Shown in pieces: positions 1-64,000 of a stretch of 64,000 bases of DNA. Below the pieces are notes generated by a model, which was not told the DNA's origin, made no database searches, and saw only the letters and a program-made list of their open reading frames with translations. The first letter of the stretch is position 1, and the number at the start of each line of letters is the position of its first letter. This DNA comes from Octopus sinensis (Eukaryota): positions 24,614,001 through 24,678,000 of the forward strand of contig NC_043016.1 in NCBI RefSeq assembly GCF_006345805.1, in the 5' to 3' direction. Made by a program: the position numbers and the translations under genes.

Positions 1-2653
1 AGGGAATGGAGTTGGGACACATCATAAGAGAGTGAGTACTAAGACAGAGACAAGTGATGTGAATACTCAGAGAAGATAATAAATTGAAGCCAGTAGCCTT
101 CAAACAAAAAGAAGAGTCAACCTAGCCAAATTAACCAATTCTGAAAGGTGAAAGACTTTGTCTAATTTGAGGCAGTGTTCTCAGAACTTTGGGTAATTCA
201 TAGTAGTGAGCTAAACATAAACTGAAGAATATAAGAGGCTGAAATAGAAAAGGTGTGAGAATCATAGTTTGTGAATTGGATGATATAGAGCATTTGAAAC
301 ATGAACAGTGGGTGAAGAGGAATGGGAGAAGCAGCATAGTGAGATTGACACTCACAAAATAATGACTGCAATTAAAGACCAGTGCTCAGATCTACAAAGA
401 CAGAAAAAGGATAGAGAGAACAAGTTGTTCATTATTGGGGATTTGTGGTAGCAAAGAAAGAAAGGGCAAAAATAAAAGATATTGAATACACAAAAGGACT
501 GTAATACTAGCAATCTCAACATAGGTCAGTCATGCATATTAAATAAGAAAAAAAAAGAAAAACTATATTGCAATAATATTGGCAGGAATAAACAGTAAAA
601 ATGTCACATGTAAGTTAATGTAGTCATTGTATAGAAGGAAAGCGGTGAACTCTTTTGTTAGCATATTTCTGATGAAGAATTTAGTAAAATAACTGTCGTT
701 ATTAAACTAATGTTTGGAACATAAATTAACATCAAGTCTTGATGGAAGGTTTTAATTTGAATCACTCTAAAACAGTAAGTGTGATTTATAGAACCAGGAG
801 CAGTTACAGCATGGTTAGTTTGAAAACAGTAAAAAAAGAAATAACTGATTTGTTACATTTCAGTTCTAACATAATTGAAGTCACTTAGTCAATACAGTGC
901 GAAGCGGAGACTATACTCTGCATCCGATAAAATATTAGATATGCCAACCTATTCTACATTAAATTGTATCAAGAAACTATTGATAAATTAGTAAATTCTC
1001 TTAAAAATGCAAGAGAATAACATAATTATTAAAAAATCTAGGAAAAAGTAGTATTATACGCAATTTAGTCATAACATTAGATGAAGTTTGGTTAGGATTT
1101 CAATGGTTGTAATAAATTCCAGCAGATAAACAGTACTTCAAAATTAAAGTGATTTTTCAAATTTAGTTTAGTAGACTAAGGATCCTAGAAATTAAAATGC
1201 AATTGAGATATTTTATAAATCTTGACTTTCAAGATAGGTAGCAGTTCTATTAACCTTGTAACTTTCCTTCAGTTTATAACATTTATGGACATGGGACATT
1301 TTACAATACTGCTTGGTCTGCTAGAAATAGCAGCCAGATTTCTTTCAAATCATACCCCTAAATTATGGTGGCTAAACAATTGTTTGTGGTTATTTGAGAC
1401 ATTTTTTTCATTCGCTTAAGCAATGTTAATGTAAAAGTTTTAAATTTCCCCCATTCCCAAATGGAACAGAATGTTGCTAGATTTGATATAAACCAATATG
1501 AGAAAGATTTAGCATTAGATGTTAAATGAACCAAATCCAGTGAATTAGATTTTAAGGAAACAATGTTAGATAAGACAAAACAAATGAGATAACTGTTTAT
1601 GAAATATCTTATTTAATTTAAAATAAACTACCACCTCAATTATAACTGCTTCAAAGTTGAAAAATCAAGCAAAGAGCTAAACTTGATTTTAATAAAATTT
1701 CCAAGAATTGTATCTGACATTTTAAGTATATATCAAAAAATAAACTTTGCTCAAGAGAAAAATATTCCAAAACTATTGATGGTGATATGAGGAGAGGAGA
1801 GGAGTATTTCTCTTTTTCCCTTCTATGTATAAAGTCCATTTAGTCATTTTCAGAGTGAAACAATAACCTATTAGGAAATGTGCAGGTAACTGTATGCAAA
1901 TAAGAATATAACATTAAAAACATATTCTCTAAAATCTATAATTGAGTCAGCTATATCTTTGCTTCTGTTTCTCTTTTTCAAACTTAAAATTAGTAATTGC
2001 CATGTAAACCGTTTAACAGAATTCTTACATTATTTGGTTTTCTATAGATATTTCTCAAACTAATTTGCTAAATGGCCAATTAAAAGAAACACTACTACTA
2101 CTACTGCCACTATTGTTTACTTCTGATATAAGTTCTGGTTATAAGTGTATTGCTGTCCCTCTCTCTCTTTTTCATGGTTCCTTATGCCCACTTTCCCAAG
2201 GATCAGTACAAAGTCTATACATATGATCTAACAAGGGTGTACGTATTGATCTCATGGAAGGTAGGGAGTGCATTTAACAATCAAGAAGGCTCAGTTAACA
2301 ATGATATATGTAAATTTAATTACAGCTGTTAGAAATTTAGTCCTTCAACTAATTTGTTAAATGTTTCTCTAAAGTATTAGAATATCAAAAGTTTTTCATT
2401 TATCTACAAACATACATATTCCACATTGCTCTACAACATGTGTATATTCACATAATTTTACACAAAACTGAAACATGTAATTTTAAAATGCTGTAAATCA
2501 GCCAGTTGTATTCATGTTTATAAATAAAGGAAAATACAAAAACGCATAATTTTATTTACTCTTCAATTTTCACAATGAAAACTTATTTTTAAAATATTGG
2601 TACAATGCCTTGATACAGTGAATTCTAAATGTAATCATTTTCTCTCAAAACAG

Positions 2654-2950
2654 ACATAAAGCACGGAGGTTACAAATACATATTTTCAGCAGTTGAGATA
2701 AAAGTTTCTGGAACGCCAAGAAACAAGAGACCTTCGGAAACAACAAAGACATCGACGACATTGACAACAACAACAAAAACACCAGCAACAGTGTCATCAA
2801 CTATAATAAAACCAAAACAAACATGGACAACAACAACAAAAACAACTGGTACTACTACAACAACAACAACACAAAGAACAAGTCAAAAGACAACTACACA
2901 GGGCTATGGTAAACCCGAGAGTGGTCGTAACATAAAGGCTGAACCTATAG
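2654..2950 (+). CDS. Membrane receptor gene, exon A: end of ectodomain and Thr-rich (mucin-like) stalk
   Basis: Acceptor tctctcaaaacag|2654, donor 2950|gtaatg, phase 1 to 1. Reads DIKHGGYKYIFSAVEIKVSGTPRNKRPSETTKTSTTLTTTTKTPAT...GRNIKAEPIG and joins the next exon in frame. No upstream exon found in the window. Confidence 0.85.
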
Positions 2951-3233
2951 GTAATGTTACAAAGATAACAAGAAGGAAGTTTTTGTTAGCTGAAAAAAAA
3001 AAAAAAGAAATATGTTAAAATATTTACAATTTGGGGGTTGAGTACATTATCATTATTATATAAGTGTATCAGTAAGAACAACATAGTAACTATAGTAATT
3101 ATATTAAAAGGAAATGTATAAACACTTTATACTGTAAGAACATAGTTTGGAAAATTACGTTAAAAACTTTTCGCTCATATCAAAATTAAGACTATAGCAA
3201 TACAATCTATCCCATTTTATTGTTTATATTTAA

Positions 3234-3728
3234 CCCATTTGTTACCAATTTCTGTTGCTTATATATATAACTTTTTTTTCAATTAATTTCGTATGAAAAT
3301 AAGGAAGAATTTATCAAATTAGCTGTCATTATTATATTGGTTTTAGGAACATAAAATTTTAATGAAAGGTTGTTTTTTTTTTTTATATATCATCAAGAGT
3401 TGTCTCTCACAGGCTGTTATCAAAAGGGTTAAACTTAAAGTTGATTGACATAAAACATTAACTGAGCTACCCAAATAATCATAATAGCTGAGAAATGGTT
3501 TTTTAACCTTTTTGTTACTATATTTCTGTGAAAAATACACTGCTTTTGTTGTTTATGTATTTTGAAAATAACAAAGAATTTAGTAAGATAACATTATTAA
3601 GCTGGTGTTTGGAACAGAAATTGTCATGAAATTTCAATAGAAAGTTTTAACTTAGATTAAAACGTTAAAATAGGAATTTTGTATCCTAGGACCAACAGCT
3701 TGTCTCAGGTGGGTTGATATCAAAAAGG
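3234..3728. mobile_element. Two adjacent piggyBac-like MITEs (3234-3428 and 3507-3728)
   Basis: Each is bounded by TTAA with degenerate CC(C)..TTGTTAC / ATCAAAA(G)GG ends; internal sequence resembles 11066-11285 and a decayed copy at about 650-830. Confidence 0.65.
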
Positions 3729-4137
3729 TTAAAAGTCATTTGAAACAAGATGGTGTTTAAAATTGTATTATTGGCTTACTTTATTTTACAATTTCTGCAT
3801 TCAACCTAGTTCTATTTATGAATAGAACCAGTATACCACACCTGCAATAAAACAGAAATAGAATTAGAAAAAGAGGAAAAGGTCATTTTAAGATTGGTAT
3901 GATAGGGTTATCAAGTAACTCAACTCACCTAATTATCTTGTTTTCTTTCTTCATCTTTTTCGCAATTTATACTTACACATAAAAAAAATAATCTTTCTTA
4001 CCATCAAAAATACTTTTTTTTTTTAATCTACTTCTTTAAAAAGCATTTTATAATACAACATATAAACACATTAATGATTTTACATCAACTCATATTTTCT
4101 AATATAAAGTCCTTTTTATTCTTCTTCTTCTTCCCAG

Positions 4138-4237
4138 GTGGATTTTCAACTGCTGCAGTCCTTGGATTCACTTTGGGCAGTCTGATATTGCTTCTATTGA
4201 TTGTTATCTTACTTCTCCTCTACAGAAGAGGTAACAT
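4138..4237 (+). CDS. Membrane receptor gene, exon B: transmembrane helix
   Basis: Acceptor ttcttcttcccag|, donor |gtaagt at 4238. Reads GGFSTAAVLGFTLGSLILLLLIVILLLLYRRGN(M): hydrophobic span followed by basic stop-transfer residues. Phase 1 to 2. Confidence 0.92.
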
Positions 4238-5032
4238 GTAAGTCCAGTCAGCCACTTATAGTAATACTATTTCCTACTGTTCTATCTAATGATTTTACAA
4301 CCTGTAGAGAAGGGAAGAAAAGAAATTAGTTTTTATTTTTTATAAACAATTTAAATTATGATAATTTCAAAATCTGTATTAAAATTTTTTGCACTTACCT
4401 TAATTTTATATTTCATTGTTTCATTTCTGTATTCGATGAATAACCAAATACTAACCCTATTGCTATAAATTCATAAGTTTCGATATTAAGTAAAACAAAG
4501 GTGCCTTGCTATTTGTGGGCACCTCAAGCTTGGGTGTTTGGTTAGGCAGTTTTGTCTCGCAAATATCTTTGTTTTGGGTTCAATCTTAGGATACAACACC
4601 TTGGGCAAGTGTCTTCAACATTATCCACGAGAGAATCAGTGCCTTGTGCGTGTAATTTGATAAAAAGAAATTGTATGGATGTAAAACACCACCAACTGGC
4701 CCTTGGATGCTATTAGAGGATCCATTCTGTGTTGAACCATTTAGTCCAAGTATAATTTATTTCTCTGACAAAAGCATATTTGAATAACTTTGATTTACCT
4801 ACATATAGACTGAAAATCAAATTGTAATGGATAAATACTTCAGATTTTTGCATCATACAAAAATAGTTTACAACAGCTTAAAAATGGTTCTATATTCCAA
4901 TAAAATAGCTTTAAATCATCTTTAAATCTTTCTTAATTGCTCTTATAATATAAGCTCTTAAAGCATTGCATTTGTAGCCTGGTTCTCACTCTGGATAAAT
5001 ATGTAAAGAATACATGTTTGTATATTTTTCAG

Positions 5033-5183
5033 GCGTAATTTTTCCAATCCTTTTACATCAGGACAATTCTTTCCTAACATTCACAGCAGATTTATTAATC
5101 AAGACAATGTCCCATTAGATGATTTACCAAGTCCAACATATCATAACGAAGGAGGATTTCAAAATCCAGTTTATGGTGCTGAA
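5033..5183 (+). CDS. Membrane receptor gene, exon C: cytoplasmic tail with NPF and FQNPVY
   Basis: Acceptor tatttttcag|, donor |gtaggt. Reads RNFSNPFTSGQFFPNIHSRFINQDNVPLDDLPSPTYHNEGGFQNPVYGAE. Phase 2 to 0. Confidence 0.92.
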
Positions 5184-6248
5184 GTAGGTTCAATAAATAC
5201 TTTCAAAGAATGCATTTCAGAAATGAATTTTCTTGGTCAAATGCACCATATTTTTAATGTAATTTTCATACAATTTCATAACTATTTCTATCAGTGTGTT
5301 TCAATTTTCAATATAATCAGCCTTTTGAAATGGTATTGTAGGATATCTGTAACTATTGCTTATTTATATATATTGGTCATTATTTTGATGTTGACCGACT
5401 GATGAGATTTTGATCAAGAATTTAATTTGAATATGAATACTTAATCCAGGTGGTCTGAGGCTGAATTGTAATTAAGAGTTAAATGATTTCCTTTATAAAT
5501 GTAAGACTTCTGAAAACTTTTATCCTTATGCTAAATTCTTATATATCATTTTATCTAAACTACAATTTAGAAGTATCAAATGTGGCCTTAGGACTGAACT
5601 GTTTTATACCACCTGAAAAATATAAACATATATACAAGACATGTAGTAGAACAAAATGCAATGTTTGCATTATACATCATATTACAAACACAATTGTACT
5701 ATTTTAAACCTTTCTCTAATAATTAGTTTACTGAAGGAGAAATTTAACAAAAATTTTACCTCAAAACTACAACAGTTGTTAAATAAAATAGTCTAAATCA
5801 CACAAAAATAAATCAGTTTACAATACTAGCAGTTCAACTAGCTAAATTAAATATTCTGGTAAGAAAATTAACTTACATGTGGTTTTTGAGTTTTGTCTTT
5901 GTCACCAAACCTGTAAATAAAAATTTTAGCATTAACCAAAAATAGTTGAAAATATTTACATTTTAGTGAAATTCCAAAAATTTCAAGGAAAGGGGCACTA
6001 GTTTTAAGTTAAAGAATGATTTGAAATTTAAATTTTTTTTAATATCCAAAACTTATTTTATTATACGATATTACATGAAAATTATGAAATGTTTTTAATT
6101 TTCAAATGATTTCTAATTTTTTTTTTTTTACTTTATTCAAACCACATCTGGTAAACTTTAAAACTGTGCCACTTTACCAAGAAATATATTTTTTTCTAAT
6201 AATAGAAACATAGTACTTACCAATTGTTTTTCCATTATCTTTGACTAG

Positions 6249-6341
6249 TCAACTAACCGCTCGGCCAGTGGAGGAAATACAAATAATGCGTACAACAACC
6301 AAGAATTCAATAACCCACTTTATAGTTCAGATTTGAACCAA
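6249..6341 (+). CDS. Membrane receptor gene, exon D: cytoplasmic tail with FNNPLY
   Basis: Acceptor ttatctttgactag|, donor |gtaagt. 93 nt, phase 0 to 0. Reads STNRSASGGNTNNAYNNQEFNNPLYSSDLNQ. Confidence 0.9.
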
Positions 6342-7032
6342 GTAAGTTTGTTAAAAATAAACAATGGAATCACTTACCATACATTTTTACCTTTTTATTA
6401 ACACAAACAAACATAGAACAAAGACAGATAATACATTCATCTAACACAAATGCAGCACATACATACATGCATTTATACACACATATATATACACATATTG
6501 TAGAGCAACATCTGGTATAATAATGTATGTTAACAACTGCTTTGTAACAGTTTTGTGTGAATATATATTGTTTATAAACTGCATTATTAGGTAATAATTA
6601 TTATGTACAACTGTGATTATTTCTTATATTCCCCAAATTTTGTGTGTGTGTCTGGGCTTTAACTACAAATAAAATTATTTACAGCAGTTTAGATAATAGT
6701 GATGCTGATAGTTAAGATTAGAACACACATCCCTATAAGGTCCTACAAACCCTTTTTGTGCAAAAGAGTTGGGGTCCCTACTAGCAACTGAATCGTTATT
6801 TATATTGAAGAAATAATGATAATCAATTATAATTTTACCAAAAAAATTTCTCAATTGGCACTAAACTTCTCTTAAATTCCTTCAGTGGGATTTTTTTGAA
6901 GTTACACTAATAAATAACTCTATTTATTCTTGCATCCTGTAACTTTGCCAAATCTTACATATTGGTTTATTGCTTCTAACAAAATTCTCTCCCAAAATAT
7001 AAATTTTAAATCAATTTTGTTTTCTTCTTTAG

Positions 7033-7125
7033 GAAACTTTGTTCGATGATCCCAGCAGAATTTCCCCATCTCTCTCTTTGGAACCTACTAACGATCCTGC
7101 TGAGTTGCAAGACAGCACAATCTAA
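7033..7125 (+). CDS. Membrane receptor gene, terminal coding exon ending in DSTI-stop
   Basis: Acceptor ttttcttctttag|. Reads ETLFDDPSRISPSLSLEPTNDPAELQDSTI*. Confidence 0.88.
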   Translation, partial: ETLFDDPSRISPSLSLEPTNDPAELQDSTI

Positions 7126-7289
7126 GGAAGGAGTCGAGGAAGAAAATATTTTTAAAGTTACTTTAGATTATCATCATCAACATCTGTTGAACATACTGTC
7201 AGCTTTGTCTATCGGTTATTATTGTTTCTTTATAGATTAACCAAAACATTTAAAAGTCTAAAATGTGACTTGTGTAACAATATACATGG

Positions 7290-7426
7290 AATAAATATTC
7301 TCTAATCATCTTGCATATATCAAATTATCTTCCAGCGTATTTGATGAAAGCGCGTTGTCGTGGTGTTTGACATGTTCTGAAAAAGAAAGAATTTAGATTA
7401 GACTTGGTTATTCCCAACTGAATAAA
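7290..7426 (+). terminator. Candidate polyadenylation signals of the receptor gene
   Basis: AATAAA at 7290-7295 and 7421-7426, downstream of the stop at 7125. Confidence 0.55.
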
Positions 7427-7465
7427 TGGCATAACAATAATCTTTAACATTGGTTTGTATATGTA

Positions 7466-7511
<46 letters not shown>

Positions 7512-10217
7512 CAATAACAGTGAGTAGATGGAAGTTACAGTCAAAAATTATTGGAGGGAAAATGGTTGCAAAATAGGTTGGTTGGGTCACGAGTTATTAG
7601 CCTGTCAATGCTTTTCAAGAAAAGGAGTATTATCTCTCTTTGAGTGCAAATTAACGTAATTATATAATTCCATGGGGAGAAAATTATAATCAGAATTAGC
7701 AATAAGTTTTTAGTCTGACTAAACATCGGCATTGTCGGTCTTTTTTAAACATATTTTACAATTCTTTCGTTTGTCTCTCACACGCACACACATACATACA
7801 AGCACACGCGGGTATATTAAATAAATTATCTGTACGATTACCAGTGTCACTGTTATAAAAGTAACAAACAATGAAATGGTATATAATAAATGAGTAAATA
7901 GGTTTTACCTGTGAATGTCCGCTGACAAACGTAAATCTAATTATAATTATGGGTTGAACAAATCCCGCCATTAAGACACAAGGCAATTACGTCTGAGCAC
8001 GGCTAAGGATTGTGAATGAAATGAGACTGACAGCTCGTTAAAAGTGAGGCCTTATCAGCACAAATATAATGACTGTTTGTTTCAGTAACATAGATATCTT
8101 TATATTATTTGGATGTCTACATAAAAACCGTCCTGGTGTGGTATTACTCTCATGAGAGACATTCAATGCCGTACAAACAAAAAACCGCGGGGGGATGGGA
8201 AGAGAAAGGGAGAGAATGTTCTGGAGAGAAAATTATTTTGGGTGTGATGGTTGAGATGTTAAATTAACTGATATCGATAGTAAGAGTTTGCAACTGTAAT
8301 AAAACTGGGGTAAATAGACAGGATAAACTTAATAATAGTAATTATTACTCGATCTAACCGTCATGAGGTGAGTTGCTAATACAACCACATATTACCATTA
8401 TGATTCATATCAAAATGGAGACTTGGTGGATCTGCTTTTGAGGAGGTTTTCCTCGTTTGATTCCACGAATCGATCAAAAGTTCACTTTTTTTTTTTATTA
8501 GTAATAATCATAAATGAATCAAGCGTTTTCTTTTTATGAGCGTTAAGCAATATTATAACCACAAATCGATCATCGTCGAGTTCTAAATCGAAAGTGATTT
8601 CGCAACACGACCGATAAATTATATGGCAACGGCACGATCAAAATTGGCAATTTAAAGTGAATTATGATCCTCGTTTTCTTCCCTTTGTCAGATTTTCTTT
8701 ATAGAAAAATGTTTATCCAGTGATAAATAGAAAAGAGAAAAACTCTAGCTGACAGACCTACCTGTAGGTGAACTTGCTGCCTCAGATACTGACCATCACT
8801 AAGAACTTCCGCAATAAATTGCCATGTCAACAATGGATTGATGGAAGAATGTCATCATTATTTTCGTATTTCATTGCAACAATTATAACACGCTCGATAA
8901 ACAATTATAAATAATAATTAATTTTGTTAATAAAGATTATAATTATTATTAGCTAATTATTAATACTCTGTGCATTTGAAAGCGAATTTTTAAAAAATGG
9001 TGACGCATTAACAACAACATTAGTGATATATTAGAACCGCTAGGGCGGAAAAAATTTCCTGAAACTATTTCTTTTAATGCACTTTCCTACATAACGAGAA
9101 ATAAGTATTTGAAATTAATTTGATTTCTGGGGTTTCATCTGATTAAATCGTTATATCTAGTGCTACAACTACATTATTTCTAAGCACACCCAGATGAGAC
9201 TGCTTAATATATTTTTATTTGCAATGTTGCATCAATAATGACTACTACTTCACCTTTCGAGTGATTAACTGTCTCAGTCCTAAGCAATAAATTACTAATT
9301 TCATTTTAGGTATCGATATGTCAGGGGGGGAAAAAGGTTTCATTTCCCGCTTTTACGAATGAGAAATATCTCTATTATTCTGTGCGCATACGCATTACAA
9401 GTGCATGATTAGTCTGTTAGGAGCTTTAATAAAACTGCTGTCCTTGTCAGTAATACATTTACTAAATATTCTATATAATCTAAATCAAGAACATTTTACG
9501 ATGTAAAAGACACAATGCTCTCAGTACCGAAATAGTATAAGTATTGTAGTGATGAGGATATTTTTTTTTTCGGCAGATACTTTTCACTCGTTTTATTATA
9601 AACTTCAGAAATCAAACAATTAAATTTTAGCGAAATTTGAGTAATAGCTGTGTACCCCACAATACGATGTATATATATACAAAGGAATTTGTAAGCATTC
9701 CTCTAAATTGTTAATGTCATATGCGTGTGTGACAACAAAAACAAACAAACAAAAATCAGAGTAGCAACAAATGGTTGTGTGTTTGTGTTGAAATAATTAT
9801 ATTCAGTAGAGTTAATAAATGTTGAATCGTTTCCAATTTAACTATTATTCAATATGGCCGGAAAATTTTAATAATCAAGAAATATTTTTCATAAAACATT
9901 GGCAACAATTAATTTTAGTTAATTACAAATTAATATAATCTAGGTTTTATTAAAGCGAGTGACTGAAAAATATATAAAAAAAATTTATTCTTTCATAACA
10001 ATGGAATTATGTAACAAATTTTAATGACAGGAAAAGCGCGCATAAACTGTAGCCTTCGATTTTAGTTTCGTATCCGAAGTTGTGTCGCAGTCCCGCTAAA
10101 AATATGATTTCATGTATCCGCATATCTATGGTCGATGGCGTTGTTGTTGCGTACACTTAGGTTCAACGCGGCAAACGCATACCAGTCGCGACTGATTCAA
10201 CTTATTGCAGATATATT

Positions 10218-10271
10218 GGAAATACGTACAGGGCACTTGTACTCATGTACAAGTGCCCTGTACGTATTTCC
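10218..10271. repeat. Perfect 25-bp inverted repeat with 4-nt spacer
   Basis: ggaaatacgtacagggcacttgtac-tcat-gtacaagtgccctgtacgtatttcc. Confidence 0.95.
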
Positions 10272-10466
10272 TTAAGTTACTTATGACTTATGACTATAGA
10301 GGGAGAGATATTACTACTGTTTCTAGGACCACTTAGAGGTCCTATGTTGGCTTGGTATATCATTACGGTCGCAGTGGTTGTAGCGTTTTATTTAGCCCCA
10401 GGTCAACACATCGATTAAACTTACTAATCAAAGACGTTCCCCTCTCGAATATCAAACAGCACATCC

Positions 10467-10672
10467 GAGAGGGTGCTGAAAATTCCTGTCTTTAAGAGTG
10501 TCGCGAAAGGTTGTTTGGAGGCTCAACCTTCCGTGTTTTTTTACAGGGCTTAGAAAAAAAACTGAAGGACCGTTGCAATAAGTGTGTGAATCTGAGAGGG
10601 GAATAGGTTGAATAAAATCATAATTAATCCTCCTGCATTTTCTTTTACCCACAGCCAGGAACTTATTGAACT
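10467..10672. mobile_element. Mariner-derived MITE
   Basis: Begins cgagagggtgctgaaaattcctg and ends ..agccaggaactt; same family as 36514-36617 and 36843-37043. Confidence 0.6.
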
Positions 10673-11065
10673 TTTTTTTTTCATTGTATTTACTAAATCG
10701 ACAACTCATTTCCTATTTCACTTTGTAAAATGACACTTCTATGTGGTCACTCGAACAGAGTGCTAGAAATAGCAGCGAAATTTCCTTCGAATGGTATTAA
10801 ATGTAAAAGAACACATTTGATAATGTGTAGTTTTCGATAAATTTTAGCATTTATCGATTCAAGCTTTTTTTAACAAATACACCCTTTACTATCGTTCTTT
10901 AAATACTAAAATATGAAAGGCACTTTTTGATTCTATACCGTTTTAATAGTAGTCACACTGTTATTAAGTTAAAAACATTTTGATAACGAAAATCCAACTT
11001 AACCGAATCATTTTCATAAGTTTGTCCTATACTTGTTTTCAGACATTTAGTTAAATTTTGTTTAA

Positions 11066-11285
11066 CCCTTTCGTTACTGTATTTATTTTGAGATGCTCTG
11101 TGTTTCTTTCAATTACTTTAAATATAATAAAGAAGTTAGTAAAATAACTTAGTTATCATTCAGCTAGTGTTAGGGACATAAATTATGACTTAGGTTTGGT
11201 GGAAGATTTTAATTCAAAACTTATGAAAACAAGACATTTGTACTCAGAGCCAGAGCCGGTTGCATCTAGATTGGTAACGAAAGGG
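11066..11285. mobile_element. piggyBac-like MITE
   Basis: TTAA|CCCTTTCGTTAC ... GTAACGAAAGGG|TTAA: perfect 12-bp TIRs and TTAA target duplication. Confidence 0.85.
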
Positions 11286-11419
11286 TTAATACATTCTGAG
11301 AAATTTAGTTTCCTTTGACGATTCCCAAGTTACTCTGGTGTTTGAAAAAAAAATGGTAATGTGTATCATATGTAATATATGGATGCCAGGGAATCCTGTG
11401 TATACTATGTGATATATAG

Positions 11420-11673
11420 CAGTGCTTTTCAAACTATATGATGTGACGTACCGGCGGTTTTTTCCCCAATGTGCCAGGGACTGGTAATATTAATTCATAC
11501 CAGAAACAATGTATATAATGAATATAGTAAAAGCTGACAATTATTTTTAACTTATATTTATTTTGTAAACAAATGATACAATACTACATAAGCATTTTAC
11601 AATGTTTCTTTTCTGGAAACTCACTGCGTACCGGCAGCTGATGGCGCCCGGACCACCACTTTGAGTGGCACTG
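11420..11673. mobile_element. hAT (Charlie-like) non-autonomous element
   Basis: Termini CAGTGcttttcaaa ... tttgagtggCACTG; 8-bp flanks atatatag / atgtatag (7 of 8 identical), consistent with a hAT target duplication. Confidence 0.75.
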
Positions 11674-12281
11674 ATGTATAGGACAAGCAAAGGGTTTTGC
11701 CAGACGTGCAAGAAATTGCGAGCCACACCATACGTTTTAAAAATAAAGGAAGATAAATTAGACTATAAAGTAGCTCTGATCAATGCCTGTGCTATGATCA
11801 TAGGTCTCCTGGAAAAGTGTTGACTTCGGGCTAAGCAACAACAAAATTCAAAACTGTTGGATTTTCTTGGAAACTTTACGAAAGCCATTTTACGTAAGAT
11901 CTTGAGAAAATATGGGCAAACATAAATAGGCGGACTTAACATGTTTGCCAAGAATCGAAAAAAAAAATTTAATTATTCCTTCATCGATTCGTGTTGTATT
12001 TTATTTGGGGGCACGATTACTTTTGTTAACCTAAGCAATACCATCACATTTATATTTTAAAGAACGAAAATAAATCGACGGGACCCATGGATGCCTATAG
12101 TTGGAAAGTCGTTGTCCATAGGTCTAGATTAATCCAACAGCTTGTATTAACTTCAAATTCCGTAAATTCCTCATTCGTCTCTCCATACACGTGATTGTGA
12201 TGAACTTAACTGCATATTACCTTGAATATAAAAAAATATATATATTTCTGTGCCGGTAGCACAAAAAAAAAAAAAAAAAAG

Positions 12282-12511
12282 CACCAACTGATCGTGGCCG
12301 ATGCCAGACCCCTCTGGCACCTGTGCAGGTGGCACGTAAAAAGCACCCACTACACTTGCGGAGTGGTTGGCGTTAGGAAGGGCATCCAGTTGTAGAAACA
12401 CTGCCAGATCAGACTGGAGCCTGGGGCAGCCCCTGGCTCCCCAGACCCCGGTCGAACCGTCCAACCCGTGCTAGCGCGGAAAACGGACGTTAAACGATGA
12501 TGATGATGATG
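12282..12511 (+). mobile_element. Octopus-type SINE, 3' part with (ATG)n tail
   Basis: gagtggttggcgttaggaagggcatccag ... ggacgttaaacgatgatgatg; further copies at 34178-34779 (-), about 37040-37235 (-), about 37690-37875 (+) and about 42200-42372 (+). Confidence 0.8.
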
Positions 12512-15061
12512 ATATTGAAAGGTAGCTGGGTCAGTTGTCAACTTCATTTGACATTACCGTACTTGATTTTCACCGTTTTAGCCTATTTGGAATTGACAAA
12601 CTAACGCTTATAAAAATTAATAACTTACGGATTTACCATGGCAAGTGAGAAAAAAAATCCGACATTTCGGACATTTTTCTTTCCTCAAAACTGAAAAAAT
12701 GTAGAGGCTGTTACCGTAGTGGAATAAAAGAAGTTTACTTCTGATGGCATCGCCCTCGTGACACTGAATTTTCTTTTAGCTTTGCAGACTTTTATTTTAT
12801 TCATCGAACTCAAAAGTAAAGTTGATGTCGATGGGATTTGAACCCAGAGAACCGGAACGAATAATGCATGGCATTCTTTTCAACGTTCCAACGATTCTGT
12901 TACCAAATTGCCGCCTAAGGCGAATGAATATAGCAAAAGTAGGTGCGGTGAGAAAGATAAGAGTTTGTAGCAGAAACCAGAACGGCTGAAATGGGAGAGA
13001 TATGGTGAGGACAGGCTACCATCTATTTCCTTACATTCCGGATTTTACACTGCTTCTTTCAACGAAGGAGAGCTGCAGATTGCCGGATCAATTGGATAAG
13101 AGGGAGTGAAAAAGGACAAAAAGAGAAGAAATCTCATGAAAAAGTCTTGGAGAAAGCGCAAAAGAAAAATGAAACATCCTAACATCGATGTATACTGTAA
13201 CCATGACCACGGCACTTCAGAGGTAAATGTGGTGTGGTTCGCGGGAAGATTATTATTGCTAGAAGATGAGCGACCTCGAAGAGAAGTAGTTAGACGTGGT
13301 TTATCGGCTACTTTTAGCAAATATCCATACCCTGTAAGTTGGACATACGATTTTAGGATACTGTGAGGGGTCTTGACTGTTATTTCTAACAGGTTGTGTA
13401 ACCTTATAAGGATTCTTTATTAACTTACACACATACAAGAGGGAGATATTGCTCTCATATTTATTCAAGGGAAAATTGATTGCTGATTGGTGCGTACATA
13501 CGTAAAATTAATAAGGGGTGGTTTGAGAAGATTCGGAAGAGGTTTGGTTGCTACTGTAAAAGACTCTGATTGGCCTATGTATTCATAAGATAATCAGTAG
13601 TCATTTGAGGGAAATTTGATTGCTTTTTTTTCTACCAATTCCAACGACTATGTAGAGCATCCCTCGTCAACTCCCAAGGCTTTTTGACCCCAGCGGTTTG
13701 TGGAACTCAGTCCTGTCATTTCAAAGATGTCGCCAGACCTACTAGAAACAGTTGACAGAACCTCTCTCAAATAACATTCTACCGCCTTAAGAAAAAAAAA
13801 AAAACATTGCATAAAGTTGTACAAGATAAACTGTCTGGAAAGACAGGGTAGTCGTAGCTATAATGTTTTGGAACATAGAGAGGCTTTACAAGTTTTGACT
13901 CGAAACTAAACAACAACGAAAAGAACGGCCACCAACATTATTTGAGACCACTTCGCAAAGCAATGCACTGGAACCCTTGCATATGCAACTACAGTATACA
14001 CCGATAACCAATGAAGGCTTATATATCCCGCCCTACTCCCAGTGTGCCCGTGTCTTAATAGCGTTTATTCGTGGGTCAACACGATACGACTTGCTAGATC
14101 TTACCACCGGCTATAGTTACATCTTCTGGAAGAGACTTATTCTTAAATATTGCATCATTAGTTTTGGCTACCTTCTTCTACCTCACAGTTCTTACTGAGT
14201 GTCATTGATAACCAATAACGTCCTAATGAGTCAGTGGTGAATGGCAAAAGATTAAAAAAATGTCTCGAGTAAAAATATCACGTCATTTAAATATTACGCT
14301 CTACTCATTAACTGACGTTACATAACGTGTACACGATTGCAGATACAGCTTTTAATAATGATGGCATTACACTAATTCACACACGCAAAGACAAATTACG
14401 TTGTATTCAACATGTTATAAACAGAACAATGGAACAACAGAAAAATGTATTAAATCAGTTATTTTATTGAACTTTTTTGTCTTATTTTTTCTTCACACTT
14501 TTCCTATCACTTTTTGTGTTTCCTAAAACCACTAAGTAGGCACTATAGAAATAGCAGCCAAATACCACTCAAATCATATATTAGCATCTTTAAAAAAGAA
14601 GTGGATATATCTTTCTGTATTTGCTGCACAATTCTCTTAATCTCCCCCACCTTTGACTTAAACATAAAGAAAAAAAAAGAAAAAAAAGGTAACCATTCTT
14701 AAACCGAAACATGTCATAGTTTCGTTAAACAATTACGAAAGAATCGTATTTTTTATTAACAAAGAGCACGTGAAAAGACCAACAAAAATGTGGGCGTATT
14801 TGCGAGAAAAAATATAATTATTAACGGCGGAGGTAAAGAATGTGTACACCACCCATTTTCGGCGTGTGTGTATATAGGGGGGGGGTCTACAAAAAGTTTT
14901 TGGGATTTGTATGTTTTCGATAGAGGAGAATACGTTTTGCCCAAAAATCACGTTTTCAAAATTTTTATTTCCTCCATCCCCAATTTCTTAATTTTTAATC
15001 TCTTTTCAAATTTTCTTTATAATCCACGTAGAAAAATACAGAGATTACGAATCTGGGAAAT

Positions 15062-15413
15062 TTTCTCTTTTATTTGTTTCAGTCATTTGACTGCGGCCAT
15101 GCTGGAGCACCGCCTTTATAGTCGAGCAAATCGACCCCAGAGCTTATTCCTTGTAAGCCTAGTATTTATTCTATCGGTCTCTTTTGCCGAACCGCTAAGT
15201 TACGGGGACGTAAACACACCAGCATCGGTTGTCAAGCGATGTTGGGGGACAAACATATACACACACACATATACATTCATACAAACTTCCAGTTTCCGTC
15301 TACCAAATCCACTCACAAGGCTTTGGTCGGTCCGAGAAGACACTTGCCCAAGGTGCCACGCAGTGGGGCTGAATGTGGTTGATAAGCAAGCTACTTACCA
15401 CACAGCCACTCCT
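15062..15413 (-). mobile_element. tRNA-derived SINE
   Basis: Minus-strand head aggagtggctgtgtggtaagtagcttgctt, body ..gtaacttagcggttcggcaaaagagaccgatagaata.., tail aaatgactgaaacaaataaaag. Other copies at about 4525-4680, 24486-24600, 30981-31326, 37285-37640 and 42070-42195. Confidence 0.85.
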
Positions 15414-15514
15414 TTGAAGGGTATTTATATAAAATTTCATTTAAAAACAATAGAAATATCATTATTTCTAATTCTCTCTAAAGGAGACTACGGCAGCGGT
15501 ACTGGATAGTAATA

Positions 15515-15779
15515 GTTATCGCCAAGCTAACTTGGCAGTCCATAAAAATAGGACGAATGCTGCCTTTGATTAGCTCCAAGAGGTCATCGCCTCTAGCTAA
15601 CTATGTGACACACAAACCTGTGTCTATTACAAACTTCGAACAGGGGAGGTCAGCAGCTTCCTCTTGCTGGCATTCACAGACTAGTTTCAAGGTGGTTGCC
15701 TCTTATCAATGTCAATGTCATTGATAAAAGGCAACATTCGTCCTATTTTTCTGGACTGCCATGTTAGCTTGGCGATAAC
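15515..15779. mobile_element. MITE with about 50-bp TIRs and TA flanks
   Basis: gttatcgccaagctaacttggcagtccataaaaataggacgaatgctgccttt ... aaaggcaacattcgtcctatttttctggactgccatgttagcttggcgataac, flanked by TA. Confidence 0.8.
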
Positions 15780-16822
15780 TATAAATATACATTAAAAAAA
15801 TCCCATTTTCCTAAAAGTTATGAGAGAAAAACATAGGATCTTGTGAATTTTCCAGAGACCTCACCCCACTCCACCGTTGCTTTCCCGGAATTTTTGTTTT
15901 TATATTCGTTCCTTATACCTTTTTTTACACCCGTTGCACTATTTTTTTTTCGATTTCGTTTCCGGGTAATAATGTCAACATTAACCAATTTCTTTTTTAA
16001 CTTTTAATTTTTCTTTAAGAAACACTCAATGTCCCTTTCACCCACACACATCCCTCAACCAGCCATTACCTCCTCGCTTTCAAAAAAAAATTAAAATTCA
16101 GCATGTTTCACTTTCGATTGATGTTTCACGCATGCATAGAATTCTACTGAAATATCAAACCACCACCAGAAATTCCGACATGGTTGAAGCAACAGCTCAG
16201 TGACATTATTTCGGGAAAAAACTTCCCCGCTTTCAAAAGAGCTAAAAGTAAAGCATTCGGAGTTTTTAGCTTTTTTAATGTGTGTGTGTGTGTGGGGGGG
16301 GGGTGATGGAGATTGGGGAAGAGGATTTAAGCGTTCTTTTAGAAAAAGCTTTTAAAAAAAATTCTTAAAGATTCGTAATCTCTATTTTTCTACGTGGATT
16401 AAAAAAGAAAATTTTGAAAAACGTTGAAAATTAAAATTTAGGTTCGGGAGGGTTAAGGTTATTAACATTTTGAAAACGTGTCTTTTGGGCAAAATCCTAA
16501 TTGCCTATGTCGAAAACACAAACCCGAGGAAATTTTAGGGAAAAATAAGGTGAGTGAGATAAAATTTCGAAAACGTGATTTTGGAGCAAAATCATATTCT
16601 CCTATAGGAGAAAAACTCAGCATGTTTCACTTTCGATTGATGTTTCACGCATGCATAGAATTCTCCTTTAGGAGAATATAATAATAATATAATAATAATG
16701 AAATTATTGTATACAGTGCTCAGGTGCACCACAACTTGTCAGAAAGTGCATATAAAGTACATGCAGTAATGTAGAAATGTCTGGAAAGTGAACATGCTTG
16801 TGTGTGTATGGAGGGGAGAAAA

Positions 16823-19642
16823 TCAAGTGTAGTGTTGGCGAATCTCAGGAAGCATGGAAGTCTTGAAGGATGCAGTGCTCCGACAACTAACAACCGATGC
16901 CGGCAGTTTGTTCCACGCTTCAGCAACTCTCAGCGTGAAAAAATGTTTCCTGAAGTCATGGGAGCTGTGCTGTTTTCTTACTTTGTAAATATGTCCACGG
17001 GTGTTAGATGGGTGGAGTTTGAAGAGGTGCTCAGAGTTATTGTTTGTGCGATGGTTGATAATTTTATGGGTGTCTGCCAAGTCAGCTGCCAGACGTCGGA
17101 GTTTCAATGTGTCCATGCCCAGGGAAGTAAGGCGTTCAGGATATGGCAAATGCCTGATGGAGGGTATTCTTTTGGTTGCACGTCGCTGAACAGCTTCCAG
17201 GCGATTGATGTCCTGGGCAAGATAGAGGTTCCAGACCGGTGATGCAAATTCCAGGTGAGGTCTTACCATAGCTATATAAAGCCGCAGATAGATAGCCGGA
17301 TTTGGTGAGTGATGCCAAGACACCCTCAGCCTTCTTGACAATTTTAGCGATGTGTTTTGTCCAACGCAAATCACTGTCGACAATAACACCCAGGTCACGT
17401 TCACTTGAAGACTTTTTGAGACTAGTGTTGTGGAGGGAGTAGGTGGATGCTGGGTTTCTCCTCCCAAAATGCATGGTGGTACATTTGTCCACAGCCAGCT
17501 TGAGTTGCCAGTCCATGATCCACTGCTGCATTGTGTCCAGGTCTGCTTGCAATAGAGATCCATAGTGTATAGGATTTGACCTCTTTATTTCGAGGTACAG
17601 CTTGATGCCATCTGCATATTTCAGCACTGTGGCATTCTTTAAGTTGGCATCTATGTCATTAACATATGCAACAAATAAAAGGGGGCCAAGAACAGATCCC
17701 TGCGGCACACCAGATGTCATCTCATAGGGCGAAGAGTGCTGTCCTAGAACTGACAACCTCTTTTCGGCCGAAAATAAAGGACTTTAACCAGTTATAGAGT
17801 TCGTCTCTTACACCCAACGCAGAAAGCTTCACCATAAGTCTTTTGTGTGGCACAGAGTTAAAAGCCTTAGCAAAGTCCAGGTAAACAACATCCACCCAGG
17901 ATCCGCGATCAGTGATTTGGGTAACGTCCTCAAGAAACTCGATGAGTTGATTACAGCAGCTGGAGTTAGGAATAAATCCGAATTGTGACGGCTGGATGAG
18001 GCTGTGAGACTTCCAGAAGTTCCAGAGGGTTTCTCTGATACAGGATTCCATCAGTTTGGCGATGCAGCTGGTAAGACTGACGGGGCGATAGTTGACAGGC
18101 GATGTGCGGTCGCCTTTTTTGAACAGAGGGATGACACTGGCAGTTTTCCACTGTTCTGGAGTAACACCATTGTCAAGACAGAATTGGAAGAATAGAGAAA
18201 GTTGGCTTAGAAGAAAGTACCCACCGCGTTTGAGAAGTAGGTATGTAACACCATCGAGACCAGGAGAGGCATAATTGCGTTTATCTTTAGGTGGCGTTGC
18301 AGCATTGCTGGTGTAAGTTGCATAGAAGATATAGAGTCCGATGTCAGTGGTGATGATGATGGAACATTTTGGTCTTCGACAGTAAAGATGCCGGCATAGC
18401 ATCCAGCAATGATTTCTGCACATTCTTCGGGATTGCCAGTAATCTGTCCTGTGTGGGAATTGCGAAGGGGACCAACAGGAGAGTGGGGTCTCTGCTTTGA
18501 GTGCACATACTTCCAGAACCCTTTGCTGTCAGGGTTAGCTGCAATGCGTTGTTCAAATTCAAGCACTGCCTTTTTTGTCACCTGCTTGAGGTGGTTGGCT
18601 GACCTATTGCGCTTTTTCCTGTTGCTCTCTGATTTGTGCAATTTGTATTCCCGTTCAGCATTACGGCGTTCTTTCCTGGCAAGTCGGACTGCTGCAGTCT
18701 CCCAAATTGCACTATTGGGTGGTTTTTTGTGCTTGCGTGGTACTGATGCTGCACATGCTGCCCATATTGAATTCAGAATGTTCTGGAGTATAGTGTCCAC
18801 ATCTCCAGAGGCATAAAATTCGCGCCAGTTTGGGCGTTGCAGCTCAGTACAATAAGAGCTCCAGTTTGCTTTATTCCAGTCAAAGCGGGCAATCTGAAGA
18901 TGGTTGTGTTTTTTGTTACAACCAATCAGAGACAAGTCGGCCATGATCATGGAATGATCAGAGTCACCCAAAGGTTCTTCGGTAGCGACACTAATGATTG
19001 TTTCAGGAGAAGCGGTAAGTAGCAGATCCAAAGTGTTGTTACCCCTTGTGGGGGAGGTAACAACTTGGGACCAATTCGAATTCAGCACCAGTTCAAGGAA
19101 ATCGTCTGCACTTTGCGGCCAACGGAAGGCCTCCCAGTCAATCTCAGGGAAATTGCAGTCCCCCGCAACATACACATATCTGGCTGTTTTCATGGCAGCC
19201 GCCCTGAGGATATCAAAAAGCTGTGCGTCTTGGCGATAATTTGGAGGACGGTAAACGACTCCGAGCAGAAGTGTTGACATGGTCATGTGTACATTGCAGA
19301 AAAATACCTCCTGCTGAGATTGGTTCAAATCATCACAGGGGATTGCCGATAGACTTGATCGAACATAAATCATCACACCCCCTCCACGGCGATTAATGCG
19401 GTCTTTGCGGAACAGGTTATAGCCGGCTATGCTGAAAACTCCATCACAGAGTGCAGAGTGTGCCCACGTTTCCGTGACTGTGATGAAATCTGGGTTGATA
19501 CTTTTGACGTAGGAGACAAAAAGATGCACCTTTGTTACATAAACTACGGGCATTCAAGGACAGCAGTTTATATCTGGATTTCAGATGATGATATACAGGG
19601 GATGGCTGATTGTTCTTGGTTAGTTTCCCAAGATTTTTGCAT
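16823..19642 (-). pseudogene. LINE ORF2 endonuclease-reverse transcriptase, disrupted
   Basis: Assembled from ORF-track pieces 18207-19553, 17722-18423, 17136-17756 and 16823-17563. ATG at 19642; frameshifts near 19531, 18285, 17755 and 17300; catalytic YADD reads YADG. Confidence 0.9.
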
Positions 19643-20173
19643 TGCCAGTTGTTGTTGTGGGTGTAGTCTGCTCAGTCCAACTGGCATCCCTTATCCACGA
19701 CTCACCAGACTTGACGAATTTCCAGATCTGCCCATCATCGCGGAGGCTAAAACTCTCCCGTGGCACAGAGTTGCGATTTAGGGAAGCCACGGATCTTATC
19801 TTTGGGCGTACATCGGGTGGTAGGCCAGGACGTGTTCTAAAGTTGATAATGTTGTCACGCCGAGCTCTGTCAGCAGCCAGATGGAATGTCCGCGCCTCAG
19901 TAGAGCCCGTAAACAACAGCCTGATCAGCCTGGGTTTGGATCTCGGTCGGCCAAGGCGGGAAGCACTTTTTGGAGGGACACAGCTGAGATCCCTAGCTGT
20001 GTTTCCAATGAATGCCTGCAGATCTGCCACATCTTCCGGCACTCCGATGGCTATTAATTCATGAGTGGCCGGTTCAGCAACTCCCTCGATGCGTTGAGGT
20101 TCTGTACGAGCTACAGGTAAGTTGCTGAGCAGGGCACTCCTATATGACCCTTCGCTGCGAGTTTTAATTTTGC
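19620..20173 (-). pseudogene. LINE ORF1, C-terminal portion
   Basis: Open frame with IGVPE..RLGR..KPRLIRL motifs typical of CR1/L2-group ORF1; stop at 19620-19622, overlapping the ORF2 start. Confidence 0.75.
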
Positions 20174-20798
20174 TCGAAAACATAGAAATCCGAAAAAGGT
20201 TATGAATAAAAAAAAAGAACACCGAAAATGAGTGGTGTACACATCCTTTACTTCTGCCGGCTGAAAGGAAAAAGCCTCAAGGGAATGTCCCGGAAACTAA
20301 ACAGAAACACACATACACACAAAATAACTTTCACAAGGGAAAGGTTGAGCAACCGGAAACGTCAGTTATTGTCAATCTTGTAAAAGTTAATATGCATTCT
20401 ACTAAAATGTATTAAGTGATCCTTTATTTAATGTTAAAATTGTTATATATAACTTCACATAAATACAAAATATGTATGATCAACTGGGATTATCCAGGAT
20501 GTTTAAAAAGCTGCGGGCAACTAACAGGGAAGATAACTCAGATAAGATGATAGCTTTATCTCCACTTGTCTCCCTTAAATAGAGATGAACTACGGTAGGA
20601 TCTTCGTTAGTTGTTTCATGTTCTTACTTGAAGTAAGCAACATGTTGGAAAACTAAAAAATCTAAAGGCAACACTCAAGGAAGATAACTTCAGTAAGGTC
20701 GAAATTTTAGGACAAAATTCCAAGAAGATTATCTTATTCTAAAATTTTTTTCCTTCAACATCACTACACTCTCACTGCTTCTGTATGTTTATATTATA

Positions 20799-21313
20799 CT
20801 AGCAGCATAGCCCGGCATTGCCCGGGTATGTAAGAGCCCCTGGAGCAGACATGATGCTTGCTGTGAATTTTTAAAAAATTCCTGCCAATTTGTGAAAGAT
20901 ATTGTCGAAAATATGTCATCTTGAATTTGAACACGATTTCCCAAAATGGCATGATTTTATCGATTTTTTCTCATGGTAAGGTATTGCATGGAAAACTAAT
21001 GTCAGAATTAAGTTTCTTAGGGTAACATTAAGCTTCACCATGAGTTTGGTGAAAATCGATTGCAAGTTGCGAAAACTACAACAGAAAATGTGTTGCAAAT
21101 AAAAAGCTTAGATTCTCGTCCCCATGTCGAATTTATCGATTTTTTTCAGAACTGGGGAGACTTTTCAAAATTTTCGCTGCGTTAGTTTTGAATTATGACA
21201 TTGGGCTATGTGTGTGTCAAGTTTCATCAGAATCGGTTGAAAGCCGTGGTTAGGGTGAGGGTACAACCTGACAGACACACAGACAGACAAACTGCCGTTT
21301 ATATAGAGAGAGA
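20799..21313 (-). mobile_element. Non-autonomous Helitron-like element
   Basis: Minus strand starts A|TC.. followed by a (TCTG)n stretch and ends in a GC hairpin (cccgggcaatgccggg) then CTAG|T; no target duplication. Confidence 0.75.
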
Positions 21314-22104
21314 TTTTTAAGTATAGGGGCAAGAACAACCTGATTGATAATAGATTGAACCTAGGAGTATCATGAAGGCATAGCGTCACCCGAATATTTA
21401 AATATTTTCGAAACTAACAATTATAGTTACCATAGTTGAACTTTCATGGTAGAAATTAATTTTGGTGTCGTATCCATTGTAAACTTACCCTCCAGTATTA
21501 AATACAAAAAATTCATGCAATATTATGTTATATGGTGAATTATATTGCATTACATATATTATATGTTGTGTATTGTGGAATGTGATGTGCTATATATAAT
21601 ACTATCCTATGATAACCCCTGCCTAGTTCGTCTGACTTCATCCCACTTTGGTGATTACACTATTTTCCTTTCTATAAGATTCTACCCTACTGATCATATT
21701 ATGTATATTTGTTGTGACTTCATGTAAGTAAGTCTCCTTTTGACTAAATCATATACCCACTAGAAACTATAAAATCATATACACAATAACACCTGTAACA
21801 TTACAACTTATAAAATCTCTTTTGTTTGAATACCTTTATAACTGCCCTAATTACCTCTTTTCGAGTTAGCTTTATCTTTTCCCCATCTCTAATTTTAATC
21901 CCCTATCACTTTATATGTTGTTTATATGTATTTCTTATTATCTATATGTATAAAACTGAGAATGTTTGTCTGTATGTGTGCATCACTAAAACTCGAGAAC
22001 TGCTCGACCGATTTTCCTCAAATTTTACACATGCTTTACTTAGGGTCCATACAGTGTTATGGGCTAATTTTCATGTTGTTTGGGTAATGCTGGCAGTATA
22101 TTCT

Positions 22105-23278
22105 CCATCTCGTGCAAATGATGTACCACTTACGCCAGCACTGGAGGGAGTAGAGTTTCAAGGCTTTAAGGCAGTCCCAGTAATTGAGATCAGTCATGCC
22201 CTTAATTCATTTAGTGAATGCCCACTGGGGTGATTCAATTTTCGAGATGTTTTGTTTTGTATGGGCAACAGTATTCAAGGTGGGCCGTACAAAGGAGGAG
22301 AAAAGCGGAATGATGACACCTTGTTCTCTGAACCAGAAGGTTGTTAAGATCCAGGGGCTCATCCTACGAGCTATATCGTCCTTATTGTTGATGTGGACAT
22401 TCCAACTGAAATTGTTATCAACAATTACTCTTAGGTGTCTAATATTATTAGATGCTGTAAGCGGTTCCCCTGAAGGAAGAGAATATGGCTGTTTTAGTAT
22501 AGTCTTTCTTCCAAAATGCATCAGCTCAAATTTTTCCTTCGTTTAGTTGCATTTTGTTTTTGTCTGCCCATTGACTCACCGCATATAGATCAGACTGGAA
22601 TTGAGTTTGGTCTTCTTCTTCATTGATGATTTTCTGGAGATTAGTGTCATTGGCAAATATTTTCACTTTGCAGTGTTTTACGACACTGGAAAGGTCATTT
22701 ATATAGATTATAAAGAGGAGCGGGGCCCAAGACAGTCCCCCAAGGGACACCGCTAGTGACATTTGCTGGGCTTGAGTGGACTCTATTGACCACAACATGT
22801 TGTATTCTATTTGCCAGGAAATACTCAATCCAATGTAGAAGTTTTCCACAGATTCCAACATTTGCCAATTTTGAGAGTAAGATATTATGGTCAACCCTGT
22901 CGAACGCTTACTGAAGTCAAGATATATGACGTCAGAGTTTGAACCTGTTCCCAAGGCTTTGAGTACATCTTCAATGTGGTGTAAGAGCTGTGTTAGACAG
23001 TCCCTGCCACAGCGAAAGCCATGCTGATTTGCATTTAGGAGTTTGTGGGTCTCCAGGAAGTCAGCTATCCTTGATCTTAACACTCTTTCAAACACTTTAA
23101 TGATGTGGGAGGTGAGTGAGATTGGGCGATAGTTGATGGCGAGGGATCTGTTTCCTTGTTTGAAAACTGGGATGACAGACTGGGATAGGAGTTATTTCGG
23201 TATATAACCTGAGTCTAAACAATTTCTCCAGAGGGACTGCAAGTTGGTGTCTACATTCCTTCAGGAGACTAGCGGGAT
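22105..23278 (-). mobile_element. Older CR1-like LINE RT remnant
   Basis: Fragments QHGFR..CLTQLL, DVIYLDFSK, PLLFIIYINDL, KIFANDT, MHFGRK, with several frameshifts. Confidence 0.85.
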
Positions 23279-23290
23279 GAATATATATAC

Positions 23291-23363
23291 ATGTTGTTGT
23301 TGGTGGTGGTGGTGGTGGTAGTGTTGCTGTTGTTATTGTTGTTGTTGTTGTTGCTGCTGCTGC

Positions 23364-23394
<31 letters not shown>

Positions 23395-23497
23395 GCTGAT
23401 GCTGCTGTTGTTGTTGTTGTTATTGAAGTCACTGCCTTGAATCAAACTCGGGGTTAGTAGCCCACGCTCTTAACCACTACACCATATGCCCATGGGC
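23291..23497 (-). repeat. tRNA-like SINE head (23425-23497) followed by a compound triplet microsatellite
   Basis: Minus strand gcatatggtgtagtggttaagagcgtgggctactaacccgagtttgattc (A-box-like and B-box-like), then (CAA)n/(CAG)n/(CAC)n. Confidence 0.65.
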
Positions 23498-24611
23498 TTA
23501 AATATAGAACTTCCTTTTTAATGTTTATAATTGATATATACACACTTTTTATCTATTCTGGTTACAATATCATTTTTGAAATTCTTAAATTTTATTTTTA
23601 CACATCATAACAATATCGTTTATAAACAATCACCCATAGTGCCCCTAAATAAAATTTCCTCTGTATTAACATCTTAGGTTTCTTAGTGTCTTGCCCCTTT
23701 AACTGATAATTAACATCATGATTTAAAGTCTACACCTGCCCTGCCTCTTTTTATAGACAGTTACTTATATCCAACTGACTACTTCTAATGTCTCATTTCC
23801 TCCCTGGGGAAAAGGGACACACATGATAATATTTATGACCATACCTAGCCATGACCTGTAAACACACTCTTATCCTTTATTCAAAATAGACACAGTCTTT
23901 TAGTCTTAGATTTAGTATTGGTAATGAGATAAATGAATTAGAAATGAATTACAATCCTATGATCCCACTATGCTCCATGCAATTATTAGAAGTTGTAGTC
24001 TATTCTTAGCTACAATAGTAACAACATGAATTTCTTCCATCTTCTTGCTGTGTTAAAATATTTAAGAAAAATTATATTAATGTCTCCTACTTGTTAAACT
24101 TCCATTTATTTATTTGTGCAGCTGAAGATAGCACTGCATTTAAATTGATGTAATGATTGCATTGTTCAATTAAATGGAGCTGCTTGAGACATGAGAATCA
24201 AAATGTCCGGGCAGGAACCCCAACCACCTCTTACAACTTGAGTCATATGTCACAAAACGTATAAAACACAGACAATATATGAACTTAAAAGACATATGTT
24301 CAGAATCAGATTCCAAAAGGCAAAGATATAGAAGAAATCTAAATAATATCTATCAGTCAGTAACTGGTCTTAAATGTCATTTAAGGGCTCATCAATGGAG
24401 GGATGTTGTGTGAAGTGTGTGTGTTAATGGGATGGCTATCATCCGTCAAGATGAAGTAATCATCATATATATTTATATATATCTAGGCGTTGGTGTGGCT
24501 GTGTGGTAAGAAGCTTGCTTCCCAACCTCATGGTTCTTGCATGACACCTTAAGCAAGCCTTAGGTTGACCAAAGCGTTGTAAAACTGAAAGAAGCTTATT
24601 GTAGATATATA

Positions 24612-25862
24612 TTGGGTGATCACATAAATAATGCAATTTTTTAAATACTTCTTTTATTTTTCAAAATTAAGATAAACAAAGTTCTTTTTTAATCTAAAAT
24701 TTATGCTCCTTCATTTTCTACAATGTTCTTCCATCTGTCTGATAGACTTGCAAGGCCCCTCTTCCAAAATTCGCTTGTCCGTGATGAAAAATACTCCTCC
24801 AGTACTCTTCTGACCTCATCTACAGAATTCATATTTTTTCTGTCCAAATGATTTTGAAGACTATGGAATGAATAATAATCAGATGGGGCAATGTCCAGCA
24901 AATATGGTGGGTGGGGTATTATTTCCCATTCAAACTGGTCTAGCCTTTGGAATGTCATCTTTGTTGTATGTAGCTGAGCATTATCCTGATGAAAGAATAC
25001 CTTTCATCTTGAAACCTAACATGGTTATTTTTCTTCTGATGCCAACTTAAGCTGCTCAAGCTGCTCACAGTAGATCTCCTTTGTTATCATTTGGTTTAGG
25101 TTTAAAAGTTGAAAGTGGACTAAACCTTTCATATCCCACCAAACAGATAACAATACATTATATGGGTGAAGACCTTCTTTAGCCTGGGTTGCTGGTGTTT
25201 CTCCTTTCCCTACACACTGTCTTCAGCCCTTGACATTTTTATAGAGAACCCATTTCTCATTACCAGTCACTATTTGGTCCAAAAAACATCATTCATAAGA
25301 TGTGACAGCAAGGGAGAGCACACATTCACTCTCAGCACATGATTAGACTCAGAAAGTTTGTGAGGAACCCATTCACCCAATTTGCTGACTTTTCCGATAC
25401 CATGCAAGTGTTGATGAATGGTTGAATGACCAAATCCAAGATTCTCTGCTAGTTCTTCACCAGTTACAATGGATTTTGTTCCACTAGGGTTTGCAGGACA
25501 TCCTGTCAAGATCTACAGATCTTCAAGGACAAGTCTTGTCTTCTAGGCTATAGTTTCTGGCTTGGAATTTCTGGAACCACTATTGACACTGTCTTATGCT
25601 TATTGTCCGATACCCATATACTGCATTAATATTTCTTGCACTTTCTGCTGTGTTGTTGCCTTTATTGAACTCATAAAGCAAAAGATGCCGAATATGTTCC
25701 TTTGTCATTTCCATTATAGCTTTGAAAAAATAATTGTTAAAATCGAACTGCACTCTCCAAAACTTGCACTAAGAATAAGCAGAAGGTAAAATTACTACCT
25801 GATAAAATGACTACCTTTTATAGAATGTTGATGCAGGTAGTTTATCCCGTCCCCCTCCAACA
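24612..25862 (-). mobile_element. Decayed mariner transposon
   Basis: Transposase motifs WVPHKL, VTGNEKW, HPPYLLDIAPSDY; TIR ttgggtgatcacataaataatgc at the left end, other TIR missing. Confidence 0.88.
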
Positions 25863-26844
25863 TATAAAAAAAAAACTCTTTTATAAGGTTATGTAAACGT
25901 AACTATAAATAATAGTTCATAATGAATTAGATTAAAAAAAAACTCTTGAACTGAAAAAACACTACCCAAAACTTGAACCATGCTTCCCTGACTGACATGA
26001 TAAAAGCACACAAAAGAAACTCTCTGACTTGGGTTTGTTTTGCTTTCAATTTCATTTACAGATTCTGCTTTTGTTACCAATGGTAACCGTGGATAGCTTA
26101 TGTTGCCATTGGACACAACATTACATTAGGCATCTTAATGTCATTACTTATGACTGAAAATACAGTGACCAAAAGTATTTTATTTATGTTTTTTTACTGT
26201 GTGACAGTTGACATAAGAATATGACTCATGTATTGGGTGTGGTACTAACCTGAATATCTTTATTGAAAATCATTGCTGCTACATGACATGTTTAAGCATT
26301 GTTTTCGGAATACGTGTATGTTCATGTGTGTGTATGTGTATGTGTGCACATGCACATATGAGTATGTGCATGTGTGTGTGCATGTTTCTCTGCCCGTTTA
26401 ATATATACAAATTGTATTACAGCAGGAAATATGAATTGTATTTTATATTATATTGTATTATAGAATCAACATTACACATACACAAACACACACACTTGCA
26501 CACACACACATATACATACATATATACATACATGCATACATATATGGATACATACAATACATTTATACATACAATTCATACATATAGCGGAGTAACGTCA
26601 TTCAGAAGCTAAAACAATTCAAAGCACATTGTAATCAGCATTGTATAACAACATCCAGTAGCCTGGTCAATATTGTGATATACATGTGTGTGTGTGTGCG
26701 TGTGTACACTGAGTTTTGGCTAAATATAATGATTTTTGTATCTTCTTTTCTCAGGTACTACTTGATGTGTTGGTGAATAGTCAACAGCATTGGAAAGCAT
26801 AAAGATTCAAGCCAGCTGTAGTTGACAGAAAGTTATCTGACATG

Positions 26845-27062
26845 GCAGCAAGCTGGCAGAAACATTAGCATGCCGGGCAAAATGCTTAGTGGTATTTCAT
26901 CTGTCACTATGTTCCGAGTTCAAATTCCGCCGAGGTAGACTTTGCTTCCATCCTTTCGGGGTCGATTAAATAAGTACCAGTTATGCACTGGGGTCAATAT
27001 AATCGACTTAATCCGTTTGTTTGTCCTCTCTGTGTTTAGCCCTTTGTGGGCAGTAAAGAAAT
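26845..27062 (+). mobile_element. SINE of a third family
   Basis: agctggcagaaacattagc..gagttcaaattccgccgagg..catcctttcggggtcgattaaataagtaccag; reverse copies at about 12690-12915, 36641-36790, 46955-47100, 47265-47480 and 60995-61190. Confidence 0.78.
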
Positions 27063-27388
27063 CAGAAAGTTAGCTGTCTGAATATTAGAAAAGAGTTACA
27101 TGTATTATGATGAGTTATGCCAGGTATCAAAAATGCTGACATCATGACTACTGTTCAATGCTCTGAGAGCACTGTAAAGATTGAAAGATGTGACATGGAC
27201 AGCTGCAACAGAGGCTACACCACTGTAACCAGCAGGTGTTCTGACTGCGTCTGCTTGCAGGAAATCAACCACACATCTCTGAACAGAACCTTAGGCTCAA
27301 TTCAGATGGTTGTGTGAAGTTGCTGGAGATTTTGGTCAGTCCCTAGTTGGAGAGAGTTGTTGCTAGAAGGTTACCTGAAATGTGAAGC

Positions 27389-27780
27389 ATGGTTCTTTCC
27401 TTCGTCAATCTTATGAAATTGCAAGCATGCACAAGGAAACAGAAAGATAAGGCCAATGACTTGTTTTCAGCCATGAATGAAGATGATACAAAAGCTACGA
27501 TTTTCTATTTGGCTAATCTGTTTTTGCATGTCAACCAACTGAATAAAACTTTGCAAGGCAGAATGACACTATTGTGGAATGTGTGGAAAAAATTCACACT
27601 TTTGGCAGCTGCACCTTCAGAAGAGGGAGTCTGCATTCTTTAGCAACCGAGCAAAACCCTCTCCTTCCTCTGATGTCATCACAAGCTGTACAAATCATTT
27701 GAAAGCTTAAGAGAAGATATCAACTGTTGGTTCAAGGATGTCATCAAAATAAAACCTCCAAAGTGGATTTCTGATTTCAG
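27389..27780 (+). mobile_element. hAT (Buster/SPIN-like) transposase remnant
   Basis: IFYLANLFLHVNQLNKTLQG resembles the conserved YLxDIFxxLNxLNxxLQG block. Confidence 0.6.
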
Positions 27781-27802
27781 GGTCCCAGAAAGATGACTCG
27801 TC

Positions 27803-28045
27803 ACATCCCTGGATATCTATGTGTGGCACCTCAAAGATGAAGGGAACCCATATGATATTAAATGGAAAATCTTAGATCGTCCAGGATCCTGCAAGCTCTG
27901 CATAACTGAGTGAGCTGGGATACTCAAAGACTCCCTGAAACCTGAATCACTGAATACACACCAAGAAATCTTCACACCATGCAAGCATTTCAAGTGCTAC
28001 CTGCTGCAAGCATGGGATTTCCTGTTTCCCCTTATGATCCAATAG
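27803..28045 (+). mobile_element. Penelope-like element, C-terminal fragment
   Basis: TSLDIYVWHLKDEGNPYDIKWKILDR..CKLCITE*..LNTHQEIFTPCKHF matches the W-x-LK / IKWKIL / CxLC / LN / C-x-H pattern at the end of Penelope GIY-YIG regions. Confidence 0.65.
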
Positions 28046-28599
28046 CAGCCCAAGGGATAGATCCCTTATCTCCCTCTCCCACCCCACAAATAGGTAGTCT
28101 AGGGGAGATAACCCATCCTCACTAATGCCAGACTATTCTTTGATGACTAAATGAGCAATAGCTGTAACAGGTTTCTACTTCCCAGAGGTGAAGAGTTAAA
28201 TTTGTAATACTCTATACTAGAACAGGAAACCTAATAGGTTGACTGATAGGGATATGGGTTTGAGCAGAGGAGCATGTGACATTGTACTTTCATCTTTGAA
28301 ATGCATTTTAAAATTTGGGTTGCATTTTAATGGAGGCTGTCATGGAAAAGTGCTTATGGTATCTTTATGAGTAGTTCTTTTCAAAGATAACAAAATGTAT
28401 TTCTTTGTCTGGTCGCATAAATAAGCAGAATTTTTGTTATTGATCACACAGCTGTCTACTAAGTGAGTATCCTCTTCAATGTAGATATGTAATAGATTAG
28501 AGTTGTGAGGAAAGTTTGGTGTGATGAGCCTATAATTCTTTGAAGAGGGCAGCTTGTGGTTATAATGAATTGTGACGTTTATGTGTTCATGTTGCACAG

Positions 28600-29082
28600 A
28601 ATGGAACAGATATGACATTAATACACAACAGATATGGTTTCAATGAAGATGATGCAACTGTCTGACCAGCAAGAGCTTCCGTGGACATTATTAAAAACAT
28701 GTTTACTGATATGTCATTTGCCTGCTAATAGAAATGACCTTTTGGTTAGTGATTATTTCCTTTGGGGCTATCTCAAAGAGAAAGTGTCCATCAATAAACG
28801 ACACATATTCACACTGGATAAACTGAAGGCTACTATTTGTTGTAGGAAATGACAGTAATTTCTCAAGACGTGGTGTGATATGCAATGTAGAACTTCAAGA
28901 TTAGGTTACAAATGTGTGTGTGTGTGTGTGTAAAACAATGGGAAGTATTTAGATAATGTTATTTCCAACACCAAATGAAACAGTTGTGTGTTTATAAATG
29001 ATACATTGTTCTGTACATTTAGACAATAAACTTTATTAATATCCTCTATATTTACCAACAATGTATTCATTTAAAAATTTCA
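28600..29082 (+). mobile_element. Tc1/mariner-superfamily transposase remnant
   Basis: PANRNDLLVSDYFLWGYLKEKV resembles WPxxSPDLxPxDFFLWGYLKxKV. Confidence 0.65.
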
Positions 29083-29172
29083 GTGTGTGTGTGTATGTGT
29101 GCATGCACATGTGCCTATGCATGTATATGTATATGTGTAAATGAGTCTATGTATATATATAGATGTGTATAC

Positions 29173-29204
<32 letters not shown>

Positions 29205-29219
29205 CTCTCTCTTTTTCTC

Positions 29220-29882
29220 TCTCTATATCTATACATATAAGTTTGACATGGGCGATTCTTTCTTGTCTTGTGATTCACGGTCAAATGGCTGGGTGGAATT
29301 GCGCGAAAAATAACACAGATGTGTAGAATGATCCAGTGCCGATGCTGGGCTTTGTATGTTTTTCATAGCTCCCATGGTTACCGAGATGATCTACTATAAC
29401 AATACCTGTGTTTATGAATGAGAAAGGAAGGAGTGATATAGAAATAAGGAAGGAAGGGATGATGTCATATTTTTTTCATAGCTCCCATGGTTACCAAGAT
29501 ATTCTAATATAATAATACTCTTGGGATGATGTTATACTTGGTAGTGGAATGATGAAAATTGTATGCTGAAAAATTAAATGAAACAGCGTTTCAACTCTGT
29601 GTAAGTATATGTGTGTGTATGTGAATGTGTGTGTGTGTGCATGGAAATGGGATGGTTCATTTTTGTTCACTTAGTATTTGGGTTTATTTTTTGATTTGGT
29701 TGAATCTTGGTTGGGTTTTTTTTTTTGTTGGTCAGTTATTTTTAGCGTTTTGACAGAAAAAAAGTCATTCTAAAATTGTTTTTTTAACGTAAGCGTGCCC
29801 AGACAAGTCGAATGCTTACACAGAGCAGGTTTTACAGCCACATCATCTAAACCAACCAGGTGAAACTGGGCTTAGCTGCTAG
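29220..29882 (+). mobile_element. Helitron-like non-autonomous element
   Basis: 5' tctatacatataa.., 3' degenerate hairpin then CTAG|T at 29879-29883; internal direct repeat at about 29359-29405 and 29471-29518. Confidence 0.5.
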
Positions 29883-29898
29883 TATACATATATATATA

Positions 29899-30891
29899 TA
29901 GGGTCATCCCATAAATAATGCAGTTTTTTTTTATACTTCTTTTATGTTTCAAAATTAAGATAAAGTTCTTTTTAAATCTAAAATATATGCTCCTTCATTT
30001 TCTACAATGCTCTTCCATCTATCAGGTAGACCTGCAAGGTCCCTCTTCCAAAATTCACTTGTCCATAATGAAAAATACTCTTCCAGTACTGTTCTGACCT
30101 CATCTACAGAATTCATATTTTTTCTGTCCAAATGATTTTGAAGACTGCAGAATAAATGATTATCAGATGGGGCAATGTCCAGCAGATATGGTGGGTGGGG
30201 CATCATTTCCCATTCTAATTGCTCCAGCCTTTGGAATGTCATCTTCACTGAATGTGGCTGAGCATTATCCTAATGGAAGAACACCTTTTATCTTGAAACC
30301 AAAGATGGTTGTTTTTCTTCATTCGTGAGACATGACAGCAAAGAAGAGCACACTTTCACTCTCTGCATGTGATTAGAAAGTTTGTGAGGAACCTATTGAC
30401 CGAATTGGCAGACTTTTCTGCTGGCATGCAGGTGTTGATGAATGGTTGAATGACCAAATCCAAGCTTCTCTGCTAGTTCCTCAACAGTTACAATGGGATT
30501 TTGTTCCACTAGTGTTTGCAGGATGTCCTCTTCAAGCTCTACAAATCTTCCAAAACGAGGCTCATCTTCTAGGCTATAGTTTCCAGACTGTAATTTCTAT
30601 AACCACCATTGAAATTGTCTTATGCTTATTGTCCGATACCTATATACTGCACTTTCTGATGCATTGTTGTCTTTATTGAACTCATAAAGCAAAATATACC
30701 GAATATGCTCCTTTGTTACTTCCATTATAGCTTTGAAAAAATAACTGTTAAAATCAAACTGCACTAAGAATAAGCACAAGGTAAAATTACTACCTTTTAT
30801 AGAATGTTGATGCAGGTAGTTTATCCCATCCCTCTCCAACTTTTAATTCATGCAATTGAAAAAACTGCATTGTTTATGGGATGACCCAATA
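29899..30891 (-). mobile_element. Internally deleted mariner, same family as 24612-25862, both TIRs present
   Basis: TIRs gggtcatcccataaataatgcagttttt / aaaaactgcattgtttatgggatgaccc; MEVTKEHIRYILLYEF start and HPPYLLDIAPSD motif. Confidence 0.9.
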
Positions 30892-31344
30892 TATAAATAT
30901 ATGTGTGTGTGTGTGTATGTGTGTATATATGTATCTATCCATATCTATATATATGTATGTGTGTGTGTATGTGTGTATATGTTTGCTTACCAACCACATG
31001 ATTTCGGGTTCAGTCCCATTGTGTGACACTTTGGGCAAGTGTCTTCTACTGTAGCCTCAGGCTGACCAAAGCCTTGTGAGTGGATTTGGTAGATGGAAGC
31101 TGAAAGAAGTCCGTAGTATATATATATGCATGTGTGTGTTTGTACCCAACAACATTGTTTGACAACTGATGCTAGTTTGTATACATCCCCGTAACTTAGC
31201 GGTTTAGCAAAAGAGAATGATAGAATAAGTACTAGGCTTACAAAGATAAGTCCTGGGGACAATTTGCTCGACTAATGGCAATGCTCCAGCTTGGCCACAG
31301 TCAAATGACTGAAAGAAGTAAAAGAATATATATATTTATATTAA

Positions 31345-31500
31345 GGGTATTACTATACATAACTGCTTCATGCTAGGAGGGGCTCTTAAAAGTCAAAACT
31401 ACCATATTAAACACATTGTGAACGGTACAATGTGTTTAATATGGTAGTTTTGACTTGAAGAGTCCCTCCTAGCATGAGGCATTTATGTATAGTAATGCCC
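31345..31500. mobile_element. Almost fully palindromic MITE flanked by TTAA (Kolobok-like ends)
   Basis: TTAA|gggtattactatacataa...acacattgt-gaacggt-acaatgtgt...ttatgtatagtaatgccc|TTAA. Confidence 0.75.
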
Positions 31501-31624
31501 TTAATATAAATAAATATATTTAAAGGGAATGATAAATAAATTTTTTCCATATAAGGTTTTTCACACTAACTACTTGATAATTTCTTATAAAGATTTTATC
31601 CTATTTTTAAATTGTATATATATA

Positions 31625-32666
31625 CTAGCAGTATCACCCGGTGTTGCTTGGGTTTGTTTCAAACCTTTAGAATTGGAATTTTTGAAAAGTAAAAATTTTG
31701 CATTTTACAACTTGTTATTCTCTTCAAGTGAACATTTTTCCAGTTGAAATACGCCAAAAAATGGTGACACAGCAGTCAAAAATCGTAAAAAATAGGGATT
31801 TTCATAGAAAAAAAGCACCTTTTTGATGTAAATAATTTTTGGTATTAACATGGTCCGATTTGAATTTTATCTTCTACAGAATGAAGAGCAAGCCTTCTTC
31901 TATCATACTCTCAATTTTGGTCAACTTGCGCTGCAGGGTCTCAAAGGAGATAGTGTTAGTTGAAGGCTACCAAAACTGCCACACACAGACAACTTCAGCT
32001 TTATAGATTTGCTACACACTACTTTCCATCCTTAATAATGAAACTTGGTAGATCCAAAAGTTAAACACACAGACACACAAGTTGAGTTTTATATATATAG
32101 ATTTCTTAACGGGGATTTCAGGGGAGAGTTTCAGGGAGTCACTGGCGATGTATCATGATGATCAAAAATCCAGCCTGCTAAAATTTGGTTAAAGTGATTC
32201 AAACTGCAGACTCAACGCAAAATGGTCACATTTAATTCAAAGCGTTAAAAATGTTATGAAAGCAATTGGTATGTGTTCACAAAGTCCAAACGATTAATAT
32301 GAAAAAACCCTCCAGGCTACATCCTGAAAATTCATTTCTTTGCTGAATTTCTACAATGTTTACGGCGATTCGTTTTTATATCTTGATTTTTTTATTTTTC
32401 ATGCAATTTACGCATGCTTGCATGCGTGGTGAACACAGTTCACATCTAACAGCTGACTGAGTAAATTCACTATTCAATGCATGGGATAAGGCCTAAACAA
32501 ACACATTATCGATTTTTGCACTTGCGAGATGAATTTCGGAACAGAAATAGCGCAGTTCAATTTTCATTCGCCTAAACTTTAAGTGACCCATTTTTTGTGG
32601 TTCTACGATTTGTTGGCTAGGAGGAGATGTGCCGGGAATTTAAACACACACAGATACACAAGTTGA

Positions 32667-32690
<24 letters not shown>
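31625..32690 (-). mobile_element. Cluster of Helitron-like elements
   Basis: CTAG|T end with hairpin at 31625-31655; three similar 5' termini on the minus strand (about 32007, 32101, 32675), the last two sharing ttaaacacacacaga(c/t)acacaagttgagttttatata. Confidence 0.6.
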
Positions 32691-32694
<4 letters not shown>

Positions 32695-32697
<3 letters not shown>

Positions 32698-33951
32698 GAG
32701 GGTGGGCTGAAAAGTTCATAGGCTGATTATGAAGGAGTAATGCTAGAGCTGTGAAATGTTGCATGCATTCATTTCAACTCTACTTATTAATAACTGCATA
32801 GTTTCTTACCTGATAAACTGATATCTGACTGTTCAAAGAAGACTTCAAAGGTAATGAGTAGTGACTCTTCTTGAAAATTGAGAAAAATCTAGCATTGTGG
32901 TGTTATCAAATGCTTGTAGAAAAAAGGTTTAATCTCCAAGGATATACATGCTAACATGGTTGCTACATTAGGGGATGACGCTCCTGCTTTATCAACCGTT
33001 CAAAAGTGGGCAGCTGAAATAAGGAGGGGAATAGAGAGTTTTGAAGATGACCCATTTTCTGGACGTCCTGCAACTACCACCATCGAGAAAAACATTGTGT
33101 TCACCACATGCTGATGGATGACAGGTGATTGACTATAAATCAAATAGCCAATGCTATTAGTATATCCCATGAGAGAGTTGGTAATATTCTGCACAACGAA
33201 TTTGGAATGATGAAGATATCTATTCAGTAGGCACCATGTCTTCTGACACCTGATCAAAAGCGCACCAGGCTCATCACATCACAACAGAATCTGACATTAT
33301 TTGAGGCAGATCCAGCTGGTTTTGTTCAAATGTATCTTAAGCCACAATGACTGTTGGATTCAACATTTTGAGCCAGAAACAAAGAGACAATCCATGCAGT
33401 GGAAACACTCCTCCTTACTTGCTCCAAAGAAGTTCAAGGTTGTTTCATCTGCAGGGAAGGTGATGACCTCAGTTATTTGGTATGCAAAAGGCATTGTGTT
33501 CATTGACTATCTTCAAAAGGCTCATACCATCAATGGAGAGTACTATGCTAACAAAAAGTTATCAAGACCACTCAGCCAGGAAAACTGACAAAAGGGGTCT
33601 TGTTTTATCAGAGCAGTGCTCCAGCACACAAGTCCTTGGTTTCAGTGGCTGTTGTACATAGCTGTGGTCTTCAACTGGTTGATCAGCTTTTCTTTTCTCC
33701 TGATTTGGCCCCCATCTGACTATCATGTTTTCCAATATAAAAAAAAACTCTTGGCTGGGAATCAATATTTCAATGATAATGACCTTTTTTGACCAACACG
33801 ATGAAAGCTTCTTCCCCAATGGAATCCAAGCACTGCAACACTAATGGAAAAAGTGTTATTGTAAGTGGGACTATGTTGAAAAATAAACCTCATTTGATTA
33901 CATTCTGAGAATATCTAGGTCAGACTATGAACTTTTCAGCCGACCCTTATA
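32695..33951 (+). mobile_element. Full-length decayed mariner (irritans/Himar-like)
   Basis: TIRs tatgagggtgggctgaaaagttcataggctga / tcagactatgaacttttcagccgacccttata; transposase fragments STVQKWAAE..EDDPFSGRP, PETKRQSMQW, SAGKVMTSVIW..IDYL, SPDLAP; inserted in a (TA)n run. Confidence 0.9.
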
Positions 33952-34177
33952 TGCATGTATGTATGTATACATGCATGAATGTGTGTGTTTGGGTTTTGAT
34001 ATTTCTGTTGATGATTCTAATACTATTATTAGCAATGGAGACAATGTTGATGGTGATAATAACAATTGTATTAATTATAACAATGAAATAAATGTTAGTA
34101 ATGTGACCACTCATTTTAATTGAAATGGAAATTTCAGTTGTCACATGAATAGCAGCATATCAATTGTTATTAATTCT

Positions 34178-34779
34178 CATCATCATCATTTAACGTCTGC
34201 TTTCCATGCTAGCATGGGTTTGACGATTTGACTGTGGTCTGGTGAACCAGACTCCAATCTGATCTGGCAGAGTTTCTACAGCTGGATGCCCTTCCTAACG
34301 CCAACCACTCTGAGAGTGTAGTGGGTGCTTTTACATGCCAGTTTGGTGGTACTGGCAATGGCCACACCCAAATGGTGCCTTTTATGTGCCACCCGCACAG
34401 GAGCCAGTCCAGCAGCACTGGCAACAACCTCACTCGAATATTTCACATACCATCAGCACAGGTGCTAGTAAGGCGATGTGGTAACAATCACACTTGAATG
34501 GTGTGCTTAACATGCCATCGGCACAAAGGCCAGCTTGTTGCTCTGGCAATGATCTCACTTGTATGGTACTCTTAGCGCTCCACCAGCAACGGATGCCAGT
34601 CACCAAATTTGATTTCGACTTTGATTTCACTTGCCTCAACTGGTCTTTGCAAGCAGAGTTTAGTGTCCAATGAAGAAAAGGCACGCACAAGCGGACTGGT
34701 TACATCCCTAGCATAGGCCACAAAGTTATGGTCATACTTGCGCTTGCTGAGTCTTCTGCAGCACAGCATATTTCCAGAG
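34178..34779 (-). mobile_element. Octopus-type SINE, longer copy
   Basis: catcatcatcatttaacgtc..gctggatgcccttcctaacgccaaccactc; reverse complement of the 12282-12511 family. Confidence 0.8.
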
Positions 34780-36513
34780 GTAGTTTGTGTAATGTGAATA
34801 GGAATAATAAAAATAAAAGGACTCACAATAATTGTAATTTAATATGGAATAAAAATGCACTAGTAGAGTACCTAATAGATGACCATTGAATGTTTAGTGC
34901 TTGAGGCAGAATATCATTTATAGATGCACTGTACATAATACACCAAAGTTCAACTGAATATATTTTGGATCTTTTATCAACTTTAAACAATGCTATTTAG
35001 CTTTCCATAGTTCATTTTCTCTGCAACACTTAAAACCGCCAATTCATTAGCAAATTATATAAAACAGTCTCAAGCACAATAACCTCTTATAACATTACAT
35101 TTATAACTGAAAGGCATTAGCAAGGTGGCTGAACTTTTACATGATCTCTGCAGTAAGAAGTCTAAGAAATATTAAGAGAGAATTGTCACAGTGTTTTGAT
35201 CTGACAGAGAGACATAATCACCTCTAGCAGGCATCACTTTTTAAAACATTCTCTTTTAACCATCAATCCATATGCTCCATCTATGTTAGATAATTGCTTA
35301 ACTTTACTTCAATATATATTTGCATAGCTTAGTCAATCTTTATCAAGATATGTTTGAATTTTTCTCTCTTCTCTTTCTCACTGTTCTGTATATCACTTTC
35401 AACTATTTTGATTTCACTTTTACTTCCAAGCCTTTATCATAGTTGTATCCAATTGCCTTTACACCTCCATCCTGTTTTCTTCAATAAAACATAAGTGCAA
35501 TAGTTCTAACTTAATGATCTGGGACCAAGAAAAGAAACTGTACACAGTTAACATTACATGTTAAAGAAAAAGAGAACATTTATGGTGAGCTAATGAGAAA
35601 TCAGTAGATACTCCATCCAGACTACAATTTTAGATTCTACCAATAATTATTGGAGCTTTTGATTACATGACAAACTGCTTTAGTATCAATCTTGAGAAGC
35701 TGGGGTTCACAAAACAAGAAGGAACATTATAGTGACAAGCTGTCAAATGTACCATCAAAATATGTAAAAATTCTTATGAAATTCAGAATACAATAAAGTC
35801 CTCAAATGCAATGCCATCCAAGCCAGCAGTTATGTATGTATGTGCACATACATACAGTCTATTTTCTAGGATAGAAACTGACTCTTTCTATACAGGTGAG
35901 GTCATTCAAAACATAAACCAAGTCTGTGTGTGTGTGTGCATATATATATATATATGAATCTTTTGTATTATGCTTAGAAGCAATGTACAGTAGCGGAATT
36001 TCTTTCTCTACTAGTAAGACATTCCCAAAAATGAACCAGTTGTGTGTGTGTATGTATATATATATATATTTTGTTTTTGGATTTGGTTTGCAAGTTTCTT
36101 TATATGAGTTCGTGTGTTAAAGCATATTGTTGTGTCTGGGGAGAGTCCTTCTCTTTTTGTGCCTTATAATTTAACACACTCACCAGTAAAATTTCCATTT
36201 ATTTATTTTTATTTTCCTAAAATTTTCGTTGCGGCTTGCAACCTTTTCAATAGTCTATATATATGTGTGTGTGTTTATATATATGCATGTGAGTGTATAT
36301 ATCATTGTTTAATGTCCACCTTCTATGGATGTTAAATGATGATGGTATATACACACACATATACATACATTCCCACTTAATGGCACCTAGGGCAAGAGTT
36401 TTCAACAACTGTCCCAGGCTAATCAACGCCTTGTGAATGGAAACTGAAAAAAGTCTGTCAATTTGTGTGTGTGTGTTTGTGTTTGTACCTTCTAGCCTCA
36501 ACATTGGCAGAGT

Positions 36514-36788
36514 TACAAGGGAGTGCTGAAAAGTTCCAAGCTGTAAGGGTATTGAGAAAGGCTTGGTTGACTGTATTTTCTTTTACTCAAAGCCAGGAAC
36601 TTTTCAGCACCCCTTATTATATATATATATATATATATTATTTCTTTAATGCCCACAAGGGGCTACACACAGAGGGGACAAACGGATTAAGTCGATTATA
36701 TCGACCCCAGTGCGTAACTGGTACTTATTTAATCGACCCCGAAAGGATGAAAGGCAAAGTTGACCTCGGCAGAATTTGAACTCAGAAC

Positions 36789-36829
<41 letters not shown>

Positions 36830-37043
36830 CACAAACTCACATATATGAGGGGTGCTGAAAAATTCCTGGTTTTAAGTTATCAGGAAAGGCCTGGTTGGAG
36901 GCCCAAGTTATTTTACAGAGCTTAGAAAAACTGAAGGACAGCTGTAGTATGTGAATCTGAGAGGGGAATATGTTGAATAAAATAATTGATCCCCCTGTAT
37001 TTTCTTTTACTCCAAGCCAGGAACTTTTCAGCATCCTCTTGTG
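36514..37043. mobile_element. Two mariner-derived MITEs flanking a SINE fragment and (TA)n
   Basis: TIRs gggggtgctgaaaa(g)ttcc / ggaacttttcagca(c/t)cc at 36514-36617 and 36843-37043. Confidence 0.7.
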
Positions 37044-38299
37044 TGAGTGACATCATTATACAAGCAAAGCCCCCTGTTTGCAGCTTCCATTGAAAACATT
37101 TAGTCGTGAGGAAAAAGGTCCAGATTGGTGACAGGAAAGGAATTTGGTCATAAAAATTTTGCCTCAACTAATTCCATCTGACCCATACATGGAAAACATC
37201 ATCATTTAACGTCTGCTTTCCATGCTGTGGATGTTAAAATGATGAGGAGGATATGCATACATGTACAACAGATGAGACAGACATAGTGGCTGTGTGGTAA
37301 GATGCTTGCTTTCCAACCACATGGTTCCAGGTTCAGTCCCACTGCATGGCACCTTGGGTAAATGTTTACAATAGCTTCCGGCTGACCAAAGCCTCCTCAG
37401 CAAAACACCTACCCTTTGGTAGATGGAAACTGAAAGAAGCCCTTTGTGTATATATATATATATATATTTATGTGTGCGTCTTTGTGTCTGTCCCCACACA
37501 TTCACCACTTGACAACTGGTGTTGTGTTTGCGGTTTGGCAAAAAGGACATAGAATAAGTACTAGGCATAAAAAAAAGTAAGAACTGAAGTTGATTTCATT
37601 CAACTAAAATACTCAAGGCAATGCTCCAGCATGGCCAACACCTACCCTGTCCTGGATTGGGGTGGGGTGTCTTGACTATCAAGTACTTGGTGAGCTGACT
37701 TGTGACAGTGTCATGAAAAAAAGCACCATGTACACTCTGCAAGGTGTTGGCTTTAGAAAAAGCACCCAGCTATGAAAACAATGCCACAGCAGATACAGCA
37801 GCTTTGGCTCATTAATTCCTGATGAACTGCCCAACTCATGCCAGTATAGAAAAAAAAAGGTGTTAAATGATGATTATATGTATATGTAAACATATACGTA
37901 TATACTCACAGACATATATATATATAATATAGATACACATATACATACATACATATAATGCATGAGGAGTGGATTGGCCAATTGACTGGAAGCTCTTGTA
38001 AACAGCTTTATCATAAGGTGTTAAATGGGATTTGCATCATATTAAATACATGTATACACATTGTAGTGTGTATACACACACATCAGGCTTCCATACAGTT
38101 TCCACCCACTGCATTTTATTTACACACATTAGCCCAAGCTTATAGAAAAAGACACTTTTGCCCAAGATAACACAAAAGTAGGATCAAACCTGAAACCAAA
38201 TGGTTAGCATAATGAACTTGTATTAAATGCAACTACACTTGTGTTTTTGGCATTGAGTAAACACAACATAGTGCAATATGTCTCCCATATAACACATTT

Positions 38300-43153
<4,854 letters not shown>

Positions 43154-43234
43154 TCAAAAAGGCCGATTTGACAATTGGTCTGAACTTGCAGTTCTGCTTC
43201 GGATACTAAGGTCGCCTATAGATCGACGATTTTC
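43154..43234 (-). CDS. KLC: Kinesin light chain, last coding exon
   Basis: Acceptor ttctgctttttaattgcag|. Reads ENRRSIGDLSIRSRTASSDQLSNRPF*, in frame (phase 0) with the preceding exon. Confidence 0.88.
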   Translation of the reverse strand, partial: ENRRSIGDLSIRSRTASSDQLSNRPF

Positions 43235-43526
43235 CTGCAATTAAAAAGCAGAAAAAAGAAAAATTTGAGTTTTAAGTAATATTTTTATGGAAAAACATCA
43301 AAATGGAAAAAAAGAGGGAGAGGGTGTAAGAGAGAGAACAGTTCAGATGAAATTTTTTTTTTAATACTTGTGTTAAGACCAAGTAGTTTTGTGAGAAGTT
43401 TACAAAAGAAAGGAGTATCTAGTTTGGCATATTATAGGTGGAACTGCAGTGCCTATAATTTTCCTAACTCAAACATTAGCACTGCTGAGACTACATCTCA
43501 ATATATTTCAGACTTTTAAACCTTAT

Positions 43527-43745
43527 TTAGCTCTTTAGCGTTCAGATTACTCAAATGTAATGCTTATTTATTCACATTGTTCTGAATTAATAATGTATTT
43601 ACTCACAGCTTTGAGATTTTGATGACATGACTGTTTATTTTTAGAATGACATTGTAGGACAGATGTGAGTGACCAGATATGGCCAGTTTGAATGTTAATC
43701 TGGTGGAATATTTTGACTGGATATGGCCAGTTTAAATGCTTACAT
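43527..43745. mobile_element. Decayed piggyBac-like MITE in a KLC intron
   Basis: Degenerate ends ttagctctttagcgttcag ... ggccagtttaaatgct; internal repeated gatatggccagttt. Confidence 0.45.
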
Positions 43746-45511
43746 TATAAAAGGACAATGAACAGTAAATTTAAAATTGCAATATTAAAATCTATTCTGC
43801 TCAACAATCTGTTAATTCTCAATCGTTTATTCAGAAAAGAAACTTCATTTCAGGATTATTTAAAAAGCCCATCAGCAGTGCTTTACTATCAGCATCAAAT
43901 CAATACTTCTCTCTTATAGAATGAGAGTTGTTCTTGTTATCACATGAGCTGAATGAGTAAGGAACAGACATAATTTCCTACAAGAGTTCCTATATTCATT
44001 GAGGGATTGAGTGAAAGAAGTCAGTGTATAAGAGTTAAATTACTTTAGTAATTAGTATTTATCATTGTTTTATGAGAATATTGGCTAGTAGAGAATGTAG
44101 GGACAGTACAATTCAAATATTATGGAGTGTTGGCTATAAATTTGGCAGTAAACCAAATAATATGTTTTCTCTGTAAAGTGTTTATCCAAAACAAAGCCAT
44201 TGTTGCTACAAGACCTTTACCTCTGGAATCCTAATTCAATTGAATAACCTGGTGGTGACCATGTTTGATGGCACTGATCACCTGATCATAAGTTCAATTC
44301 CCTGCAGTCTGATGTGTCCTTGAGCAAGATACTTTATTTCATGTTACTCCAGTCCACTCAGCTGGTAAAAGTGAGTTGTATCTGTATATCAAAGGGCCAG
44401 TCTTGTTATGTGCTACACTGAATCTCCTTTAGAACTACAATAAAGGTACACATGTCTGTGGAGTACTCAGCCACTTGCACATTAACTTCACAAGCAGGTT
44501 GTTCCATTGATTGAATCAACTGGAGCACTTGTCGTAACAAACAGAGCGCTAATTAGTTATAGTAATATATCATGGGAAGTATACAATACTATCATATGAA
44601 TGTTACATCTTTGTTTCCATTTAAAAAAAAATTACATTCACACTTGGGGCTATATTTGATTGATATACAGTTTTGTCAGTTTTTGTAGAAGGAAAAAAAC
44701 TATAAAGTGATTGGCATTTGGAAGGGCATCTATTCTAAAAACCTTGCCAAATCAGGCCTCACCAGTGTTGGAGCCATGTAAAAAGCACTCAATCCACTCT
44801 GGTTCCTGGAGAGCAATAAACACTTCTGAATTTCTCCCTCACAATTTCTTTTGCTTTCTTCAATTAATTAAAGTTGAGTAATCCTCTCAAACTGAATTCA
44901 ATATCCTTGAATTAACTTAAAACCCTAAAGTTCCCAGGCTGAATTAAAATCATAAAAGAACAGAAAAAGTAAAGAAATATACATGGAGTTATTTAGATTT
45001 AAAAAAAAAATGTCTGTTCCGATTACAGCAAAAGTCTAAATGTCAAGCATGGGTTTGTACTAAAGCACTGCTAGTTTTTAAACCATTTTATTGACGAGTT
45101 ACCAAAAATTCTGATGTCAGGCATATGTCACAAGGAAATCCAAATATACAAAACTTCTCACACTGCTGTCAAAATATGGAGAATATGTAGAACATGAGAA
45201 TTGTCAGCCTAAACCAACTACAAAACTAAAATCTGACATACTGAAATGAGAGTCATACATTGCTTAAATTAATCCTTCCTCTCATAAATGTTTTTTGCTT
45301 ACAATAAATCCATTGATTAGTTGGGTTTTTTTTAGGTCCCCCCCCCCACCAAATCAATTAAAAAATACCCAATGAGAATAATTAGAAAAACAAAATAGTA
45401 ATTATTGATAAAGTGAACAAATAAAATTAAGTAAAACATACTACACAATCTGAAAGTGTGGCTGACTCTGCAACTTAAAAAGAATTCAAAGAAAAATTAG
45501 TCAAACCTTAC

Positions 45512-45569
45512 ACTTAATTTATCTTTACTGCTTGTGGGGAGTACTGACAAGGAGCTTGCTCTTTTCATA
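45512..45569 (-). CDS. KLC: Kinesin light chain exon MKRASSL
   Basis: Acceptor ttattttgcag|, donor |gtaagg, 58 nt, phase 2 to 0. Reads (S)MKRASSLSVLPTSSKDKLS, matching vertebrate KLC MKRASSLN. Confidence 0.92.
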
Positions 45570-48500
45570 CTGCAAAATAAAAATAAGTACAAGATAAAAT
45601 ACTGGAAAAAGAATAAAAACTGACACTGAAAACCACCCCAAAATTTCAACAACAATGAAATTAGTACTAACGAAAAACAAAGTGGTGTGTTAGTTGAACG
45701 ATAAAAACAAATCTCTATATTGCAATTTCTATATGTAGCATCATTCATAAAGAATGCAACAGAGAGGAAGAGGAGAAGGAGGACGAAAAGAGAGAGAGAG
45801 TAAGAAATATAATTTCAAAAAAAGGAGAACTAAATGTGTGAATTTATTTTTATAAACTGAAATTATTGATATTAAATCAATTGCATACATCTTTACAGTT
45901 GGCAGGCATTTTTCTTTTCTTTATGTTTATTTCAATTAAATGCTTACCTAGCTATGAATATGACATTTACTATTACTTTAGTACTCGAGATGTTAACATA
46001 CAAGTGTAGCATCATCAGATGTTCATTTTGTAGTAAACATACTTGATATATTATATCACAAAACACTAATAATTAGCTTATAAATCAGCATTGGGCCAGA
46101 GATGTTTTCGGGAAGGCACATTGGATTTAATTAACCCTTCATATTTCACTGGTTTATCAAATTTCACCTAATGAAGCTGATCTCTTGTAAAATTTGGAGT
46201 AACCCTAAAAACAATTTGCATTTCAGGACTAATGTGAAGCTAAATGACAGGAACAGATCACCAAGTCAGACTATATATTAGTCAGCCTGCTAGAGACAGA
46301 AGCTAAATTTTCCTCCAACACGCACCCTACCACCTTGAAAAAGAGACTCATCAGATAATGTAGTCATAGTGGTTAGGATATTGCATCTACAATCTTGCAA
46401 TCATAGCTTCAATTCTTGGACTGGGCTGAATGTAGTGTGTTCTTGAGCAAAACAATTTCATGTTGTTCCTGTCCACTCAGCTGTAACTCTGTGATAACTG
46501 GCATCCTATTCAAAGGGAATGTTGTGATCTCAGTCACTTGTATGCCGGGAAAACCAAGTAATTGACCCCATAAGTCCTGGGATTTGAGACAATAACATCC
46601 AAGGACTGATAATGAGGATGAAGCAAAGAATGTGTTGGCCGTCAATCAAGTTCTGTTAATTGAGGCTAACTACAACCAAGCAACAATGAATGATGTTTCT
46701 AGATATAAATTTTTAAAAAAAAATTATTATCCACTGTTCCTTAATTTAACAATTTGAAAGTACAGTTAACTTGGCAAAAATAAGTAATGAGACATTATGA
46801 ACTCAACATTTAGTCTAGTTCTGCCTCTACAGCTTTTCACACTCAATGATTTCTGACAGTGATAGAAAGTCATTGATTCAAGTGACAAAATGGCTTTGAT
46901 ATTTCATTAACCAAAAGAGGATGATGATGATGATAATGGTTAAAATAATTTCTTATTAGACACCAGAGTTAAAATTTGGGGAAAGAGAACAGCTGCTTAT
47001 ATTATTTCACTACATGACTTGTACTTCATTTTACCACCACCACCCTAGGAAAGTTGGCCTTGGTGGAATTAGAACTCAGAATGTAAAGAGTCAGAATAAT
47101 GTGCTGATTTCTTGTGAAACATAATTCCTCAAAGTTATAAAATAATAAACATTTTAATGGTTTCCTAATGATGAGGTTTCAGTCAGGATATTGCTCCAAG
47201 TTCCCTGTTATCAGCAACAATCAGGAAGCTGCAATGAGAAATTTGTGCCTTTTCCAGTTTAATATTGGTTTCAAATTTTGGCACAAGGTGAGCCATTTTG
47301 GGGGAAGGGCTAAGTTGATTAGATTGACCCCAGTACTCAACTGGTACTTATTTTATCAATCCCAAAAGGATGAAAGGCAAAGCCAACCTTGGCAGAATTT
47401 GAACTCAACATGCTGGGCAAAATGCTTAGCAGTATTTCATCCATCTTTAAGTTCTAACGATTCTGCCCAGCTGGCTGCCTTACAGTAGTTTAATATTTGT
47501 GTTTATTATTTCTTTTATGATGTCAAATCATGTAAAAGTAACGTCTACAGAAGAAGTAAGTTCATGTCCCACAGGCAGCCTGTGAAATATACATTGGTTG
47601 GTTGATTACAGTGAAACAGAGTGGGTTTTTAAAACTAATGTATTCATCACTGGTTAAAAATCAGGTAAATATTTATTATAAAAAAACAGAATCAATCAAA
47701 ACTATATAAATACAACATAGTAGTGCATCTCTGAGAGCATATCAATCTTGTTAAATAAAATGGACAGTAATTTTTCTCAATGCAAAGATTATTAGTTTTT
47801 GAAATGAAAGGCAAAAACAATGATAATGATAAATAAACGATTTTTTAAAAAGTATTTTTCCAGAACATAAGATGCTGTCAAACTGTGTACTTTGTTGAAG
47901 GTAATTAATTAAATTGCTAAATTCTTAATTTAGAATAAGACATACATACACACAAACACACACATTTATGTACATACATATGTGTGTATATATTATGTGT
48001 ATATGTGAGTACATATATAAATGTATATGTATATATCTATATGTGCATGTATGTATGGTGAGTGTTGTTAAATATTGTTTATGAGGTATTTCACATTTTT
48101 TCTTTTCTTTTGAAGACAAAAAAAAATGGAAGGAATAAAGAGGAAGACAATCAGGATGGGTGTGGCAGTCTGGAGAAGCAGGTTTTTGTGAAAGTGGATG
48201 CAATCAAATCACAAAATGCACAAAAAATGGGAACAACAATGTAAATAATAACAGCAACAACAACTACAACCACAACAACAAGGCATTCCGATCAAACTGC
48301 CAAATATTAAGAACAAAACTGAAGTTAAAAAAGTAAATTTTTTTCTTTTAGAAGACATGTAAAAGCTAAGGTAAAATTATATTAAGATGCCAATGTCCAT
48401 TGTAATTCTCTCTTTTTTCTTTTTTTAAGTAAGGCTCAAAGTTTGGCCTGCAGGAAACTTATAAAAAAATTTGTTTTAATTAATTTACTTAACTGGACAT

Positions 48501-51500
48501 ATTTTAATCTTTTCTAAATCTCCGAAACAACTAAAATCATTAATTCTTTATGAAACAGAAATATTAAAATAATATTTCTTAAGTTGAAATTTCAGTATTT
48601 TAAGAAATATATAATGTTTGAGATTATAGAATCTTACAGACAGAATTTTGTAACGGTTCATGGATTTGATGGTCATTTGCATTCAATTATGACTTGTACT
48701 TAAATTTATATTCTTTAAATGGTTATCAAAAAGCCATCATTATTACATTCAAAATTCAAAGAAAACAATAATATCTATTCCTTTTTCAGTTTAAGAAAAT
48801 TAAATAAAAAAAAATCAAATAACTCAAGAACATTAAGATTTTAATTCTTAAACATGAATACAACTTTTTTCTCATCAGTGACAACATAATTCTAGTTATA
48901 AAATCTCATGAATTTAAATAAAGAAAATTTAATACTATATTTTAAACTATATATATATATATATATAATTTTTTGATGAGGTGAATAACTGCTTTAATTA
49001 AAAAAATGACCTGAAATCTACATTAATAAATGTATTTAAAAAAATACAGAGATATAGAAAGCCAGATCTTAAAATTATAAAGATGAAATACTATGCAGCC
49101 TAACTTAACTGGAAATGCATTTTAATTTTCTTGCAGAAGAAAGAAATGTAAAATGAAAAACATGCTTTTATATTGAAAACAAACTACAGATTAATTGTCA
49201 AACTTCATGTAACTACAGACCCAAGAGTATCAAAACATGTGCGTCTGTCTGTCTGTATATTCGTGTGCGTGTGTGTGTGTGTGCGAGTGTGTATATATAC
49301 ATATATATATCCATTCCTAAAACTCTCGAGAATGATGATCATACATTTCCATGATAAGTATAAAAGTTTAATAATAAATGGCAGTGGATTGGTCCAGCCA
49401 GTATAGCTTGTGTCCATTAAAAATGGATAAAGGCATATTGCTGCTGCTGCTGCTGCTGTGTTTATTCATTTATTATTTTATTTATTATTTATTTTTTGCT
49501 GTGTGAGTTGTTATTGTGGCTGCACCTCAGCTATTTTTAAAAAATGCAAAAAAAAAAAAATCATCCAAAACAATATACTGAAATCAATATCTTTTATAAT
49601 TCTTCTGTTCCCTTTAAAATGAAGCTTCTACCCTGATTATATACTTTATTCTTTTTTTTTTTTTTAAATAAAATTAAATAAAAAAACAAGGCTGATAACA
49701 GCTGACTAGTGTCATAAAATATTAAAGTAAAAGACAGAATGTTTGTATATTATTATAGTATGCTGAACCTTTGAAACTAAACAGTTAATCACAGACTCAC
49801 ACACACTTATACAGTTTAGGCACATGTTTGGAATTAAAATTTTATCCAAGTGGAAAGACCAAGTTATTAACAATTAACTGAATGAAAATGGTTGTTGTTT
49901 TACGTCGCTGATATTTATATTAAATGAAAATAAAATCTAAAACAACTATAAATGGCTCTCAGTTTCTAATATGTATTCTTCATTAGCATAATTTCATAAA
50001 ATAACGGTGGTGGTGGTGGTGATGAAGATTGCCGTTTGCTTAACTATAAATTTTAGATAAATGTGAAATCAGTGACAAATTGAAAATAGTAAAATAATTT
50101 TCAATAGAAAATTTGTGAACAATGGAAATAAGTTATTTTAGCAATTAAAAGAATAAAATAATTAAGATAGACTGCTATTTTACATATAATATATATGTAA
50201 AGCTTTAATATTTTAAGAAAACATTTCTTATTTTACAAACAAAAAGGAATGGGCCTGATATATATCTCAACAAAATTTGATGCCATTTTAATATCAATTA
50301 TGATGCATATAAATGTCATATAATGAAAATTAAGTTAATCACAAATTCTGAAGGATAGTATTTAAACAGGACAGCAGTTAGTATAAAGGGAAAGCAAATT
50401 ATTTGTTTTTTCTAAACTGTAGCGCTTTTGAAATGGGTTGATCAGTGCGGGATAAACAAATGGGTTATACGAACAATATCTTTCAAACTAGCTTATATGT
50501 GTGAAACAGGGAAAAGTTATTAAAAAAAAAAAAACAGGTGGGGGAGGTTGGATGAACTGAGTTATTGGGTTGGTTAGCAGATTCATAAAGACTATCAGGA
50601 TATTTTTTTTATTATAGTGTTTTTGTTTTTGTTTTTCATCATTCTCCTCACCTTGGAGCGTAAGGGACAAGAAGAGAGTCCAAATTGCTGGATTAAACAA
50701 GAAAGGAACAAAATTAGTATGATTAATTTTCAAAACTATCAGGATCTAATTACACTTTTTTTTTTTTTGCTAAAATACTCGGAGTAAATCATTACAAATA
50801 TAATTCAAACATGACTGCTCTGTGTATTGAAACCATCCCATGCATAACCACTGCATATGACAGGAAAGCAACAATTTAAGAATCCAACAATCCTTCAGAA
50901 ATGATGGTTCTTGGCATTGAATGTGGAACATCAGATGTGCTTTTATAGGCATGAGTGCACATAGATGATATAGTTTTATAACATACTGTAGCAGGAACAG
51001 TAATTCTTCATACTATATTGTATTAACCACTGAAACACAATCTGACCCAAAGGAAAAAGTTCTTTTCTAATATGACATTATTTCAAAATAAACTCTAGTT
51101 CTATTCAAATTAAGATCGTTTTCAAATACATTTGTCTACTGAAAGAATGTGTTTAATTATAGCTTGTTAGAATGATTACCAACATTACCTTTGGGAATTG
51201 CAGATGCATTATAATACAATACAAATAGACAATATTTAGAAATGAGCAGCAGGTTTAGGACTGAATTAATGACATACAGCATAAATAATGGGGGAATGTT
51301 TAACTGAGAAGAATGTTATTTGTAATTAGATTTGAATTGGGAGGGGGGACAAAAAAACAATGAAAGAAAGAGAAAGTTTGAGTAAATCGGAGAATAATTA
51401 TACCTGTAAAGTCTCAAAATATAGTTTTACTATATGTTAGGTATCTTAATTTGAATATCAAATATTTAGGGAGGTGATAAGAGATAGGACATACTTATCA

Positions 51501-53621
51501 ATAAGATATATTTTATGAAAAGAGATTAAATAGGATAGAAAATTTTAAAAAGTAAATCATAATAATAATAATAAATGTGTGTGATTAAGAGTGTGAATGT
51601 GTGTAGGTCTACACATCCAGATGGAAATATCAAATATATGAAAATATTCATATTTGTATAAAATTTAATTTAGAAGTATATATAATCTTCCTCATGTAAA
51701 GTCATTAAAAAAGGAATTTGCAGTATACCATACTTTTAAAGATAAAATTATAAGAACATTGGTGAACTTTGCAAATTCTAAATTTAGCAAAATAATAATT
51801 TACAAATCTACTCACTATTTATAAACCAAATGTTTATTATATTTGTGTATAAGAGTAAAGTTGTAAATATAATAATGCACTGACAATTTTATAGAATGAA
51901 AGGCATGAAACTGAAATAATTATAGTGTAAAAAAACCTACAACTAAAATAATTAAGCAAACTAATTAAATCTCCTAACTTATTAGTAATGTTATAAATAA
52001 ACTATATATAACAATTTTAATTACATGAATCCAAAATGTAAACTATACTAGACGTATAACACTGCATCTATTAATGTCACATTTCATGTCTAAAAATGTA
52101 GGTTTATTAGTCATATTTGTTTTGTTTTGTTTTTTTCTTTCTGAAGAATAAACCTCAAAAATTCAGCTTATATTTTGTCTTTCCTCTTATTCAAATATTT
52201 TACTTATGCTTAGAGATGGTCAAATATTTTTTTTAAATGTCATGTACAAGTATCAGATAAAAAAAGAAAAAGAAAAAAGTAAATAGCTTTAAGATTATTG
52301 CTCAAGGACAAAACTTAGAAACATATTTCAGAACTACAGTACAAAATACACATGTTCTATGTGTAAATGTAGATGTAACGGATACGAGTAAAAGAATCAA
52401 AAGTGAGTAGAGCTGCCTGTGTCATCTAGTACATTTTAAAAATACAATATTCAACAGCAATCAGATGTTTACAGGAGATGGCTTTAAGAAATGTTTCACA
52501 CACACATACATGCACTCTCACATACACACATGCACACACTAAATAGTTCTAGACTTTTCATTTATCCAATGAAGCTGAATTTAATTATTACATACCATCA
52601 ACCAATAAGTACCATACAAAAATAAAACCAACCAAAGAAATATTGCTCAATGAAAATGCCAAGAAAATCAACATGTTTATAATCTTCTAAAAGTCATGAA
52701 TAATAAATTAACAAAAAATAAAAAAATAAAAATTGTGTAACACTAAGAATTTCAGAAACCAATTAATCATTTAAAACAAAGAAATCAAAGATGAAATTTT
52801 TCATGAGTCAAAATAAATCTTAAAATAGCTTAATATACATTTTCTATATATGGACATAAATTCTGGAAGGTAGCATGCCTTTCATTCTAAGAGTTAGCCA
52901 AATACATTTATTTATTTAAAATTTTAATCTATTGTAGGTCATTAGAGAATACGCAGGTAGTTCAAGTGTGATTCTAAATGAAAACATATTTCTTTAAAAA
53001 TGGCCATTGGTTTCCTTTTCCTTGATTGTGTCAGACAAGGAAATGCTGCCAATTTTGGTTCTTAGTGAAATGCTTTTATTAGGAATACGTTTATACAAAG
53101 TAATCTACATCTGAACTATTTGTTTGTGTGTGTTTTTATGTATGGACTAACTAATTACAAAATCTCAAGGAAAACTATTGCCACAAACAATTTCATGATA
53201 TCAACTAAAAGAAATCCATGCAATAACCCTGGGACACACCCCATAAAAAAAAAGTAAACAAAAAAAAGAAGAAGAAAAAAAACAGTACTATCCACCCATC
53301 CAATAAAGTATACATGGAGATAAATTTGAATTTTTTAAAATATTTTGTCAGTCTCTTTGTAATAACCTTAACAAAATTGTTGAAATTAATTTTAATTTGG
53401 CAATTCAAATGAATAATTTTTTTTGTTTTATAGTGAGTACATTTGGAACTGTTTGGCCCAAACTGATTATTCATATACTCAGTTCTTACATATAGCACCT
53501 AAATATTCTTTAGAGATTTTCAATCTGTACGAGTATGCGCCATTACACACACTCACACCCACACACACACACAGATTTTTTAAATAATATTAAAAACTGG
53601 TGGCAATAATTATTAGAGCAA

Positions 53622-53649
53622 CAGTAGTAGTAGTAGTAGTAGTAGCAGC

Positions 53650-53683
<34 letters not shown>
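53622..53683. repeat. (TAG)n(CAG)n compound triplet repeat; CUG/CUA repeat in the KLC pre-mRNA
   Basis: Directly visible, about 25 nt downstream of the donor of exon 53708-53829. Confidence 0.9.
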
Positions 53684-53707
53684 AGCTACTAGAAGACTCA
53701 TCCTTAC

Positions 53708-53829
53708 CTGCCAGGTGTGTCAGAATCTCCAAATCCTCTGCCTTTCAGTTTCTGGACCAGTTTAGCACTGCTACGCCTTATGGAAGCTCTCAGTTTGGAA
53801 AATGAGCCACTGCGCTTAAGTTTCCCACT
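53708..53829 (-). CDS. KLC: Kinesin light chain exon encoding the C-terminal amphipathic helix
   Basis: Acceptor cctcatcag|, donor AG|gtaagg, 122 nt, phase 0 to 2. Reads SGKLKRSGSFSKLRASIRRSSAKLVQKLKGRGFGDSDTPG, nearly identical to KLC1 LKRSGSFSKLRASIRRSSEKLVRKLKG. Confidence 0.95.
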
Positions 53830-56800
53830 CTGATGAGGTTAATTTAAATGTGTGAGGAGCCATATTCAAGGAGGAACATGCCAAGAGTGGTGAGAGGGGA
53901 CATGGTGATCACTACATTGACAACAACATTTACATTTTTTTTCCATATTTTTCTTTTTTTTTTTCTTTAAAAGTTACGTATTTTTCTCAGTAAATAAATT
54001 TGGTTATGGCAGATGAAAAATGGACAGACTGACTCTTGTGTATGTAATTTAGTGCTTCAGCCGTGACATACAACACACACATACTTTAACAAATAATGTG
54101 CAAGCGGAGTTAGTTGTTAAGGTAACAAAGCTTTTTAAAAAGCTAGCTTTAAAATGAATTTTTTTCTCTCTTTATATTCAGAGTAATTTTGTAGGGTTAA
54201 AATTTATATTTCATTGTATGAATTATTCTAAACATTTTTTTTTAAATATGGGAATATTTGAAAAAAATTATCATCCCCTCTAACCACTTAAAACACAAAA
54301 TATAATCTTTTAAAAGTCATGCATCAAAAAACATTAAAAAACGTAAAACACAATATATATATTTAAACTCATGCTACAACATGTCTAATAGTAGTTATTA
54401 TATGTAAACTAACAGTGTGCTTAAGTAATCAAAGTTATATTTTACTACTGAAAATTCTTTAATTAAAAAAAAAAAAAAAAAAATTCTTCAAAACTAGTTT
54501 TGGCAGAACTTCAAAGCACATGATTTAGGACTGTGGAACAGGCAGGTACTAAACCAAAGTTAAGTTGAGCACTTTTTAACAGCACTTTCCAAGGTAATAA
54601 AATTATTTTGGGTCACTGCTGTAACTGTTTATTGTAATGTGAATCTAATATGCTGAACACAAACTTTTAAGTTTTTATCGTTTAGACACCCTTAAATATA
54701 CATACAGGAATACATATACACAGACTTACACATCATTATTTTACATGCTTTTTCTCTCTGACATAGCTGGACAAGTTGTCACATTGTCTTCAAACCCACC
54801 TACTTTGGGTGTTGTATATTTCTTAATATACAACACATTTTATCATCCACTAGAGATTGTTCTCTGCAAAGAAGGCCAAAGAGTCTCCACTCACCTACAT
54901 CAGTTCATTTGTTTGCTATTTCTGCTCTGTTGAGGGCAGAGTAGCTGGTGATACAGTTTGTGGAGTCTTTGGCATGGTTTCAGTGGTTAAATATGATGCC
55001 CTTCCTATTACCTACAGCTTTATAAAATATGTTAGGTGGATTTTATCATGCTTCCTGCATCAGAGGTGTTGTCTTACGAGGAGAGCTAAAGAGTCACTTA
55101 ACTCTGTATTAATTCATATTCAGAGTTACTACTCTTCTCAACAAGTTGCTTGCAATGTAATACCTTGTAGATCTGATGTTTCATTTGTACGGTAAGGGAA
55201 GGAGTGGGTATTAGGTACCAAATACAGGGATGTGATGGCAATCTTATGTGACCTTTTATAAAGGTTATTGCCATTAGATGAAAGAAATAGAGAGGATGGG
55301 GTTGCAAAAATATCCTCAGCTTCTGAGAGTGGGAGTGTCTCCACAGAAATAAACAGGGGCATATTGAAAAGTTCTCAAAAGATTTTGAGGAGTTAAGAGA
55401 GAATTATGTTTGGTGGTGTGGGCAAGTGGTTATACCATCCCAAAACACATAAATAGCCCATGTTCATAAGAGAAAGGACAGAGACAGAAAAGAGAAATAG
55501 AAAGAATAAGAGAGAAGGGAAATGTATGAGAGACAGATATGATTTAAATATAAAAAATTAAAAATTCTTTTCAAAGACGAGGGTTTGAGTTATTATTAGG
55601 GAGTGTCTCACTCCTGATCTTAAAATGACACGGTGCTTAATAAATATTATTCCACACTACCTAATAGTGTTGAGTACTTCTTTGCACTTAGTATTTCATA
55701 TATACTGTCATCCATTACACAAATATGTGCAATCACACACAGACAAATGTGTGTATCTTTATGTATACCTATATACATACATATACACACCATATATACA
55801 TGTGTGTATGTACACGTGTGTATACACACACACACGGTATACACAAACACACACTTCATACACACACACACACATGCACACCATTCTTTAATGTTACATA
55901 ATATGCAACATTTTGTTCTAGCGGGTTGAAAAAAATCCTACAAAGTTTGCAAAATTTTAATTACAAACAACAAAAAGAAAACAAAAGAAAATACTTAATG
56001 CAAGCTAACACAACCTTAAAGTTAGCCCAAACAAAGAGGCAGAGAGTAAATAGCTGAATTTGTGCGAAATTAGTTAATTGCACCAACATTGAACAACTGT
56101 ACTTGGGTGTACAGGAATGCATGCACAAGGAAGTGTTTCAAGTTGCATGTTTGTATGTGTGTGCACATGTGTATATAAATATACATGGAAAGAGATAAGT
56201 GCTGGGTTTACACAAATTGAAAAGTGCTCAAATGTCTTTTTTTTGTAAACAAGAATGGGAAATATTCGTAGAAATATGGATGACAATCAGGATACAAACA
56301 CCATCCTCTGCAAAATGACCTGCTAAACATCGATTGGCTGCTTTTACTACCTGGTAGTGATGTTTTATGGTAGGTTCTTTTTATGTGTTTTAAATTACAC
56401 ATTTTTTATATTAATCTTCTTTTAATGATGGACCAACAATAGGACTGTTGAGCGAGATTGGTCTAATTCTAAATATTTTTGTAATACTCTTTAATATGGA
56501 TACAAAACCTTACTTTTGATTTGTTAGGAGATATAATGCTACTGTTTGATTCAACTAGCTAGAGAGCATGTGCACATGTCTATAAACATATACACGTTTG
56601 TTTGGCCTTAACTCTAGATAAATATCTGTGTTTTTAATCAAGTTTTTCTTTTTTTTTTTTGGAAAAAATCTATAAACTGAACAATTTAAGAATGAAAAAG
56701 AAAAAAAAATATCAACAGAAAAAAATCCCCAAATATTTTACCCTTGTGTACAAAATAGAAAACAAAGAGGAGAAACTTTTGTTGGCAACTCTACAGTATA

Positions 56801-58559
56801 AGAAAGTAAAAAATAATACATGCATATATAATAAATTAAGCTAAAATACCAACAGCATTTGCATAAAAAGCAGCCATGAAAATAGCAAAAAAAAATTTTA
56901 AAAAACATAAATATGTATATATAGCTAAAGTCATGAACATATAAGTTGATTTTTAATTTAATAGCTAAATTAGAAATTTCAAATGAAATATGTAAAAAAA
57001 AAAGTTTGTTGTTTAACCAACTAAATACAACATTTGAAGAAATATTTTACAACCATAACTAAAAAACACTTTGGGGAGGTTATTATGAAGAACATTGTCT
57101 TTTGTAAATTGCATTAGTATGATGTATGAGTTATAGTGTTATATTTTAAAGTACAATATTTAAAAAAAAATAAATTTAGTTGAATATCTTTATACCAAAG
57201 ACATATATTTTGTCTCACAGTTATGAAATACAGAAAGGGTTTCGATGCTACCAGTAAATATATACAGATTTACTTAGTTACCAATAATGAACAATCCCTT
57301 TTGAAATGGTATGCTTAGTCTTATGATTTTTGTTGTTCATCAAAGTGAGAGACAATTTGGAGAAAAACGTGTCCAACATCTTGTACATTTGAAATATAAT
57401 AAAATTTCTAGTTTGATAGGTCTTTCAACTGAATGAACTATGAGATTTAGTTACTACATGGAGCATGTACTCTTCTGTTAGTTTGTACATATTGTAGTAA
57501 AGCAGCCAGTTAGATTTGGAGTACTTGTTAGTAATTTCTCTGAAAGGAATACTCATTACACGAATCATTCTCTTGATAATCTTTTGTTGATTCTAACTTC
57601 CAGATTATTTTGGAATAAAGACTGAAGTTAATTTTGCTTCCCAAACAAATTCCAAACATTTAATGCAATTAGCATTCTTTAATAATCAGCTTTCATTTTT
57701 TTTTTTTTTTTTTTTATTAAATACTGTCAATATTTCCTCCAATCATCAGTAGGAGAAAAGTCACAAAGTTTTCACATACACAGAGTTAAATCAGAAAACT
57801 GTTGTTTCATACAGTCAAACACCTGAGTAAATTAAACAGAAATTTCTACCAATTTTTAATTTATAGAAAATAGTGCCCTGAATTTATCATTTTATCATTA
57901 TTTCCATTTAAACTATTTTTTAAAAAACTATATACAAGGCATTTACCAAGGATCATTTGTTACATTATACACTCATTAAGAATTTTGAGCGTAAGTCAGG
58001 TAAGGTGTATATGAAAAATATTTTACAAAAATATCAAAGCCTTTTTATTTTTAGTTAAAATATACTTAAATATTTGTACTTAAACCAATGTTTTAATTAC
58101 TTTAAAAATTACTAAAGTTATATCTCAGTCCAACTAGGAATACAGCAACATCAAAGTCAACAATGTCTAAATACATACACACACAAACACTAAGAGATTG
58201 TTCCAAAACTATATTAGTTGAAATACTAATCAGCATTTCTTTGCTTCATACAATTAGTAATTGCACATTCCTTTGAAAATGAAGTAATACAGGCTATATA
58301 ACAGAATACATCAATTAGTAAGAACATTTGGTAAAACAGAGAAAAGATAATTAGAATAAATGATTGAATGAATATGAGTTGCCATGTTAACAGATTACTT
58401 GATGTTTTTGGCTTTTCTACTAGGTGTTTTTGTAACTATTGAAACTTGTCAACTAAGCTCCTTATACAGAACTGAAAGTAAGAAAACTAATATGAAATCA
58501 CACACTTGCCTATAACCTATAAATTTTTGATCTGCTTATACATACATACACACACACAC

Positions 58560-58597
<38 letters not shown>

Positions 58598-59639
58598 CAT
58601 ACACATATGTATATATAAGAGAATAACATTTCATGGCTTTTGTTACTTTCCTTCAAAATTTCAAGTTTTAAGAATTTCTGAGAAATAAATTTATCATATT
58701 TAAAAACATAAATGTGTCAAAGAGACAATTTCAAAATTTCATATTGAAGTCAAACATTTTAAAGCATTTGTCATGGAAAAATACTCATTATACTGTTGAG
58801 CAAGAGTTGCCAGCCAAAGAATGAAATCTAGACATATATCAACATGCACAAATACAGTGTATCAATCCTCATTGGAAGGGTACATGCATATTAAGGAAGG
58901 GTAAAATTATGTACAAGAACCATCCTAAAGAAATATTGAATATGAGTACAGAGTCTTCAGTGATTTCCAGGGCAACAGATTCAAGCAAGAAGATCATTTG
59001 AAGAGAGAAAAAGAATTGGAGGAGAGAAGAGAGTAGAACATGAAGAAAAGAATAAAAAGGTGGTTGAAAAATAAGGGAGTAAAAAAGCAGTTTGTTTATA
59101 AAAGAAAATTATTTAAACTGATAGGATTTTAAGAGGGTAAGAATATTTCGACAGAAAAGAGGTAAGGAAAAAAATTATGATGAGAAGCTCTATATAGATC
59201 AAAAGTTCTAAGGTATGATTGGAAGCTTCATGTCAAAGGAGGAGACGGATAATGAAGCAATGCACTTTTTTTTTTTTGTTAAATAAGTATGAGTTAGTAA
59301 TTTTTACTAAAATATGCAGGAATGTTAAGGTCAAAAAATAATAATGAAAAAAAGATTAATAAAATAACAATTTTAAAATAATTAAATGGATAAGTTAATA
59401 AAATAAAGACAGCAGGAAACATATCGAAGCAGATTTGGATTTTAAGTATGGTCTGCCTGTAAATCCACAGATTAATTCATTAGGGAATGAAGCCCTGCCA
59501 CTGGCAATCACTAAAGACAACAAAAAAAAATCTAGGATACATTCCAACAGGCCAGTCATGAAAGTGTTTATAAAAGAAACAAAATAATATGTATAGCAGG
59601 GGTAAATGTATTAATTTTTTTAAAGCAAAAGAAACTCAC

Positions 59640-59680
59640 AAGAAAGCAAGTTTATAATTGCCACAAATTAAGATTAATTC
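59640..59680 (-). CDS. KLC: Candidate alternative KLC exon (41 nt)
   Basis: Preceded by a long (TC)n tract and tttttcag|, followed by |gtgagt; phase 0 to 2. Reads ELILICGNYKLAF. Confidence 0.45.
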
Positions 59681-59687
59681 CTGAAAA

Positions 59688-59775
<88 letters not shown>
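59688..59775. repeat. (GA)n microsatellite, a polypyrimidine tract on the KLC strand
   Basis: Directly visible. Confidence 0.95.
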
Positions 59776-59934
59776 GCAAAATTAAAAAAAGCAGTAAATG
59801 GCAGCTGACTGAGAAGCAACAACCATGTAGAATTAATTTATCATTAATTATATCTGTAACGCTAACAATATCTACTTCCTCCTTCAATGACATCTATGTT
59901 GGAATGTGTCCACTTTTTCTGTACTCATACTCAC

Positions 59935-60129
59935 CCCTTCCCATGACCAATTCATAGTGATACTCACTTCATCACCATCACCACTTCTCTCATATGAGAC
60001 ACTATCCGTTGAGTTTCGACGATTACGATCTCTGCTTTGAGAACGTTTCTTGTCTTTTGGGGACTGGCCCTTAGAATAGTCACTGCATAGAACTTCACTT
60101 ATTTTGGGCTGCCTGACTCCATCCAGACC
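59935..60129 (-). CDS. KLC: Kinesin light chain exon after TPR6 with two alternative donors (exon ends at 59968 or 59935)
   Basis: Acceptor tttcctgttag|. Reads GLDGVRQPKISEVLCSDYSKGQSPKDKKRSQSRDRNRRNSTDSVSYERSGDGDE|VSITMNWSWEG|; both donors are gtgagt and phase 0. Confidence 0.93.
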
Positions 60130-60287
60130 CTAACAGGAAACCAAAGAAATGCCAATAAAAAAAAAAAAAAGGAAGAAAAAGAAATGAGGGAGGGTAAGGA
60201 TTTTTCAGAGCCAGTATGATGATTTCGAGTGCCAAGGTTGATTTACATTTAATATGTTTTTCAGTTCTGTATTTAAGTGATGAGGAA

Positions 60288-60420
60288 TTATGTACATTAT
60301 TTACATTTGATGGATATTTGTCCTCATTTTGTTTGTTGTTAATACATTTCAGCTGAAACGTTGTGTTAACAACAAACAAGATGAGGACAAATATCTGTCA
60401 AATGTAAATAATGTAAATAA
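60288..60420. repeat. About 130-bp imperfect palindrome in a KLC intron
   Basis: tacattatttacatttgatggatatttgtcctcattttgtttgttgttaa...tttcagctgaaa...ttaacaacaaacaagatgaggacaaatatctgtcaaatgtaaataatgta. Confidence 0.9.
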
Positions 60421-61824
60421 GTAAGTTTCCAGTCAATACTTTCACACTGGCCCACAGAACTAGCTATGTATTATGCTGTGAGGCCCATGATAACATGTAT
60501 AAACCAGGGTACTGATATTAACTAAACACTAAGAAAATAAAATGAGGAGGAAGTGATGGAAAATAAAAATAAAGCTTAGAAATAAAACTGAATTGTATGA
60601 TAAAAGAATAAAGTGCAGTGCACACATGCTTTTGACAATACCTAGCAACATCACCACCTATATATTCCAAACTTCTCTAGTAAAAGAATTAAAGGTCACT
60701 AAAAACTGAAATCCCAAATCTTGAATTATGCAATATGGATTAAAAAAACCCCAAAAAAACCCTTTCTCCAGTTTGCCATGTACTTAAGTGCATGCATATT
60801 ATGCGCAGGAATGTGTGTCAGTGTGTATGTGTGTTTAAGATAGAAAGCCCAAATGCAAACCCTAAAATGGTTTATATTCAGTTATTAAAAAAAACTTCAA
60901 ATCAAAAAGTCAGTTCTATTTGATAAACACACAAACAAAGAAGCATTAAAATTTCAGTGGTGATAAGAAAATATAAAACGAAATAATAATAATTTCACAT
61001 TTTGGCATAAGGCCAGTAATTCTGGGTAGGGGTAAGTTAATTATATCAACCCTAATGCTCAACTGGTACTTATTTTATTGACCCTGAAAGGATGAAAAGC
61101 ATCAGCAGTATTTGAACTCAGAATGTAAAGACAGACAAAATGCTGCTAAGCATTTTGCCTGGCATGTTAACAATTCTGGCAGTTTGCCACTTTATTTATT
61201 AATAATAATAATAATAATAATAATTAGGTTGTGAAATCGAGTAGCTATATAAAAATACAAATTTTATCACATTTTAGAATGTATTTCATGAGCTACTAGT
61301 TTATTATAATAAGAGTCCTGAATTTAATCATCTAATATTATGTAAACTGTAGTAATACAGAAATAGCAATTGCATAAAAGGAATTATGTAGGTATAGTCA
61401 TCACATGACATATGATACCTTATTACGTAAATAAAGACAGGTGAATATTTTAGGTGAGTGATAAATTTATTTAAAACAAAAACAAACAAACAATAGTAGT
61501 TAAGTTTTTAAACAATTTAACTATATTTGCTAAACAACATGTAACTTTCACTAGAAAAATAAAGACCATGATAACTGAATAAGTTGTGTTTGGCCTATAT
61601 ATTTGGTTGAAGACTAACACAATGAAAGAAATAAATAAATATAAATCAAATGGAAGGTAGTAAAATAAATAATTTATGTCTACTTTAAACTGCAGTTTGA
61701 CAATGTTTTCATTTCACTATTTGTTTTATGTGTGTGTGTGTATATATATATAGCCTCCTCTAAATTAAAAGCAGTTACAAATATATATCAAAGATTTCAT
61801 AGAAACTGCAAAAAGCATTACATG

Positions 61825-61860
<36 letters not shown>

Positions 61861-61873
61861 CAAATGCAGGCTA

Positions 61874-62239
<366 letters not shown>

Positions 62240-63242
62240 TCATTAATATAAATTATTACATCAAATGCTAAATAGACAGACCAGAGTTCTGATATCGTAA
62301 TTCAGAAATATTTGGAAATTTTGAATCCTTGTTAGTTAGTTATTCAAATGGTAAATAGCATTTTAAAAAATTGCTGTATGATACTTTTATAAGTTCTAAA
62401 TTTGTTACAATAAGTGATTTGATAAACAATGAAATAATTCAGAATAAATTTAAAACATTAGTAAATATTATGAGTTACTTAAATTAAGTGTTAAGATTAT
62501 GATTTTTTTTCCTTTTTTTGTTTTTGCATTAGGCATATCAAGTCATATGCTAGTAAAGCTAAGCATCTTGGCAATAGTTAAAATACAAAACCAACAAAGG
62601 GAATGTAGACATGTTAGCCAGAAGCCAAGTATCTGGTACATTATTTTGTCAACACATCCACAAACAATAAAAATATCCTAAAATTAATTCCAGTATTAAT
62701 AAAATCAATATTAGCCATTGTAATAAATCCAATTACACAGCTACTCTTCTTTCACTCACAAGATTAAGTCTTATGCTAAAGAAAAAAGATATTTTCACCA
62801 CTGATTTTAACAAAATTTAAATTAAATTTATCTTGCTTTTAATTTGCTCTTTAAATTGCAGAAAGTTCAACATATCACTGATTAATGTGTGTGAGTATAT
62901 ATATATATAATTTGGATAATATGCATGTATATACATAATCTAGCTCAGATGATTGTAAAAATGTGTACTGACAACTTCCAGAGGAAGTTGCTCTAATAAC
63001 ACAAATAGCATAACATTCACACATACATTACTTTACATAATCAAAAATATATATTTGCTATTTTATCATTTAGACAAAACACAAAAACTAAATAAATAAA
63101 TAAAAGCTACTATGACAATTATTTTTGCAGTAAGAAACTATATAAGAAACTTGTATTATATAAGAATTTGTATCAATTTGTGAGCAACTATAATATTAAG
63201 AAGATGAGTAAATAGTTAGTTTCTAAATGTAAAACAACTTAC

Positions 63243-63251
63243 CTCTTATCA
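63243..63251 (-). CDS. KLC: Candidate 9-nt KLC microexon before TPR6
   Basis: ttctgtttcactattttatcacag|TGATAAGAG|gtaagt; frame-preserving in a phase-2 intron (T GAT AAG AG). Confidence 0.7.
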
Positions 63252-64000
63252 CTGTGATAAAATAGTGAAACAGAAATTAACCTACAAACATTTTTTTATT
63301 TGTTTATTTATGGTATTCAAAACAAATTCATAATTAAAAAATATTCTACAACTAAATACGAGAGCTTAATGAAATGTAGACAACTTTCTCAAGACCATCT
63401 ATAAGTGATTATGATAAATGAGACATAAAGTGAAAGTAAGAGAATAAAAGCAGAAGTTTTCAGAGTTCTAGAATGGAATTACATGGGAAGCCCTGCAACA
63501 CATTGCATAATAAGAGCTCCATGTGAAGACTAGGACAAGTAAGTTTGGTTTGAGTTCACTCAAGATCTATCAATAGGAATTGAACTCTTCACTGCTAGCT
63601 ACTAATAAACCCACTGAATAGTTCAGTGTTGCCTGCAGCCACAACAGAGAGATGCACTTTCATGTGGTGCCAGATTATAACGTAAGAAAATGCTGTTTGA
63701 AAGAAAACTTTTATTGGCATGGGTACGGCACTTTGTTGGCAACAGGATTTGAACTTCTGACCTTCTGAGTACTAGTTCTGACTTTTGAAAATGGAATAGT
63801 AATGAAACAAAAGCAAAAACAGCAAAAATATAAATGAAGGAAATTACAATTATGAAGTGTGGACACTATATATGGATCAGTAAGAATGATGTGCAGTTAA
63901 AATAGGGGGGGTATGTGTTTTATTGAATATGATGCGATGAAGACAGGGTGATAGAAATAAGTTTAGATATAGTGGAAAAGAAGAATAAAGAATAATATCT

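What the first reader, a model, noticed from the sequence alone, without database searches (positions are those of the whole stretch)
3780..6400. Hidden spliced antisense transcript threaded through the receptor's 3' introns
Seen: within about 2.6 kb the minus strand has three textbook acceptors (ctaaaatttttatttacag at 5911, ctaatttcttttcttcccttctctacag at 4302, ctaattctatttctgttttattgcag at 3842), five GTAAGT donors (6377, 6220, 5876, 4398, 3976) and an AATAAA at 3780-3785. They pair into exons 5877-5910, 4399-4462, about 3977-4301 and from 3841 down, with short introns of 97 and 135 nt. The 4301 exon covers the whole sense TM exon in antisense. Inference: a cis-natural antisense RNA able to mask the TM exon (soluble versus membrane form), or to form dsRNA for ADAR, which is very active in coleoids. 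This is the best candidate here for an undescribed regulatory system.
Basis: partly seen in the sequence, partly recalled or inferred. Interest (0 to 1): 0.75.

Follow-up and report, generated by a model that had tools for sequence, protein, structure and literature searches.

The report
Octopus female Z-linked antisense RNA, Zfest
An RNA spliced from the opposite strand of the octopus amnionless gene is real and is very likely Zfest, an already reported female-biased non-coding RNA of the Z sex chromosome; its likely last exon carries about 55 short repeats predicted to fold into hairpins, which would suit a role in boosting the female's single Z.

Summary
The sense gene is the single amnionless (AMN) gene on contig C20, very likely the Z chromosome. 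Contigs of 4 of 4 runs laid (4 studies) show minus-strand GT-AG introns 4302-4398 (predicted), 5613-5876 and, from a loose end, 2990-3779 (both unpredicted). Junctions 5877-4462 and 3977-3841, acceptor 5911 and poly(A) at 3780 were not seen. Contig lengths imply a long non-coding RNA from about 7380 to at least 1.9 kb left of the window. A preprint (10.1101/2024.12.09.627507) describes a female-biased 13.8-kb antisense lncRNA in octopus AMN (Zfest, LOC118767298), a dosage-compensation candidate; I could not see its coordinates (identity about 0.9). Not in that text: a Z-unique array of 55 approximately 45-nt CU-rich units in the inferred last exon, 54 predicted to form a small hairpin, an Xist/roX/MHM-like architecture. 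Selection for the hairpin is not shown. Masking of the TM exon would cause a frameshift and early stop; no editing signal was visible in contigs. Best mechanism: chromatin scaffold for upregulating the female Z (0.4, untested).

The parts
5877..7376 (-). Antisense exon (1500 nt); covers AMN exons 6249-6341 and 7033-7125 and part of its 3' UTR. 5' boundary inferred at the acceptor AG ending at 7377
   Evidence: 5877-6100 and donor 5876 seen in 4 of 4 runs; 3 of 4 contigs go 1274-1283 nt past 6100; X1 length fits a start at 7380 exactly; strong acceptor at 7377. A start of transcription here is not excluded
5613..5876 (-).
   Evidence: joint in 4 of 4 runs, CT..AC; spliced versus retained depth 86.6 vs 4.9 (X5) and 136.6 vs 14.2 (X6)
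4399..5612 (-). Antisense exon (1214 nt); covers AMN exon 5033-5183
   Evidence: continuous contigs in X1, X5, X10; pieces in X6
4302..4398 (-).
   Evidence: joint in 4 of 4 runs
3780..4301 (-). Antisense exon (522 nt); covers the AMN TM exon 4138-4237
   Evidence: continuous across 3842-3976 in 4 of 4 runs
2990..3779 (-). Antisense intron, 790 nt, GT-AG; holds a ~230-nt high-copy dispersed repeat (3500-3733)
   Evidence: loose end at 3776 in 4 of 4 runs continues with window 2957-2989 (ends); spliced vs unspliced depth 197.4 vs 5.8 in X1; repeat: 3651 candidates, 40 scored
1..2989 (-). Long inferred last exon; covers AMN stalk exon 2690-2950 and continues left of the window, likely to AATAAA pair at G000:C20:24609131 and 24609112
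   Evidence: X10 contig runs 4882 nt past the junction; if colinear it ends 1889 nt left of the window, inside the first perfectly repeated 31-mers. Beyond the first ~30 nt inferred from lengths; 3' end from motifs only
1..30 (-). First unit of a 3.3-kb tandem array (55 units, median spacing 45.5 nt, CU-rich, core CUCUUAUGAGGUGU) that lies mostly left of the window, G000:C20:24610770-24614030
   Evidence: unique to this locus by core pattern
7909..8900 (-). Candidate first exon(s) and promoter in a CpG-rich zone; candidate donors at 7908 and 8761
2690..2950 (+). AMN exon: Thr-rich stalk
   Evidence: tblastn of P0001/P0002/P0008; X6 loose end at 4136
4138..4237 (+). AMN exon: transmembrane helix (100 nt)
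   Evidence: GT..AG joint 4237-5033 in X6 only
5033..5183 (+). AMN exon: first NPxY motif
   Evidence: 100% to O. sinensis amnionless, PF14828
6249..6341 (+). AMN exon: second NPxY motif
   Evidence: X6 loose end at 5183
7033..7125 (+). AMN last coding exon and stop

Best explanation
A spliced, abundant RNA without a long reading frame runs antisense across the last five exons of the single amnionless gene, and it is very likely the female-biased Z-linked lncRNA Zfest, which likely works as a chromatin scaffold that would help raise output from the single Z of Z0 females. Steps: (1) shown here: minus-strand splicing, exon extent in 3735-6100, absence of a long ORF in the model, the repeat array in the DNA; (2) from the preprint: female bias (18-fold), Z linkage, partial dosage compensation; (3) inferred: identity with Zfest (about 0.9), start in the CpG-rich zone at 7.4-8.9 kb, inclusion of the whole array in the RNA; (4) untested: that the ~55 CU-rich hairpin units are repeated protein-docking sites, that the RNA stays on the Z in cis and that it recruits an activating complex. 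The overlap with AMN is probably incidental: the lncRNA arose in that locus.
For: Three GT-AG introns on the minus strand in 4 of 4 runs from 4 studies, depth 82-229, with the sense junction present in only 1 of 4. 18 further-or-same transcriptome-sized or unlabelled small runs hold 0.56-0.86 of the words of 2600-7300 (only 4 laid), near the 0.73 expected from the antisense exons and far above the 0.15 from sense exons. AMN is single-copy: 3 of 3 PF14828 matches lie in this locus; the O. sinensis AMN record lies on a contig of the same length as C20. The preprint, whole text read, places a 13.8-kb female-specific transcript over introns and exons of AMN on the Z (O. sinensis LG20), annotated antisense as LOC118767298; my inferred span from about 8.8 kb to the AATAAA pair is about 13.7 kb (12.3 kb from 7380). 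Longest ATG ORFs of the 11.1-kb model are 118, 115 and 101 aa, all in the repeat, no Pfam match in 3 of 3. Array: 55 units, 54 of 55 predicted to fold a hairpin over the UUAU loop, mean -5.85 kcal/mol against -3.56 (0 of 200 half-shuffles) and -4.47 (0 of 500 random chimeras); 901-nt core z = -2.5. Tandem repeats are protein hubs in Xist (A and E repeats), Rsx is repeat-rich (PMC12101419, passages), roX uses conserved stems (PMC7734150, passages), chicken MHM lncRNAs are female-biased and tandem-repetitive (PMC6771406 abstract and section 6).
Against: No functional data exist; the preprint itself calls the role a possibility. I could not see its figures or coordinates, and AMN spans 76 kb, so identity rests on locus, strand, size and abundance. 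Sex of the laid runs is unknown. Contigs are unstranded: strand comes from intron ends. Hairpins fold no better on the RNA strand than on the opposite strand (p = 0.55) or than chimeras with the closest relative unit (p = 0.32); RNAalifold on the gapless alignment gave no consensus; two registers compete and most single-pair tests are not significant. The repeat core has no other copy on C20 (14 of 38 genome matches are in the array, 0 elsewhere on C20; control 30), so no DNA target sites of that kind. Conservation was seen only in a haplotype about 0.5% away. Compensation is partial and birds achieve similar partial compensation largely without a chromosome-wide lncRNA (recalled).
Confidence: 0.4

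Rival explanations
1. Same RNA, but a local or switch-type regulator: an MHM- or Tsix-like female transcript that changes chromatin only near its locus or opposes the male lncRNA Zmast, rather than coating and activating the whole Z.
For: Mirror expression of Zmast and Zfest (preprint). Chicken MHM RNA is female-specific, accumulates at its site and is linked to local compensation only (PMC2375040 passages). No Z-wide copies of the repeat core.
Against: No data on localisation; nothing here links it to Zmast.
Confidence: 0.22
2. Female-biased transcription without a function of the RNA: a promoter beside AMN responds to the female Z chromatin state, and the splice sites and the satellite-like array are passengers.
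For: Hairpins show no strand preference and no excess over closest-relative chimeras; a similar GTAAGT cluster occurs nearby, and 3 of 5 listed donors are unused; one intron is filled by a common repeat.
Against: High depth, efficient splicing (about 90-97% where both forms are listed), same junctions in two haplotypes, binary sex bias in two species (preprint).
Confidence: 0.2
3. Cis-natural antisense regulator of amnionless: convergent transcription or duplex formation lowers or alters AMN (cubam vitamin B12 and protein uptake) in females.
For: All three antisense introns fall inside AMN introns, so the mature RNA is complementary to all five 3' exons; random placement gives this in 8% of 100,000 trials. 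Sense junction absent in 3 of 4 runs rich in antisense RNA.
Against: 8% is weak; AMN is probably tissue-restricted (recalled), which explains its absence; sense and antisense junctions coexist in X6 with the TM exon included; the RNA is reported in brain, arm, gonad and paralarvae (preprint), and is far longer than needed.
Confidence: 0.12
4. One reading: masking of the TM exon to make soluble AMN, or a duplex for ADAR recoding.
For: The antisense exon does cover the TM exon; coleoids edit heavily (recalled).
Against: TM skipping is out of frame with an early stop; no skip junction or loose end at 5033 in 4 runs; no A>G or T>C in 4138-4237 in contigs, which cannot show partial editing.
Confidence: 0.04
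5. The RNA is the spliced UTR of a protein-coding gene on the minus strand (3' UTR of kinesin light chain, or 5' UTR of a gene to the left).
For: KLC lies on the same strand in the window.
Against: KLC stops near 43154 with AATAAA at 42001-40552, 33 kb and a 15-kb CpG-rich zone away; no long ORF in the model; annotated as lncRNA (preprint).
Confidence: 0.02

Closest known systems
Zfest (LOC118767298), octopus Z-female-specific transcript; bioRxiv 10.1101/2024.12.09.627507
   Same: Antisense in the amnionless locus, covers its introns and exons, on the Z (LG20), comparable size (13.8 kb reported; 12.3-13.7 kb span inferred here).
   Different: Very likely the same gene. The preprint text gives no exon map and mentions no repeat array (term counts); figures and supplements not seen.
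Chicken MHM1/MHM2 lncRNAs
   Same: Female-biased Z-linked lncRNAs from tandem-repeat loci in a female-heterogametic system with partial compensation.
   Different: MHM units are long (542 bp for MHM2) and defined by male hypermethylation; here ~45-nt units inside a spliced antisense exon, in a CpG-poor stretch; methylation untested; no homology tested or expected.
Drosophila roX1/roX2; anole MAYEX
   Same: Expressed in the hemizygous sex from the sex chromosome; roX binds MSL proteins through repeated stems; MAYEX as cited in the preprint.
   Different: No Rfam match; no partner complex, coating or target sites known; works-like only.
Xist / Rsx
   Same: Long, spliced, female-expressed, with very long terminal exon and tandem repeat domains; CU-rich units recall Xist repeat E, stem-loop units with pyrimidine spacers recall repeat A.
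   Different: Xist and Rsx silence one of two X chromosomes; here the expressing sex has one Z, so silencing would be the wrong direction. No homology.
Cis-natural antisense transcripts, tail-to-tail
   Same: Opposite strand, overlaps 3' exons of a coding gene.
   Different: No sign that the sense gene is the target.

Membership tests
Zfest (LOC118767298) | Lies in the octopus amnionless locus | tested here: met
   100% identity to O. sinensis amnionless; single locus
Zfest (LOC118767298) | Antisense, covering AMN introns and exons | tested here: met
   CT..AC introns and continuous contigs over AMN introns in 4 of 4 runs; strand from intron ends
Zfest (LOC118767298) | About 13.8 kb | tested here: inconclusive
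   At least 9.3 kb span from contig lengths; 12.3-13.7 kb with inferred ends
Zfest (LOC118767298) | On the Z chromosome (O. sinensis LG20) | tested here: inconclusive
   Contig is numbered C20 and has the length of the contig carrying the O. sinensis AMN record; Z status from the preprint, not tested by coverage
Zfest (LOC118767298) | Female-biased expression | not testable with these tools
   Runs are coded, sex unknown
Zfest (LOC118767298) | Same coordinates as the annotated gene | not testable with these tools
   Figures and annotation file not available
Long non-coding RNA | No long or conserved ORF | tested here: met
   ATG ORFs of 70 aa or more only inside the repeat, longest 118 aa; 0 of 3 with Pfam match; the unknown first exon was not included
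Dosage-compensation lncRNA (roX, Xist, Rsx, MAYEX type) | Tandem repeat or repeated stem-loop domain | tested here: met
   55 units, 54 predicted hairpins; presence in RNA inferred from one contig length for the first ~1.9 kb
Dosage-compensation lncRNA (roX, Xist, Rsx, MAYEX type) | Structure under selection | tested here: inconclusive
   Beats shuffles and random chimeras, not the opposite strand or closest-relative chimeras
Dosage-compensation lncRNA (roX, Xist, Rsx, MAYEX type) | Nuclear, coats the sex chromosome, needed for compensation | not testable with these tools
   Needs FISH, ChIRP and knock-down
Known Rfam family (roX, Xist, snoRNA or miRNA host) | Covariance-model match at gathering score | tested here: not met
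   Window 1-16000: 10 matches, all far below gathering, none in 3780-6400; L003: 0
ADAR-edited sense-antisense duplex | Clustered A-to-G or T-to-C over the overlap | tested here: inconclusive
   None in 4138-4237; 2 of 11 differences of that type, fixed in three runs; contigs hide partial editing

The most novel reading that the evidence does not exclude
Zfest is the octopus counterpart of roX: a female RNA that coats the single Z and activates it, and the 3.3-kb, Z-unique array of about 55 CU-rich hairpin units in its last exon is the docking domain for the activating complex. That would be an independent origin of the repeat-scaffold design in what may be the oldest animal sex chromosome.
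Probability: 0.25. Interest if true: 0.88.

Novelty: already known. Interest (0 to 1): 0.5.

Why it matters
The transcript itself appears to be in print, so this is a rediscovery from raw sequence. What this work adds is a usable anatomy: three exact introns, likely ends, and a locus-specific hairpin repeat array not mentioned in the only paper found. How cephalopods compensate their ZZ/Z0 chromosome is open, and the array gives direct handles: a multi-copy FISH or ChIRP probe target, a bait for protein pull-down, a deletion target, and junction primers that could sex animals from RNA if the identity holds. It also warns that AMN counts and some AMN isoform models in octopus may be contaminated by antisense reads.

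Tried and rejected
No RNA holder listed: records no run as RNA; RNA origin of the 4 laid runs is inferred from removed GT-AG introns. Only 3735-6100 was laid, with 4 of 24 listed runs; 6100-8900 and everything left of 3735 rest on loose ends, contig lengths and motifs. KLC 3' UTR: rejected. snoRNA/miRNA host: no Rfam match. Z-wide dispersal of the repeat core: none; weak matches on C4 are CT microsatellite. Acceptor 5613 from a transposon: no other copy found of 5500-5930 (search skips common words). RNAalifold on 55 gapless units: no consensus. X10 loose end at 4133 not found in the 174 kb held. Earlier scan notes: nothing near, nothing by words. Literature: searches for Zfest, Zmast/LOC118767298, and cephalopod or coleoid dosage compensation returned only the one preprint as relevant; subscription journals are not searched, so a later journal version may describe exons or the repeat. 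PMC9989829 (antisense and editing in metazoans) seen as search listing only. No DNA of more distant cephalopods could be obtained.
Full report
1. The observation. Five minus-strand GTAAGT in 2.6 kb exceed shuffles (mean 0.91; 3 of 1000 reach 5) and two acceptors by my rule exceed them modestly (26 of 1000). The motif argument has limits: another minus-strand cluster of five lies 4.8-7.3 kb left of the window, and 11 of 132 tiles reach the same acceptor count.

2. The sense gene. The exon 5034-5183 is 100% identical to Octopus sinensis amnionless (PF14828), 96% to O. bimaculoides and 82% to Argonauta. The gene spans about 76 kb, from 69 kb left of the window to a stop at 7125; its last five exons (stalk, TM, two NPxY exons, stop) are in the window. 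All 3 PF14828 matches in the genome are in this locus. The window is G000:C20:24614001-24678000, and C20 has the length of the contig that carries the O. sinensis record.

3. RNA evidence. 20 of 24 listed runs, from 8 studies, hold at least half of the words of 2600-7300; none is on record as RNA. Exons of the antisense model predict a share of 0.73, sense exons 0.15. I laid four runs from four studies on 3735-6100. All four skip 4302-4398 and 5613-5876 with CT..AC ends, and all four leave the genome at 3780 and continue with sequence ending at 2989, a 790-nt GT-AG intron on the minus strand (ends). Depth is 82-229; where the retained form is listed it is 3-10% (197.4 vs 5.8; 86.6 vs 4.9; 136.6 vs 14.2; one weaker case, 19 vs 2). 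The sense junction 4237-5033 appears in 1 of 4 runs (X6), with the TM exon joined on both sides. X1 has no substitution against the window; X5, X6 and X10 share 10-11 substitutions and several indels, a haplotype about 0.5% away, and splice identically. Contigs are unstranded, so strand is read from intron ends.

4. One of three junctions, two of five donors, one of three acceptors. Contigs are continuous across 3842-3976, 4463-5611 and 5911; the AATAAA at 3780-3785 precedes a used donor. Rare forms could be hidden (contigs drop them; 10 pieces not shown).

5. Extent, inferred from lengths. The X1 contig is 3242 nt; exons 7380-5877, 5612-4399 and 4301-3780 give 3240, and X1 carries a 2-nt insertion. 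So no intron is removed between 6100 and 7380, and the contig ends at the strong acceptor at 7377; X5 and X10 end within a few bases, X6 breaks earlier at the sense junction. One X10 contig runs 4882 nt past the 3780 junction and, if colinear, ends 1889 nt left of the window, inside the only block of perfectly repeated 31-mers, where an assembly graph must break. Two AATAAA lie 4869 and 4888 nt left of the window. Candidate donors for a first exon are at 7908 and 8761, in a CpG-rich zone (7-22 kb) that borders a CpG-poor stretch over the transcript. Model: at least 11.1 kb spliced, span 12.3-13.7 kb. ATG frames of 70 aa or more occur only in the repeat (longest 118 aa), with no Pfam match; no Rfam family. 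It is not the UTR of kinesin light chain, which stops near 43154 with its own AATAAA signals.

6. What is known. A bioRxiv preprint (10.1101/2024.12.09.627507; whole text read; figures and supplements not seen) reports partial dosage compensation of the octopus Z (O. sinensis LG20), a male lncRNA Zmast, and an 18-fold female-biased 13.8-kb transcript over introns and exons of AMN, annotated in O. sinensis as antisense lncRNA LOC118767298 and named Zfest; function untested. Locus, strand, size and abundance agree with what I found; coordinates and sex bias I could not check. I put identity at about 0.9. Seven further searches found no other relevant paper; subscription journals are not covered.

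7. A feature not in that text. The inferred last exon holds a 3.3-kb degenerate array (G000:C20:24610770-24614030): 55 units by profile, median spacing 45.5 nt, 68% pyrimidine on the RNA strand, 105 CUCU/UCUC per kb against 1-8 in upstream exons. The profile was built from units in this array, and found 1 weak hit elsewhere in 174 kb. The 20-nt core pattern matches 5 times in the genome, all here; the 14-nt core 38 times, 14 here, none elsewhere on C20, control 30. 54 of 55 units are predicted to fold a small hairpin over the UUAU loop, better than half-shuffles (0 of 200) and random 5'/3' chimeras (0 of 500) and neighbour chimeras (-4.6 to -5.2 vs -5.85), but not better than the opposite strand (p 0.55) or closest-relative chimeras (p 0.32); one of seven column tests is strongly linked (p 8e-5) but copies are related; RNAalifold gave no consensus. 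So the hairpin exists as a prediction; selection on it is not shown.

8. Mechanism. Sex-specific lncRNAs that compensate sex chromosomes share repeat or stem-loop domains without homology: Xist A and E repeats, repeat-rich Rsx (PMC12101419, passages), roX stems (PMC7734150, passages), chicken MHM loci (PMC6771406 abstract and section 6; PMC2375040 passages). Because the expressing sex has one Z and that Z is upregulated, I commit to a roX- or MAYEX-like activating scaffold in cis (0.4). Rivals: local MHM/Tsix-like regulator (0.22), passenger transcription (0.2), antisense control of AMN (0.12; all three introns sit in AMN introns, chance 8%), TM masking or ADAR duplex (0.04; skipping is out of frame with an early stop; no editing signal in contigs), UTR of a coding gene (0.02). 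It works like a dosage-compensation lncRNA in anatomy and reported expression; membership in that class needs localisation and knock-down, which are untested.

9. Verdict. Real, very likely already known as Zfest; the exon map and the hairpin array are additions that make its function directly testable. Novelty: already known. Interest 0.5; 0.88 if the array proves to be the docking domain of a Z-activating RNA (probability 0.25).

Noticed in passing
window 5184-5402 and 6342-6500, + strand: NCBI 'isoform X1' models of amnionless read through a donor into an intron: at 5184 in O. sinensis (XP_036367554.1) and at 6342 in O. bimaculoides (XP_052829582.1). Both introns lie in antisense exons, so these models may be artefacts of antisense coverage, and the second hints at a Zfest counterpart in O. 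bimaculoides (inferred).
   Followed up: partly
G000:C20:24606734-24609240 (4760-7266 nt left of the window), - strand: Second cluster of five GTAAGT; either chance or further splicing of a longer antisense form that would reach the next AMN exon.
   Followed up: no
window 7000-22000: CpG-rich zone (o/e often near 1) between two CpG-poor gene bodies; TATCGATA (DRE-like, label recalled) at 8272 and 9311; a plus-strand ATG followed by GTGAGT near 8362-8375 suggests a possible divergent transcript.
   Followed up: no
window 43154-62167, - strand: Kinesin light chain, last seven coding exons, with alternative donor at 59968/59935 and an optional 12-codon exon at 50654-50689.
   Followed up: partly
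window 10207-10281: Near-perfect 54-nt palindrome; weak miRNA-model matches far below gathering score.
   Followed up: no
window 16823-20276 and 22207-23191, - strand: LINE-like retroelement with ORF1, endonuclease and broken reverse-transcriptase frames (motifs recognised from recall), plus a second RT fragment.
   Followed up: no
window 5011-5033 and 5612-5634: The sense AMN acceptor and the antisense acceptor 5613 are 83% complementary 23-nt arms 578 nt apart; convergence or a small inverted duplication.
   Followed up: no
window 4133, run X10: A low-depth (11.8) loose end joins unknown sequence at the TM-exon acceptor; not found in the 174 kb held.
   Followed up: partly
window 5199: All 4 runs carry a 2-nt insertion against the window, suggesting an assembly error or a private allele.
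   Followed up: no
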